Under the pieces are notes generated by a model. That model saw only the letters and a list, made by a program, of their open reading frames with translations. It was not told where the DNA came from and made no database searches. A program made the position numbers and the translations under genes. DNA of 64,000 bases from assembly GCA_036657515.1 (NCBI GenBank), contig JAVXGI010000003.1, positions 45 through 64,044 of the forward strand, read 5' to 3'. Each line of letters opens with the position of its first letter. The first letter of the stretch is position 1. Below, one piece after another: positions 1 to 64,000 of the stretch. The stretch comes from Bacilli bacterium. GTDB lineage: Bacteria; Bacillota_I; Bacilli_A; RFN20; CAG-826.

Positions 1-157
1 AAACGAGTTAAGTGGTAACTCAATTATATAAGAGATACTTTTTTTATACATTGATTTTGTCTTACTAAACTTAAAAAAAGCTAAAGATAAATAAAATAAA
101 AATGCCCTTTTTTCTAAGAGAAGAAAAAAAGGCATTTAAATTAAGTTAGAATAAGAT

Positions 158-850
158 TTATAACTGTGTTTTTTTGGTAATAGCAACGTTATATTCTGCT
201 TTTATTGAAACAATTTGTGATGTAGTAGGAGTAACGATACTTACTTCTTCATGAGTAATTAATCCACGATCATTTAATTCGAGTAAATGTTTTGATTCAG
301 TATCTTTAGCTGAAAGATTAGCATCAATTGTTAAGGCATTTCCTTTTTTAGTATAGGTAATACTACCATTTGCAAATGAAGTAGAAAATTCAACAAAAGA
401 GGTAGAATTAAATGATGCTAAGCTAGCAAGGGAAGTCTTTCCTGTTGCAATTTGATTTTGAGCTTCTGGAGCAGAAATAGAAACACAACTACCAGCAAGA
501 GAAGAACACATGTTATATTGTCCATCAGCTTTAAATATTAAAGCTTCAAGAGACATGTTAGGCATTACGATAGATGAATAATAGTAGAGATCTTTAAGAT
601 CAATATGTACAATTTGATTTAAAGTAGATTCTCCATTAGTTATTGTACTAGCAGTATAGACGATAGAATTTAAGGCATCAAATTCTTGTGAAGCATTATA
701 ACTATTTAAAAGAGTTTTAGCCTCTTCTGATGAAATGCTTGATTCACATGATGTTAAGCCTACTGATAAAAGACAAGCAGCGCTTATTAAAAATATTTTA
801 TTTTTCATATAAATACCCCCTATGAATATTAAAGATAATACACCTTTCAA
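158..850 (-). CDS. putative lipoprotein (signal peptide + lipobox LTSC)
   Basis: 230-aa ORF. N-terminal hydrophobic signal ends in L-T-S-C lipobox. No recognisable catalytic motifs. Confidence 0.55.
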   Translation of the reverse strand: MKGVLSLIFIGGIYMKNKIFLISAACLLSVGLTSCESSISSEEAKTLLNSYNASQEFDALNSIVYTASTITNGESTLNQIVHIDLKDLYYYSSIVMPNMSLEALIFKADGQYNMCSSLAGSCVSISAPEAQNQIATGKTSLASLASFNSTSFVEFSTSFANGSITYTKKGNALTIDANLSAKDTESKHLLELNDRGLITHEEVSIVTPTTSQIVSIKAEYNVAITKKTQL

Positions 851-958
851 TTATGCAAATCAAATGAATAAGTTAAGTATTCTTATTAATAATTAGCAAA
901 AAAACAAAAAAAGATATAAAAAGATGAGCACTTTAGGTGCTCATCTTTATTAATAATT

Positions 959-1810
959 TTATTCAAGAGTAGTTTTTTTGTTTTTTATTGGAGAATTATA
1001 AGTAATGTTACCTTTTGCGGAGACTTCACTATTTTGATACATTCCTGTTCCAGCAAGACTAGTTAATAGACCATAATCATTAAAGGTAAATCTTCCTGTT
1101 TCAAGAAGATAGGTTTCATATGATATTTCTGAGGCTACTTCAAATATAATAGAAGAGGCGCCAGTAACATAAAAGTTTAAGTTACTGACGTAAGCATTAT
1201 TTAATAAGAAGGTTCTTATAAATAATGCTTTGAAAGCATTTTGCTTTGAATTAGCGATAAGTGTTTTAGTTTCTTCTTCGGTCTTATTTCCAGTATTTGT
1301 AGCATTAGGATTACTGCTAAGATATTGATATTGATTATCTATTTTATTAACTAGATCAATGAGTTTTTTATCTAATATAAAAGCATATGTTTCCTTAATA
1401 TATGAATACATATAATATTCTCCTGGAGTATCATCTATTTGTTGAATAAATTTATAAGCATATACTCCTTGAATAGCACTAGCTGTACTTTCTTCTTGAA
1501 TAGTATTTATATAGTTAAATGATTCTGTTTCATTAATTCGTGTAAAAGCAATAGCTAATGCTTCTTCATATGTTATTGGTTCTATTTTATTTGGATCATG
1601 ATCACCAATTGAGACAAAGGAACTAGGTATTGAAATAGGAGTAGTAATACTAGTTGTTGAAGAAGGCTTACTAGAAGTACTAGTAGTAGTAGTTGAAGTA
1701 GAAGAAGACGAAATATTACTAGAAGAACTAGTAGTAGAACTAGTATATCCAGTACACGAGGTTATCATTGCTAAAGGAGCAATTAACGTAAATAATAATT
1801 TTCTTTTCAT
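959..1810 (-). CDS. Ser/Thr-rich (mucin-like linker) lipoprotein
   Basis: 283-aa ORF. Signal peptide with ITSC lipobox, followed by ~45 aa that are almost pure S/T (TSSTTSSSSNISSSSTSTTTTSTSS...), then a globular domain. Confidence 0.55.
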   Translation of the reverse strand: MKRKLLFTLIAPLAMITSCTGYTSSTTSSSSNISSSSTSTTTTSTSSKPSSTTSITTPISIPSSFVSIGDHDPNKIEPITYEEALAIAFTRINETESFNYINTIQEESTASAIQGVYAYKFIQQIDDTPGEYYMYSYIKETYAFILDKKLIDLVNKIDNQYQYLSSNPNATNTGNKTEEETKTLIANSKQNAFKALFIRTFLLNNAYVSNLNFYVTGASSIIFEVASEISYETYLLETGRFTFNDYGLLTSLAGTGMYQNSEVSAKGNITYNSPIKNKKTTLE

Positions 1811-1919
1811 AATATAATTCCTTATATCTAAATTATATAGTTTTATTTACTAAAATGGTATTTTTTTGATTGAATTGTAAATAAAATTATTGTATATTAA
1901 ATAAGCGCAAAGCGTATGT

Positions 1920-1996
1920 GGGCCTTTAGCTCAGTTGGTTAGAGCGCGTCCCTGATAAGGACGAGGTCGATAGTTCGAGCCTATTAAGGCCCACCA
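1920..1996 (+). tRNA. tRNA-Ile (anticodon GAT)
   Basis: Cloverleaf read by eye: acceptor GGGCCTT/AAGGCCC, D-arm AGCTCAGTTGGTTAGAGC, anticodon loop CTGATAA, T-arm GGTTCGAGCC, encoded CCA. Confidence 0.85.
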
Positions 1997-2041
1997 TTAA
2001 ATTTGCAACATACTATTTCTTAGAGATTGAATGAGTTAAGT

Positions 2042-2116
2042 GGACATTTAGCTCAGCGGGAGAGCGCTTCCTTCACACGGAAGAGGCCATAGGTTCAATC
2101 CCTATAATGTCCACCA
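2042..2116 (+). tRNA. tRNA-Val (anticodon CAC)
   Basis: Acceptor GGACATT/AATGTCC, anticodon stem CTTCC/GGAAG with loop TTCACAC, T-arm GGTTCAATCC, encoded CCA. Confidence 0.75.
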
Positions 2117-2122
2117 ATATAC

Positions 2123-2198
2123 GCCGTCTTAGCTCAATTGGCAGAGCAATTGATTTGTAATCAATAGGTTGTTGGTTCGATTCCGATAGACGGCACCA
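2123..2198 (+). tRNA. tRNA-Thr (anticodon TGT)
   Basis: Acceptor GCCGTCT/AGACGGC, anticodon stem ATTGA/TCAAT with loop TTTGTAA, T-arm GGTTCGATTCC, encoded CCA. Confidence 0.8.
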
Positions 2199-2207
2199 GA
2201 AAAAAAC

Positions 2208-2241
2208 AATAAATCGATCCTTACGAAGGATCGATTTTTTA
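2208..2241 (+). terminator. rho-independent terminator after tRNA cluster
   Basis: Hairpin AATCGATCCTT-ACGA-AGGATCGATT followed by a T-run. Confidence 0.7.
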
Positions 2242-2504
2242 TATTTTACGTTTATTTTCTAACGTCATAAATCGATTTTGATACGTAAACGTAAAAGATA
2301 TTTATACTCGAACCCACGAACTAAATTTAAAAAGAAAAAAGATTTAAAACAAATAACGTATAAGTAAAAGTAAATTGAATTGAAAATATTTAACTTAAAA
2401 GTTTAATATTTTCAAAATAATAAAACTAGATTATAATGGTATTATTCAAAGTGAAAACATGAGTTATTAAAGTTTGTTAAATAAATAATTTTAGGTAAAG
2501 AAAG

Positions 2505-3155
2505 ATGAATAAAGAATGGTCGGAAAAAAATAAAGAAGTAAAATTATTGTTAAATAATAGAGTTTCTTTTAATAAAGGAATTAAAGAATTAATAAAGTTA
2601 AGAACTCTATTATTTTATTATTGGTTTGATTCTATGAAAGAATTATCAAATGATGATTATTCAAAACAACCTTTTATTGCTAAAGAAGGATATGAATCTA
2701 AAACAATTTCTTATTCTATTTATCATGTATTTAGAATTGAAGATATTGTATTAAATACATTAATAAAAAACAAACAACAAATTTTTACGAGAGATAATTA
2801 CCAAAATAAAATGAATTCATCAATTATTACAACAGGAAACGAATTAAAAAAGGAATGTATTTTTAATTTTTCTAAAAAATTAAAAATAGAAGAATTGTGG
2901 AATTATGCAAAAGAAGTATTTGAAGAATCAAATGAACGGTTATCTTTACTTACGTTTGAAGATTTAGGAATAATATATTCTGAAGAAGATAAGAATAGAA
3001 TTAGAATAACTAATACAATAGCTCCAAGTGAAATGTGGTTGATTGACTATTGGTGTGATAAAAATATTAAAGGGTTATTAGGAATGCCGTTTTCACGTCA
3101 TTATATAATGCATTTAGAAGCATCGCTTAGAATCAAGAATAAGATTGTTAGATAA
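2505..3155 (+). CDS. hypothetical protein
   Basis: 216-aa ORF with no motif I can assign. AT-rich, preceded by a long non-coding stretch. Confidence 0.4.
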   Translation: MNKEWSEKNKEVKLLLNNRVSFNKGIKELIKLRTLLFYYWFDSMKELSNDDYSKQPFIAKEGYESKTISYSIYHVFRIEDIVLNTLIKNKQQIFTRDNYQNKMNSSIITTGNELKKECIFNFSKKLKIEELWNYAKEVFEESNERLSLLTFEDLGIIYSEEDKNRIRITNTIAPSEMWLIDYWCDKNIKGLLGMPFSRHYIMHLEASLRIKNKIVR

Positions 3156-3441
3156 ATAAAGTCATTAATATAAAACAAACACTTTAAGGATAAATCAAGG
3201 GATTATAAATTGAGTGGTTATGTTTAAACTATTTGTTATTTGTAATTACATGTATATAAGAAACGTCTATGAGGACTGGTGCTGATTGCATTGTTGATAT
3301 TAACAGGGAAAAGAAGTTTTATTAATTTAATTTATTTTTTTAATGAAAGACAGTGTTTCTATTTTAATAACGTTAAACTTAGTATCTAACCTCAATTAAA
3401 TAACGTAAACATACATCAATTAAATAACGAAATTATACGTA

Positions 3442-3469
3442 TTGACATATCTTGAATAGGTTCTATAAT
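3442..3469 (+). promoter_or_regulatory. sigma-70 type promoter (TTGACA-16bp-TATAAT) with long structured 5' leader, copy 1
   Basis: Consensus -35/-10 hexamers read directly. The ~100-nt leader carries an 11-bp inverted repeat, ATTTGAAAATA (3494-3504) / TATTTTCAAAT (3529-3539). The whole ~190-bp block is repeated at 4477-4645. Confidence 0.6.
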
Positions 3470-3569
3470 ATTTTAAAAGAAGACATTTTATTATTTGAAA
3501 ATATTGGCTTGTAATTAAATAATGGCTCTATTTTCAAATAATATATTTTTCAATTAAAAGGAGAAGAAT

Positions 3570-3923
3570 ATGGATGTTAAAGAACATAAATTTAAAATAG
3601 GAGATGCAGTAGTCCTAAAGGAAAGAGACCCTAAGTGGGATGAAGAAGTTATTATAGAACTAATCGTTGGTTATGTCGAGGATCCTAAACTTACGTATAT
3701 TAGCGATATAGAACGAGCTGAGTTATTAGAATCAAATTATGAGTATGTAATTGAATTTGTTGGCTGTGATTGTGGATGGGGCACACTAAGCAACAGACAA
3801 TATGTCAAAGAGTCACAAATTTATAAATGTAAATATAATTCTATCGAAGACTATGAAGATTGGGAATTTGTAGAGGATGCACGAGAAATACTTAGAAAAC
3901 GTGAAAATTCAAATAACAAATGA
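3570..3923 (+). CDS. small acidic Cys-containing protein (117 aa), paralog copy A
   Basis: Good RBS (AAAAGGAGAAGAATATG). It is 117 aa with a CDCGWG motif and an N-terminal KFKIGDAV motif. A near-identical paralog lies at 6346-6699. Confidence 0.7.
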   Translation: MDVKEHKFKIGDAVVLKERDPKWDEEVIIELIVGYVEDPKLTYISDIERAELLESNYEYVIEFVGCDCGWGTLSNRQYVKESQIYKCKYNSIEDYEDWEFVEDAREILRKRENSNNK

Positions 3924-3955
3924 TTCAAAATATCAAAAGTTGTCCAATAAAATAG

Positions 3956-4210
3956 TTGCTTATTAAAGATGATTCTAAACCAGCATATTTATTTTTGCTT
4001 TTTCATACATTATTATTTTGTCATTTGTGTAAGAATGGCGAAGAATACAATAATGAATACATAGAGTGGGTTAAAAAAGTGTTTACTGATATGTTTCCTG
4101 AGAATATTAATGTAGTATACTTTGCTATTTATACACTTAAAAATAATGAAGTAGTAGAAGTTTATAGACCTGTTTTGCATAAAAAAGATTTTGAAATTCT
4201 AACCACTTGA
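3956..4210 (+). pseudogene. 3' gene fragment homologous to the C-terminus of the 127-aa protein at 7035-7418 (orphan cassette)
   Basis: No RBS. The last ~50 codons (IEWVKKVFTDMFPENINVVYFAIYTLKNNEVVEVYRPVLH.KDFEI) are nearly identical to the 3' end of 7035-7418, while the N-terminal part is unrelated. Confidence 0.55.
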
Positions 4211-4476
4211 ATGAGCAAACTTTAATGTAAAGCGTCAGTTTTGCTATTTTTTATTTTTCTCATAACAAATTTAATAGCGAACCTGTTTTTTTAGGTCTTA
4301 TCTATAGCAAAAAACACTTTAAACTAAAAACATAAAAGGTATTTATGTTCAAATAAAATATAATAATGCATGTTTTTCAAAAAAAGCATGAAAACAACTT
4401 TTTTACTTTATAATTTTGTAATTTACATCTGTTTCACATTTTATGGTTTGATTCTTATTTAATTTGTAATGAAATT

Positions 4477-4645
4477 GTTGTCTAACCTCACCTCAATTAA
4501 ATAACGAAATTATACGTATTGACATATTTAAAACACATTCTATAATATTTTAAAGAAGACATTTTATTATTTGAAAATATTGGCTTGTAATTAAATAACG
4601 GCTCTATTTTCAAATAATATATTTTTCAATTAAAAGGAGAAAAAT
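4477..4645 (+). promoter_or_regulatory. second copy of the promoter + structured leader (TTGACA 4519-4524, TATAAT 4541-4546)
   Basis: Near-identical to 3381-3569, including the 11-bp inverted repeat (4569-4579 / 4605-4615) and the RBS. Here it drives the unrelated 473-aa gene. Confidence 0.6.
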
Positions 4646-6067
4646 ATGGGATTTAAGAAAAAATTATTGTTTCTAACTTGTTTAGCATTTACATTTATTA
4701 CAGTATGTAGACCGATTGCTTCTTCAAATGAATATGAGAAAGTTGAGAAAAATTTACTTACAGAAGTAAAAAGAGCAATTAACGTTTCTAATGAAGAAGA
4801 TATTAATAATCCTGATTTTATTTTCGATAATTCAATTAATGAATACAAAAAACAATTTGCAGAATATATTAATATAACTGGTTTGAATGTTAGCGAAAAG
4901 GACGAAATAGAACTTCCAAACTTTAATTTATCTTATATTGCACCAAATTACAGTGATGTGATGTTAGGATATCAAACAAAACTTGAAAATAGTTTATCTA
5001 CAGAAGATCTAGTTAAGTATGAAGAACTTAGACATCAAGATTTTAATTTTGATAGATATGTTGCTTTAAATTGCGTTAAATACGAAAATTTAACGCCAAC
5101 CTTAAAATATAGCCATAATATTTGTCCTATTCAACCGATTAATCCTGTTACTCCTTTAAATCCTGCAATCAATGTAGGCGATGTTTCGACTAGAGCGGTT
5201 GTTGCTGGAACTTCAGCGATAGTTTCGATTTTAACTATGGCCGGTTTAGGACAGACTGCAATTACAGCTTTTACCGCCTGTATTTCAACAATTACTGCAG
5301 GTCTTTCTACAAGCTGGATTCCATTTATTGGTTGGATACTTGCTATTGCAATAGTCACTGGAGCTTTAATTGCTTTAGTGGTAATTATTGTTCAAAATTG
5401 GGAAGCTATTTGCGACGCGATGGAACAAATTAAATCATGGTTTTTGGAACAATTTGCAAGCTTTGCTGCTTTAATAACTTCATTTTTTGCTGATGCAATC
5501 GCAAAAGGAATTGAATCAACAATTGCTGGAAGAGATCACATAGGAAATAAAGAATTGGTATGGAAATCAAAAACTGTTGAAAAAGAGAGCGCTATTGCAT
5601 TGACAGAATCGTTAAGAAGAGATAAAAAAAGAATATTTTTAATGAAAAATGTTAGAAAGAAAGTCAATCCAATTGATAATGGGATGTATGTTAATTATTG
5701 GACCACTGATGGATACTATGATGAGGATTTTGTAACATCATTTAATCTTTATGATTACGGTATAAGTACATATACTTGGTACAATGATAATGCAAGGCGT
5801 CTTATGCTTAATGGAAGTACGAAAATACAATATAATCCCACTGAATATACAATTATGTATCATAATTTTTTAATAAATGATACAGCACTAAATGGATGGA
5901 ATCACTATCATATTTATGGAGTAAAATTAAATAGTGAGACTAATCAAAAGGAATATAACGATTTACACGGAGATTTACTTCATAAAGCTCATTCATTCTT
6001 TGGCCTTATGTATCTTAAATCTATTGATGGACAAATTGAGACACAAACTTTTCCAAAAAATCCATAA
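4646..6067 (+). CDS. secreted/membrane protein: signal peptide, N-domain, two hydrophobic helices (Gly/Ala/Thr-rich hairpin), aromatic His-rich C-terminal domain
   Basis: 473-aa ORF. N-terminal signal (possible lipobox ITVC), ~70-aa hydrophobic segment AVVAGTSAIVSILTMAGLGQTAITAFTACISTITAGLSTSWIPFIGWILAIAIVTGALIALVVIIV, and a C-terminal region rich in Y/W/H (HYHIYGVK, LHGDLLHKAHSFFG). Confidence 0.65.
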   Translation: MGFKKKLLFLTCLAFTFITVCRPIASSNEYEKVEKNLLTEVKRAINVSNEEDINNPDFIFDNSINEYKKQFAEYINITGLNVSEKDEIELPNFNLSYIAPNYSDVMLGYQTKLENSLSTEDLVKYEELRHQDFNFDRYVALNCVKYENLTPTLKYSHNICPIQPINPVTPLNPAINVGDVSTRAVVAGTSAIVSILTMAGLGQTAITAFTACISTITAGLSTSWIPFIGWILAIAIVTGALIALVVIIVQNWEAICDAMEQIKSWFLEQFASFAALITSFFADAIAKGIESTIAGRDHIGNKELVWKSKTVEKESAIALTESLRRDKKRIFLMKNVRKKVNPIDNGMYVNYWTTDGYYDEDFVTSFNLYDYGISTYTWYNDNARRLMLNGSTKIQYNPTEYTIMYHNFLINDTALNGWNHYHIYGVKLNSETNQKEYNDLHGDLLHKAHSFFGLMYLKSIDGQIETQTFPKNP

Positions 6068-6345
6068 TTAAATATAGTTTAAACATATGTGGTAGTGTAC
6101 ATCAAGAAAAATGAGAAATACAACGAATTCAATTATGGTGTATAAATTGTTATCGACTATGTTAAAAAAAACATGAATATATGATTATACTGCGAATGAA
6201 TATTTTGAACTTACAAAAGATATACAGGTTAAATTTCAAAAAAGAAAATATAGATCTACATAAGTTTCAATATCATTAATACGATTAATTATTAAAAGAT
6301 TTAAGCATAATACTTATTATTACGAAAATTTAAAAGGAGAAGAAT

Positions 6346-6699
6346 ATGGATGTTAAAGAACATAAATTTAAAATAGGAGACGCAGTAATCCTAAAGGAAA
6401 GAGACCCTAGTTGGAATGAAGAAGATGTTATAGAAATGATTGTTGGTTATGTTGAGGATCCTAAACTTACGTATATTAGTGATAGAAAAAGAGCTGAGTT
6501 ATTAGAATTAAATTATGAGTATGTAATTGAATTTGTTGGCTGTGATTGCGGATGTGGCACACTAAGCAACAGACAATATGTCAAAGAGTCACAAATTTAT
6601 AAATGTAAATATAATTCTATCGAAGACTATGAAGATTGGGAATTTGTAGAGGATGCACGAGAAATACTTAGAAAACGTGAAAATTCAAATAACAAATGA
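6346..6699 (+). CDS. small acidic Cys-containing protein (117 aa), paralog copy B
   Basis: About 90% identical to 3570-3923, with the same RBS but different upstream sequence. Motif is CDCGCG. Confidence 0.7.
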   Translation: MDVKEHKFKIGDAVILKERDPSWNEEDVIEMIVGYVEDPKLTYISDRKRAELLELNYEYVIEFVGCDCGCGTLSNRQYVKESQIYKCKYNSIEDYEDWEFVEDAREILRKRENSNNK

Positions 6700-6731
6700 T
6701 TCAAAATATCAAAAGTTGTCCAATAAAATAG

Positions 6732-6986
6732 TTGCTTATTAAAGATGATTCTAAACCAGCATATTTATTTTTGCTTTTTCATACATTATTATTTTGTCAT
6801 TTGTGTAAGAATGGCGAAGAATACAATAATGAATACATAGAGTGGGTTAAAAAAGTGTTTACTGATATGTTTCCTGAGAATATTAATGTAGTATACTTTG
6901 CTATTTATACACTTAAAAATAATGAAGTAGTAGAAGTTTATAGACCTGTTTTGCATAGAAAAGATTTTGAAATTTCGACAACTTGA
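6732..6986 (+). pseudogene. second copy of the 3' gene fragment (orphan cassette)
   Basis: Near-identical to 3956-4210. No RBS. Confidence 0.5.
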
Positions 6987-7034
6987 GCAAGTTCATCCAT
7001 TGAGTCCTCAAAATTAACTATTGGAGGTAGTTTT

Positions 7035-7418
7035 ATGAAATTTAAATATGGCGACTTAGTATATAGCACAGAATTAAGAAAAATAGAACATCTTTTTCCA
7101 ATGCTTGTTATTAAGTTTTACAGTAAAAAAGATAAGTATTTATGCTTAACTGCATCAAGGTATTCTCCAGGTGATGAAGGCACTATTTTTTATCTTGTGG
7201 CCGAAAGTGAATTAACTATGTTTGAACATTTTGACGGCGAGGATGGCGAAGAATTCAATGATGATCATATAGAGTGGGTTAAAAAAGTGTTTACTGATAT
7301 GTTTCCTGAGAATATTAATGTAGTATACTTTGCTATTTATACACTTAAAAATAATGAAGTAGTAGAAGTTTATAGACCTGTTTTGCATAGAAAAGATTTT
7401 GAAATTCCAACAACTTGA
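7035..7418 (+). CDS. 127-aa protein; N-terminal KFKYGDLV motif, C-terminal domain shared with the two upstream fragments
   Basis: RBS GGAGG precedes the ATG. The C-terminal 50 aa are identical to the fragments at 3956-4210 and 6732-6986. The N-terminus resembles the N-terminus of the 117-aa proteins (KFK-GD-V). Confidence 0.65.
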   Translation: MKFKYGDLVYSTELRKIEHLFPMLVIKFYSKKDKYLCLTASRYSPGDEGTIFYLVAESELTMFEHFDGEDGEEFNDDHIEWVKKVFTDMFPENINVVYFAIYTLKNNEVVEVYRPVLHRKDFEIPTT

Positions 7419-7621
7419 ATGAGCAAGCCTTAATTTTTTTAGTTCTTTTTAATAAAAAACTCTTTTAACTAAAAACATAAAAGATACATGTGCTGTGAAA
7501 GTATCAGATTAGACACATAAAAATAATACTGTAAACTATCTTTCTAAATTTTATGAGTTAAGTATGACTAATGGTTATTTCATTTTTAATAGTAAAAAGA
7601 CATATTAACTTATTTATTATT

Positions 7622-8533
7622 CTATTTCGCATTCTTAATAAATTTATCTATTTCATCATTACATTTAATTGATTCTTTTTTGTTAGGAGCAGTTACATTA
7701 AAAACATGTATTGCATCAGGTGATGATTCATAATAAAACGAAAAAGATATATCATCTTTAATGAATAATTCTTTTAATTTAAATGCTTGCTCACCTACTA
7801 CGCTATCACCCTTACTTGTTACTATTAATATATTAGTTACTTTATTCATTAAAGATGATATATCTTCAAAAGAATAAGCATTCTTTATTGATTTATTCTT
7901 ATTAATCATTAAGTTATTAAACTTATTAACAGCTATTTTATTTAAGATATTATGATGTAACATAATTTTCATATCACGAACAAATGGAGCTGGATGATTT
8001 AATATAAGATTTTTAATCTTAATATCAATATGTTTTACTTTATATAAAGCTTGAAGTTCATTATTTTCATTAATAATATCAAATAATAGTGCAAGATGTC
8101 CACCAGCACTATTTCCTGCTAATGTAATATTATTTTTATCATATGAATATTTGTTATTTAATTTAACAATGTTTGAAATAGAAGCAAAGACATCTTGCAC
8201 CATTTCACTAATTCCTACTTCTGGAATTAATCTATAATTAATAGAAACTACAAGATAGCCTCTTCGTGCAAAATCCATTGCGTATAATCCATTAAGATTT
8301 TCATCTCCATAAATCCATGCTCCACCATGAAGCACGATAAGAAGAGGCTTTAAATCTTCTTTGTTTCTATTAATATAGAAGTTTTGTTTAAGAAGAGTTG
8401 AAGTGGTAGAAAACGTTTCAGGAAAGACATCAATATCTTTAACGTTAGATTGAGACTTTATAAATGGTTCATCATGGATTCTCATTTTTTCTTTAAGATC
8501 TAGAATTTGCTTTGTTAAGTATTTATTAAACAT
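7622..8533 (-). CDS. alpha/beta-hydrolase fold esterase/lipase (Aes-like)
   Basis: HGGAW oxyanion motif (LHGGAWIYGD), nucleophile elbow GNSAGGH, and a later His. Confidence 0.7.
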   Translation of the reverse strand: MFNKYLTKQILDLKEKMRIHDEPFIKSQSNVKDIDVFPETFSTTSTLLKQNFYINRNKEDLKPLLIVLHGGAWIYGDENLNGLYAMDFARRGYLVVSINYRLIPEVGISEMVQDVFASISNIVKLNNKYSYDKNNITLAGNSAGGHLALLFDIINENNELQALYKVKHIDIKIKNLILNHPAPFVRDMKIMLHHNILNKIAVNKFNNLMINKNKSIKNAYSFEDISSLMNKVTNILIVTSKGDSVVGEQAFKLKELFIKDDISFSFYYESSPDAIHVFNVTAPNKKESIKCNDEIDKFIKNAK

Positions 8534-8621
8534 ATTGTTACCTCTTTATTATTATAAATAATTAGAATGTTAATACAAATGAATGTAAATATATTATTAA
8601 TTGTGGTATATTATTTAAGTC

Positions 8622-8705
8622 GCTGGTATGGCGGAATGGTAGACGCGCTAGACTTAGAATCTAGTGGGTAATCCCGTGCAAGTTCAAGTCTTGTTACCAG
8701 CACCA
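8622..8705 (+). tRNA. tRNA-Leu (anticodon TAG), long variable arm
   Basis: Acceptor GCTGGTA/TACCAGC, anticodon stem CTAGA/TCTAG with loop CTTAGAA, long extra arm, encoded CCA. Confidence 0.8.
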
Positions 8706-8717
8706 ATAAATAATAAA

Positions 8718-8746
8718 ACGAACTCATTAGATGGGTTCGTTTTTTC
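8718..8746 (+). terminator. rho-independent terminator
   Basis: Hairpin AACGAACTCAT-TAGA-TGGGTTCGTT followed by TTTTT. Confidence 0.65.
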
Positions 8747-8771
8747 TTTAAAGTTATTTTTATTAACGGGA

Positions 8772-9011
8772 TTACCTTTTTGTTTGTTTATATATTTTAA
8801 TAATAACAATTATAATTCCGATTAAACTAGATATAGATAAAATTGTTAAGATGATTACTGTTATTATTGCATCAGGTAGTCTCATAAAAGAATTCATAGG
8901 TGAAAAAGTAACAACGTAATGAATCATCGGAACAAGACAAAAGGTTGATAGTGCAAAAAGAATTATCAAGAGTACTAAGAGGGTTATTTTTAAACCAAGT
9001 TTCTTTTTCAT
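8772..9011 (-). CDS. small two-TM membrane protein
   Basis: 79 aa, almost entirely hydrophobic. Start overlaps the stop of the upstream gene. Confidence 0.45.
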   Translation of the reverse strand: MKKKLGLKITLLVLLIILFALSTFCLVPMIHYVVTFSPMNSFMRLPDAIITVIILTILSISSLIGIIIVIIKIYKQTKR

Positions 9012-9493
9012 TTTGTACTTTCCTTATATATTTTTGAGTAGGAAATTAATTCGGGCATCTTATTAAAAGCTGAGAATAAATCTCCATTATTTAACAAACC
9101 TTTTTCATAAGATTCAAGTGGAGTATAAAAAATATCGTCATCAAATTTATATAACAAAAATTTAATTTTATATTTAAAAGAATAAGTAAAAGTAGCGAAT
9201 TCTAAATTCCAATTCTTAGTAGTTTTATCAATTTCCCACGCTACAAAAAAACAGGTATCTTTATCTTCGGATTGAATTCTTGAAATAAATTTTGAATACT
9301 CTGTATCTTCAACTTCGGCTTTTGGGTTGGTTGGAAGAATATACTTATTATAATAAGATCTTAACATTGTAAAATTCTCAAAAACAGATGGCGTTACATC
9401 ATCGATTGGTTTAAATATTATAGGTCCACATGATGAAAGTGACAAAGTAATTGCAAATAAAATATAAAATTTTATTTTAAAAGGATTTTTCAT
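9008..9493 (-). CDS. putative lipoprotein
   Basis: 161 aa with signal peptide and LSSCGP lipobox. Confidence 0.5.
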   Translation of the reverse strand: MKNPFKIKFYILFAITLSLSSCGPIIFKPIDDVTPSVFENFTMLRSYYNKYILPTNPKAEVEDTEYSKFISRIQSEDKDTCFFVAWEIDKTTKNWNLEFATFTYSFKYKIKFLLYKFDDDIFYTPLESYEKGLLNNGDLFSAFNKMPELISYSKIYKESTK

Positions 9494-9671
9494 AAGTAGA
9501 TACCTCTAATAAAATTATAGGCTTAACTTATTTATTTGACAACTGAATAGGCATTAAACCAATAATATTATTCTTCAAAAGAGAGACTATCACTATTTAA
9601 TAATTTATCTTATTATTTGTTATTCTAATTATGTATTTTTTATTTAGTGGTTGATATATAATAAATAAGAT

Positions 9672-10556
9672 ATGAAAGGCCTATTACTTACTAATGCATT
9701 TGCTATAAATGAACATATAGAATTTCAAAGTAACTCATTTATTAAAGAGTTTAATCTTTTAGGTGTGGATCTTATTCATAAGACTAATAGTGAGTTATTA
9801 GTATATATAAATAATGATGGAGATATTGCTAAAAGATTTAACGAATACGATTTTATCTTGTATTTTGACAAAGATAAATACATTGGTAAAATGCTTGAAA
9901 AAGTCGGTTGTTCACTAATTAATTCTAGTTCTAGTGTTGAAGCGTGTGATGATAAGATGCTTACTCATATATTACTTGCTAATAACGGTATAAAGATGCC
10001 TAGAACTATCTCTTATCCATTATGTTACGAGTACCACAATAATATAGAGCCCGTTATAGCAAGTGTCTTAAAAGCCTTTAATTTTCCTTTTATCATTAAA
10101 GAAAACTTTGGTTCACTTGGTAAACAAGTATATCTTGTTAAAAATAAAGAAGAATTAATGTTATTAGAAAATAAGTTACGTTATGTTCCACATTTATATC
10201 AAGAATTTATCAGTGAATCAATTGGAGTTGATTATCGATTAATATTAATTGGAAACAAAGTAGTATCTGCAATGAAAAGAAGCAATGATAGTAATTTTGT
10301 TGCAAATATTGGATCTGGAGGTAAAGGAGAAACCTATATTCCTGATACAAGAATGAAAGAGATTGCTATTAAAGCTTCTAAAATATTAGGATTAGATTAC
10401 TGTGGAATTGATTTTGTTATCAATAGTCTTGGGGAACCAGTCTTATTAGAAGTAAATTCAAATGCTTTCTTTAAAGAAATAGATAAAATAAATAATATTA
10501 ATATACCAGAGATTTTTGCTAAATACGTAATTGAAAAAGTCAAAAATATAGATTAA
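9672..10556 (+). CDS. ATP-grasp family ligase (RimK / glutathione-synthetase-like)
   Basis: 294 aa. ATP-grasp signature region (GSLGKQVYLV, DYRLILIGNKVVSAMKR, LEVNSNAFF). Followed by a terminator hairpin. Confidence 0.6.
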   Translation: MKGLLLTNAFAINEHIEFQSNSFIKEFNLLGVDLIHKTNSELLVYINNDGDIAKRFNEYDFILYFDKDKYIGKMLEKVGCSLINSSSSVEACDDKMLTHILLANNGIKMPRTISYPLCYEYHNNIEPVIASVLKAFNFPFIIKENFGSLGKQVYLVKNKEELMLLENKLRYVPHLYQEFISESIGVDYRLILIGNKVVSAMKRSNDSNFVANIGSGGKGETYIPDTRMKEIAIKASKILGLDYCGIDFVINSLGEPVLLEVNSNAFFKEIDKINNINIPEIFAKYVIEKVKNID

Positions 10557-10713
10557 TTGGTATTTTTTACCGATTAATCTATATTTTTTATTGATAAAGT
10601 CGTTGTAACGAAAAATTGTTTCAAATTTTTACTTTTTTTGTTGAAAATCTTTTTTAGTTATTATATAATTTAATCGGTATTAAGATACCGAATAACTTGA
10701 AAGGACAAAGATA

Positions 10714-11355
10714 ATGGAAAAGAAAGATTTACTATCTCATAACTGTATAACAAGACTTCCTTTATACCTTAATTATCTTAAATCACTTGATTATGATGAT
10801 CTTACATTAGTATCAACCCAAAGTATTGCTACTGGATTGAATATTAATGCCGAAGTGGTTAAAAAAGATATTGCGGCTATTTCTTCTGAGAAAGGAATGC
10901 CAAGAAAAGGTAGAAGTGTAGTTTTATTAGTTAAAGATCTAGAAAAATTTCTAGGAGCAGGCTGTCAAATTAATGCTGTATTAATAGGAACAGGACATCT
11001 TGGAAAAGCACTTCTAAATTATGATGGATTTAGTGAATATGGATTAAACATTATTGCAGCTTTCGATTCTGATCCGCGATGTCGAGAAATAGATGTCTGT
11101 GGTATTAATGTCTACTCAATGAGTTTATTAGACAATATTATCAAAGACAAACATGCGGAAATCGGAATTATTACAGTTCCAAGCCACGCTGCACAAAGCG
11201 TAGCGGAAAAACTGGTACAAGCTGGAATAAAAGCAATATGGAATTTTGCTCCAATTAATCTTAATCTTGATCCTAGTATTATTGTCGCTAATGTTAATAT
11301 GGCAAGTTCACTTGCAGTATTATCACATCAACTTTATCTTAATAATCTGAAATAA
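10714..11355 (+). CDS. rex: redox-sensing transcriptional repressor Rex
   Basis: 213 aa. N-terminal winged-helix (RLPLYLNYL) and Rossmann GTGHLG motif. Sits immediately upstream of adhE, the classic Rex target. Confidence 0.8.
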   Translation: MEKKDLLSHNCITRLPLYLNYLKSLDYDDLTLVSTQSIATGLNINAEVVKKDIAAISSEKGMPRKGRSVVLLVKDLEKFLGAGCQINAVLIGTGHLGKALLNYDGFSEYGLNIIAAFDSDPRCREIDVCGINVYSMSLLDNIIKDKHAEIGIITVPSHAAQSVAEKLVQAGIKAIWNFAPINLNLDPSIIVANVNMASSLAVLSHQLYLNNLK

Positions 11356-11372
11356 AAAGGAGAACATTAAAT

Positions 11373-14012
11373 ATGTCCGAAAAAAAGAATGAATCAGTTC
11401 AAACACCAAACGAAGAGACAGTAAAAACTATTAACACACTTGTTGAAAATGGATTAAACGCTCTTGAAGAATATAGCGAACTTAATCAAGAACAAATTGA
11501 CTTCATCGTTGCAAAATGTAGCGTTGCTGCATTAGATAAACATGGAGTTCTTGCTAAAGCTGCAGTAGATGAAACAGGACGTGGCGTATTTGAAGATAAA
11601 GCAACTAAAAACTTATTTGCTTGTGAATACGTTGTTAATTACATGAGACATATCAAAACAGTTGGGATTATCGATGATAATCCTGTAACTGGAATAGTCG
11701 AGATCGCAGATCCAGTCGGTGTTGTATGTGGAATTACTCCAGTTACAAATCCTACTTCAACTGTTATTTTTAAAGCATTAATTTGTATTAAAACTAGAAA
11801 TCCTATTATTTTTGCTTTCCATCCTAATGCTCAACAATGTTCTAAAATGGCTGCTCAAGTAATGCTTGATGCTGCTATTGCAGCAGGAGCACCAAAGAAT
11901 TGTATTCAATGGGTTGAAAAACCATCAATGGAAGCAACATCTTTATTAATGAATCATCCAGGAGTTGCAACAATTCTTGCTACCGGCGGCAACGCCATGG
12001 TTAAAGCAGCTTATAGTTGTGGAAAACCTGCACTTGGCGTTGGAGCCGGAAATGTTCCTACTTATATTGAAAAATCAGCTGATGTTAAACAAGCATGTAA
12101 CGATATTGTTATGTCAAAAGCCTTTGACAACGGAATGGTTTGTGCCTCAGAACAAGCAGCAGTTATAGATAAGGAAATATATAAAGAGTGTATTTCTCAA
12201 TTTAAACTTTATGGAGTTTATTTTGTTAACGCTGAAGAAAAAGCTAAATTAGAGAAATTTATGTTTGGTTATGTTGCATTTGAAGCAGGAGTTCACGCTG
12301 GAACAGTTAATGCTAATGTTGTTGGTAAAAAAGCATCATGGATTGCTGAACAAGCCGGATTTGAAGTCCCAGAAAATACAATTATTTTAGCTGCTGAAGT
12401 TAAAGAAATTGGACTTAACGAACCATTAACAAGAGAAAAATTATCACCAGTTTTAGCAATTATTAAATCCAATTCAACTGAAGAAGGAATGAAATATTCT
12501 GAACAAATGGTTGAACTTAATGGACTTGGACATAGTGGAGCAATCCATACTGCCTCAAAAGAACTTGCTGAAGAATATGGTTTAAGAGTAAAAGCTTGTA
12601 GAATTATTTGGAATTCACCAACAACATTTGGTGGTATTGGAAATATTTATAACTCATTTGCTCCTTCTATGACACTTGGATGTGGATCATATGGTCATAA
12701 CTCAGTATCAGGAAATGTAAGCGTATATAATTTAATGAACATTAAAAGAATTGGTAAAAGGAGAAATACAATGCAATGGTTTAAGGTTCCATCAAAAATT
12801 TACTTTGAAAGAAATTCAATTGAATATTTAAGAACATGTAGAGATGTTGAAAAAGTATTTATCGTAACAGATAGAATGATGGTTGATCTTGGATTCGTTA
12901 ATAAGATTACAGATCAATTAAACTTAAGAAGAAATGCTGTAAAAATACAGTTGTTCTGTGACGTTGAACCAGATCCTGATATATCAACAGTTAGACGTGG
13001 CGTTCAATTAATGGAATCATTTAGACCAGATACTATTATTGCTTTAGGTGGAGGATCCGCCATGGATGCTGCTAAAGGAATGTGGTTATTCTACGAACAT
13101 CCAGAAGTTAACTTTGATGACTTAAAACAAAAATTCATGGATATTCGTAAAAGAGCATTTAAATATCCAGAATTAGGAAGAAAATCTAAATTAATTTGTA
13201 TTCCAACTACCTCTGGTACTGGAAGTGAGGTTACGCCATTTGCTGTTATCTCCGATAAAGCAAATTGCAAAAAATATCCTTTAACTGATTATAGTCTTAC
13301 TCCAACTGTTGCTATTGTTGATCCAGAATTTACAACTAATCTTCCTGCAAAAGTAACAGCTGATACCGGAATGGATGTTCTTACTCACGCAATTGAAGCT
13401 TATACTTCAGTTCTTGCAAGTGACTTTACTGATGGACTTGCACTTGAATCAATTAAATTAGTCTTTAAATTCCTTGGTCGTTCTTATAAAAACGGAGCTA
13501 ATGATCCAGAAGCAAGAGAAAAAATGCACAATGCTGCAACTATTGCAGGAATGGCATTTGCTAACGCTTTCTTAGGAATGTGCCATGCTATGGCACATAA
13601 GTTAGGTGCTCAATTACACTTACCTCATGGCTTATTAAACGCTATTTTATTACCTTACGTAATTAGATATAATGGACAAATCATACCAGGAAAGGTAAGT
13701 GTCTGGCCAAAATATAATCATTATGAAGCATCTGAAAAATTTGCTGAAATCTGCCGTGTTGTTGGTATTCCTTATAAGTCTCTTGCTGATGCTCCAATTG
13801 CTTTAGCAGATGCTGTTACTAAACTTGGAGAAGAAGTCGGATTAACAATGCACTTTGATGCATATTATCCAGATGAAGCAGATTATATGAAAAATATTGA
13901 ACAAGTCGCTTATCTTGCTTATGAAGATCAATGCACACCTGCTAACCCACGTGTTCCAATGGTTGAAGACATGATTAAGATTATGAAAGACGCATATCAC
14001 GGTAACAAATAA
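11373..14012 (+). CDS. adhE: bifunctional acetaldehyde-CoA / alcohol dehydrogenase
   Basis: 879 aa. N-terminal ALDH domain and C-terminal Fe-ADH domain (GGGSAMDAAK, histidine cluster HAMAHKLG). Confidence 0.92.
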   Translation: MSEKKNESVQTPNEETVKTINTLVENGLNALEEYSELNQEQIDFIVAKCSVAALDKHGVLAKAAVDETGRGVFEDKATKNLFACEYVVNYMRHIKTVGIIDDNPVTGIVEIADPVGVVCGITPVTNPTSTVIFKALICIKTRNPIIFAFHPNAQQCSKMAAQVMLDAAIAAGAPKNCIQWVEKPSMEATSLLMNHPGVATILATGGNAMVKAAYSCGKPALGVGAGNVPTYIEKSADVKQACNDIVMSKAFDNGMVCASEQAAVIDKEIYKECISQFKLYGVYFVNAEEKAKLEKFMFGYVAFEAGVHAGTVNANVVGKKASWIAEQAGFEVPENTIILAAEVKEIGLNEPLTREKLSPVLAIIKSNSTEEGMKYSEQMVELNGLGHSGAIHTASKELAEEYGLRVKACRIIWNSPTTFGGIGNIYNSFAPSMTLGCGSYGHNSVSGNVSVYNLMNIKRIGKRRNTMQWFKVPSKIYFERNSIEYLRTCRDVEKVFIVTDRMMVDLGFVNKITDQLNLRRNAVKIQLFCDVEPDPDISTVRRGVQLMESFRPDTIIALGGGSAMDAAKGMWLFYEHPEVNFDDLKQKFMDIRKRAFKYPELGRKSKLICIPTTSGTGSEVTPFAVISDKANCKKYPLTDYSLTPTVAIVDPEFTTNLPAKVTADTGMDVLTHAIEAYTSVLASDFTDGLALESIKLVFKFLGRSYKNGANDPEAREKMHNAATIAGMAFANAFLGMCHAMAHKLGAQLHLPHGLLNAILLPYVIRYNGQIIPGKVSVWPKYNHYEASEKFAEICRVVGIPYKSLADAPIALADAVTKLGEEVGLTMHFDAYYPDEADYMKNIEQVAYLAYEDQCTPANPRVPMVEDMIKIMKDAYHGNK

Positions 14013-14027
14013 ACAAAAGGAGAAATT

Positions 14028-14279
14028 ATGGAAATATACATTTGTGTTGGTTCATCTTGCCACTTAAAGGGAAGCCATGAAATTATCGATTTATTAAAAG
14101 AACATTTAGAAAAAGACAATTTAACTGAAAAAGTAACTTTAAGAGGTACATTTTGCTTAGGCAAATGTACCTCCGAAGGAGTTAATGTTAAAGTTAACGA
14201 CGAGGTTATTACTGGAATCAAAAAAGAGAACTTTGAACAGTTCTATAATGAAAAAATTTTGTCACAAATAAATCAATAA
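14028..14279 (+). CDS. thioredoxin-like [2Fe-2S] ferredoxin (HfsA/HydX-like small subunit)
   Basis: 83 aa with four Cys in a Cx4C...Cx3C pattern (CVGSSCH ... CLGKC). Confidence 0.65.
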   Translation: MEIYICVGSSCHLKGSHEIIDLLKEHLEKDNLTEKVTLRGTFCLGKCTSEGVNVKVNDEVITGIKKENFEQFYNEKILSQINQ

Positions 14280-14321
14280 CGCTGCAAAACTTCATTATTT
14301 TTGCATAATAGGAAGGTATTT

Positions 14322-16001
14322 ATGGAAAACATTTTAGGACTAAAAAAGTCGAATTGTAAGAATTGTTATAAGTGTATTAGACACTGTCCTGTTAAATCTA
14401 TTAGATTTGAGGAAAATCAAGCTCATATTATTAAGGATGAATGCATTCTTTGTGGTATGTGTTTTGCAATTTGTCCACAAGATGCCAAAGCTATTAGAAA
14501 TGATGTCGGATTAGTTCGCAAAGCTATTGCTGAGGGAAAAAAAGTTATCGCAACTTTAGCTCCATCATTTGTAGCAAACTACGAAAATAGTAATCTTACC
14601 TCAATTACTTCTACATTAAAAAGCTTAGGTTTTGCTGATGTTGTTGAAACATCAGTTGGAGCTAAAGTTGTTAAAGATAAATATGATGAATTAGTTAATT
14701 CTAATGAGCATGATATTTTGATTTCAACGTGCTGCCATAGTGTTATCCTTCTTATTGAAAAATATTATCCAGAATTAGTGAAATATTTAGCAGAAGTAAA
14801 ATCTCCAATGCAAGTATCAGGAGATTTAATTGCAAAAGAAAATCCTGATGCTTTTATTGTTTTTATTGGACCATGTATTTCTAAAAAAGATGAGATTGAA
14901 AAAGTTAAAACTAACATAGATGTAGTTCTAACTTTTGAAGAACTTGATTCATGGTTTAAAGAAGATAATATTAAGTTAGCAGAGATTTCTGAAGATAAAT
15001 TAGAAAGATCAAAAACAAGATTATTTCCAACGACGGGTGGAATTCTTAAAACAATGGCTTGTAATAATAGCGAATTTACATATATGGCAATCGATGGAAT
15101 GGAAAACTGCATGAAGGCACTAGATGACATTACACATAATCTACTTCATAATGTTTTCATTGAAATGTCATCTTGTGCCGGAAGCTGTATTAATGGACCA
15201 TCAATTATTAAGGAACACCAAGCTCCAATTAAAGATTTTATTAGAATATCAAAATATGCAGGTTCTGCAGACTATTTGATAGATAAAGATGCAGTTGAGA
15301 CGAAAAAAGAATTTAAATATCTAGGAACACATAAATCTATTCCTAGTGAAAAAGATATTGAAGATATTTTACAAAGAATGGGTAAAATTACAAAAGAGAA
15401 AGAATTAAATTGTGGATCTTGTGGATATCCAACATGTAGAGATAAGGCTGTAGCTATATTTCAAGGCAAAGCTATGATTGAAATGTGTTTACCATTTTTA
15501 CAAGAAAAAGCTCAATCTTTCTCTGATAACATTATTAAGATTACTCCAAACGGAATTTTAGTATTAAATGAAAAACTTCATATTGAGTTAGCAAATAAAG
15601 CCATGTGTGATATTTTTTGTGTAAGTTCACAACAACGTTTAGTTGGTAAAGATATAAGTGAATTTATAAATCCTGGTTTATTTGCAACTGTTTTAAATGA
15701 AAAAAGACAAATAAAAGCAAGAAAGATGCATTTAGATAGACAAAATAAATATGTTGAAATGAGTGTAAGTTATGATGAAGATCATCATATTATTATCTTA
15801 TTAGTAAGAGATATTACTGAAGAAACTAATGAAAAAACTGAAAAAGATTTAATGATTCAAAGAACAATTGAGATTACTAATAATGTTGTACAAAAACAAA
15901 TGACAGCAGTTCAAGAAATTGCTTCTTTATTAGGAGAATCTACTGCTGAGACGAAAGTTGCTTTAATTAATTTAAAGGACTCACTTGAAAATGGCAAATA
16001 A
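14322..16001 (+). CDS. sensory [FeFe]-hydrogenase-like protein with C-terminal PAS domain (HydS/HfsB-like)
   Basis: Two 4Fe-4S ferredoxin motifs (CKNCYKCIRHCP, CILCGMCFAICP). H-cluster domain with degenerate L1 (TCCHS) and conserved L2/L3 (GPCISKK, EMSSCAGSCINGPS). A further Cys cluster, then a PAS-like region. Start chosen at ATG 14322 (RBS AGGAAGG); the ORF track uses an upstream TTG. Confidence 0.75.
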   Translation: MENILGLKKSNCKNCYKCIRHCPVKSIRFEENQAHIIKDECILCGMCFAICPQDAKAIRNDVGLVRKAIAEGKKVIATLAPSFVANYENSNLTSITSTLKSLGFADVVETSVGAKVVKDKYDELVNSNEHDILISTCCHSVILLIEKYYPELVKYLAEVKSPMQVSGDLIAKENPDAFIVFIGPCISKKDEIEKVKTNIDVVLTFEELDSWFKEDNIKLAEISEDKLERSKTRLFPTTGGILKTMACNNSEFTYMAIDGMENCMKALDDITHNLLHNVFIEMSSCAGSCINGPSIIKEHQAPIKDFIRISKYAGSADYLIDKDAVETKKEFKYLGTHKSIPSEKDIEDILQRMGKITKEKELNCGSCGYPTCRDKAVAIFQGKAMIEMCLPFLQEKAQSFSDNIIKITPNGILVLNEKLHIELANKAMCDIFCVSSQQRLVGKDISEFINPGLFATVLNEKRQIKARKMHLDRQNKYVEMSVSYDEDHHIIILLVRDITEETNEKTEKDLMIQRTIEITNNVVQKQMTAVQEIASLLGESTAETKVALINLKDSLENGK

Positions 16002-17172
16002 TATTACATATGATGTTGGTTATAAATCAATAAATCATTATGGTGAAGAACTTTGTGGAGATCATGTTGAAAGAGTATCAGATTTTAAACATGGTACTTT
16101 TGCTGTTGTTTTAGCAGATGGATTAGGATCCGGAGTTAAAGCTAATATTCTTTCAATTTTAACTTCTAAAATCATTTCAACTATGATGGCAAATGGAGCA
16201 TATATTGAAGATTGTGTTGCAACAATTGCTTCTACTCTTCCAGTATGTAAACTTAGAGGAGTAGCTTATTCAACCTTCTCAATTGCTAAAGTTATTAAAA
16301 ATAATGTTATTGAAATATATGAATATGATAATCCTCACTTTGTAATGTTACGTAATGGAGTTTTATTTGAACCAGTTTGTGAAACATTAACAATTGAAGG
16401 AAAATTAATTACAAAATCTACTATTAATGTTGAAGAAAATGATACTCTTATTTTCTTTAGCGATGGTGCGGTGCATGCTGGAATTGGTGCAGAACTAAAT
16501 TTTGGTCGGGAACGTAATGAAATCGCAGAGTTTATGCAAAATATGTACGATCACTCTTATTCTGCAAAAACTTTATGTACAATATTAAGTGATAAATGTA
16601 ACCAATTATACGAAGAAAAACCAGGAGATGATACAACGGTTTTAGTTATTAAAGCTCGTAAGAAAAATGATGTAAATCTTGTATTTGGTCCACCTCGAAA
16701 CGCAGAAGATGATGCTAAAATGTGTGAAGCATTCTTTACTTCACCAGGAAAACACATTGTTTCCGGCGGCACAACCTGCAATATTATCTCAAGATATCTC
16801 CAAAAACCTATTTCGGCAGAACTAGATATGTATGTTAAAAATGATATTCCACCGATGGCTAAAATTGAAGGTTGTGATTTAGTTACGGAAGGAGTTATTA
16901 CTTTATCAAAAGTAGTCGAATATGCTTCTTCATTCTTATATAATAATGAGAAGTTTTATGATTGGCTTTATGATAATGATGGAGCAAGTCTTATTACAAG
17001 ATGTTTACTTGAAGAAGCAACAGATATTTCTTTCTTTGTAGGAACAGCAATAAATCCTGCTCATCAAAATCCTAATCTTCCTATTTCATTTAATATAAAG
17101 ATGCGTATTATAGAAGAGTTAGCATCTAAACTTAGAGAAATTGGTAAACGAGTTACTATTAATTATTTTTAA
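15991..17172 (+). CDS. PP2C-family Ser/Thr phosphatase (SpoIIE/RsbU-like; HfsC-like)
   Basis: Metal-binding PP2C motifs (CGDHVE, VLADGLGSGVKA, FFSDGAVHAG). Overlaps the hydrogenase-like gene by a few codons. Confidence 0.7.
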   Translation: MANNITYDVGYKSINHYGEELCGDHVERVSDFKHGTFAVVLADGLGSGVKANILSILTSKIISTMMANGAYIEDCVATIASTLPVCKLRGVAYSTFSIAKVIKNNVIEIYEYDNPHFVMLRNGVLFEPVCETLTIEGKLITKSTINVEENDTLIFFSDGAVHAGIGAELNFGRERNEIAEFMQNMYDHSYSAKTLCTILSDKCNQLYEEKPGDDTTVLVIKARKKNDVNLVFGPPRNAEDDAKMCEAFFTSPGKHIVSGGTTCNIISRYLQKPISAELDMYVKNDIPPMAKIEGCDLVTEGVITLSKVVEYASSFLYNNEKFYDWLYDNDGASLITRCLLEEATDISFFVGTAINPAHQNPNLPISFNIKMRIIEELASKLREIGKRVTINYF

Positions 17173-17187
17173 AAAGGAAGGTAAATT

Positions 17188-18627
17188 ATGTATAAATTTG
17201 ATACCAAAGTACAAGAACTTAAATATAGAGTCTTAAAAGAAGTAGCAAAACTTGCTTATGAAGATAAGTTAGTAGAAAAAATGAATGAAATACCAAAAAT
17301 TATTGTTCCAGGTCCAAAACCAACAATGAGATGTTGTATTTATAAAGAAAGAGCAATTGCTGCGGATCGAGTTGCTTTAGCAGTAAAAAAACCAAAAGAA
17401 AGTGAAAATGTAATTCATGTTATTTCGATTGCTTGCGAAGACTGTCCTTTAGGAGGATATTTTGTCGGTGACGCATGTCGTGGATGCATCGCACATAGAT
17501 GTGAAACAGTTTGTTTTAAAAAAGCAATCTATTTTGATGAAGTAACGCGTCACGCTCATATTGATAAAACTAAATGTGTAAATTGTGGATTATGTGCAAA
17601 GAATTGCCCATATAACGCTATTACTAATAGAGTTAGACCGTGTGAGGCAGCTTGTCCCGTAAAGGCTATATCTCCAGATATAAATGGAGCAGCAGTTATT
17701 AATGATGATAAATGTGTTCAATGTGGTAAATGTGTATATATGTGTCCATTTGGTGCAATTAATGATGAATCATATATTACTGAAGTAATAAAATACTTTA
17801 AAGAGAGTGAAAACAATACTAAATATAAAGTTTATGCAATCGTTGCTCCTTCTATTTCATCACAGTTTTATTATGCTAAATTAGGGCAAGTAATTTCAGG
17901 ATTGAAATTACTTGGATTTCATACAGTAGTAGAAGCTGCACTTGGAGCAGATATGGTTGCGTATAAAGAAGCTAAAGAATTAGAAGAAAAAGGAATATTA
18001 ACTTCTTCTTGCTGTCCTGCTTTTGTTTCCTATATTAAAAAGATGTATCCTAGTTTAGTAGGTAATATATCTAGTAATCTTTCTCCAATGGCTGAGATAT
18101 CTCGCTATGTAAAATCAGTTGATCCAACTAGTAAAGTAGTATTTATTGGACCATGTACGGCAAAGAAACAAGAAATAAAAGATGAGAAAGTAGGAGAATA
18201 TGTTGATGCTACCCTTACTTTTGAAGAAGTCCAAGCTCTTTTTGATGCTAAAGACTTAGATATTAGTTCTTTAAAGTTAGATTTACTTGATAACGCTTCT
18301 TATTTTGGGCGAATATTTGCAAGAACTGGTGGATTAAGTGATTCAGTTGTTGAAGCACTTAAAGAACAAGGATCAGACTTTGAAGTTAAACCTGTAGTTT
18401 GCAGTGGAATTGATGAATGTAAGTTAGCTCTTAATAAGTTTAAAGCTGGAAAACTAGATGGTAACTTTATTGAAGGAATGGCTTGTAATGGTGGCTGTAT
18501 TGGGGGACCATGCTGCTTAACTCATGAAGTAAGAGATAAATCCGAAGTAGATAAATACGGTCATGAAGCACTAGAAAAAACCATTGAAAGTGCCATTAGT
18601 GCTGTTGAAGATATAGATAAAAAATAA
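17188..18627 (+). CDS. [FeFe] hydrogenase catalytic subunit (HydA/HfsD-like)
   Basis: Multiple 4Fe-4S motifs, plus canonical H-cluster motifs L1 TSSCCPAF, L2 FIGPCTAKK and L3 EGMACNGGCIGGPC. Confidence 0.8.
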   Translation: MYKFDTKVQELKYRVLKEVAKLAYEDKLVEKMNEIPKIIVPGPKPTMRCCIYKERAIAADRVALAVKKPKESENVIHVISIACEDCPLGGYFVGDACRGCIAHRCETVCFKKAIYFDEVTRHAHIDKTKCVNCGLCAKNCPYNAITNRVRPCEAACPVKAISPDINGAAVINDDKCVQCGKCVYMCPFGAINDESYITEVIKYFKESENNTKYKVYAIVAPSISSQFYYAKLGQVISGLKLLGFHTVVEAALGADMVAYKEAKELEEKGILTSSCCPAFVSYIKKMYPSLVGNISSNLSPMAEISRYVKSVDPTSKVVFIGPCTAKKQEIKDEKVGEYVDATLTFEEVQALFDAKDLDISSLKLDLLDNASYFGRIFARTGGLSDSVVEALKEQGSDFEVKPVVCSGIDECKLALNKFKAGKLDGNFIEGMACNGGCIGGPCCLTHEVRDKSEVDKYGHEALEKTIESAISAVEDIDKK

Positions 18628-18687
18628 TAGTTAAATTAAATAAAAGCGATTAGAAATATATAAATTGTTTCTTCTGCAAAAAAAATA

Positions 18688-18727
18688 AAAATTAGTTTTT
18701 CTTAGCAAAAACTAATTTTTTTCCTTT
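18688..18727 (+). terminator. rho-independent terminator after hydrogenase operon
   Basis: Hairpin AATTAGTTTTT-CTTAGC-AAAAACTAATT followed by a T-run. Confidence 0.6.
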
Positions 18728-18911
18728 TTTGCTCTAAAATGAGGAAAATCAAGGAAAATTCAGGACTTAATTCAAAGTTTTTGAATGAGATTGAGTTTTT
18801 TTTATTAAAATTTATAGTTATTTTGATATAAATATTGATAAATGACAAGAAATTCAAAAGACATTGAGTTTTTTTTATAATGTTTTATAATATAGAAAAG
18901 GAGCTAAAATT

Positions 18912-19634
18912 ATGAAAAAGTGTTTTAGTCTAGCATTTATTCCAATGTTATTGCTCACTTCATGCAATAACGTAAGCGATTTATCAAAAGAGAGATTTGA
19001 TTTTATCTATAATCATATTATGGAAAATAAAATGAATGTTTTTACTGTTAAAACAGATGATTCAACATGGTCTTTTGATAATCAAAAAGCTAAAAAAGAA
19101 TTAGATGACGGTAGTTCTATTTACTATTATGTAAGCGATAATAAAGTATTAATGAAAATATTTGATGCTGATGGGAAGCCTCTACAAGATATTACAACAC
19201 CGGATGATTATCGTTTCTTTGCTTCATTTAAATTAAATATGTTTGCATCAATATTTCCTATTAATATACCTAGTGTAATTGAAAAAGAAATGACAACATA
19301 TGATGCTTCTAATGAGTACTTTATGAATGTAATTAAGAACTTTAATATTAATTCTGCATATGAGGTTTCTAGTGCAGGATCTGAAAGAACATTATCGTTT
19401 TGTGCAAAATTCAGTAAACCAGAAAATGAAGCACATGAAATAGTTACTACAGAAAGTTTTATATCTTATTATTACGAATATCAAGATTATGGTAAAGACG
19501 AAGTTAATATTAAGATTAAAAGAACAGATATTGAAAAAACATATGTAAAAGAAAAATTAAAAGTTATGAATACTCGTGATTATGATTTTAAATTTTCTAA
19601 CTACTGTTATGATGAAATTATTGTTCCTAATTAA
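18912..19634 (+). CDS. putative lipoprotein
   Basis: 240 aa with signal peptide and LLTSCNN lipobox. Confidence 0.5.
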   Translation: MKKCFSLAFIPMLLLTSCNNVSDLSKERFDFIYNHIMENKMNVFTVKTDDSTWSFDNQKAKKELDDGSSIYYYVSDNKVLMKIFDADGKPLQDITTPDDYRFFASFKLNMFASIFPINIPSVIEKEMTTYDASNEYFMNVIKNFNINSAYEVSSAGSERTLSFCAKFSKPENEAHEIVTTESFISYYYEYQDYGKDEVNIKIKRTDIEKTYVKEKLKVMNTRDYDFKFSNYCYDEIIVPN

Positions 19635-19836
19635 TAAGATTTGTTAAAGTAATAAGCGGTTATCTAATATTAATCGATAACAATTTTAAAAGGTATTAAA
19701 AGTTGTTTTTTAGTTTATTTGTTGTAAAATTAAAAGATATATAAGTAGCAATTAAATAGTCTGTTGCTTACTTATTTATCTTTTTTTATTTGTTAAGAGT
19801 AAAATTTTATCTAGTAAAGGCATAAAGGAATTAATC

Positions 19837-20697
19837 ATGAAAATAAAATATTTATCCACTGTTTGTTTATTAAGTACTTTGCTATTTTCTTGTGGAAACG
19901 GAAGTGATCTTATTGATTCAAATTTAACTGCTACATTAAACAGTGAATTTAAATATAAAAGAAATTTTGAAACAAACTGGTGGAATGAAAAAGATGGTAA
20001 GAATTATTATTTTGAAAAATCTAAAGATCAAGTTATCTTAGAATTTAAAACATACGACAAAGAATTACTTGGAGTGTATTTTAAAACATCTTATGTAGAA
20101 AAAATGCTTTCAAAATTAAACGAGAGCAGTTCAGGTGACAGACTAGTTTTTTACGAAAAATTAACTGAAAGTGCCTCAAATTCTTTAGATATATTAGAAA
20201 AGAAAAATACTATCAAGTATGTAAATGCAAAAACAATAGAGTCGCTCCCGTTTCAAACAGGAGAATACACTTTAGGTAAAATATGCACGACAAGAGATGT
20301 AATAGTAACTAAAAATGATAAAACAATAACTAAAAAAATAATAGGCAACTCAACTTATGCTGCAACTACAAATGGTATTGTTCATAAAGATTTAAATACA
20401 TATGAAAAAAATGCTATTGGTAAATTTTCATATGTTGATGCTCCTGGCGAAGACTCACACTTAAAATTAGAGAATTCCTTTTTAACTTGTGGAGAAAATG
20501 GGTTCTATTATGATTTTAATTCTCACGCATTACCTATAATTAATTACAAAGGAAAAGACTGCATTAAAATAGTTGATATACTTTATAGCAACTATTCTAA
20601 TTATGAAGAAATTAAAACAATAATTAACAAAAGTAAAATCGGAACAGAGGTTGAATCTGATATAACTTTTTCCTATTTGGATGTCACAAAATTCTAG
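19837..20697 (+). CDS. putative lipoprotein
   Basis: 286 aa with signal peptide and LFSCGNG lipobox. Confidence 0.5.
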   Translation: MKIKYLSTVCLLSTLLFSCGNGSDLIDSNLTATLNSEFKYKRNFETNWWNEKDGKNYYFEKSKDQVILEFKTYDKELLGVYFKTSYVEKMLSKLNESSSGDRLVFYEKLTESASNSLDILEKKNTIKYVNAKTIESLPFQTGEYTLGKICTTRDVIVTKNDKTITKKIIGNSTYAATTNGIVHKDLNTYEKNAIGKFSYVDAPGEDSHLKLENSFLTCGENGFYYDFNSHALPIINYKGKDCIKIVDILYSNYSNYEEIKTIINKSKIGTEVESDITFSYLDVTKF

Positions 20698-20810
20698 TTT
20701 TATATTGGTTGAAATTATATTGGAGCGGTTTTTCGTCTATTGACATGCATTTATATAGTAATATTTGAATATAATATATAAATATGTTAGAATAACGCAC
20801 GGGGAAAGTT

Positions 20811-21188
20811 ATGACCTTTGAAGAATTATACGATATTGCTAAAAGCATATTAAACACTAGAGAATTATCTAAAAATACAATAGTAGGACAAGTTGGCTGT
20901 GCATTGGAAACAATAGACGGCCATATTTTTACTGGAGTAAACATTGACACAGCATGTTCAATGGGATTTTGCGCTGAAGCTAACGCTATTGGATCTATGA
21001 TTACTGCAGGAGAAACAAGAATTGTTCGTCTTGTTGCAGTAAGTGAAAAACATGATATTGTTCCACCATGTGGAAGATGCAGAGAATTTATGGTTCAAAT
21101 AGACCATGATAATATAAATGCTTTAATAAAATTAAGTGATAGAGTATATACTCTTGACGAATTATTACCACATAGATGGGGAGAATAA
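20811..21188 (+). CDS. cdd: cytidine deaminase
   Basis: 125 aa with zinc-binding CAE (CAEANAIG) and PCGRCRE motifs. Confidence 0.85.
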   Translation: MTFEELYDIAKSILNTRELSKNTIVGQVGCALETIDGHIFTGVNIDTACSMGFCAEANAIGSMITAGETRIVRLVAVSEKHDIVPPCGRCREFMVQIDHDNINALIKLSDRVYTLDELLPHRWGE

Positions 21189-21189
21189 A

Positions 21190-21570
21190 ATGCTACATAC
21201 ATTTGGAAGAATGATTATTTTTATCGCTGGAATCATTCTCGGAATTATACTTACAGTTGAATCAATGTTTCTAGGATCTTTTTATATTAGGGAGACATTT
21301 AATTTGTTTCCGTGCGTAGTTAATTGTCTTGCTATTATATTTATGTTTTTTGCTGGAGCAATCGCCTTATATACAGTTTTTAAAAATAACTCAGGTAGAT
21401 ATCTAATAATATATGGTTGTATAATAATCGCTTTTAGTGGTTTTAATTTTTACTTTTATGGTGCTAATATGCCAGGAGATTCTACTTGGTTATTATTTGC
21501 TATTCTTGATCTTACAACTGGAATATTTTACTTATTTGGTTCAATTTTAGCTAGAAAGAGGGTTAAATAA
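21190..21570 (+). CDS. small multi-TM membrane protein
   Basis: Start moved to ATG 21190 (RBS GGGGAG) rather than the overlapping upstream start in the ORF track. Four predicted TM helices. Confidence 0.45.
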   Translation: MLHTFGRMIIFIAGIILGIILTVESMFLGSFYIRETFNLFPCVVNCLAIIFMFFAGAIALYTVFKNNSGRYLIIYGCIIIAFSGFNFYFYGANMPGDSTWLLFAILDLTTGIFYLFGSILARKRVK

Positions 21571-21572
21571 AT

Positions 21573-22454
21573 ATGAACGAAACAAATTTTAGAGGTTTAT
21601 TAACTACAGATTTATCAGCAGCAGACGTTACTATTACTGGCATTCCATTTGATAAAAATGCATCAATTGGAAAAGGCGCTTCTCTTGCACCTGATCATAT
21701 AAGAGAATTAAGTGTAATGATTCCACCACTTTCAATGGAAGGCTACATTATCAATAAGATAAAACTTTTTGATAACGGAAATATTTTAGATGAAGATTTT
21801 TCAAAAATTAAAGAAAAGGCAAATAATCTATACAACAATAAAAAGTTTAATATCGTTCTAGGCGGAGATCATTCAATTTCTATTCCTCTTGAACAAGCTT
21901 TTTATGATTATGCTTTATCAATTGGAAAAGAACCTGTAATTATTCATATTGATGCTCATCCTGATATTTGTGATGTTTATGAAGACAATAAATTTTCTCA
22001 TGCCTGTCCAAATAAAAGATCACTTGATTATGGATATAAAGATGAAAACGTTACTCTTATTGGCATAAGAGGAGTTGAAGAACAAGAAGCTTTATTATTT
22101 CAAAATCATCCTGAAATTGATGTTTTTAAAACAACAGATGTTAAAACGCTTGGTCCTGATAGACTTGTTCAATATTTAAAAGGCAAATACAGCAATCCAA
22201 AATATATTGTCTATTTATCGTATGATATCGATGCAAATGATCCTTCATTTGCACCTGGAACAGGGACTCCTGAACCATTTGGTTTAACTAATTTTGAAGT
22301 CTTAGATATCATTCTTGGTCTATTTAAAAACTTAAATATAGGAACATTTGATATTGTTGAAGTCTCTCCTAAATTAGATACAAATGATATCACTTCATAT
22401 CTTGCAATTAAGACTCTTTATGAAGTTCTATATCTCTTACAATTAAAAAAATGA
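21573..22454 (+). CDS. ureohydrolase (arginase/agmatinase/formimidoylglutamase family)
   Basis: Mn-binding motifs GGDHSIS, DAHPD and SYDIDANDP. Confidence 0.7.
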   Translation: MNETNFRGLLTTDLSAADVTITGIPFDKNASIGKGASLAPDHIRELSVMIPPLSMEGYIINKIKLFDNGNILDEDFSKIKEKANNLYNNKKFNIVLGGDHSISIPLEQAFYDYALSIGKEPVIIHIDAHPDICDVYEDNKFSHACPNKRSLDYGYKDENVTLIGIRGVEEQEALLFQNHPEIDVFKTTDVKTLGPDRLVQYLKGKYSNPKYIVYLSYDIDANDPSFAPGTGTPEPFGLTNFEVLDIILGLFKNLNIGTFDIVEVSPKLDTNDITSYLAIKTLYEVLYLLQLKK

Positions 22455-23134
22455 ACAATTACACTGCAGAACCTAACTATTTTTTGTGGAAAGGTCTTTT
22501 AAGTGAAATTAATAATAAATCATATTTTAAAGAACTTTTAAGTTTTCTTGAAAAGGAATATGCGGAAAAAACCATTTTTCCACCTTCTAAAGATCTCTTT
22601 AAAAGCTTTTTATTGTGCAAAGAAGAAAACTTAAAAGTTGTTATCATTGGTCAAGATCCGTATCACGAAATAAATCAAGCAAATGGGTTAGCTTTTTCCG
22701 TAAATAAAGGAATAAAATTACCTCCTAGCTTAAAAAATATCTATAAAGAAATTGAAAACGAATATAACGTAAAGACTAAAAATGATGGAGACTTAACTTA
22801 TCTTGCTAAACAAGGAGTTTTACTTTTAAATAAATATTTAAGTGTAGAAGAAGGAAAACCACTTAGTCATAAAAACAAATTATATGATGAATTTTTTAAA
22901 GATGTTATCAGCTATATTGAAAGTATTAATAAGCCAATTGTTTTTATGTTGTGGGGCGGAGAAGCTAAAAAAGTAAAACCATATATTGCTAATAAATTAC
23001 ATATTATTTTAGAAGCAAACCATCCTTCTCCATTAAGTGCAAATAGGGGTGGATGGTTTGACTCTAAAATATTTTTAAGATGTAACGAATATCTTAAAAA
23101 GTTTAATGTAGAAGAGATTGATTGGACGAAGTAA
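22451..23134 (+). CDS. ung: uracil-DNA glycosylase
   Basis: GQDPYH water-activating loop and HPSPLS motif. 227 aa. Confidence 0.85.
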   Translation: MNNYTAEPNYFLWKGLLSEINNKSYFKELLSFLEKEYAEKTIFPPSKDLFKSFLLCKEENLKVVIIGQDPYHEINQANGLAFSVNKGIKLPPSLKNIYKEIENEYNVKTKNDGDLTYLAKQGVLLLNKYLSVEEGKPLSHKNKLYDEFFKDVISYIESINKPIVFMLWGGEAKKVKPYIANKLHIILEANHPSPLSANRGGWFDSKIFLRCNEYLKKFNVEEIDWTK

Positions 23135-23147
23135 TAAGTGTAAGATA

Positions 23148-23230
23148 TATCCGGGTGCTGAAGTATATTCGGCTGAGATGATTGTAGTCAATCAAACCGT
23201 ACTTGATCTAGGTAATACTAGCGGAAGGAG
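23148..23230 (+). ncRNA. TPP (THI-box) riboswitch
   Basis: GGTGC ... CTGAGA ... ACC-N-TGATCTAGGTAATACTAGCGGAAGG matches the THI-box core elements. Lies directly upstream of a ThiT-like transporter. Confidence 0.8.
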
Positions 23231-23234
23231 AAAT

Positions 23235-24317
23235 ATGGAACAAAAAGTTATCAAGGAAAAAACTTTTACAGAGAAAATGGTTGCTGTAATAAGTGAAAAC
23301 AGGACCATTATTCTAGACGTAGTCGCATTAGTAGCAGGAGTTATAGGAATAATTCTATCTCTATTTGCTTTTGCTAAGATTAAAGATTTTGAAGGGACAA
23401 AGATTATAGTTACAGGAATAGAGGTATTCTTTGGAACTAGCAGTTTATTAGGATTTAATGTGATTGCATTTTTTATCTTCTTACTTCCTTTATTAGGATT
23501 AGTAAGTATTCCAATGTCACATTTCTTTAAACCAATTAAAGGCATGTCGGCTTTATTCTTACTTGCATCAGCTATTTTAATTATTATTTTACCATCAGTT
23601 TTAATTCAAGGAATTGACGGACCACGATTTGAGTATGTTAAGCTACAAGATTTTGCAGCAATTGCAAGCGCTCTTTATTTCTTATCAGGTATTGCATTGT
23701 TTATCTCTGATTATCAAAATGATAAATTCTCAATTTCTGACATTGCAGAAACTGCAATGTTAATTGCAATTGCCGTCGTATTAAATTATATAAAAGTTCC
23801 ACTTGGAGCAACGGGCGGATCAATTAACTTACAAATAGTACCACTTGTTATAATTGCATTACGTTATTCACCATCTAAAACATTTTTTGCATCAGGATTA
23901 TGTTATGGATTAATATCATGTATTCTTGATGGATATGGATTACATACCTTTCCATTTGAATATTTAATTGCATTTGGTTCAGTTGTTATTATTTCGTTTG
24001 TTAGAAAATACGTTATATCTAAAGGAAAACCAACTATTATTGGAGGAGCATTAATCCTATTCTTAGTAATGGTTGCTACTGGTATTAGATTCTTTGGCGC
24101 TTCATTTGATAGTGTAATATTCTATAACTATACTTGGACTGCTGCTTTTGCATATAACGCAATTTATATTTGGCCAACTGGAGCATTAACTGCAGTTGTT
24201 GCTGTTTTATTTTATATAAAACCTTTATTCTTTTTAAATAGATTATTCCCAACTACCGATATGAAGCGTGATTTAACTGAAAAAGTTGTTGTTGAAGAAA
24301 TCGCAGAAACAAAATAA
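23235..24317 (+). CDS. thiamine ECF-transporter substrate-binding (S) component ThiT-like, with N-terminal extra membrane domain
   Basis: C-terminal half matches the ThiT family pattern (AETAMLIAIAVVLNYI..LGATGGSINLQIVPLVIIALRYS). The N-terminal ~170 aa are additional TM helices. Start at ATG 23235 with RBS GGAAGGAG; the ORF track's upstream TTG start would run through the riboswitch. Confidence 0.65.
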   Translation: MEQKVIKEKTFTEKMVAVISENRTIILDVVALVAGVIGIILSLFAFAKIKDFEGTKIIVTGIEVFFGTSSLLGFNVIAFFIFLLPLLGLVSIPMSHFFKPIKGMSALFLLASAILIIILPSVLIQGIDGPRFEYVKLQDFAAIASALYFLSGIALFISDYQNDKFSISDIAETAMLIAIAVVLNYIKVPLGATGGSINLQIVPLVIIALRYSPSKTFFASGLCYGLISCILDGYGLHTFPFEYLIAFGSVVIISFVRKYVISKGKPTIIGGALILFLVMVATGIRFFGASFDSVIFYNYTWTAAFAYNAIYIWPTGALTAVVAVLFYIKPLFFLNRLFPTTDMKRDLTEKVVVEEIAETK

Positions 24318-24336
24318 TATTTAGTAATTTATACGA

Positions 24337-24390
24337 TAAGCACATTGGAAAAGATGAATCTTTAGCCAATGTGCTTTTTATTTTACATAT
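24337..24390 (+). terminator. rho-independent terminator
   Basis: Hairpin AAGCACATTGG ... CCAATGTGCTT followed by TTTTTTATTTT. Confidence 0.6.
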
Positions 24391-24495
24391 AAACAGTATC
24401 GATTTAGTAAGGTGATACAAATAACAATAAATATTATTTTTAAAATGCTTATTAAAATGTGGTAAAATAAACATGCATTAAGTGGAGGAAAAATT

Positions 24496-25632
24496 ATGTT
24501 AAAAAGAAAAGAAGACATTGTCGAAAATAATGATTTAGAAAATGCAAAAACGGAATTTGAAAAAAATATTTTAGATGATGAAGTTAAAGTTGAAGAGCCA
24601 GTTATTACTGCTGAAAATAGTGATGCTAATGATATAAAAAATATGCAAAGAGTAGATGAAGAAGGATTTGCAGTTAATAGTGAAGAAACTACTGTTGATG
24701 AGAATGCTGCAGAATACGTTAAAGTAGTTGATGATGCACGTTTACATTATCTTGGTCTTGCTAAGAAAATGAAATATATTAACTATGGTATTCTTGCACT
24801 CATTTTGGTTTCGATTGTTTTAGTATTTATATTTCTTATTGGAAAAGGTACAAAAGAAAACAATCTCAACATTATAGGAACAGTAGTGGTTGTTTTATTA
24901 CTTGCTGCTGTATTAGGTTATAACTTCTTTAGTAAAAGATTTTTAAATAAGAAAGCTATTGATTATGTACAAGTTTATTATAAACATATTATTAATACTA
25001 TCTTCTCGGATGAATCATTTAGTGATCTTGAAAACGATCCTAAAGGAAAGATTGATCCTGAATTATTTAAATCTTCAAGAGTATTTAATGGTATTAAAGC
25101 TGTTGGAAGTAGAAATGTAACTCATGTTAAACATAATGGTGTTCCTTTTATGTTGTTTGATGCTTCAGCTGAAGTTCAAGGACCTAAAAGATTAGAGCCA
25201 GTATTTTTAGGAAAAGTATTACATTTTGAAAATGCTTTAGATTTTCCTGGAAGAATATTAATAAGTGTTAAAGGAACAAGTAAATATTATATTAGACCAA
25301 ATGATATTGAAGGTCTTACTGTTCTTGCTGAAACTGATGGATATGTAATTTACTCAAACTATGAGAAAGCAAATAAACTTATTACAAAAAGTGTATTAAA
25401 TGAAATTTCAAAATATAAAGTTAATGAGAATCTCATTGATATCTTTATTAGTGTTAGTAAAGGAAATACATTTGTTGGTATTGATTTAAGTGATAAAGAA
25501 ATGAATATTCCTGTTGATACTGCATTTAATGCTGCAGCTTTTGAAAATACAAAACAATATATTCTTCAAGGAATAAGTATTATAGAAAAGATTGAAAAAA
25601 ACGGAACTAAAAAAGAAGAGAATAAAGAATAA
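24496..25632 (+). CDS. membrane-anchored protein (acidic N-terminus, 2 TM, C-terminal globular domain)
   Basis: 378 aa. Two hydrophobic helices around residues 95-145. Stop overlaps the start of the next gene (TAATG). Confidence 0.45.
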   Translation: MLKRKEDIVENNDLENAKTEFEKNILDDEVKVEEPVITAENSDANDIKNMQRVDEEGFAVNSEETTVDENAAEYVKVVDDARLHYLGLAKKMKYINYGILALILVSIVLVFIFLIGKGTKENNLNIIGTVVVVLLLAAVLGYNFFSKRFLNKKAIDYVQVYYKHIINTIFSDESFSDLENDPKGKIDPELFKSSRVFNGIKAVGSRNVTHVKHNGVPFMLFDASAEVQGPKRLEPVFLGKVLHFENALDFPGRILISVKGTSKYYIRPNDIEGLTVLAETDGYVIYSNYEKANKLITKSVLNEISKYKVNENLIDIFISVSKGNTFVGIDLSDKEMNIPVDTAFNAAAFENTKQYILQGISIIEKIEKNGTKKEENKE

Positions 25633-26159
25633 TGATTATTAATCCCATTGCTGTCACGATAAAATGTTTTAAGAACGATGGAAGTATTCATCGTACTTGG
25701 CGTAGTTCATTTCTTATTGATAGCAATGAGGATTATTTTATTGTTGCTTCTCAACGTGCAATTGTTACAGAAAATAACAATAGAAAATGGGTAAGTAAAG
25801 AACCAGCAATAACATTCTTTAGTAAAAAAAGATGGTTTAACGTTATTGCGATGTTAAAAAGTCCAAATATTGGGTATTATGTAAATCTTGCTTCTCCTAG
25901 TATTCTTGATGGAGATGCAATTAAATATGTTGATTATGATGTTGATTTAAAACTTAATTTCGATAACGAAATTAAGGTATTAGATCTTAATGAATACGCA
26001 AATCATAAAAAGAAAATGCACTATGATCCAAAGCTTGATCTTATTATTAAAGAAACATCTGCATATATTAAAGAATTGATGGTTAAAAGAAAATTTCCAT
26101 TTGATGATAGAGCGATTATTAATTACTATTATGATTTTTTAGAGAAGAGTTCTAATTAG
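25632..26159 (+). CDS. DUF402-like protein (possible nucleoside di/triphosphatase fold)
   Basis: 175 aa, translationally coupled to the upstream gene. The DUF402 assignment rests on general pattern only. Confidence 0.35.
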   Translation: MIINPIAVTIKCFKNDGSIHRTWRSSFLIDSNEDYFIVASQRAIVTENNNRKWVSKEPAITFFSKKRWFNVIAMLKSPNIGYYVNLASPSILDGDAIKYVDYDVDLKLNFDNEIKVLDLNEYANHKKKMHYDPKLDLIIKETSAYIKELMVKRKFPFDDRAIINYYYDFLEKSSN

Positions 26160-27038
26160 TTTAACTAGTTCATCTACTTCAACGAATCCAGGTTGGATTC
26201 GTTTTATTTTGTCTTGATAATTAGCATTGTCTCCAACAGCAAAAATGCAATCTATTGAGGTTCTGCAGTGATTTTCAACATCAAAAGTTGTTTTATTGTC
26301 GCAAAACATGAATTTATTTATGAAAGCAATGTTACCATAACTTACTAATAAATAGTCACATTCTAATATATGTATATCATCATTATTAATCGTATTTACT
26401 ATTTTAATACCTTTACAAATATCATCTTCAACTATAAGTTCTTTAACAATAAAAGATAAGTAAGTACAAAGATTTTTGCAATCTTTAATAGTGTTTTTAT
26501 TTCCTCTAAATTCATTTCTACGATGAACAAGAGACAAACTAGAAGCAATATTATTTAAGTGTTTTGCCCAGTCAAGAGCAGTATCGCCACCACCTAAAAT
26601 AACAACTTTTTTATCCTTAAAAAGATTAAAATCTTTAACAGTGTACACGATATTAGAGCACTTTTCTTCATTAGCAACGCCAATTTTACAAGGTTTAGAA
26701 AAGCCGATTCCTTCTGCTAAAACGACGAAATCAAAAATAAAATCATCGTTTAAATTGAGTTTAAATTTACCATTAATTTGGTCAATGCTAGTTATTTCGG
26801 TGTTTAAAAATACATCGTTTTGATTTATATTTTTGATTAACGAGTTAATGACTTCACGAGCCGTGCAAGAAGGAACGTCAATTAGGTCATTAACTTGTTT
26901 TAAAGGATAAAGTGAAGTTAGTTGGCCACCAAGTATTTTATTTGCTTCAAAAAGGTTAACTTTTAGATTAAGTTTTGATAATTCGATATAAGTTTTAAGG
27001 CCGATTGGACCGCCTCCGATGATAGCTACTTTTTTCAT
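26139..27038 (-). CDS. thioredoxin-reductase-like ferredoxin--NADP+ reductase (YumC type)
   Basis: FAD motif VAIIGGGPIGL, GGQL, and second dinucleotide motif VVILGGGDTALDWA. 299 aa. Confidence 0.7.
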   Translation of the reverse strand: MKKVAIIGGGPIGLKTYIELSKLNLKVNLFEANKILGGQLTSLYPLKQVNDLIDVPSCTAREVINSLIKNINQNDVFLNTEITSIDQINGKFKLNLNDDFIFDFVVLAEGIGFSKPCKIGVANEEKCSNIVYTVKDFNLFKDKKVVILGGGDTALDWAKHLNNIASSLSLVHRRNEFRGNKNTIKDCKNLCTYLSFIVKELIVEDDICKGIKIVNTINNDDIHILECDYLLVSYGNIAFINKFMFCDNKTTFDVENHCRTSIDCIFAVGDNANYQDKIKRIQPGFVEVDELVKLIRTLL

Positions 27039-27089
27039 ATTTTTTTGATATTGTTCCTAACAATTATGTTATACTATTAACGGCAAATT

Positions 27090-27557
27090 ATGTACAAAAT
27101 TTTATTAAAAACTAATGCTAAAAATGAAACTATTCAATTAGGCATTACTATTTCCGCCTTCCTTAGAAAAGGAAGTGTAATACTATTATCTGGTGATCTT
27201 GGTGCAGGAAAGACAACATTAACACAAGGAATTGCGCAAGGATTACAAATTAAGGATAATGTAATAAGTCCAACATTTAATATTCTTAAATGTTATTTTG
27301 GTAAGAAACTTAATCTATATCATATTGATGCATATAGATTAGAAAATGCGATGAGTGATATTGGACTTGAAGAGTTTATTGATGGAGATGGAGCATGTGT
27401 TGTTGAATGGCCTCAATATATTAATAAATTACTTCCAAGTAATACGCTTAATATTGAGATATTAAATAAAGGTGATAACACTCGTTTATTTACTATTAGT
27501 AGCTCTAACAGCATTTATGAACAGTTATTTATATTATTGGAGAACTTATATGTATAG
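27090..27557 (+). CDS. tsaE: tRNA t6A37 biosynthesis ATPase TsaE
   Basis: P-loop GDLGAGKTT. 155 aa. Operon context with tsaB, rimI and tsaD. Confidence 0.8.
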   Translation: MYKILLKTNAKNETIQLGITISAFLRKGSVILLSGDLGAGKTTLTQGIAQGLQIKDNVISPTFNILKCYFGKKLNLYHIDAYRLENAMSDIGLEEFIDGDGACVVEWPQYINKLLPSNTLNIEILNKGDNTRLFTISSSNSIYEQLFILLENLYV

Positions 27558-28131
27558 TTTATATTTAGATAGTTCTAATGTAGAACTTATTGTAGGATTA
27601 GTAAAAGACGATGTAAAGATCGATGAGATAAGTTACGAAGCTTGGCAACGTCAATCAGAATATATGATTCTTGAAATAGATAAGATATTAAAACGTAATA
27701 ATGTATCTCCAAAAGAAATAGAAGAAGTTGTTACTACAATGGGTCCAGGTAGTTATACTGGTGTTCGTATATCTTTAACTATTGCTAAAATATATGCTTA
27801 TTCTAGGAATATTCCATTATATTTACTTTCTTCTCTTGAAGTAGAAAAGAAAGATAATGAATTATCATTATGTTTAATGAATGCTAGAAGTGGAAGATCT
27901 TACGTAGGAATATATCATCAAGATAAAACAATCTTAGCTGATTGTATTTTAACAAATGATGAAGTTAAAAAATATATTGATGAAGGAAAATACGCTATTT
28001 GTGGAGATACAGGTTATCTAGATATTAAGTCAACAACAGGAGACATTATTAACAACATGATTTCAATCAAACTAAGATCTGCTCCATGTGAAAATGTTCT
28101 TGCTGCAAAGCCTGTTTATTTAAAAGACTAA
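27550..28131 (+). CDS. tsaB: tRNA t6A37 biosynthesis protein TsaB
   Basis: YeaZ-like N-terminal ASKHA fold (LYLDSSN..VGL). Start at ATG 27550 with RBS GGAG. Confidence 0.7.
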   Translation: MYSLYLDSSNVELIVGLVKDDVKIDEISYEAWQRQSEYMILEIDKILKRNNVSPKEIEEVVTTMGPGSYTGVRISLTIAKIYAYSRNIPLYLLSSLEVEKKDNELSLCLMNARSGRSYVGIYHQDKTILADCILTNDEVKKYIDEGKYAICGDTGYLDIKSTTGDIINNMISIKLRSAPCENVLAAKPVYLKD

Positions 28132-28132
28132 T

Positions 28133-28570
28133 ATGATTAATTTTAGAACTGCCACACATGACGATGTAAGTAAAATTAGTAAGCTTGAAAGGGAATCTTT
28201 TTCACATCCGTTTAGAAAACAAGATGTTTTATATGAACTAGAAGAAAATGATTTTTCAATTATTATGGTGGCAACGGATGATGAAAAAGTTGTCGCTTAT
28301 ATTGATTTCTGGATCACGTTTGATAGTGCGACAATTTGTCGAATTGCGGTAAATCCGCTGTATCGCAAACGTGGGATTGGGTTTGGACTTTTAAATTTAA
28401 TGGAAAAAAGAGCTAAAGCTGAAAAATGTTCTAATATTACGCTTGAAGTTCGTGAAGGAAATATTGAAGCAATTGGCTTATATCAAAAGTTTGGATTTAT
28501 AGTTATTACTAAAAAGATACAGTTTTATGATGATGGTGAGAATGCCATCTATATGGTTAAAGGAGTTTAA
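28133..28570 (+). CDS. rimI: ribosomal-protein-alanine N-acetyltransferase (GNAT)
   Basis: GNAT acetyl-CoA motif RKRGIGFGLL. Conserved position between tsaB and tsaD. Confidence 0.75.
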   Translation: MINFRTATHDDVSKISKLERESFSHPFRKQDVLYELEENDFSIIMVATDDEKVVAYIDFWITFDSATICRIAVNPLYRKRGIGFGLLNLMEKRAKAEKCSNITLEVREGNIEAIGLYQKFGFIVITKKIQFYDDGENAIYMVKGV

Positions 28571-28571
28571 T

Positions 28572-29582
28572 ATGTCAATAATTTTAGCATTAGAATCTAG
28601 CTGTGATGAAACAGCTATTGCTATTATAAAAGATGGTAATTTATTATGTAATGTTGTTTCAACTCAAATAGAAGTTCATCAAAAATATGGTGGAGTAATG
28701 CCAGAAATAGCTTCAAGATTACATGTTGAAAATATAGGTGCAGTATTAGATCAAGCACTTAGTAAAGCAAATGTAAGTTTAGAAGATATCGATGCTTTTG
28801 CAGTGACAAGAGGGCCAGGATTAATTGGCGCACTGCATGTTGGGTTACAAGCTATTAAAACTTTAGCAATGATTTATAATAAGCCAATTATTCCTTGCCA
28901 TCATTTAGCAGGACATATTTATGCTAATGAATATATAACAACATTTGCTTTTCCAATGCTTGCTGTTGTTGTAAGTGGTGGAAATACGGAATTAGCTATT
29001 ATGAAAGATCATTTAGAGTTTGAAATAATTGGTGAAACTGAAGATGATGCTATTGGAGAATGTTTTGATAAAGTAGCACGTGTTTTAGGACTTCCTTATC
29101 CAGGAGGTGTAGCAATTGATAAAATGGCTAAACAGGGTAAACATATTTATTCTTTTAAAACACCACACGTTGAAAAGAAATATAATTTTTCTTATAGCGG
29201 ACTTAAAACCGGCGTAATAAATTTTGTTAATTCTTGTAAGATGTCTGATACTTCATTTCAAATTGAAGATGTTGCTAAATCTTTCCAAGATGTTGCTGTT
29301 GATGTAATTGTTGAAAAATCATTTATGGCTGCAAATGAATATAAAGTTAAAATGGTTTGTCTTGCGGGTGGAGTTAGTGCAAACTCATATTTACGCGAAA
29401 GAATGGTTGAAAAGTTTAAAGATAGTGGAATTGAAGTAATTCTTCCTCCAATTTGGTGTACAACTGATAACGCAGCAATGATTGCTAAGTTAGCTGAACA
29501 TCTTTTTGCTAGAAATATTACAGCACCCCTCTCACTTGGGGTCGATCCAAATTGGAGAATTGAAGATTACTTAAAGTATTGA
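28572..29582 (+). CDS. tsaD: tRNA N6-adenosine threonylcarbamoyltransferase TsaD
   Basis: Kae1/YgjD motifs (LALESSCDETAIAI, HHLAGHI, GGVSAN). Start at ATG 28572. Confidence 0.85.
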   Translation: MSIILALESSCDETAIAIIKDGNLLCNVVSTQIEVHQKYGGVMPEIASRLHVENIGAVLDQALSKANVSLEDIDAFAVTRGPGLIGALHVGLQAIKTLAMIYNKPIIPCHHLAGHIYANEYITTFAFPMLAVVVSGGNTELAIMKDHLEFEIIGETEDDAIGECFDKVARVLGLPYPGGVAIDKMAKQGKHIYSFKTPHVEKKYNFSYSGLKTGVINFVNSCKMSDTSFQIEDVAKSFQDVAVDVIVEKSFMAANEYKVKMVCLAGGVSANSYLRERMVEKFKDSGIEVILPPIWCTTDNAAMIAKLAEHLFARNITAPLSLGVDPNWRIEDYLKY

Positions 29583-29633
29583 TTGAAAGATTAAATATAT
29601 AATATAATATATAAATATATCAGGAGAAAAGTT

Positions 29634-31019
29634 ATGCAAGAAAGAGAAATTGTAATTAGTGACATTTATCAAAGTGTTTTAGCAAAGGATGGTACCTTTA
29701 AAAATGGACAAGAAGTTCATCTTGAAGGATGGGTTAGAACAAATAGAGATAATGGTTCTATTGGATTTATTGAATTTAATGATGGATCTTTCTTTAAAAA
29801 TGCTCAAATAGTCTATACCGAAGCTTCAAAAGATATGGAATTTATTTCCCATATTTCAACTGGATCTGCAATTGCAATCGATGGTAAAATTGTATTTACT
29901 CCGGAAAATAAGCAACCATTTGAAATAAGTGCTGATGAAATTAAAGTCTTGGGTGGTGTTGAAGAAGGATATTCTCTTCAAAAGAAACGTCATTCTTTTG
30001 AGTTTTTAAGAGATATTGCTCATTTACGTCCAAGAACAAATACATTTAATGCTGTTTATCGTGTTCGTTCATCCCTTTCGTTTGCTATTCATAAATATTT
30101 TAATGAACATGGATTTATATATATTCACACTCCTATTATTACGGCAAACGATGCTGAAGGAGCAGGTGAAGCATTTAGTGTTATTACAGATTTAAAACAT
30201 CCAGATGCATTTTTTAACAAAAATGCATCACTTACAGTTTCTGGTCAACTTCATGTTGAACCATTTGCTTTAGCTTATCGTAATGTTTATACGTTTGGTC
30301 CAACATTTAGAGCAGAAAAGTCAAATACAACAAAACATGCTGCTGAATTTTGGATGATTGAACCTGAAATTGCATTTGCTGATTTAGAAGATAACATGGC
30401 ATTAATTGAAGACTGTTTAAAATTTGTAATTAACTACGTTTTAGTTAATAACAAAGATGAGATGGAATTCTTTAATCAATTTGTAGATCATACATTACTA
30501 GAAAGATTACATAACGTAGTTAATTCAAATTTTAAAAAGATTGAATATAGCGAATGTGTAACTATTCTTCAAGACGCTGTTAAAGCTGGAGTTAATTTTG
30601 ATAATAATAATATTTATTGGGGACTAGATTTCCAAAGTGAACATGAAAAATATATTACTGAACAAGTTGTTAAAGGACCAGTATTTGTAACTAATTTCCC
30701 AGAAGAAATGAAAGCATTTTATATGAGACTAAATGATGATAAAACTACTGTTGCAGCATGTGATTTACTTGTTCCTGGAGTAGGAGAATTAGTAGGTGGA
30801 TCTCAAAGAGAAGAAAGATTAGAACTTCTTGAAGCAAAAATGAAAAAGATTGGAAACAAAGAAGAACTTGAATGGTATCTTGATACAAGAAGATATGGTG
30901 GATGTAAACATGCAGGATTTGGTATCGGATTTGATAGATTAATAATGTATGTAACAGGCGTTAACAATATTAGAGATGTTCAACCTTACCAAAGAACGTT
31001 TGGATCGTTAAAATATTAA
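29634..31019 (+). CDS. asnS: asparaginyl-tRNA synthetase
   Basis: Class II aaRS motifs (FRAEKSNTTKHAAEFWMIEPE, GGSQREER, GFGIGFDR). The 461-aa length fits AsnRS, not AspRS. Confidence 0.8.
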   Translation: MQEREIVISDIYQSVLAKDGTFKNGQEVHLEGWVRTNRDNGSIGFIEFNDGSFFKNAQIVYTEASKDMEFISHISTGSAIAIDGKIVFTPENKQPFEISADEIKVLGGVEEGYSLQKKRHSFEFLRDIAHLRPRTNTFNAVYRVRSSLSFAIHKYFNEHGFIYIHTPIITANDAEGAGEAFSVITDLKHPDAFFNKNASLTVSGQLHVEPFALAYRNVYTFGPTFRAEKSNTTKHAAEFWMIEPEIAFADLEDNMALIEDCLKFVINYVLVNNKDEMEFFNQFVDHTLLERLHNVVNSNFKKIEYSECVTILQDAVKAGVNFDNNNIYWGLDFQSEHEKYITEQVVKGPVFVTNFPEEMKAFYMRLNDDKTTVAACDLLVPGVGELVGGSQREERLELLEAKMKKIGNKEELEWYLDTRRYGGCKHAGFGIGFDRLIMYVTGVNNIRDVQPYQRTFGSLKY

Positions 31020-31020
31020 T

Positions 31021-31230
31021 ATGGCAGAAGAAACAAAAAAATATTCCTACGAAGATCCATCTATTAGCAAATATACTCAAAAGCAAGCAAAGAAAAGTAA
31101 TATCTATTTGTCTCCAGAAGAAAAACGCGCAATAGTGCGTGGCAGAATATTTATCGTTTTACTTGGCGTTGCTATTATTCTAGTTGGTGCAATCGCTTAT
31201 GCGATACTTGGTTTATTTAAAATAATATAA
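31021..31230 (+). CDS. small membrane protein
   Basis: 69 aa with one C-terminal TM helix. Followed by a bidirectional terminator. Confidence 0.4.
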   Translation: MAEETKKYSYEDPSISKYTQKQAKKSNIYLSPEEKRAIVRGRIFIVLLGVAIILVGAIAYAILGLFKII

Positions 31231-31232
31231 AA

Positions 31233-31272
31233 AATAACCTGTGAAATCAGAAATTTCACAGGTTATTTTTGT
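31233..31272. terminator. bidirectional rho-independent terminator
   Basis: AACCTGTGAAAT-CAGA-AATTTCACAGGTT with T-runs on both sides, between convergent genes. Confidence 0.7.
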
Positions 31273-32039
31273 TGTTGATTACCACTTTGTGGTGGGGTGG
31301 CAACATTTTGAGTTGGTGAGGTATTGTCGTAACTTATACAGTTATCTTGGAATTTAAGATTAGTTAAGGAATCGAATCTAACGTTATCAAGTTTTTTGAT
31401 GTAAATTGATTTAGCTAATTTATATATTCTAAATGTTCTTGCAAGACTAGCTTGGCAGTTAAGTAAGAACCAGATAGCACCGGTAAAAAATAAAGGCATA
31501 ATGAAATAACTTGCAAGTGCGGTTACTTCAAAGTGAGGAGAAGATAAGATTGGAGCCCAATCACTCCAAATAGTAAGACCGAAAAATACTCCGGTTGGAA
31601 TATTATTAAAGTCCCATAAAAACATAATAGTAGAGAATCCTCTTCCACCAACATAGGATTTAGTTGCTTCGTTATATGTACCAAAGTCTGTAAATAACTC
31701 AATAATATTCCAGTTTCTAATGACTGCGGAATAAATTACTGTTATTAAGATTGCAAGAATCATTAATAGTATTGGTATTTGACTTGCTTTAAAGAATTGA
31801 ATATTACTTTTTTTCATTCCTACTCTGATAAATTGTTTATCATCAGTTATAGTTGAAGTTAAAACAACATCATGCATTAATTGATCAACTTTAAGAGCTT
31901 GATATCTAGAGACTTTTGCAACAAGTAAACAAATAAAAGCAAAGATAGCAATAACAAGAATAAATATTAATAAAAAAGCAATAATAAATTTCTTATCATT
32001 TTCAGTAAATTGAAGAAGAGATAGTAAAGCGTTATTCAT
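31263..32039 (-). CDS. multi-TM membrane protein with Gln/Pro-rich C-terminus
   Basis: 258-aa hydrophobic ORF. Part of a three-gene membrane-protein operon on the minus strand. Confidence 0.45.
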   Translation of the reverse strand: MNNALLSLLQFTENDKKFIIAFLLIFILVIAIFAFICLLVAKVSRYQALKVDQLMHDVVLTSTITDDKQFIRVGMKKSNIQFFKASQIPILLMILAILITVIYSAVIRNWNIIELFTDFGTYNEATKSYVGGRGFSTIMFLWDFNNIPTGVFFGLTIWSDWAPILSSPHFEVTALASYFIMPLFFTGAIWFLLNCQASLARTFRIYKLAKSIYIKKLDNVRFDSLTNLKFQDNCISYDNTSPTQNVATPPQSGNQQQK

Positions 32040-32535
32040 GTTTAGTATCTCCTACATCATTAAAACTATAACTATTTGGGTTATGTTCAATTGATTTTTG
32101 TTCTTCTATAAGTGGTTTTGGAGTATTACATTCAATAGCATCAGGATCATTAGTGTTTATTTCAACAGGTCTTGGTTGATTTCCAATTGGTGTAGCACCA
32201 AATGGAAGCGGTCCATTTCCTTGATATATATAATAGGTATTAGTAGTATTAGTATTAGTGTTATTAACTGATGCATTAGATTCTTGTTTTAAACGTTCTG
32301 CTTCTGCTTTTGCTCCAGCTATTTTATCAACTGCTAATTTATCTTCTGCGGTAAAGTTTGTTAATCTTTCTCCTTTAAAGAATTTAATAATAGAATAAAT
32401 TAATATACAAAAATAAAGAACTAAACTATATGCACACCATAAAACAAATCCAACTATAATTAATGGTGAACTTATAAAATATAAACATCCACGACCCAAT
32501 GTTCTAAAAAATCCCATATATAAAATATTATACAT
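32032..32535 (-). CDS. membrane protein (2 TM + Asn/Thr-rich soluble tail)
   Basis: 167 aa. Overlaps its neighbours by a few nt. Confidence 0.4.
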   Translation of the reverse strand: MYNILYMGFFRTLGRGCLYFISSPLIIVGFVLWCAYSLVLYFCILIYSIIKFFKGERLTNFTAEDKLAVDKIAGAKAEAERLKQESNASVNNTNTNTTNTYYIYQGNGPLPFGATPIGNQPRPVEINTNDPDAIECNTPKPLIEEQKSIEHNPNSYSFNDVGDTKHE

Positions 32536-33431
32536 TAAATTTTATTTAGTTTAGACATAATTAATGTATATATATTAGTAATTAGTAACGATACTAAAAA
32601 TATGTTAATCTCAAGTGGATGATTTATATATTTATAAGTAAAAATAAATATAATAAATGATACTATTATTGAACTTAATAATACAGGTAATATCTTTTTA
32701 ATAAATTGTTTAATATCAATTAAACTAAACAAAGTAAAATATAAAGCAAACGCTCCAAAAATAAATGATAAAGATTGAAGAGAAACGTGTGACACCGCAA
32801 AAATTATAGATAAGATAATCGAAAATAGCGAGATAGAAGCAAATTGTGATTTCTTACTTAAATCGCAATTTGCTTCTAAATTTAATTTATCAAATTGGAT
32901 AGCAGAAAATCCAAAAGAAATGGAAGTTTCAATAAGAGAAAGTATAAATAAAAATATAGGAATAAATAGATAAGTATAGGGATAATTTGCTAATCCAAAT
33001 AAGTTAATTCCTGATGCAATTAAGTCTGTTTCAAAAACAAAATTAATTAAAATTAGTGAAAAACACTGCAGAACTAAGTTAATTATTGTTGAAAACAAAA
33101 TAGAGTAAATAATATTAATTTTGTTTTTGATAAATAAACCAATAAAATAACCACATATCATTCCTGGAATTATATAGAAAATTGTGTCCCACATCATGTC
33201 AAATGTGATAGCAAAACTAATTAAAATTGTTGCTAAAAAATATAATAAATAATATTTACTTTTTAAAGAAAGCGAGACAAATGTTGCAAGACATGGAATT
33301 AACAGGGCAAAAAAAACAAAACCAAATGGCACAAATCTGAATATAGTTACTAAAACAATTACAACCGCGCTATTGATTGCAGCAAAGGCAATACTTTCGT
33401 TTGGTTTTGTTTTATTTGAAACAAATTTCAT
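32535..33431 (-). CDS. polytopic membrane protein
   Basis: 298 aa with about 8 TM helices. No recognisable motif. Confidence 0.45.
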   Translation of the reverse strand: MKFVSNKTKPNESIAFAAINSAVVIVLVTIFRFVPFGFVFFALLIPCLATFVSLSLKSKYYLLYFLATILISFAITFDMMWDTIFYIIPGMICGYFIGLFIKNKINIIYSILFSTIINLVLQCFSLILINFVFETDLIASGINLFGLANYPYTYLFIPIFLFILSLIETSISFGFSAIQFDKLNLEANCDLSKKSQFASISLFSIILSIIFAVSHVSLQSLSFIFGAFALYFTLFSLIDIKQFIKKILPVLLSSIIVSFIIFIFTYKYINHPLEINIFLVSLLITNIYTLIMSKLNKI

Positions 33432-33514
33432 ATACTTATTATAATATATTAGAATGAAAAATTATTCACTAAATCAATTAAAAAAGTATGTTCCGATATG
33501 GTATAATTAATCAT

Positions 33515-35698
33515 ATGATTGAATACTTAAAAACGCTTAATGAGAATCAATATAAAGCTGTTACCACTGAAAGCCAATATGTTAGAATTGTTGCTGGAGC
33601 AGGTTCAGGCAAAACCCGTGTTTTAACATTTAGAATTGCATATTTAGTCGAGCAATTTGGTGTTCGTCCATGGAATATTTTAGCAATTACTTTTACTAAT
33701 AAGGTTGCAAAAGAGATGAAAGAAAGAACACTCAAATTGCTTGATGTTCCTAGTAATCAAATTAATATATCTACATTTCACAGTTTTTGTGCAAGATTTT
33801 TAAGAAGACAAATAAATTTAATTGGATATCCATCTAATTATTCTATTCTTGATTCAGATGATCAAGAAAAGATTATTAAAGATATTGGGGTTGAGTTAGG
33901 TTATAAAAGAAGTGATAAGATTATTAGCAATGCGCTCAATTATATTGCTGATAAAAAATGTGCAGGTATATATCCTGGAGATATTGTAATTAAAGGATTT
34001 AATTTTCCTCTTGAAAAGAAATGTTTAGAAATATATAAATTATATGAAGCTCGTAAAGCTAAGTTATATGCTTTAGATTTTGATGATTTACTTCTTAAAA
34101 CTATTCAAATTCTTGAAGAGTTTCCAGATGTAAGACGTTCAACTGCGGAAGAAAATAAACATATCTTAATTGATGAATTTCAAGATACAAACGATATTCA
34201 GTTTCGTTTATTAAAGTTAATTATGACCGGAGAAACTAATCTTTATGTGGTTGGTGATCCTGATCAAACTATCTATACATGGCGTGGTGCTAATCAAGAC
34301 ATTATTATGAAACTTAATGTTAATTTTCCTAATGTTGAAACAATTGTTCTTGATGTAAACTATCGTTCAACAAAGAAAATACTTGGTGTTGCTAATAAAC
34401 TTATTGCCCATAACTCTAATCGAATTAAAAAGAATTTAGTTACGAATAATGGCGAAGGATGCGACGTAATTACTAATAAATCATTTACCACTAAAGATGA
34501 AGCAAGATGGGTTGCAGATCAAATTGCAAAACTTAAAAGCACTGTAACTGATTTTAAATATAGTGATGTTGCCGTACTTTATCGCTCAAACTTTATTTCA
34601 GGTGAACTTGAAACAACCTTAACTCAACGTCGTATTCCTAATATTATTTATGGGGGTCAACGTTTCTATTTAAGAGCAGAAGTAAAAGATGTTTTAGCTT
34701 ATTTTAAATTAATTAATAATCCTGATGATGACTTATCATTTTTACGAATTATAAATATTCCTCGTCGTGCAATTGGTCAAGTTACAATTGATCATATTAA
34801 TGAAGCTACTGCAATAGAAAAAGTATCGATCTATGAATACTTTAAAAATATCGGTTTATATAATGATAACTATTTAACATTTAAAACAGTAACTGCTGTG
34901 ACTACTCTTATCACGTTAATTGATGAAGCCAGGGGCAAAATTGCTGAAGGCGAAGAAGCAACGGTCGCAATTTTGCAAGATTTTATTACGGCAATTGATT
35001 ATAATAGTTATCTTTCAACGCTTGAAGATGGCGAAGATCGTAAAGATAACGTTAAAGCTCTTTACAATGATTTAAACAACTATTTAAAAGAAGATGAGTC
35101 ATATTCACTTGATTCTTATTTACAAAATGTATCTTTATTTAGTGCGCAAGATGAAATGAAAGATGAACCTAAAGTTAAACTTCTTACTGTTCATACAGCT
35201 AAGGGATTAGAGTTTAGATATGTTTTTGTTGTTTACTTAAATGAATCTGTTTTTCCTAGTAGAAGAACAGTTGAAGATAAAGGAATTTCTGGGCTTGAAG
35301 AAGAAAGAAGACTTTGTTATGTCGCATTTACTCGTGCAAAAGAAAAATTATTTATTTCATGCAATAGTGGATATTCATTTGTTAGTGAATCAAATGGTAT
35401 TCCTTCACGCTTTTTTAAAGAAGCTGAATTAAAGTTTAGTGGCTACGATAAAGAATATATGAATCCAAACTTTGGAGTAAATAATATTGCTACTGTTGAA
35501 AAAAGTAAACCAACTGATTTCTTTAAGATTCTTAAAGATAACAATAATATAACGTGGGCTGTAGGAGATGAGGTTAATCATAAAACCTTTGGTAAAGGCA
35601 TTGTTAAGGAAATAAAAAGTGACATCTTAATAATTGATTTTACTTCCCAAGGTGTTAAAAAAATTATTGGTACTCACCCAAGTCTTTCAAAAATTTAA
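33515..35698 (+). CDS. pcrA: ATP-dependent DNA helicase PcrA/UvrD
   Basis: SF1 helicase motifs (AGAGSGKT, DEFQDTN, VGDPDQTIY, YRS, LTVHTAKGLEF). Start placed at ATG 33515; the ORF track uses ATG 33488. Confidence 0.85.
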   Translation: MIEYLKTLNENQYKAVTTESQYVRIVAGAGSGKTRVLTFRIAYLVEQFGVRPWNILAITFTNKVAKEMKERTLKLLDVPSNQINISTFHSFCARFLRRQINLIGYPSNYSILDSDDQEKIIKDIGVELGYKRSDKIISNALNYIADKKCAGIYPGDIVIKGFNFPLEKKCLEIYKLYEARKAKLYALDFDDLLLKTIQILEEFPDVRRSTAEENKHILIDEFQDTNDIQFRLLKLIMTGETNLYVVGDPDQTIYTWRGANQDIIMKLNVNFPNVETIVLDVNYRSTKKILGVANKLIAHNSNRIKKNLVTNNGEGCDVITNKSFTTKDEARWVADQIAKLKSTVTDFKYSDVAVLYRSNFISGELETTLTQRRIPNIIYGGQRFYLRAEVKDVLAYFKLINNPDDDLSFLRIINIPRRAIGQVTIDHINEATAIEKVSIYEYFKNIGLYNDNYLTFKTVTAVTTLITLIDEARGKIAEGEEATVAILQDFITAIDYNSYLSTLEDGEDRKDNVKALYNDLNNYLKEDESYSLDSYLQNVSLFSAQDEMKDEPKVKLLTVHTAKGLEFRYVFVVYLNESVFPSRRTVEDKGISGLEEERRLCYVAFTRAKEKLFISCNSGYSFVSESNGIPSRFFKEAELKFSGYDKEYMNPNFGVNNIATVEKSKPTDFFKILKDNNNITWAVGDEVNHKTFGKGIVKEIKSDILIIDFTSQGVKKIIGTHPSLSKI

Positions 35699-37720
<2,022 letters not shown>

Positions 37721-38017
37721 ATGAAAGAAATAAATATAGATGTACTAAAAGACGCTGCAAATAGGCTATATTTTACAATGTCTGATGAAGAATATGCTAC
37801 ATTGCTAGAAGAATTTAAAATAATGATTAAACAAATGCGACTTATTGGCGGAATTCAAGACATTGATGATGTTGCACCAATGACTTTTCCTTTTTCTGTT
37901 TCAACAAGTGAAATGCGTGAAGATATATCCTCCAATATCCTTGCGACATCAGTTGCACTTCGTAATGCAACTGATGTCAAAGACAATCAAATCAAGCTTC
38001 CAAAGGTGGTAAAGTAA
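37721..38017 (+). CDS. gatC: Asp/Glu-tRNA(Asn/Gln) amidotransferase subunit C
   Basis: 98 aa, immediately upstream of gatA and gatB. Confidence 0.75.
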   Translation: MKEINIDVLKDAANRLYFTMSDEEYATLLEEFKIMIKQMRLIGGIQDIDDVAPMTFPFSVSTSEMREDISSNILATSVALRNATDVKDNQIKLPKVVK

Positions 38018-38018
38018 T

Positions 38019-39479
38019 ATGAATATTTTAGATTTAACTATTCGTGAAATTCACCAAGCTTTAAAAGAAAAAAGAACTACTCCGCTTCTTCTTACGCAAG
38101 AAGCAATTTCAAGAGCAAAAGAAGATAAAAATAATGCTTTTGAATATATTGCTGAACAAGAAGCTCTTGAATTTGCTTCTACTTTAACGGAATTTGAAGA
38201 AGATAATTTACTTTATGGAATTCCATATGTATTAAAAGATAATTTTTCAACAAAAGATATTCCAACAACTGCTTCTTCTAATATTTTAGCAAACTATATT
38301 CCTGTTTTTGATGCAGAAGTTGTTAGATTATTACGAAATAAGAAATGTGTTTTGATTGGTAAAACAACATTAGATGAATTAGCTATGGGTGGAACTGGTA
38401 CAACGGGTCATTTAGGAATTACTTATAATCCTTATAGTAAAGATAGATTATGTGGTGGAAGTTCATGTGGATCTGCTGCTGCAGTTGCTGCAGCAATTGT
38501 TCCTTTTGCTCTTGGTAGCGATACTGGAGATAGTGTTAGAAAACCAGCATCTTTTGTTGGATTAGTAGGTTGTAAACCAACTTGGGGAAGAATCTCAAGA
38601 TTTGGATTATTCCCATTTGCGCCATCTCTTGACCATGTCGCATATTTCACTCGTTCTGTTGAAGATAGCGCAATTTTACTTGAAGCTTTAGCTGGAAAAG
38701 ATCTTAAAGACGCTACTTCAAGTGAAGTAAGGACTGAAGTTTATAGTAAAGAACTCGCTACTTCGTCATTAGCTGGGAAAAGAATCGGATATATTAAAGA
38801 AGTTATTGATTCACTTACTGATAAAAGAACAATTTCTTTATTTAATGATGTCTTAAATAAAATGAAATTAGCAGGAGCAGAAATTGTTCCTTTATCAATG
38901 GATAAAAAATTACTTGAAGCTGTTGTTCCAACGTATTTTGTTATATCTTGTGCCGAGGCTGGAAGCAATAATGCTAATTTAGACGGCGTTAAATTTGGCG
39001 TAAGAAAAACTGGTTCTACATATGAAGAAACGATAAAGAACACGAGAACTGCAGGGTTTTCAGAACTTATTAAGAGAAGATTCATTATTGGAAGTTTTGC
39101 CTTAATGAATGAAAATAGACATGAATTATTTATAAGAGCAGAAAAAGCTAGAAGAGTTATTGTTGAAAAACTTAACTTAATTATGAATGATGTTGATGAA
39201 ATTATTCTTCCAGCAGCTCCAAGTATTGCTCCTAAATTTACTGATTCAACTGATAAATTATCAAACGAATATCTTATTGCTGATAATCATTTAGCCTTAG
39301 GAAATTTTGCTGGTCTTCCTTCTATTACTCTTCCAATGGGATTCATTGAAGATATGCCAGTAGGACTTAATTTGATGGGTAAAAAGTTTGAAGAATCTCT
39401 TCTTTTTGCCGTGGCAAAAAGAATTGAAGATATAACACAGTTAAGTAATGTTTCACTAAACAACAAAGGAGCAAAATAA
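38019..39479 (+). CDS. gatA: Asp/Glu-tRNA(Asn/Gln) amidotransferase subunit A
   Basis: Amidase signature GGSSCGSAAAVAA. Confidence 0.9.
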   Translation: MNILDLTIREIHQALKEKRTTPLLLTQEAISRAKEDKNNAFEYIAEQEALEFASTLTEFEEDNLLYGIPYVLKDNFSTKDIPTTASSNILANYIPVFDAEVVRLLRNKKCVLIGKTTLDELAMGGTGTTGHLGITYNPYSKDRLCGGSSCGSAAAVAAAIVPFALGSDTGDSVRKPASFVGLVGCKPTWGRISRFGLFPFAPSLDHVAYFTRSVEDSAILLEALAGKDLKDATSSEVRTEVYSKELATSSLAGKRIGYIKEVIDSLTDKRTISLFNDVLNKMKLAGAEIVPLSMDKKLLEAVVPTYFVISCAEAGSNNANLDGVKFGVRKTGSTYEETIKNTRTAGFSELIKRRFIIGSFALMNENRHELFIRAEKARRVIVEKLNLIMNDVDEIILPAAPSIAPKFTDSTDKLSNEYLIADNHLALGNFAGLPSITLPMGFIEDMPVGLNLMGKKFEESLLFAVAKRIEDITQLSNVSLNNKGAK

Positions 39480-39480
39480 T

Positions 39481-40911
39481 ATGAATTTTGAAGCTGTTAT
39501 TGGTCTTGAAATACACGTTGAAACAAAATCTAAAACGAAGATGTTTTCAAGTGCTCCTAATGAATTTAGTAAAACTCCAAATACTAATGTTACATATTTA
39601 GATTTTGCTTTTCCTGGAACTTTACCAGTAGTAAATAAACAAGCTGTCATTAATGCTATTAGAGTGTGTTCAGCACTTCATATGAGTATTGATAGAGAGA
39701 TTTGGTTTGATAGAAAGAACTATTTTTATAGTGATCTACCAAAAGGATATCAAATTACTCAGCAATTTAGACCAATTGGAAAAGATGGATATGTTGATAT
39801 TAGAGTTAATAATAAGATTAAACGAATTGGAATAGAACGTGCTCATATGGAAGAAGATACTTGTAAACAGTTTCATATGAGAGATTATTCTTTGCTTGAT
39901 TATAATCGAGCTGGAGTTCCACTTTTAGAAATAGTTTCTCTTCCTGAAATTAAAAATGGTACCGAAGCCATGGAATACGTTAATGCAATTAGAAATATTG
40001 TTATTTATAGCGATGTATCTGATGGAAAAATGGAAGAAGGATCGCTTAGATGCGATGTTAACATTTCTCTTATGCCGTGTGGTGCTAAAAAATTTGGTAC
40101 TAAAGTTGAAATTAAGAATTTGAATAGTACTGCTAATATTGAAAAAGCAGTAGACTTTGAAATATTAAGACAGTCTAAATTACTTCTTAAAGGTTTATCC
40201 GTTGTTCAAGAAACAAGAAGATGGGATGAAACTAAAAAAGAAACAGTACTAATGAGACTTAAAACTGATGCTGTTGATTATAAATATTTTGTTGAACCTA
40301 ATATTGTTCCAATTAAACTTGATGAAAAGTTTATAAGTGAAGTAATTTCTACTTGTCCAGAACTTTTAGAAGCTAAAAGAAAAAGATATATCGAACAATT
40401 TGGTTTAAGCGAATATGATGCCGATGTTATTTTATTTTCAAAAGATAACGCACTTTATTTTGAAGAAATTTGCAAGTTTACAAAAGAATATAAACTTGCA
40501 GCTAACTGGTTAATCGGAGATATTCAATCCTATTTAAATAAGTCAGCAATTAGCATTAAAGAATTTGAAATTGCTCCAAGTTCAATTGCTTTACTTATAA
40601 ATAATATTGCGACGAATAAAATTTCATCAAAACAAGCTAAAGAAATATTTCTTAAAACACTTGAAAAAGAGGTTGTTCTTGAAGAAGCAATTGCACTTTG
40701 TGGTTCATCATTTATTTCAAATGATGATGAAATATTAAAATTAGTAAATACTACTCTTGATGAATTTCCACAATCAATTATTGATTATTTTGCTGGTAAG
40801 GATCGTTCGATCGGATTCCTTGTTGGACAAATTATGAAGAAAAGTCATGGAAAAGTAAATCCTAAGTTAACAAACGAAATTTTATTACGTGAAATAAATA
40901 AGAGAAAATAG
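39481..40911 (+). CDS. gatB: Asp/Glu-tRNA(Asn/Gln) amidotransferase subunit B
   Basis: N-terminal MNFEAVIGLEIHVE; 476 aa. Confidence 0.9.
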   Translation: MNFEAVIGLEIHVETKSKTKMFSSAPNEFSKTPNTNVTYLDFAFPGTLPVVNKQAVINAIRVCSALHMSIDREIWFDRKNYFYSDLPKGYQITQQFRPIGKDGYVDIRVNNKIKRIGIERAHMEEDTCKQFHMRDYSLLDYNRAGVPLLEIVSLPEIKNGTEAMEYVNAIRNIVIYSDVSDGKMEEGSLRCDVNISLMPCGAKKFGTKVEIKNLNSTANIEKAVDFEILRQSKLLLKGLSVVQETRRWDETKKETVLMRLKTDAVDYKYFVEPNIVPIKLDEKFISEVISTCPELLEAKRKRYIEQFGLSEYDADVILFSKDNALYFEEICKFTKEYKLAANWLIGDIQSYLNKSAISIKEFEIAPSSIALLINNIATNKISSKQAKEIFLKTLEKEVVLEEAIALCGSSFISNDDEILKLVNTTLDEFPQSIIDYFAGKDRSIGFLVGQIMKKSHGKVNPKLTNEILLREINKRK

Positions 40912-40968
40912 TGATTATTAGTTGCTGCTTACTGATACATAAAATTACCGGAAGCAAAAGGAGAAGAT

Positions 40969-43170
40969 ATGGGAAATGAGCCGTTTATTAAATTAGTAGA
41001 TGTATCTAAAATATATACATCGAAGGGCACTTCTTCTATTGGATTGCAAAATGTCAGTGCCGAATTCTCACTTGGAGAATTCGTAGCAATAACAGGAGAA
41101 TCTGGAAGTGGAAAATCCACTCTTTTAAATGTTATTGCTTGCCAAGATGTTTATGAAGAAGGTGAATTATTTATTAATGGAGAAGAAACTAGTGAAGTAA
41201 ATATTAGTAAACTAGATTCGTTTCGTAATAATAATATTTCATTTATATTTCAAGATTATAATATTGTTGAATCTTATAGCGTTCTTGAAAACGTCATGCT
41301 GCCATTGCTTGCACGTGGAATGAAAAAACGTGAAGCAAAAAAGCTAGCACTAGAAGTAATTGAAAAAGTAGGATTAAGTAGTGTTAAAGATTCTAGTAGT
41401 AGCAAGTTATCGGGTGGAGAAAAACAAAGAACAGTTATAGCAAGAGCTTTAATGAACAACACTCCAGTTTTAGCTTGTGATGAACCGACTGGAAATCTTG
41501 ATTCTAAAACTGGAGCAGAGATTGTTGCTTTATTAAAAGAAGTAAGTAAATATCGTTTAGTTTTATTTGTTACTCACGATTACGCCTCTCTTAAAGATAG
41601 TGCTACAAGACACATTGAACTTAAAGACGGACATATAGTTTTAGATGAACGTCTCAAAGAATTTGTTCCACTTGAGTATGTAAAACCGGCTGAAACTAAG
41701 ACAATTAGTACCTTTTCTGCTGTTTTAATTGGGTTAAAGAACTTTATTAAAACACCAAAGAAAAGTTTACTAATTAGTGCTATATCATTGGTTTCTGGTC
41801 TTATTATTTGTGGAGCAGGAATTACTGCTGTTAATATTGATGATGCTTATAAAAGCAGTCATAATATTTTTTTTAATGAACAAACTCAAAATAATATTGC
41901 AAATAGAGTTACGGTTAAACGTAAAAATATAGATGCAAAATCTCCTGAGGAAATACTTGGAAATAAATACGATTACTTTTTAGATAAAGGTTCTTTAACG
42001 GAAAATTTGTCTTTTAATCTTTCTTTTATAAATAGCAATGGAGTTTATGAAGTAAATCCAAATAATGTTACTTTAAATATTCTTTGTTCAGATGATAAAT
42101 TAATGATTGGAGAAAAAATTAAAGATGATCATGAAATTGCTATTTTTGCGAATGATATTAATCGTATAAACAAAGATTTTTTTAGCGATGATATAGGCAA
42201 AGAAATGAAAATATCTTTAATTGATCATAATACTGGTAAGAGTCAAGTTGAAGAAATTGTAAAACTTGTAGGTGTATACGCCTCGGAATATAAGCTACCT
42301 CCTGGATTCTCAATTGTTGGAAATCGAAAATTTGTAGAAAGATATTTAGAGAGAATTAAATATGAAAAATTAGAAGCTAAATATATTGGTCAAATTTTAG
42401 AAAATGGTGTTATGAAAGTTGATGGTACTCCTATTTTATTAGCAAATAATCCAATTGATTTTGAAACAAAATTTGAAAAAATTGTTTTATCTTCCATTTA
42501 TAAGGGAAAACCAATTGAATATTCAATAATGAATACAAATATAAAACTTAATGAAAACGATGTGATATATAGAGACGATCTTAAATTTGGATATTATCAT
42601 ACAAGAAGTTCATTTACTAAATTAGCAGAAAAGTATGATTTAAATACGACGATTATTTTAAATAATGTAAAAGATAAAGCCGGAGTTATGGGATCGTTTA
42701 ATAATAATGACTATATTATACTTAACAATGGAGAATATGTTGAAAAATTTGAACTTGCATCATTTATCGGTGTTGCATTATTAATGATTTTTGTCTTCCT
42801 TCCAATTGTTATATTTTCTTTCTATATTGCAATGTATCTTGAAACAGTGATTTATAAACGTAATTTAAAGGATTATTCAATTTTTAAAACCTGTGGATTC
42901 TCTGCTAATAAAGTTAGTTTGTTTCCTCTTTTTGAACAATTATTAACAATTATATGTTCGCTTTTAATTCTAACTATTTTAATTTCAATTGCACTTGCTT
43001 ATCCGACAATATTACCAAAGGAATATATCCTTATATTTAAGAACCCATTATTTTATAGTGTTACCTTTATATTTGGAATTTTATATTCGATTTGGTTCTC
43101 AATGAAATTAAGAAAAAAGATTGAGATAACTACCGTAAGCAAAGGGCTTAGAGAGGATGAATTGTTATGA
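40969..43170 (+). CDS. fused ABC transporter: MacB/LolD-type ATPase + FtsX-like permease with large extracytoplasmic domain
   Basis: Walker A GESGSGKST, signature LSGGEKQR, Walker B LACDEPTGNLD, then TM1, a ~330-aa extracellular domain, and three C-terminal TM helices. Confidence 0.75.
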   Translation: MGNEPFIKLVDVSKIYTSKGTSSIGLQNVSAEFSLGEFVAITGESGSGKSTLLNVIACQDVYEEGELFINGEETSEVNISKLDSFRNNNISFIFQDYNIVESYSVLENVMLPLLARGMKKREAKKLALEVIEKVGLSSVKDSSSSKLSGGEKQRTVIARALMNNTPVLACDEPTGNLDSKTGAEIVALLKEVSKYRLVLFVTHDYASLKDSATRHIELKDGHIVLDERLKEFVPLEYVKPAETKTISTFSAVLIGLKNFIKTPKKSLLISAISLVSGLIICGAGITAVNIDDAYKSSHNIFFNEQTQNNIANRVTVKRKNIDAKSPEEILGNKYDYFLDKGSLTENLSFNLSFINSNGVYEVNPNNVTLNILCSDDKLMIGEKIKDDHEIAIFANDINRINKDFFSDDIGKEMKISLIDHNTGKSQVEEIVKLVGVYASEYKLPPGFSIVGNRKFVERYLERIKYEKLEAKYIGQILENGVMKVDGTPILLANNPIDFETKFEKIVLSSIYKGKPIEYSIMNTNIKLNENDVIYRDDLKFGYYHTRSSFTKLAEKYDLNTTIILNNVKDKAGVMGSFNNNDYIILNNGEYVEKFELASFIGVALLMIFVFLPIVIFSFYIAMYLETVIYKRNLKDYSIFKTCGFSANKVSLFPLFEQLLTIICSLLILTILISIALAYPTILPKEYILIFKNPLFYSVTFIFGILYSIWFSMKLRKKIEITTVSKGLREDELL

Positions 43171-45905
43171 TTAAAATTAATAATTTGGATAAATATTTCT
43201 TTGAAGGAAAAAGAAATGAGATTCATGTAATAAACGATATCTCTCTTTCAATTGAAGGGAAAGGACTTTTGATGATTCTTGGACGTTCTGGAAGTGGAAA
43301 ATCAACATTACTTAATGTTATTGGTGGATTAGATTCTGCAAAAGGTAGTATAAGTTATGATGAGACAACATTTGATTCATATCAAATGGGTAAAATTGAT
43401 AAATTTAGATCGAAAAATATTGGCTATATTTTTCAAAACTATATGTTGCTTGACAATTTTACCGTTAAAGAAAACATCAATAATACACTTGTTCTTCTTG
43501 GAATGTGTGATGAAAAAGAAAGAAATAAACGTATTGATGAATCACTTAATGCAACTGGAATGTATCGTTATCGTAATAAGTTATGTAATGCACTTAGTGG
43601 TGGACAACGTCAAAGAGTTGGAATTGCTCGTGCATTAGCAAAAGATGCCGATATTTTAATTGCAGATGAACCAACTGGTAATCTTGATAGCAAGAATTCA
43701 ACAGAGATTTTAAAGATTATTAAAGAAATATCAAAAAATAAGTTAGTAATTATGGTCACACATAATGAAACATTAGCCAAACAATATGGAGATAGAATCA
43801 TAAATTTCCAAAATGGGCAAATTTTTTCTGATGTTGCAAATGTTGCTACTGGATCAAAAAGAATTATTAATGAAAACGATGTTTTTGTAAAAGATTTTAA
43901 AGCTGAAGAACATATAATTGATGACAAAGTTAAGATAAATGTTTTAAGTGATGACGTAAATAACGATGAATGTTTAAATATAAAGATCATTAAAAGAAAT
44001 GGTAAATATCTTCTTTTTGCTGATGAAAATGTTTCAATAAATCCTAATGTTAATTTATTAGACGAAAGCAAAGAAGAAGTAATGGAAACATTAGAAAAAG
44101 AGGATGCTGAATTATCATTCTTTGACTTATCTGATTTTGATAAAGATACACCAAAGAAAAATATATCTTTATTTAAATATATTTGGATAGAAATTAAGCA
44201 AATATTTACAAGAAAAAAGAAGTTTAGAAAAAGTTTTTTTAACTTAACTAATTTCGGTCTTGGAATTGCACTTGCATTTTTAACATCATATCTTTTTAAT
44301 TTTAGTGCAATTAATTTTTCAAGAGCCAAAATTACTAATTGCTTTCCTGCAACTTATGTAATGAATCCTGTTGGTAAACATGATGATCGCATTAACAATG
44401 AAAGAGCTCTTAAATATTTTAATTTTATGAACGATAAAGAATCTGGTATTGATTCATACGTGGCTCGAAATACTGAAATGATTTGTAAACAACGGTTTTC
44501 TTTATTTAATTCTTCGAGTAATACTTCTATAAGTGCTGCTTATATATCAAAAGATTCTTATAAAGGACCTGACAAGTTGATTGCTGGAGAATTTCCAAAA
44601 TCTCATTTTGAAGTTTGCATTGATAAATTAACTATAGATTATTTTTATGAAAATAACAAAACGTATAATATTACAATTAATGATTATATTGGCACTCGTA
44701 TAAATACTCGCAAAATTTTAAATGGTGAGAAATTAGTTTATACAATTGTTGGTGTTACTGATAACGGCTTTAATTCGTTAATGTTTGCACCAGAAGACTA
44801 TGATATTGCTGTTCAATCATTAACTAATTATTATGATGTTAAGTTAAATTATGCATATACTGTTGGATTTGATCCTTTGATTGAAAAAATTGATTTACTT
44901 GAAAATTCAGATCTAACCGAAGAAGATAAAAAAGATGCTATTACTAAGTACGATAGGTGCAATATTTATGTGAGTGAACAACTTTTAGCATTATTCCCAA
45001 ATTATTTTGATAGTAACTATTTTAATATTTGCAAAAAGTACAACGACCATTCAAATAAAGTATCAATGTATTTTTCTGATATCAAACAAGCAGAACGTCT
45101 ATTAAAATATAATGTTCAACATATTAATACAATTCCAATGCGTTTACAAAATGATAGTCTTGTAATTACCGAAGGAAGAAAAGCTCTAAGTGCGAACGAA
45201 ATAGTAGTATCCGATACTTTAACTGGAATTAGTTTATCTATGTTTAATGATTTATATAAAGTTGTTGGCAAATATAAAGCTAATTCATTACGTGATAGTT
45301 TTTATACCTATACTACATTATCTGGATTTCAATACTTTATATATAATTCGGGATTCAGCAGTTGCTTTAATAATTCTTGGCCTTTAAGTGAAGCAACATT
45401 ATTTACAAACAACCCTCAACAAGTAGAAAAATATTTACAAGAGAAACTTGGAAGTGATTTTAAATGTGGCAATGTTGGGACCTTTCTTACAAATTTTGAA
45501 ACTCAACGTAAAGTAGAATCACAAATAATAATACTTTCATTATTTATTAGTTTCTTAATAATACTAGTTGTTCTTGTAGTATTACATGGAAGAACTAAAT
45601 TAATTAGTAAACAATATTCGGTTGCGGTATACCGTTGTCTTGGTGTTAGCAAGACCTCAATTTCTAAACTGTTCCTAGCGGAAGGAATAGCAATATTTAC
45701 TATTTATACAACGCCTGGATTTATAGTTGGCTTATTAATAGCTAATATATTCAGAATCTTTGAAAATGCAACGCCACTTATATATTTAGGAATTTTTGGA
45801 TCATATGTACTTCTATTTTTAGTCTCAATAGGCGCACTTATTATTCCACTTATTTTACTCCTTAGAAAAACTCCTCATAAGATTGCTATTAAATATGACA
45901 TTTAA
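43167..45905 (+). CDS. second fused ABC ATPase + FtsX-like permease
   Basis: Walker A GRSGSGKST, signature LSGGQRQR, Walker B LIADEPTGNLD. Long extracytoplasmic region and C-terminal TM bundle. Overlaps the previous gene by 4 nt. Confidence 0.75.
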   Translation: MIKINNLDKYFFEGKRNEIHVINDISLSIEGKGLLMILGRSGSGKSTLLNVIGGLDSAKGSISYDETTFDSYQMGKIDKFRSKNIGYIFQNYMLLDNFTVKENINNTLVLLGMCDEKERNKRIDESLNATGMYRYRNKLCNALSGGQRQRVGIARALAKDADILIADEPTGNLDSKNSTEILKIIKEISKNKLVIMVTHNETLAKQYGDRIINFQNGQIFSDVANVATGSKRIINENDVFVKDFKAEEHIIDDKVKINVLSDDVNNDECLNIKIIKRNGKYLLFADENVSINPNVNLLDESKEEVMETLEKEDAELSFFDLSDFDKDTPKKNISLFKYIWIEIKQIFTRKKKFRKSFFNLTNFGLGIALAFLTSYLFNFSAINFSRAKITNCFPATYVMNPVGKHDDRINNERALKYFNFMNDKESGIDSYVARNTEMICKQRFSLFNSSSNTSISAAYISKDSYKGPDKLIAGEFPKSHFEVCIDKLTIDYFYENNKTYNITINDYIGTRINTRKILNGEKLVYTIVGVTDNGFNSLMFAPEDYDIAVQSLTNYYDVKLNYAYTVGFDPLIEKIDLLENSDLTEEDKKDAITKYDRCNIYVSEQLLALFPNYFDSNYFNICKKYNDHSNKVSMYFSDIKQAERLLKYNVQHINTIPMRLQNDSLVITEGRKALSANEIVVSDTLTGISLSMFNDLYKVVGKYKANSLRDSFYTYTTLSGFQYFIYNSGFSSCFNNSWPLSEATLFTNNPQQVEKYLQEKLGSDFKCGNVGTFLTNFETQRKVESQIIILSLFISFLIILVVLVVLHGRTKLISKQYSVAVYRCLGVSKTSISKLFLAEGIAIFTIYTTPGFIVGLLIANIFRIFENATPLIYLGIFGSYVLLFLVSIGALIIPLILLLRKTPHKIAIKYDI

Positions 45906-45961
45906 TTATTTGTTATAAAATAATGAAGTTTCGCAGTCTAAATTCTCAAACAAGATGAAAT

Positions 45962-45998
45962 AATCCAACTGTTTTCTTTTAAAAAACAGTTGGATTTT
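45962..45998. terminator. terminator hairpin between convergent genes
   Basis: ATCCAACTGTTTT-CTTT-TAAAAAACAGTTGGAT flanked by T-runs. Confidence 0.65.
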
Positions 45999-46010
45999 CT
46001 TTTACATAAA

Positions 46011-46033
46011 AAAATGGTTCCATTGGAACCATT
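46011..46033. repeat. perfect palindrome AATGGTTCCATTGGAACCATT
   Basis: Read directly. Second hairpin in the same intergenic region, flanked by 17-nt imperfect direct repeats (GTTTCGCAGTCTAAATT / GTTTTGCAGTCTAATTT). Confidence 0.5.
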
Positions 46034-46059
46034 GAGGTTTTGCAGTCTAATTTAAAAAA

Positions 46060-46962
46060 TTATTTAATTGATCTATCTTTTGCTAAGAAGAAAATAGATA
46101 ACATACCAGGTCCAACGTGGCTTCCAATAATTGGTCCAATTTCATGAATTTCAATTGGTGGAAGTTCGATTGATTTAAATGTTTTTCTTAATAATGTTTC
46201 TACTTTAAGTGCATCTTCTAGATCATCAGCATGGCCAATCCAGATAACTTCACTTTCAATTTTTTTATTAATCATTGATATACTTTTCTTTGTTTCATTT
46301 ATTAAGTCTTTAATAGCTTTTGTTCTACCATGAGAGACATTAAATGAAACTAATCTTCCTTGTTCATCAACTCTAAGACAAGGTTTAAGAGATAAAGTTT
46401 TAGCAACAAATGCTTTTGTTGCAGTTAAACGGCCACCTCTTTCTAATACACCAATATCATCAACTGTAAAAATATGAACTACTCTAAGTTTTATATATTC
46501 TGCATATTCTACTACTTGTTCAAAATTAGGATTTTTTTCAGCGAAACGTGCGACTAAAATACTATAATATGCTTGTCCTAAAGCAGCGCATAATGAATCA
46601 ATTACCACAATTTTTGCATCTGGATAAGTTTCTAGAAGCATATTTTTTGCAAGACAAGCACTATTATGCGTTCCACTTAAAGCACTAGAAAATGTTAAAT
46701 AAATAAGGGAATATCCCTCTTTTATATATTGCTCACCACAACTCATAAATTCAGAAGTGGTTACTTGTGCGGTTTTAGAAATATTTTTTTCTCTTAATAA
46801 ATCATAGAATTGTTTATTGCTTAATACTGGCGAGCAAGGATCATCTATATAAGATATATCGTTAATAGTATAGCTCATTTTACAAAAACCAAAATTATAC
46901 TTAATAATTTCATTTTTTGTAAAGTCACCAGCGGAATCAACTATAATTTTTATTTTGTCCAT
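46060..46962 (-). CDS. DegV-family fatty-acid-binding protein
   Basis: N-terminal IIVDSAGD motif. 300 aa. Confidence 0.8.
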   Translation of the reverse strand: MDKIKIIVDSAGDFTKNEIIKYNFGFCKMSYTINDISYIDDPCSPVLSNKQFYDLLREKNISKTAQVTTSEFMSCGEQYIKEGYSLIYLTFSSALSGTHNSACLAKNMLLETYPDAKIVVIDSLCAALGQAYYSILVARFAEKNPNFEQVVEYAEYIKLRVVHIFTVDDIGVLERGGRLTATKAFVAKTLSLKPCLRVDEQGRLVSFNVSHGRTKAIKDLINETKKSISMINKKIESEVIWIGHADDLEDALKVETLLRKTFKSIELPPIEIHEIGPIIGSHVGPGMLSIFFLAKDRSIK

Positions 46963-47045
46963 ATGTTCTATTATACATTGAAAATAGTATTTCTAAAAAG
47001 AGTTTTTTATTAGTTTTTGAATATATTTTATTATATAATCATTAT

Positions 47046-47696
47046 ATGAAAGAAACTTATGAAAATCTAAATTGGTGGCTTGCAAATCTAGATAAACAAA
47101 AATTGCCTGAATATTCTAAACTTCCAGAAGTAAATCTTTATATGGAACAAGTGGTTTCTTTTGTTGCTGAATCGGTTAAACCATTTAGCAATGATAATAA
47201 TTGTGATTTAACCTCATTTATGGTCAATAACTATGTAAAAGCTAAAATTATTGAACCTCCAAATGATAGAAAATATAATCGTGATCATATAACTCATTTA
47301 ATAGCATTATCGATGCTTAAATCTGTAACAAATTTAGAAGATTTAAGTCTAATTTTAGATAGTAAAACATCAATGATGACACCAGAAGACTCATATAACT
47401 TTTTTAAGAAAACAACAGAGGATTCTGTTACTAATGTTCTTCACAAAACGAAAGTTCGTGTTGATACAATTAATAAAAAGGCTGATACAGATCGCAACAA
47501 GGCTAAGAAAAATCAAGAGAAGATTAAAAAGATTGATGGAATCCAAAAAAATCAATTAATTTACTCTGCTTTTAGATTGCTTGTTGAATCTGAAATTAAT
47601 AAAATGGTAGCAGATAAGATTTTATCAGAAGTTCGTGTTGATCATTCTAGTTTAAAAAAAGCAGGCGTTAAAACGCCTACCAAAAAGGACAAATAA
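47046..47696 (+). CDS. DUF1836-like protein with basic C-terminal tail
   Basis: A MVNNYVK-type motif and the common DegV neighbourhood suggest DUF1836. The C-terminal third is Lys-rich. Confidence 0.4.
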   Translation: MKETYENLNWWLANLDKQKLPEYSKLPEVNLYMEQVVSFVAESVKPFSNDNNCDLTSFMVNNYVKAKIIEPPNDRKYNRDHITHLIALSMLKSVTNLEDLSLILDSKTSMMTPEDSYNFFKKTTEDSVTNVLHKTKVRVDTINKKADTDRNKAKKNQEKIKKIDGIQKNQLIYSAFRLLVESEINKMVADKILSEVRVDHSSLKKAGVKTPTKKDK

Positions 47697-47710
47697 AAGG
47701 GAGGAACATT

Positions 47711-48724
47711 ATGAGAGTTTTAGTTACGGGTGGTACTGGATTTATTGGAAGTCATACTGTGGTTGAATTAATCAAAGAGGGTCACGAACCTATAATCGTT
47801 GATAATTTAATCAATTCATCAAAAGAAGTTTTAAATCGTATTAAGAAATTAACGGGTGTTAAACCTGTTTTTTACGAAGTTGATGTATGTAATAAAAGCA
47901 ATTTAGAGGAAGTATTTAAAGCAGAACATGTTGATGCTGTTATTCATTTTGCTGGATTAAAAGCAGTAGGTGAATCAGTTAGTAAACCTCTAGAATATTA
48001 TAGAAATAACATCGATTCTACTTTAACCCTTGTTGAAGTAATGAAAGAATTTGATGTTAAGAATCTTATTTTTTCAAGTAGTGCAACAGTTTATGGTACA
48101 CCAACTCGTGTTCCACTTTATGAAAAAGATCCAGTTGGAATTGCAACAAATCCATATGGTGAAACCAAGATTATGATCGAGCGTATCTTAACTGATTACG
48201 CATATGTTGATAAAACAATGAATATTATATTGTTAAGATACGCTAATCCAATTGGAGCACATCCAAGTGGATTGATGGGTGAAGATCCACAAGGCATTCC
48301 TAATAATTTAATGCCATATATTACACAAGTCGCTGTTGGTAAATTAAAGAATTTATTTGTCTATGGCGATGATTATGCAACCGAAGACGGAACCGGCGTC
48401 CGAGATTATATACACGTTGTAGATCTTGCTACTGGTCACGTTGCCGCTTTAAAGATTATTGATACATGTGGATTACGTGTTTATAATCTCGGGACAGGAA
48501 AAGGAACTAGTGTTCTTGAACTTGTAAATGCTTTTAAGAAAGTTAATAAAATTGAGATTCCATATAAAATCGTTGATAGAAGAGCAGGAGATATTGCTTC
48601 ATCTTATTTAAATTGTGATTTAGCTAAGGCTGAATTAAATTGGACTTCTAAATTAACAATTGAAGATTGTTGTAAAGATGCTTGGAATTGGCAGTCTCAT
48701 AATCCAACAGGTTATAAGAAATAA
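47711..48724 (+). CDS. galE: UDP-glucose 4-epimerase
   Basis: GGTGFIGSH Rossmann motif, SSSATVYG, YxxxK (YGETK). 337 aa. Confidence 0.85.
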   Translation: MRVLVTGGTGFIGSHTVVELIKEGHEPIIVDNLINSSKEVLNRIKKLTGVKPVFYEVDVCNKSNLEEVFKAEHVDAVIHFAGLKAVGESVSKPLEYYRNNIDSTLTLVEVMKEFDVKNLIFSSSATVYGTPTRVPLYEKDPVGIATNPYGETKIMIERILTDYAYVDKTMNIILLRYANPIGAHPSGLMGEDPQGIPNNLMPYITQVAVGKLKNLFVYGDDYATEDGTGVRDYIHVVDLATGHVAALKIIDTCGLRVYNLGTGKGTSVLELVNAFKKVNKIEIPYKIVDRRAGDIASSYLNCDLAKAELNWTSKLTIEDCCKDAWNWQSHNPTGYKK

Positions 48725-48728
48725 AAAG

Positions 48729-49199
48729 ATGAAGAAAATGATTTTATTAAGCGCCGTTCCTGGTGCTGGAAAGTCAACTTGGGCAGAAAAATATAAAAAA
48801 AATCACCTAAATACATTCATTGTATCAAGTGATGAGATAAGGAAAGAACTTGGTGGATCTTATAAATATTTTGCAGAAGAAGAAAAAGTATGGAAGCTTT
48901 TTATTGAACGTGCAAATTCATATTTAAATTTTCCACTAGATAATTTAACTGTTATTTTAGATTCTACACTCATGAATGATTATTATCGTGAATATTACTT
49001 AAAAAAGACATCAGGTTTTGATTTTCATTCACTTGTTTTTATTGATGTTCCTTTTGATGTTGCTAAAGAAAGAAACGTAGAACGTATAGAAGATAAGGTT
49101 GTTCCAGAAGAAGTTTTAATAAAAATGTATCACGATTTTGAGCGACCAAGCGACAAAGTTATTTCTTTATTTGATTCTTATCAAATAATTAAAATATAA
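48729..49199 (+). CDS. P-loop (AAA_33-like) ATP-binding protein / predicted kinase
   Basis: Walker A AVPGAGKST near the N-terminus, 156 aa. Start placed at ATG 48729, not the overlapping upstream start in the ORF track. Confidence 0.55.
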   Translation: MKKMILLSAVPGAGKSTWAEKYKKNHLNTFIVSSDEIRKELGGSYKYFAEEEKVWKLFIERANSYLNFPLDNLTVILDSTLMNDYYREYYLKKTSGFDFHSLVFIDVPFDVAKERNVERIEDKVVPEEVLIKMYHDFERPSDKVISLFDSYQIIKI

Positions 49200-49203
49200 C
49201 TAT

Positions 49204-49278
49204 TGCCCTGTGGGCAAGCGGTAAGCCAGGTGGCTCTGAACCACCTATTCCCAGGTTCGAATCCTGGCAGGGCAGCCA
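49204..49278 (+). tRNA. tRNA-Gln (anticodon CTG), U1:A72
   Basis: Acceptor TGCCCTG/CAGGGCA, anticodon stem GGTGG/CCACC with loop CTCTGAA, T-arm GGTTCGAATCC, encoded CCA. Confidence 0.7.
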
Positions 49279-49548
49279 TTATATGACACATGAACAATAC
49301 TAGTAATTAGTATTGTTTTTTTGTATTTTAAGGCATTTTTAATAGATTAACGGATATTTTTATGTATTGGTTAATCAGTTAACGTTAAGGGCGTATCAAT
49401 TTGAACCCTAAAACGAAATTATTAGATGAATGTACAAAATTATCGTTAAATTATTGGAAAACGTTAAAAGATTGAAAATAAGACATCTTCTCTATTTGGT
49501 AAGTATAGATTTTATGATAAAATATGTTTAGAGAAATGAAGTGAAAAG

Positions 49549-50559
49549 ATGATAAATACAAATGAAAAGAAAGAATTAAGTACGTTAAGTAGAAGTGAGA
49601 TTATTCATAATAACTTCTTTAATGAATTAAAAAAGCAAGGAATTACAAATGCTCAATATGCTAAAGACAATAATTTGGATAAAACTGTTTTATCGAAGTG
49701 GAAGAATATGACTACTATTATGTCTACAGAACAAGTTTATCAAGCGGCTGAATATTTGCATATTACTGTTAATAATTTATTCTATTCAACAGCAGAGAAA
49801 AAGGAAATAATGGTTCTAAATAATGATTCTGATTATATTCCCATCAAAGCACAACAAACGCTTGAAATAAAAATGTATGAAGAATCATTTAAGCATCCCT
49901 TCGACTTACTTGGATTAATTTTATTTGTCTTTGTTTTATTTACATCTATTTCCTTTTTCGCAAGTAAATCATCAGGATTTTGGATGTTTCTATTAATAGG
50001 TATTCCTATGGGTGGTTATACTTACTATAAAGAACAATTTGGGCATAAAAAGACTTATATTGTAGATTATTTAGATGATATCTATTACAAAATTGATAAG
50101 CCTAAAAATCAATATTTCATAATTAATTTAATCTTACATATTGTTTCATTATTAAGTGTTATTACTTCATTTGTATTTTTACTTCAAAGAGTTTATCCAA
50201 CTGAAGATAATCTAGTAACAATGATAATATTCCTATTATTAGGTATGGCTGTGTATGCTATTGTAAATTTCTTTACTCTATTTACTCACCAATTATATTT
50301 AAAAGAAGAAATATATGATAATGAAATAATGCCTCATACAAGCTCAATGGTTAATCTTTATATATCATTATTATTGCTAGCGATTGGTATTTGCTTTTTG
50401 TATCAGTACTTTGTTTACTATTGGTATGTTGTAGCATTTTTATTTTTATCTTCGGGTTTTTCTTTGATTGAATATTTACTATTGTCAAAAAAATATAGTG
50501 AATATAAACTAGTATATAAGGAGCATGATAAAGAGATTCAAGAATTGTTCCCTAATTAA
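49549..50559 (+). CDS. XRE-family HTH domain fused to multi-TM membrane domain
   Basis: N-terminal ~80 aa resemble an HTH (QGITNAQYAKDNNLDKTVLSKWKN). Followed by about 6 hydrophobic helices. Confidence 0.5.
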   Translation: MINTNEKKELSTLSRSEIIHNNFFNELKKQGITNAQYAKDNNLDKTVLSKWKNMTTIMSTEQVYQAAEYLHITVNNLFYSTAEKKEIMVLNNDSDYIPIKAQQTLEIKMYEESFKHPFDLLGLILFVFVLFTSISFFASKSSGFWMFLLIGIPMGGYTYYKEQFGHKKTYIVDYLDDIYYKIDKPKNQYFIINLILHIVSLLSVITSFVFLLQRVYPTEDNLVTMIIFLLLGMAVYAIVNFFTLFTHQLYLKEEIYDNEIMPHTSSMVNLYISLLLLAIGICFLYQYFVYYWYVVAFLFLSSGFSLIEYLLLSKKYSEYKLVYKEHDKEIQELFPN

Positions 50560-50730
50560 TAGTTGCAAATATTGCAACTTCGCCTCTATTTAGTTGCAGT
50601 ATCTGCAACCTACCTAGATTAGAAACCTACTTTATTATAAATTAGACTTAGCAAGTAAATCTTGTTATTGCAGATGAAGAAGTGCAGTGCACGCATCATT
50701 AATTTATGCAAGGAAAGTAGGTGGAAAGAT

Positions 50731-51078
50731 ATGGGATTATTTAGTTTTATTAATGACAAAATTCATACTAATTGCAAGAAGAGCAAAGATACTTCTTACC
50801 CTAATAAGTCTTATAAAGATGGAAAATATAGAGTTGGTGACCATGCTGTTACGCGAATGAATCAAAGACAAATAACAAAAGGTGAGTTACATGTAAATTT
50901 GCATACTAAACCTATAAAAATTACTTCAATAAAACATACTGAAGATGGGCCTTCTTATGAAAGATATAGTAAGAATAAGATTAACTCAAGAATCAACCCG
51001 GAAACAGATAATGTTAATACTGTTAGCAGATTTCATACAAGCAAGTATAATAAAATTATGAAAGGAAAGAAAAAATAA
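50731..51078 (+). CDS. DUF4258-like (RelE/BECR-fold toxin-like) small basic protein
   Basis: The HAVTRMNQRQITKGEL motif matches the H-A-x-x-R-M-x-x-R-x-I-[ST]-x-x-E pattern of DUF4258. RBS AGGTGG precedes ATG 50731; the ORF track extends it to 50662. Confidence 0.45.
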   Translation: MGLFSFINDKIHTNCKKSKDTSYPNKSYKDGKYRVGDHAVTRMNQRQITKGELHVNLHTKPIKITSIKHTEDGPSYERYSKNKINSRINPETDNVNTVSRFHTSKYNKIMKGKKK

Positions 51079-51320
51079 TGAAAAGATATAGTGAAAAAGT
51101 CGATTTATTTCTAACATCAATTGTCTTACCAAAAATGAAGTTGACGGAATATAATTATGACAATATAGGTGATATTGTTGATTATATGTTTTCAGAAATA
51201 GAAGGACCACTTTGTGATGCTGAAGAGAATGGAAGAATATTATCAAACGAAGATAAAGAGCTTTTAAATATAGTTACTACATCTATCACAGAGATAACAA
51301 CAAGAGACGATTGGGAATAG
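51078..51320 (+). CDS. small acidic protein, possible antitoxin/immunity partner
   Basis: 80 aa, strongly acidic. Start overlaps the stop of the previous gene (TAATG). Confidence 0.35.
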   Translation: MKRYSEKVDLFLTSIVLPKMKLTEYNYDNIGDIVDYMFSEIEGPLCDAEENGRILSNEDKELLNIVTTSITEITTRDDWE

Positions 51321-51329
51321 AATTATGGA

Positions 51330-52356
51330 TTAAATTTCTAATCTTATACTAGTAACATTCTTAATATGAAATATCGCATATCCATCTTTAGTGATGACTA
51401 TCTTACTAATTAAGTGATGGAAGAGTATTTCATCAAATTCAATAGGAGGAGTATCTAACTTCTTGATTTCATCAATAAACTTGGTGATTTCAATATTTTG
51501 GATTCTCCTTTTTTCGTTTGTTTCAATGATTGAATTGCATTTACTTTCAATGTTTTTATATCTTGATACAAGCTTATCATATTCAGCTAAGTAGGAATCA
51601 CTACTTTCTTTAGCACCGTATTCCACATGACGGTTGATTAGTTCTGATACTGTCTCTAATTCTCTTTTTAAATCGTTTAACGCTTCTTAATTGGTAGGTG
51701 TAAATAATTTATCCTTAACAAGCTCAAAGTCGTTTATAAGTGAAGTTTTGGCCTTAAACACTTGATTAAAGACATCAATGAACATTTCTTTTATTCTCTT
51801 ATCATCAATATGAGGAGTGGAGCAAAAGTGTTCTTTATTCTTGTATTTGTTATTACATTGGCAGACTAATTTACGACCTTTATCATTACTGTGCCATACT
51901 TTGAGTCCATAAGCACTTCCACATTCTTCACAAAATATTCTAGAGCAAAGTATTGATGATTTATGTGATTTGGATTTTGTTTCGTTTCTTATGTTTCTTT
52001 CTATTTGTACTTGTTCCCATTCATATGGATCAATAATTGCGGGGTGACTTTCTTCAACATAATATTGAGGGATTTCTCCTTCATTCTTTTTAAATGTTTT
52101 AGTTAGAAAATCCACTGAATAATTGTTTTGAAGAAGTGCGGATCCTTTATATTTTTCATTAGACAAGATTGAATCAATCGTGGAGTAGAACCATTTTGTT
52201 TTACCTCCAGGTGCTTTTACTCCATCACTTGTAAGAATATCTGCAATATGAGATTGGGATTTTCCTTCAAGAAATAGGGAATAGATTCTTTTAACGATAA
52301 TAGCTTCTTCAGGAATAATAACTACATTGCTATTTTCATCTTTCTTATAACCTAAA
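51330..52356 (-). pseudogene. large serine recombinase remnant (5'-truncated, frameshifted)
   Basis: The minus-strand frame encodes a Recombinase domain (EEAIIVKRIYSLFLEGKSQSHIADIL..GVKAPGGKTKWFYSTIDSIL), a Zn-ribbon (CEECG ... CQC ... C) and a coiled-coil C-terminus. There is no resolvase catalytic domain upstream, and a frame break lies at 51627-51686. Confidence 0.6.
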
Positions 52357-52553
52357 AATTTAACTTAATTAAATTATTAACTTCAATAAATAGAAAGCTT
52401 TGAGAAATATAAGTATCTCTGTACAATATCAAATGATGTGAGACAAAATCGATGTATTAAAAAATAGCTTATAGATAATTGAGTTAGCACTTAATTATCT
52501 TTTTATTTAATTTTAGGCTTTTTTAGGCTAAAATATAAAAAAGGAGTTATTAT

Positions 52554-53456
52554 ATGATTGAAAAATTTTCTTTTAAGAATTCTTATGGAGAAGAACTAAA
52601 AGGTTCTAAATGGTTGCTAGAAAAAGCTGTTGCTAATGTTATTTTAATTACTGGATTATGTGAATACAGTCAAAGATATGAACGTTTTGCTACATTTTTA
52701 AATAGTAAAATGATGAATGTTTATTGTCTTGATCATCATGGGCAAGGAGAAAATGTTAAGGACGAAAAAGAGCTAGGTACTGCTCCAAAAGATTATTTCT
52801 ATAAAATGACTGATACTATTTTTGAATTAGAACTAGAACTTGAAAAAAATAGTAAACTTCCTGTTTATTTAGTAGGACATTCAATGGGTTCGTTTATTCT
52901 TCAAGAATTAATTCAACGTCATCCAAATTGTTCCAAAAAGATTGTTTTAATCGGAACAAGTGGACCGATGTTTATTTCAAAACCTGGATATCTTATTTTA
53001 AAGATGTTAACTACAAAGAAAAACTTTGATAAGCCATCTAAGTTTGCTCATAAATTATCAATTGGACCTTATGAAAAAAGTGTTAAAGGTAGTAAATATC
53101 CTTGTGAATGGATCTCATATAACGAAGAAAACTCAACTAAATATCATCATGATAAAAAATGTAATTATATTAGGTCGTGGGGTGCTCAATTAGGATTAGT
53201 TGATGGAGTAGCTCATCTTCATCAAAAGAAAAAAATGGCTAATATCGCAAAAGATGTTAAAATCCTTATTGTTAGTGGACAAGACGATCCTGTTTCTTCT
53301 AATTGTAAAACAATTACTCCACTTGTTAAGTTATATAATAAAGTAGGAGTAAAAAATGTTGGTGTAATAATTTATGATCATATGCGTCATGAAATATTAA
53401 ACGAAGACAAACATAATAAAGTCGAAAACGATATCTATAATTTCTTAATTCAATAA
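52554..53456 (+). CDS. alpha/beta hydrolase (lysophospholipase / monoacylglycerol-lipase-like)
   Basis: HGxGE (HHGQGEN), nucleophile elbow GHSMGS, C-terminal His. 300 aa. Confidence 0.7.
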   Translation: MIEKFSFKNSYGEELKGSKWLLEKAVANVILITGLCEYSQRYERFATFLNSKMMNVYCLDHHGQGENVKDEKELGTAPKDYFYKMTDTIFELELELEKNSKLPVYLVGHSMGSFILQELIQRHPNCSKKIVLIGTSGPMFISKPGYLILKMLTTKKNFDKPSKFAHKLSIGPYEKSVKGSKYPCEWISYNEENSTKYHHDKKCNYIRSWGAQLGLVDGVAHLHQKKKMANIAKDVKILIVSGQDDPVSSNCKTITPLVKLYNKVGVKNVGVIIYDHMRHEILNEDKHNKVENDIYNFLIQ

Positions 53457-53458
53457 AA

Positions 53459-53495
53459 AAACTTCCGGATTTTGTTCCGGAAGTTTTATTTTTGC
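53459..53495. terminator. bidirectional terminator
   Basis: AACTTCCGGA-TTTTGTT-CCGGAAGTT with A-run and T-run flanks. Confidence 0.7.
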
Positions 53496-53499
53496 CTTC

Positions 53500-53673
53500 T
53501 TATTTATTCTTTTTGTTACATTCAAATGCTGAACGAACTGAGGAAACTGAGGCATTATTGCTTAATATACTTGAGTTAGCAAGGAAGGCACCGTAAGCAA
53601 ATAATGGACTGTTACCTAAATAACTCTCTGATTGTTCATCATCGTAGTCATTGTTTTCGTAAAATTTAATCAT
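53500..53673 (-). CDS. unannotated 57-aa small protein (not in the ORF track)
   Basis: Minus-strand ORF MIKFYENNDYDDEQSESYLGNSPLFAYGAFLANSSILSNNASVSSVRSAFECNKKNK, with a strong RBS (AAGGGGGTT, 9 nt before the ATG) and ending at the terminator. Confidence 0.5.
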   Translation of the reverse strand: MIKFYENNDYDDEQSESYLGNSPLFAYGAFLANSSILSNNASVSSVRSAFECNKKNK

Positions 53674-53799
53674 ATTATTAACCCCCTTGAATTAATGGTT
53701 CTTTTGGAACCACTTATAGTATAACTAGTGTAAATATGGGTACAATAGTGTAAACGCTTACTGTAACCGTTTACATATTTAACTATAAATTTTATTTAA

Positions 53800-53884
53800 A
53801 TTTGCTATAATAAATAGGCTTTATTAATAAGTTTAACTAGGTTTACTTCCTTGTTAACTGCCTATTGTAGAACAAGGAGAATAA
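53800..53884 (+). promoter_or_regulatory. extended -10 promoter (TGCTATAAT) and ~65-nt leader with SD-sequestering hairpin upstream of queT; candidate preQ1-responsive element
   Basis: TCCTTGTT (53848-53855) pairs with AACAAGGA (53871-53878), which overlaps the AAGGAG SD. The downstream gene is a QueT-type transporter, which often carries a preQ1 riboswitch. Confidence 0.4.
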
Positions 53885-55541
<1,657 letters not shown>

Positions 55542-55542
<1 letters not shown>

Positions 55543-56579
55543 TGGATATAAATTTATTTGATTTTGATTTACCTCAAAATCTTATTGCTCAGACTCCGGA
55601 AGATCATCGCGATAATTGCAGATTATTAGCAATTAATAGAGAAAATAAGACTTATGAAGATAAGCATTTTCATGATATTATCGATTATTTAAATCCAGGA
55701 GATGTACTAGTTAGAAATAATACTAAAGTCATTCCGGCGCGTTTGTTTGGAATAAAAAAAGAAACAAACGCTCATGTTGAAGTGCTTTTATTAAAAGAAT
55801 TAAGTGATTCAACATGGGAGTGTTTATGTGGAAATGCTAAAACAATTAAGGTTGGTTCTACTATTTCTTTTGGTGAAAATAATGAATTAGTAGGAACATG
55901 TGTTGCTTATTTTCCTGAAGGAATACGTCATATTAAGTTTAGTTATGATGGTATATTTTTAGAGATATTAGATAAAATTGGTAAGATGCCACTACCTCCA
56001 TATATTAAAAAACAGTGTGATGATAACAACAAATATCAAACAGTATATGCTAAGGTTGAAGGATCAGCTGCTGCTCCAACAGCCGGGTTTCATTTTACGC
56101 CTGAACTATTAGAAAAGATAAAAGAAAAAGGTATAGATATTGTAGATATTACTCTCCATATTGGACTCGGTACCTTTAGACCGGTGAAAGTAGAAGATAC
56201 AAAAGATCACATCATGCATAGTGAAGAATATGAAATTGATGAGGGTTCTGCAGTGAAATTGAACAAATATAAGGCAGAAGGAAGAAGAATTATTGCAGTT
56301 GGAACAACTACAACAAGAACATTAGAAGCTAATTTTACGAAGTATAATAAATTTGTTGCTACTCGTGAATCTACTAATATATTTATTTCTCCTGGATACA
56401 CTTTTAAAGCAATTGATGCCTTAATTACTAATTTTCATTTACCTAAATCAACATTAATTATGTTAGTTTCAGCATTTTCAACAAGAGAATTTATTTTAGA
56501 ATGTTACGAACATGCAATTAAAGAGCGTTATAGATTTTTTAGTTTTGGAGATGCAATGTTTATTTATGGAAAAGTGTGA
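55542..56579 (+). CDS. queA: S-adenosylmethionine:tRNA ribosyltransferase-isomerase
   Basis: N-terminal LFDFDLPQNLIAQTP and PLPPYIKK motifs. 345 aa. Confidence 0.9.
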
Positions 56580-57204
56580 TTACTATCAATTATCAATTGA
56601 TGAACTAGAAAAAATAGAAAAAAGTGGCGTAAAACCGTCACTTTTACTCCACGCATGCTGTGGAGTTTGTCCTATTTTTCCACTCAGTTGGTTATATAAA
56701 TATTTTGATATCACAGTTTATTTTAATAATTCTAATATTTTTCCATATGAAGAATATGGCAAAAGATTAGAGGAATTAATAATTTATATTAGTGAATTTA
56801 ATAGTCTAAATAAAACAAATATTAAGCTTATAAATACTGATTACGACAACGATACTTTCATTCAAGATCTTCTTCCTTTTGCGGATCTTCCAGAAGGAGA
56901 AAAGCGTTGTTTCATTTGTTATTATAAACGCATGAAAGATGCCAATAACTATGCAGAACTCAAACATTTTGACTATTTCACTACAGTAATGAGCGTATCA
57001 CGTCAAAAAAGTTCTGAAGTTTTAAACGAGATCGGACGTGAACTTGTAAAAGAAAACAAGCACACAAAATACTTTTATAGTGACTTTAAAAAGAAATCGG
57101 GCGGAGAAATCGGCACGAAAATTGCCAAAGATAAGAAGATGTATATTCAAGAATATTGTGGATGTCAATTTTCGCTTAAAAACAGCCTAGATAAGCAGAA
57201 TTAA
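56566..57204 (+). CDS. queH: epoxyqueuosine reductase QueH (DUF208)
   Basis: LLLHACCGVC motif near the N-terminus, plus a C-terminal Cys pair. Start at ATG 56566, overlapping the end of queA. Confidence 0.75.
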   Translation: MEKCDYYQLSIDELEKIEKSGVKPSLLLHACCGVCPIFPLSWLYKYFDITVYFNNSNIFPYEEYGKRLEELIIYISEFNSLNKTNIKLINTDYDNDTFIQDLLPFADLPEGEKRCFICYYKRMKDANNYAELKHFDYFTTVMSVSRQKSSEVLNEIGRELVKENKHTKYFYSDFKKKSGGEIGTKIAKDKKMYIQEYCGCQFSLKNSLDKQN

Positions 57205-57255
57205 TCTTTTATTCTTAAAGTATAGATAATTGGGCGAAAATAGTTGCGAATTTAG

Positions 57256-57284
57256 TTGATTAATTAGCCCTATATAAATATAAT
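57256..57284 (+). promoter_or_regulatory. S10-operon promoter (TTGATT-17bp-TATAAT)
   Basis: Hexamers read directly. Followed by a ~130-nt GC-rich leader. Confidence 0.55.
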
Positions 57285-57420
57285 ATAAAAGCATGTGTTC
57301 TCACGTTGATGTGCGAGGTTGCTGATACACCGACAGGCGTTGTCATGAATGGTGGTCAGGTAATTCGTTCTGAGCGAGGTAAACACATAAGCCCTGTTTA
57401 TGTATATAGGAGGAAAATTC

Positions 57421-57735
57421 ATGGCTAAGCAAGAGAAGAAAATTCGTGTTCGTCTTCAAGCTTATGATGCAAAAGTTTTAGAACTTAGTGTTGGTAAGAT
57501 CGTTGATGCAGCAAGAAAATCAGGTGCAGGAGTTGTAGGACCAGTCCCACTCCCAACTGAAAGACAAGTCTATACAGTATTAAGAGCAGTTCACAAATAT
57601 AAAGATGCTCGTGAACAATTTGAGATTAGAACTCACAAGAGATTAATCGATATTACCAATCCTACAAAAGAGACAATCGACTTATTAAGAAGATTAGATC
57701 TTCCAAGTGGTGTTGATATCGACATCAAGTTATAA
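57421..57735 (+). CDS. rpsJ: 30S ribosomal protein S10
   Basis: [16 protein letters not shown] start. 104 aa after trimming the ORF-track start. Confidence 0.95.
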
Positions 57736-57749
57736 GGAGGAACAAAATA

Positions 57750-58463
57750 ATGAAATCAATCGTAGGACGCAAGATGGGTATGACCCAAGTCTTTGCAGAA
57801 GATGGAACATCTTATGCAGTTACAGTTGTTGAAGTTACTCCAAACGTCGTTACACAAGTAAAGACAGTTGAACATGATGGATATAGCGCTCTTCAAGTCG
57901 GTGTTGAAGATACTAAAGAATCAAAATTAAACAAATGTGAAAAGGGAATCTTTGAGAAAGCAAATGTTGCTCCAAAGAAACACTTATTTGAAGTAAAGGG
58001 TGATGAATTAGCATCATTCGTCGTTGGAAGTGAAATCAAAGCAGATCTATTTACTGCTGGCGATATTGTTGATGTCGTTGGAGTTTCAAAAGGTAGAGGC
58101 TTTGCTGGACCAATTAAGAGATGGCATCAAAAGATTGGACCAAAAGGTCATGGATCTGGTGCTCATAGAACAATAGGTTCTGCTGCTAATACTGGACTTG
58201 GTACTAACCGTATCATTCCTGGTAAAAGAATGCCTGGACATATGGGTCACTTATCTGCAACAGTTCAAAACTTATTAGTTATTGAAACATCTGGAGAAAA
58301 GGGTTACATCTTAGTTAAAGGTGGAATTCCAGGACCAAAGAAATCATTCGTTACAATTAAAACCGCTTCTAAAACTCAATTTGGTAAAAAACAAGTAGTT
58401 AAACCAATTCTCGATAGAAGTGAAAAAGTAGAAGCTGCTCCTGCAACAGAAGCTGCTCAATAA
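57750..58463 (+). CDS. rplC: 50S ribosomal protein L3
   Basis: MKSIVGRKMGMTQVF start and operon order. Confidence 0.95.
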   Translation: MKSIVGRKMGMTQVFAEDGTSYAVTVVEVTPNVVTQVKTVEHDGYSALQVGVEDTKESKLNKCEKGIFEKANVAPKKHLFEVKGDELASFVVGSEIKADLFTAGDIVDVVGVSKGRGFAGPIKRWHQKIGPKGHGSGAHRTIGSAANTGLGTNRIIPGKRMPGHMGHLSATVQNLLVIETSGEKGYILVKGGIPGPKKSFVTIKTASKTQFGKKQVVKPILDRSEKVEAAPATEAAQ

Positions 58464-58480
58464 GTTAGGAGAAAATAAAT

Positions 58481-59107
58481 ATGGCAAACAAAACAATAAC
58501 CGTTAAAGTTTACTCCCAAACTGGTGAGAATGTCTCAGAAATGGGACTTGATGCTTCAGTATTTGGAGTAAAAGTTAACAAATCAGTAATGTTCGACGCA
58601 GTTCAAGTTTATCAATCAAATTTAAGACAAGCTACTGCAAAGACAAAAACAAGAGCTGAAGTTTCCGGTGGTGGTAAGAAACCATGGAGACAAAAAGGTA
58701 CAGGTAGAGCACGTGCTGGTTCTAACACCTCACCAATTTGGGTTGGCGGTGGACAAGCATTAGGTCCAACAGGTACTCAAAATTATAAGATTTCCCAAAA
58801 CAAGAAAGAACATTTATTGGCACTTAAGTCTGCTCTTACATTAAAAGCAGAAAATGGCTTAATCGTAGTTGATTCAATTAAAGTTGAACCAAAAACCAAA
58901 ATTGTTAAAGCAATGTTAGAAAAAATCGGAGCAAATAAGAAAGTATTACTTGTTACAAGTGATGCTGACTTAGCCTTAGGAGCAAGAAATTTAGACTTTG
59001 TAATGGTAAGAGAAGCAACAAACGTTTGCGTCTATGAATTATTAAATGTCGATTATCTTGTTGCTACAGTTGAAGAAATTAAGAATATTGAGGAGGCTTT
59101 AGCATAA
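58481..59107 (+). CDS. rplD: 50S ribosomal protein L4
   Basis: Conserved operon position. KPWRQKGTGRAR motif. Confidence 0.95.
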   Translation: MANKTITVKVYSQTGENVSEMGLDASVFGVKVNKSVMFDAVQVYQSNLRQATAKTKTRAEVSGGGKKPWRQKGTGRARAGSNTSPIWVGGGQALGPTGTQNYKISQNKKEHLLALKSALTLKAENGLIVVDSIKVEPKTKIVKAMLEKIGANKKVLLVTSDADLALGARNLDFVMVREATNVCVYELLNVDYLVATVEEIKNIEEALA

Positions 59108-59439
59108 TGGCACGTACAAAAAAAGCAGAAGCAGTAAAATCAACTGCTTCAATTCATGACTTTGATGTAATTATTCGTCCAATCATTACTGAAAAATCCA
59201 TGAAGGCAATGCAAGAAGAAAATAAAGTCACATTAGAAGTTAAGCCAAATGCAAATAAGATACAAATTAGAATTGCTTTTGAAAAGATCTTCAATGTAAA
59301 AGTTAATTCTGTAGCTATTACAAACGTAGTTGCAAAATCAACAACACGCGGTGGAAAATATAAAGGTTTCATCGGTGCATACAAAAAAGCAATTGTTACA
59401 GTTGCTGAAGGTCAAGCAATTGACCTATTCAAGGAATAA
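59107..59439 (+). CDS. rplW: 50S ribosomal protein L23
   Basis: Position. IIRPIITEKS motif. Confidence 0.9.
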   Translation: MARTKKAEAVKSTASIHDFDVIIRPIITEKSMKAMQEENKVTLEVKPNANKIQIRIAFEKIFNVKVNSVAITNVVAKSTTRGGKYKGFIGAYKKAIVTVAEGQAIDLFKE

Positions 59440-59503
59440 TAACGCCCGCGTACGTACGCGTTCATTATTATTCATAATATAGGAAAATATAGGAGAAAGA
59501 AAA

Positions 59504-60346
59504 ATGCCAATTAGAACATATAAACCTACGACAAAATCACGTCGTAACATGACTAATCTAACTTTCGAAGAAATAACAAAAAATAACGCTCCTGAGAAAT
59601 CACTTACAGTAAGTTTATCAAAAACTGGTGGTCGTAATAACCAAGGTGTTATTACAACAAGACACATTGGTGGCGGACATAAAAGAAAGTATAGAATAAT
59701 CGATTTTAAAAGAAATAAAATCAATATCCCTGCAAAAGTTGTTAGTATCGAATACGATCCAAACAGAACTGCAAATATTGCTTTATTAAACTATGTAGAC
59801 GGTGAAAAACGTTATATCATTGCTCCACTCGACCTTAAAGTCGGAGATAAAATTATCTCTTCAGGTGAAGAAGCTTGTGACGTTAAAATCGGAAACGCAA
59901 TGCTATTATCCAACATCCCAGAAGGTACAAGAGTTCATAATATTGAATTAATGCCACTTAAGGGCGGACAAATGTGCCGTGCTGCTGGAAGTAGTGCTCA
60001 AGTATTAGGAAAAGAAGGAGCATACGTTATCCTTAGACTTCAATCGGGCGAAACAAGAAAAGTCTTAGGAGCATGTAGAGCTACAGTTGGAGTTGTCGGA
60101 AACATCGATCACAGCCTTGTTAAATTAGGTAAAGCTGGTAAAAATCGTTGGTTAGGAATGCGTCCAACAGTTAGAGGTTCCGCAATGAACCCATGTGATC
60201 ACCCACACGGTGGTGGTGAAGGTAAATGTCCAATCGGACGTGACGCACCAAGAACACCATGGGGCAAACGTGCACTTGGAGTTAAGACTCGTAGACATCA
60301 ACAAAACTCATCTAGATTAATCATCAGAAGAGTAAATGATAAATAA
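59504..60346 (+). CDS. rplB: 50S ribosomal protein L2
   Basis: [10 protein letters not shown] start, GGGHKR and HPHGGGEG motifs. Confidence 0.95.
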
Positions 60347-60366
60347 AGGTAAAGGAGAATTTATAA

Positions 60367-60666
60367 ATGGCTAGAAGTTTAAAAAAGGGACCATTTGCTG
60401 ATCAACACTTATTAAATAAGGTTGATAAGTTAAATGTCGCCGGTAAAAAAGAAGTTATTAAGACTTGGTCAAGAAGATCAACGATCTTCCCATCATTTGT
60501 AGAGCACACCTTTGCAGTTTATAACGGCCGTACTCATATTACAGTTTATGTAACTGAAGATATGGTTGGTCATAAATTAGGCGAATTTGCACCTACAAGA
60601 ACGTTCAAAGGTCACAATGGACATACTGCTGAAGATAAAGCAGCAGCTGCAGGAGGAAAGAAATAA
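60367..60666 (+). CDS. rpsS: 30S ribosomal protein S19
   Basis: [10 protein letters not shown] start, YNGR motif. Confidence 0.95.
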
Positions 60667-61190
60667 TGGCAGAGAAGAAAACCGCTACTAAAGCTAAAAA
60701 AGAAGAAGTAGCTAAAATAGAAGTTGAAACTGCAGAAGTCGCTCCTAAAGCAGAAAAAGCAACAAAGAAAGCAACTAAGAAAGCTTCAAAAAAAGTCGAA
60801 GAAGTCGCTGTTGCTTCAAAGAAAACTAAAAAAGAAGTTGAGTTAAAAGCTCCTGTAACTGAAGCAAAAGCAATTGCTACAAACGTGAAGGTTACTCCAC
60901 GTAAAGTAAGATTAGTTCTTGATTTAATTAGAGGTAAGTCAGTTGAGGAAGCAATTGCTATCTTAACAAACTTAAATAAAGCTGCTTCATTACCAGTATT
61001 AAAGGTTGTAAAAAGTGCTGCTGCAAATGCCACTAACAATCATAATCTTGATGGAGACAGATTATTCATTAAAGAAATCTATGCAAATGATGGCTTAAGA
61101 ATGAAAAGATTTATGCCAAGAGCAAAAGGTAGTGCAAGTGGAATTGTTAAAAGATCCTCTCACGTTATCTGCGTTGTGGCTGAAAGATAG
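60666..61190 (+). CDS. rplV: 50S ribosomal protein L22 with ~60-aa Lys/Ala/Glu-rich N-terminal extension
   Basis: C-terminal ~110 aa are canonical L22 ([16 protein letters not shown]...). The N-terminal [13 protein letters not shown]...KKASKK segment is low-complexity. Confidence 0.9.
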
Positions 61191-61204
61191 GAGGGAAATC
61201 AAAA

Positions 61205-61879
61205 ATGGGACAAAAAGTTAATCCAGTTGGAATGAGAATTGGAATCAATAGAGATTGGTCTACACGTTGGTTCGCTAACGATAAAGATTTCTCAACTTAT
61301 TTATTAGAAGATTTAAAAATTAGACAATTCTTAACCAAAGAATTAAAAGATGCCTTACTTTCACACGTTGAAATTGAAAGAGTAAAATCTGACAAAGGTC
61401 ATATCGTTTCAATTCTTATCTTCGTTGCTCGTCCAGGAGTCGTTATTGGACAAGATGGCGCAAGAATTAATCAATTAAAGAAAACATTAGCAAAACTTGT
61501 CAAAACAGGAATTGTTAAAATAGACGTTATTGAAGTTAAGAATCCAAATCTAGACGCAAATCTTGTTGCTCAAATGATTGCAAAATCATTAGAAGAAAGA
61601 GTTTCGTTTAGAATCGCTCAAAAGAAAGCTATTCAATTAGTTAAGAAATCGGGCGCAAAAGGAATTAAAACTGAAGTTTCAGGACGCCTTGGCGGAGCTG
61701 AAATTGCACGTAGTGAAGGCTATAAAGATGGTATTGTACCTCTTCATACCTTAAAAAGTGATATTGACTATGCACTTGCTGAAGCTGCAACAACTTATGG
61801 TAAATTAGGCGTTAAAGTTTGGATTTGCCGTGGTGAATATGCAACCAAACCTAAGAAAGTAGTCAAGGAAGGAGAATAG
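61205..61879 (+). CDS. rpsC: 30S ribosomal protein S3
   Basis: [13 protein letters not shown] start, KH domain. Confidence 0.95.
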
Positions 61880-61884
61880 GATCT

Positions 61885-62295
61885 ATGTTACAACCAAAAA
61901 GAGTAAAGTATAGACGCCCTCATATTATTAGATATGAAGGTAAATCAAAATCAGGTACAACAGTAGCTTTTGGTGAATATGGTCTTCAAGCAGTTGAGGG
62001 CGCATGGATCAGTGCAAGACAAATTGAATCTGCTCGTATCGTTTTATCAAGATATACAAAAAGAAGTGGTCAAATTTGGATTCGTATATTCCCACATTTA
62101 GCAAAAACAAAAAAACCAGCTGAAGTCCGTATGGGTTCTGGAAAAGGAAATCCAGAATACTGGGTCGCAGTTGTCAAAACTGGAAGAATTATGTTTGAAA
62201 TTGGTGGAGTACCAGAGGCTGATGCTGTTGAAGCATTACGTCTTAGTGCTTATAAACTTCCAATCAAATGTAAGATCGTAAAGAAAGGAGAGTAA
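61885..62295 (+). CDS. rplP: 50S ribosomal protein L16
   Basis: [11 protein letters not shown] start. Confidence 0.95.
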
Positions 62296-62298
62296 GTT

Positions 62299-62496
62299 AT
62301 GAAAATTGATGAAATAAAAAATTTAACTGATGAAGAACTTAACCAAAAAGTTTACTTACTCAAGGAAGAATTGTTCCACCTTCGTCGTAAGAAGGCAGTT
62401 GGCCAATTAGAGCACGCTGAACAAATTAGAACAATAAGAAAAGATATCGCTCGCATTAACACTGTTAAAAGAGAACGTGAGTTAGGAATTAAATAA
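62299..62496 (+). CDS. rpmC: 50S ribosomal protein L29
   Basis: 65 aa in the conserved position. Confidence 0.9.
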
Positions 62497-62507
62497 GGAG
62501 AACTAAA

Positions 62508-62831
62508 ATGGAAGAAAGAAATTTAAGAAGAGACGTTACAGGCGTCGTAGTTTCTGACAAAAATGATAAAACAATCATCGTTTTAGTTGAAACTCACAAA
62601 AAGCATCCTAAGTATGGAAAAAGAGTCCAATATTCTAAAAAATATTATGCTCATGATGAAAACAATGAAGCAAAAGTCGGAGATAAAGTTACCATTATGG
62701 AAACTAGAAGACTTTCTAAAACAAAGAAATGGAGACTTGTTTCTATTGATAGAGTCCATCTTGAATCTATTAAAGAAGCCAAAGAAGAAGTTGCTGAAAT
62801 TTTAGCAGAAGCCGAAGCTGTAGAGAAATAG
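62508..62831 (+). CDS. rpsQ: 30S ribosomal protein S17 (with ~20-aa acidic/Ala-rich C-terminal tail)
   Basis: Core S17 OB-fold motifs. The tail [15 protein letters not shown] extends beyond the typical ~85 aa. Confidence 0.9.
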
Positions 62832-62844
62832 GGAGGACAATAAA

Positions 62845-63219
62845 ATGATTCAAACAGAAACAAATTTAGTAGTCGCCGATAACTCTGGAGCTAGAGCTGT
62901 AAGAGTTTTCCGTTTATTCGGCGGATCTATTAGAAGATCAAGTTCAGTTGGTGATATCGTTCTTTGCGCAGTCAAAGAAGCTGCACCAAATGGAAAAATT
63001 AAAAAAGGTGATATCGTTAAAGTCGTCGTTGTCAGAACCAAATATCCTGTTCTTAGAGCAGATGGTTCAACAATTAGATTTGATGATAACGCTTGTGTTG
63101 TTATTAATGAAGATGGTTCACCAAGAGGCACCCGTGTCTTTGGACCAGTTGCAAGAGAATTAAGAGACAAGGGCGAGGGATTTATGAAGATTATTTCCTT
63201 AGCACCAGAAGTTTTATAA
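62845..63219 (+). CDS. rplN: 50S ribosomal protein L14
   Basis: [16 protein letters not shown] start. Confidence 0.95.
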
Positions 63220-63238
63220 GGATTGGAGGTAAAAATTT

Positions 63239-63562
63239 ATGAAAATCAAAAAAGGCGATAAAGTAAAAGTCATCTCCGGTGCTGATAAAGGCAAGGAAGG
63301 AATTGTTCAAAAGGCATTCCCAAAGTTAAACAAAGTTGTTATTGAAGGTGTTAGTGTTCATAAAAAACACAAAAAACCAACACAACAAAATCCAGAAGGT
63401 TCAATCTTAGATATTTATACACCAATTGATGTTAGCAATGTTATGCTCATCGATCCTAAAACTAAGAAAGTTACCCGTGTTGGATATACATTTAAAACCG
63501 ATAAAGCAGGGAAGGTCAGCAAAGTTAGAATCGCTAAGAAATCTAACTCTGTTCTTGACTAA
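63239..63562 (+). CDS. rplX: 50S ribosomal protein L24
   Basis: [17 protein letters not shown] motif. Confidence 0.95.
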
Positions 63563-63579
63563 GAAAGGAGCAAAAAGTA

Positions 63580-64000
63580 ATGGAAGAAATTAAATCAGAA
63601 GTTGTAAAAAAACCAGTTGCTGCTAAAGCTCCTGCTAAAAAAGCTGCACCAGTTGCTAAAGTTGCAGATTCTGCAGTTGAAGCAAAAAGTGCTCCAAAAA
63701 AACCAGCCGCTAAGAAAGTTGCTCCAAAAGCTGAAGCAGTTCAAACTGAAACAGTAAAAGGCGAAGCAAAAGTCAAAGCAAAAGAAGCTAAAGGTAATAA
63801 AGTTGCAGTTAACACAAATCGTCTAGAAGCAAAATTTAAAGGTGAAGTAAGCAAAGCCATGGTTGAAAAATTTAATTATAAATCAATTATGCAAGTTCCA
63901 CACCTTGAAAAAGTTGTTATCAATATCGGTGTCGGTGAAGCAGCAAATAATCCAAAAGTATTAGATGAAGCAGTTAGTGAATTAGCTATTATTACAGGAC
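63580..64000 (+). CDS. rplE: 50S ribosomal protein L5 (partial at window end) with ~75-aa Ala/Lys/Pro-rich N-terminal extension
   Basis: An ORF starts at 63580 with RBS AAGGAG and runs to the window end. The canonical L5 start ([11 protein letters not shown]...[18 protein letters not shown]) appears only after an AKKPAA-repeat low-complexity segment. Not in the ORF track because it is truncated. Confidence 0.8.

Follow-up and report, generated by a model that had tools for sequence, protein, structure and literature searches.

A probable left-end stump of a serine-recombinase island after tRNA-Gln(CTG) in a Bacilli genome, with a surviving predicted toxin-immunity module

Positions ~49279-52518 of the window (the whole 64,000-nucleotide stretch of DNA that was analysed) are, with a probability that we put at about 80%, the immobile left-end stump of a serine-recombinase integrative island that entered after the CCA of tRNA-Gln(CTG) and in which a three-gene toxin module survives. 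This is an island remnant of the SCC- or ssrA-island-like kind. The sequence-only reading had proposed a degraded integrated element after this tRNA, and the proposal was borne out by an empty site in the relative L088-L091 and by a truncated recombinase gene with a nonsense codon. Decayed (“grounded”) prophages and decayed integrative mobilizable elements have similarly lost recombination functions by deletion or point mutation, with some cargo left intact (PMC6379469; PMC5357655); the window copy belongs to this category of decayed integrated elements and does not differ from it in principle. Although nothing about the kind of element is unusual, the window island leads to a family of islands with serine recombinases that insert where tRNA and tmRNA genes end. 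For the annotation of this genome, the segment amounts to a dead island stump, consisting of a pseudogene and three accessory genes.

The chromosomal side of the left junction, the B arm of a putative attL, is tRNA-Gln(CTG) (49204-49278, plus strand; ARAGORN, Rfam 61 bits), which has its CCA encoded and is also present in the empty-site relative L088. The first core gene to the right of the island is an alpha/beta hydrolase gene (52554-53456, plus strand; Hydrolase_4 1.6e-33), which we treat as flank only; it is syntenic core DNA in L088-L091, in agreement with the earlier claim that housekeeping genes resume here. The order in this relative is DegV-DUF1836-GalE-kinase-tRNA-Gln(CTG)-hydrolase-QueT-Tgt-QueA-QueH. 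Because tRNA-Gln(CTG) and the hydrolase gene are only 112 bp apart there, which answered the proposed search for an empty site next to the tRNA, we read window ~49279-52518 (3.2 kb) as an insertion relative to L088-L091. DNA homology between the window and L088 (blastn) ends at 49281 and restarts at 52519; since the empty-site relative is just 70–75% identical in DNA, the right boundary is placed only to within about 150 bp. The right-hand junction DNA (52367-52518), which separates the truncated recombinase gene from the conserved promoter region of the hydrolase gene and includes a 58-bp repeat (52438-52494), showed no homology to L088 and did not significantly resemble the L001, L004, or L094 flanks. 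No attR, direct repeat, or right end was recognised in the window, tRNA-Gln k-mers of ≥12 nt had no second copy in 48000-54000, L001, or L004, and the flanking direct repeats that had been suggested as a further check were not found around the island.

The left edge, by comparison, matches other copies of the island backbone base for base. At the left junction, CCA/TTATATGACA (49276-49290, plus strand), homology to the empty site stops and homology to other island copies starts, with blastn matches to L001, L094, and L004 beginning at 49271-49277; a six-way junction alignment revealed that CATTA at the junction is invariant in 6 family loci. An island-borne hairpin with a T-run that resembles an intrinsic terminator follows directly after tRNA-Gln (49292-49331, plus strand; RNA fold –12.3 kcal/mol, z –3.3), and equivalent hairpins with differing stem sequences are found in L094, L004, L100, and L101. 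The left end of the island backbone is a conserved block of non-coding DNA (49279-49488, plus strand), for which an nhmmer profile gave matches (E 1e-45 to 1e-58) nowhere but at the junctions in the window, L087, L001, L004/L005, and L094. Within the block are TTAACG (49347-49352), the palindrome TTAACGTTAA (49379-49388), and two CGTTAA(A) boxes (49444-49449 and 49462-49467); both CGTTAAA boxes are kept in five of six family loci, the second having been lost by deletion in L094. The window and L001 are 90% identical in this block, against a 43% difference at synonymous sites in the adjacent recombinase gene.

These comparisons bear on the alternative that the segment is ancestral and was deleted in L088, the recombinase fragment being an old, fixed pseudogene that has nothing to do with the tRNA. 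Its support is that we recovered a single empty-site lineage (L088-L091), itself fairly distant at 70–75% DNA identity. However, more distant relatives likewise have no such segment (in distant Bacilli MAGs, the hydrolase gene directly adjoins GalE), and the left edge agrees with that of the other copies to the base. Moreover, the same backbone stands after a different tRNA in another genome, L094, and is more similar there (about 83% identical) than are core genes (74% for rpsJ and the tRNA cluster), while presence or absence of part of the segment at strain level means that it is not fixed. A gene order fixed in all relatives, the competing scenario named by the sequence-only reading, was not seen, and we consider an ancestral origin extremely improbable.

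At 51330-52366 on the minus strand is the remnant of a large serine recombinase gene, the second (CcrB-sized) of its kind. As had been claimed, it lies opposite to the other island genes and lacks the catalytic N-terminal domain: the recombinase domain (PF07508, E 2.4e-4), zinc ribbon (Zn_ribbon_recom, PF13408, E 7e-9), coiled coil, and C-terminus are kept, and the N-terminal resolvase domain with the serine nucleophile (PF00239), which is present in the recombinases of intact relatives, is absent from the window copy, where about 184 codons and anything upstream are missing. The remnant aligns to about residues 184–527 of an intact 527-aa homolog (P0001) with 66% identity (342-residue alignment to intact homologs, E 1e-141), and 51330-52361 is 71% identical in DNA to the intact rec2 of L004. 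Its closest intact recombinases, at 45–66% identity, are mostly encoded by the second member of a tandem pair of large serine recombinase genes, and prophage and plasmid serine integrases are ~40% identical to it. The frameshift previously assigned to 51627-51686 did not hold up: A single-frame translation from 52400 to 51327 spans the entire remnant, and its sole break is an in-frame TAA nonsense codon (51687-51689, minus strand; FTPTN-stop-EALNDL), which is CAA (Gln) in L001. The supposed gap merely measures how far this stop is from the following potential start in the list of open reading frames.

Other copies of the gene are damaged differently. The L001 remnant is truncated 38 bp further and has a 1-nt deletion, L094 retains just the last 200 bp of the gene, and the same-species MAG L087 is without window 51542-52419 (878 bp). 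Because truncation is combined with a nonsense codon here, 878 bp are lost in L087, and other lineages carry other lesions, decay of the remnant is ongoing. From its sequence, we take the window gene to be a remnant of a large serine recombinase and not a functional member of that family. One could suppose instead that a fragment without a catalytic domain had been kept for a function of its own, for instance as a repressor or as a partner or decoy of recombinases that arrive from outside, and became inactive only a short time ago. The 146 sites that differ between the window and L001 remnants do fall on codon positions as 30/24/92 (dN/dS 0.12 over the 197-codon intact part of the ORF), each of the two has one disabling lesion besides truncation, and their truncation points are 38 bp apart. 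However, all four lineages examined have a different inactivating lesion (nonsense, frameshift, 878-bp deletion, reduction to 200 bp), the truncated 5′ end has no evident start codon or promoter, and the sequences flanking the two truncation points are non-homologous, which fits independent recent truncations of functional genes. We regard a retained function of the fragment as very unlikely.

In every relative with a readable chromosomal junction, the island begins immediately behind the CCA that ends a tRNA or tmRNA gene (CCA/TTA). The evidence for this targeting consists of five tDNA junctions, all from metagenome assemblies: tRNA-Gln(CTG) in the window, tRNA-Thr(TGT) in L094, tRNA-Thr(CGT) in L101, and tmRNA in L100 and L102; the conserved left end is not adjacent to any tDNA in L004 and L001. 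Where the recombinases are intact, the backbone end consists of CCA/TTA, a terminator hairpin, and two CGTTAAA boxes, and rec2 reads towards the tDNA, its stop being about 300 bp from the CCA end in L100 (tmRNA), L101 (tRNA-Thr CGT), and L102 (tmRNA). Recombinase genes are paired in tandem in L004/L005, L100, L101, and L103; L102 has a single gene only, and the window has the 3′ part of rec2 alone. The rec1 proteins of the relatives have 437–447 aa (~440) with Recombinase and Zn-ribbon domains, and rec2 has ~520 aa. In L004/L005, rec1 and rec2 are both intact and the order is the same, block-cargo-rec2-rec1.

A lost tyrosine integrase could also have placed the island at the tRNA, as is the case for most tRNA-linked islands, with the serine remnant stemming from a second, nested element. 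Neither a tyrosine recombinase nor a displaced tRNA fragment was found in the window or its relatives, however, and in the three intact relatives with a readable end, the gene nearest the tDNA is a serine recombinase gene with the same junction motif. Furthermore, a tmRNA-specific island with a CcrB-like serine recombinase is already known (PMC3146451). Islander-type islands moved by tyrosine integrases (PMC4383910) resemble ours in being at the 3′ end of a tRNA or tmRNA gene that stays functional, but here no island ORF has a tyrosine integrase domain, no tDNA fragment is displaced, and the junction is after the CCA and not inside the gene. We give a lost tyrosine integrase almost no credence; tRNA adjacency appears to reflect a target preference of the serine-recombinase family rather than the usual tyrosine-integrase signature.

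It is likewise unlikely, if to a lesser degree, that the segment is the stump of an ordinary temperate phage with a serine integrase, the toxin module being a prophage moron beside the attachment site. Along its whole length, the remnant shares ~40% identity with integrases encoded at the termini of many gut-Firmicutes prophage records, of which several contain 2–3 such genes, and the predicted toxin fold resembles C-terminal domains of phage proteins. Its closest relatives (45–66% identity), in contrast, reside in elements for which the 10–12 kb examined contain an excisionase-type HTH_17 gene, a DUF3987 primase/helicase, and BREX or type I R-M cargo, and no capsid, tail, or lysis genes. Neither the island DNA nor the cargo proteins matched anything in phage and viral collections.

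A serine-recombinase island at a tRNA-like gene has a described counterpart in the ssrA-specific genomic islands of Dehalococcoides (DsiB/DsiA; McMurdie et al. 2011, PMC3146451), which are tmRNA-specific and carry a CcrB-like serine recombinase. In both, the cargo varies, and the gene closest to the left junction, which is at the 3′ end of a tRNA-like gene (tmRNA in L100 and L102), encodes a CcrB-like recombinase of ~520–540 aa on the reverse strand, with a further serine recombinase gene alongside; the window has the same geometry, but with tRNA-Gln and with three cargo genes in between. Unlike in Dehalococcoides, the partner is a full large serine recombinase (437–447 aa) and not a ~200-aa PinR-like protein without a DNA-binding domain, ordinary tRNA genes (Gln-CTG, Thr-TGT, Thr-CGT) are among the targets, and the host belongs to an uncultured Bacilli lineage of low GC content. 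The Dehalococcoides islands are bounded on either side by ~20-bp ssrA direct repeats, which have no counterpart in the window island, a stump in which no tDNA repeat was seen. SCCmec and ECC elements (ccrA/ccrB; PMC6222049) are similar in having two adjacent large serine recombinase genes of the CcrA- and CcrB-like sizes seen in the relatives (best NCBIfam match, CcrB), in inserting at the very 3′ terminus of a conserved gene, which is not destroyed, and in their cassette-like accessory cargo, with a primase/helicase-type gene beside the recombinases in the relatives. They differ in that the target of SCCmec is the 3′ end of rlmH (orfX) and not that of a tRNA or tmRNA gene, and in the flanking direct repeats, which were not found here. 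We did not classify the recombinases as Ccr orthologs, since rec1 and rec2 of the relatives score 66–76 bits on CcrA and 117–156 on CcrB, for which the NCBIfam equivalog cut-offs are far higher, at 700 and 900 bits.

We propose that this island family is moved by large serine recombinases, usually a tandem of rec1 (~440 aa) and rec2 (~520 aa) with the sizes of CcrA and CcrB. The T-arm/acceptor/CCA end of tRNA-like genes would serve as one half of attB, with crossover at or beside the CA of CCA, so that insertion would keep the tDNA intact and the island would bring a new terminator. One deletion may then have taken the rest of the island together with attR, leaving the window copy without rec1 and the catalytic domain of rec2, to which the nonsense codon was added. 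By analogy with the relatives, the lost part would have held an excisionase-like HTH_17 gene, a DUF3987 primase/helicase, and more cargo. More tentatively, at somewhat less than even odds, we suggest that these elements constitute an undescribed SCC-like island class in uncultured Bacilli, whose large serine recombinases find a flexible attachment site in the T-arm/acceptor/CCA end and which shuttles BREX, type I R-M, ThsB, EndoU, and the new three-gene module. A flexible site of this type would explain why close elements stand at different tDNAs. To our knowledge, the textbook rule is that tRNA genes are targeted by tyrosine integrases only, and the flexible-tDNA reading would contradict it. 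The family leads to candidate serine integrases with a natural target at tRNA and tmRNA 3′ ends, defined by CCA/TTA, the backbone block, and intact rec1/rec2 pairs, which would extend the tmRNA-specific Dehalococcoides case. Such integrases would be attractive as integration tools because their sites exist in every bacterium and are undisrupted by insertion.

The first cargo gene (49549-50559, plus strand) encodes a 336-aa membrane protein with an N-terminal Xre/Cro-type HTH and five hydrophobic stretches C-terminal to it, consistent with the HTH-membrane fusion that had been noticed after the tRNA. The single-sequence domain match is weak (HTH_19, E 0.007); within the gene family (94 representatives, nearly all about 330 aa), 34 of 50 members match HTH_19, HTH_26, or HTH_3, with a best E of 7e-10. 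In the AF2 model (pLDDT 92), residues ~15–90 superpose on the HTH domains of SinR, ImmR, and DdrO at 1.2–1.8 Å, with target-normalised TM-scores of 0.76–0.84, and we assign the protein a predicted five-helix HTH_3-like DNA-binding domain. The gene (dN/dS 0.19–0.28) is a candidate regulator or sensor of the module. Between it and the toxin gene are two perfect, operator-like 17-bp palindromes, GTTGCA-N5-TGCAAC (50562-50578 and 50593-50609). Allowing ≤1 mismatch, the motif occurs three times in the window, against 0.12 expected by chance, the third match being at 43833 with 1 mismatch. The palindromes are kept in L094, imperfectly in L096, and are absent from L092, which is without the HTH-membrane gene. 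Position and co-occurrence in these three loci suggest that the membrane-anchored Xre-HTH protein may control the promoter of the downstream pair through the palindromes.

That pair, which the sequence-only reading had called toxin-like and acidic, consists of a basic 115-aa protein (50731-51078, plus strand; pI 10.0) and an acidic 80-aa protein (51078-51320, plus strand; pI 4.25), a candidate immunity protein or antitoxin, whose genes overlap by 1 nt (TAATG, the second start being on the toxin stop). Across the 14 homologs of the basic protein (58–99% identity), 29 residues are invariant, 4 His and 2 Arg among them. With an AF2 model (pLDDT 91.3), Foldseek identified CdiA-CT of E. coli NC101 (5i4r, E 3.6e-3, prob 1.0); 5i4r/5i4q were the sole PDB matches below E 0.01, at modest TM-scores of 0.46–0.57. 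Matches in BFVD were the C-terminus of phage Gp35 (5.9e-7), colicin D (1.8e-3), and DUF4258 (9.5e-3). No Pfam (E up to 10), PHROG, or PADLOC match placed the protein in a described toxin family. On the strength of this modest predicted-fold match, we interpret the 115-aa protein as a putative RNase toxin of the BECR type (colicin D/CdiA-CT/DUF4258-like), which the overlapping acidic protein would neutralise. In common with BECR toxins and their loci, it is small and basic with conserved His and Arg, has an overlapping small acidic partner gene immediately downstream, and belongs to a pair that diverges faster than its flanks; it differs from those toxins in being stand-alone, with no delivery domain, no signal sequence noted, and no sequence-family membership, and from known CDI and colicin loci in the linked membrane-anchored Xre-HTH gene. 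We rejected a classical type II toxin-antitoxin pair, as the acidic partner is downstream and has no detectable DNA-binding domain, and the HTH-membrane gene is separate and upstream.

The suggestion that regulatory or addiction functions might be retained gained support, in that all three cargo genes are intact, their dN/dS against homologs of 0.13–0.28 (0.13–0.27 for the acidic protein) indicates purifying selection, and the module recurs elsewhere. We conclude that it is probably a functional toxin-immunity module, one that may persist after the death of its vehicle as an addiction, competition, or defence function. The analysis thereby defines a compact, recurrent, and uncharacterised toxin-immunity module with a predicted membrane-anchored regulator. 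In L092, L094, and L096, the trio or the pair is present again, flanked by unrelated core genes, and a homolog of the acidic protein is always encoded directly downstream of the toxin homolog. Between two island copies, the pair (70% and 60% identical) has diverged far more than its flanks (90% and 86.5% identical).

The DNA between tRNA-Gln(CTG) and the next housekeeping gene is an ordinary object in the familiar category of decayed integrated elements, and what it adds is the family of recombinase islands that it reveals and an uncharacterised three-gene toxin module. The locus lies in DNA of ~28% GC; contig JAVXHM010000002.1 (MAG "Bacilli bacterium", GCA_036656875.1) matches the window at 99.9% identity, and a second MAG also has this locus. 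The gene content proposed from sequence alone was borne out: tRNA-Gln(CTG) (49204-49278) is followed by a 336-aa ORF for an HTH-membrane protein (49549-50559), a basic 115-aa ORF (50731-51078, pI 10.0), an acidic 80-aa ORF (51078-51320, pI 4.25) with its start overlapping the basic ORF's stop, a large-serine-recombinase remnant on the minus strand (52366 to 51330) with Recombinase and Zn_ribbon_recom domains and no Resolvase domain, and an alpha/beta hydrolase gene (52554-53456). The frameshift that the sequence-only reading placed at 51627-51686 was not found: the remnant is a single frame from 52366 to 51330, broken once by a TAA (51687-51689), a codon that is CAA in a relative. A promoter/terminator consensus scan of the island gave counts at chance level and was uninformative.

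Contigs from a related species (L088-L091) were reached through hydrolase homologs (hydrolase 64% identical, DNA 70-75%). These contigs have the gene order of the window from DegV to the S10 operon, and their hydrolase gene begins 112 bp after tRNA-Gln(CTG), which is the kind of empty site beside tRNA-Gln that was to be looked for in related genomes. Homology to the empty-site relative by blastn stops at window position 49281 and restarts at 52519, delimiting an island of ~3.24 kb (~49279-52518) that starts within 3 nt of the encoded CCA. With an empty site in a syntenic relative and the catalytic machinery lost, the reading as a decayed mobile element stands, apart from the frameshift. In distant Bacilli MAGs, recovered by a GalE-anchored search of a genome collection, the hydrolase gene directly follows GalE; this search returned solely distant relatives (at most 66% identity), in which tRNA-Gln is not beside GalE, and a JGI metagenome scan with the hydrolase gave no relevant match. 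The flanking direct repeats that were also to be looked for were not found, nor were displaced tRNA-Gln fragments. As candidates for attR or a P-arm, alignments of the right end in the window with the flanks of three loci carrying related islands (L001, L004, and L094) scored no better than shuffles, and a shared TGTAC-containing arm was rejected. Just before the hydrolase promoter lies a ~58-bp sequence (52438-52494) whose reverse complement recurs at window 8-65 with ~84% identity. It is not at the L088 empty site and may represent either a small intergenic repeat of dispersed type or a regulatory site common to both places.

The 200 bp after the tRNA (the block, 49279-49488) are not unique to the window and form a common end of the island backbone. 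Copies of the block share 90% identity with that of the window in L001, ~75% in L094, and 73% in L004. L001, a contig of 3.6 kb from a related MAG, also has a recombinase remnant, which is 88% identical to the one in the window; in L004, the block stands beside an intact pair of tandem recombinases (rec1 and rec2, the window remnant being the 3' part of rec2). The order in L004 (block, three cargo genes, rec2, rec1) is the architecture of the window with other cargo. In L094, the island lies directly after the CCA of tRNA-Thr(TGT) within an Ile-Val-Thr tRNA cluster and consists of the block, the same trio of cargo genes as in the window, and the final 200 bp of rec2; in the window, the Ile-Val-Thr(TGT) cluster (1920-2198) is the unoccupied counterpart of that insertion site. 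Three further loci with intact recombinases have a 3' CCA end ~300 bp beyond the rec2 stop, facing rec2, which belongs to tmRNA in L100 and L102 and to tRNA-Thr(CGT) in L101. Thus, all five junctions that abut chromosomal DNA (window, L094, L100, L101, and L102) are tDNA 3' ends.

We aligned six junctions, and L102 shows the same features. Every aligned junction has an invariant CATTA, which at tDNAs reads CCA/TTA (the slash marking the junction), and a hairpin followed by a T-run; the stem sequence differs by locus, yet each one folds (z -3 to -5, -11.7 to -14.9 kcal/mol). The junctions also share a pair of CGTTAAA boxes with a spacing of 18-19 bp, of which L094 has lost the second by deletion; because the boxes are kept even in loci where rec2 follows them with no cargo in between, they are cis-sites of the backbone and not cargo promoters. 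The island ends of L101 and L102 are nearly identical at different targets, and the part common to the chromosomal arms is restricted to the T-loop, the acceptor strand, and CCA. In two loci the block is preceded by non-tDNA, namely an iteron-like 157-bp tandem duplication in L004 and a ThsB gene in L001, and these arrangements may be unintegrated forms, tandem arrays, or secondary sites. The L004 duplication (12394-12682 of that locus) is rich in GGTGTACGCA-type iterons and lies directly outside the left end of the island, beside the intact recombinase pair; it might be an origin-like or attP-side feature. L100, L101, and L102 also have three to four GTGAC(A) repeats ~60-110 bp past the rec2 stop, between rec2 and the CGTTAAA boxes (CCCCCACGTGACACGTGACAAACGTGA(C/T)AG in L101 and L102, a four-copy variant in L100), a run that was not seen in the window.

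Over its whole length the remnant corresponds to residues ~184-527 of intact proteins of 520-530 aa, the best of which is P0001, the rec2 protein of L004 (66% identity), with many others at 40-50%. Serine integrases from plasmids and from prophages of gut Firmicutes share ~40% identity with it, and when the island DNA was compared with phage and plasmid collections, the match was limited to the recombinase part. Viral contigs scanned for the junction motif, the toxin, and the HTH-membrane protein yielded either no match or chance matches in coding DNA. Among the relatives, the recombinase genes form an overlapping tandem pair in L004/L005 (437 and 527 aa, with three cargo genes between rec2 and the block) and are of similar size in L100 (447 and 520 aa), L101 (443 and 522 aa), and L103 (447 and 524 aa); L102 has a single gene (516 aa). 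The last four loci carry an excisionase-type HTH_17 gene (TIGR01764, 1.3e-9) and a primase/helicase-type DUF3987 protein (754-757 aa), accompanied by BREX in L100 and type I R-M in L101, and no virion genes occur in the DNA fetched for them. The best NCBIfam model for both rec1 and rec2 is CcrB, at 117-156 bits against a cut-off of 900 bits; the proteins are Ccr-like in size and arrangement and are not Ccr orthologs. We rejected the Resolvase-less recombinase ORFs of the database as a functional class: most start at an internal Met of a conserved IMSS(L/I)AQEESRSIS motif, and by their sequences they appear to have been produced by gene calling on broken genes or at contig ends.

The lesions of the recombinase differ from copy to copy. 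The window has a 5' truncation and the TAA; L001 is truncated 38 bp further in, with a non-homologous flank, and has a 1-nt deletion; L094 retains 200 bp; and L087, a MAG of the same species (98-99% identical), lacks most of the remnant through an 878-bp deletion (window 51542-52419), a deletion that rests on MAG data with a clean junction and the contig's sole N-run elsewhere. Likeness between the window and L001 beyond their truncation points was not significant. The two remnants differ at 30, 24, and 92 sites by codon position (dN/dS 0.12 over the intact part of the ORF), and this third-position excess indicates that most of the divergence arose while the gene was functional. To the alternative that a truncated recombinase protein has been long-lived, instead of arising by recent inactivations, we assign a low probability, and we read the inactivations, from these sequence comparisons, as independent and fairly recent. 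Two independent deletions end no more than 12 bp apart, at or beside the palindrome TTCAATGATTGAA (51522-51534), the one in L087 after 51541 and the one in L094 after 51529.

The cargo trio is a module of its own, intact and conserved. It is the island cargo in L094, lies between parC and a sigma-factor gene in L096 (identities 48/70/61%), and is represented in L092 by the toxin-acidic pair (65/62%) beside a different, divergently transcribed gene. All three genes have dN/dS of 0.13-0.28, with dS near saturation for distant pairs. Database searches gave 14 homologs of the 115-aa protein, which range from 112 to 134 aa and are 58-99% identical to it; 29 positions are invariant, among them four His (H11, H37, H53, H57) and two Arg (R45, R77). 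The AF2 model of the 115-aa protein (pLDDT 91.3) found the CdiA-CT tRNase of E. coli NC101 as its sole meaningful PDB matches (E 3.6e-3, probability 1.0), and viral models matched the C-terminus of phage Gp35 (5.9e-7), colicin D, and a DUF4258 protein; these matches argue for a predicted BECR-type RNase-like fold, without membership in a sequence family. A comparison of the window with L094 gives 90-91% identity for the HTH gene and intergenic region and 86.5% for the rec2 tail, against 70% for the toxin and 60% for its partner, and such divergence within similar flanks is the mosaic typical of toxin-immunity exchange. An apparently missing immunity gene in L087 proved to be a 10-N scaffold gap and no mutation. 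At the equivalent slot of L001 are an EndoU_bacteria toxin (2.6e-12) and its small partner, and a ThsB TIR protein (PADLOC 1.7e-57) adjoins the recombinase remnant, so that toxin and defence cassettes are interchangeable in this slot. The stand-alone ThsB gene (940-1443 of L001) and the EndoU gene with its partner (2654-3446) flank the remnant, and ThsA was not seen on this 3.6-kb contig. The gene after the L001 block resembles the 329-aa gene beside the L092 toxin pair (31% identity, E 6e-12).

The 336-aa protein belongs to a coherent family of ~94 representatives, almost all of ~330 aa, in which an Xre/Cro HTH is detected at the family level. The N-terminus of its model (pLDDT 92) superposes on SinR, ImmR, and DdrO, and no solved counterpart was found for the membrane part. 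Two perfect GTTGCA-N5-TGCAAC palindromes, 31 bp apart, lie between the stop of this gene and the toxin gene (chance expectation, 0.12 matches). L094 keeps them, L096 has imperfect versions, and L092 lacks them together with the HTH-membrane gene. In the L094 copy of the HTH-membrane gene, 1 nt is deleted and the frame meets a premature TAA near codon 25 (6840-6900); the toxin pair beside it is intact, and from this sequence the regulator of that copy is probably dead.

We propose that tRNA-like genes serve rec1 and rec2 as targets: the enzymes would recombine a site on the island with the 3' end of such a gene, crossing over at, or directly beside, the CA of CCA. Insertion after CCA would leave the tRNA-like gene whole, with the island hairpin serving as its new terminator. 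A later deletion would have taken rec1, the catalytic half of rec2, the replication and excision genes, and attR, fixing the stump in place. The trio may persist because the predicted RNase toxin is paired with its acidic partner for addiction, competition, or defence; the membrane-anchored HTH protein would set transcription of this pair at the two palindromes. The nearest described systems are the Dehalococcoides ssrA islands, in which a CcrB-like DsiB adjoins attL at the tmRNA 3' end together with a small second serine recombinase (PMC3146451), and the SCC/ECC cassettes, in which a ccrA/ccrB pair sits at the rlmH 3' end (PMC6222049). Surveys of streptococcal mobilizable elements place serine integrases inside protein-coding genes only (PMC5357655). 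In the literature searched, we found no description of tRNA-targeting serine integrases, which does not prove their absence.

Elsewhere in the window, the region 40861-46054 between gatB and degV contains two large ABC-ATPase genes (733 and 912 aa, 40969-45905) that are absent in the syntenic L088, where degV directly follows gatB, a second insertion/deletion difference. An AAA_33 kinase gene (48729-49199) follows galE and precedes tRNA-Gln with a 4-bp gap on either side, and its product matches polynucleotide-kinase/PSTK-like models (PHROG polynucleotide kinase 9e-21; PSTK 9e-13). This gene and tRNA-Gln are kept together in L088, and both are absent in the distant Bacilli MAGs in which galE abuts the hydrolase gene. 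Finally, upstream of the ORF region at 23118-24317 there is a TPP riboswitch (23141-23247), which scores 59.7 bits, more than the gathering score.
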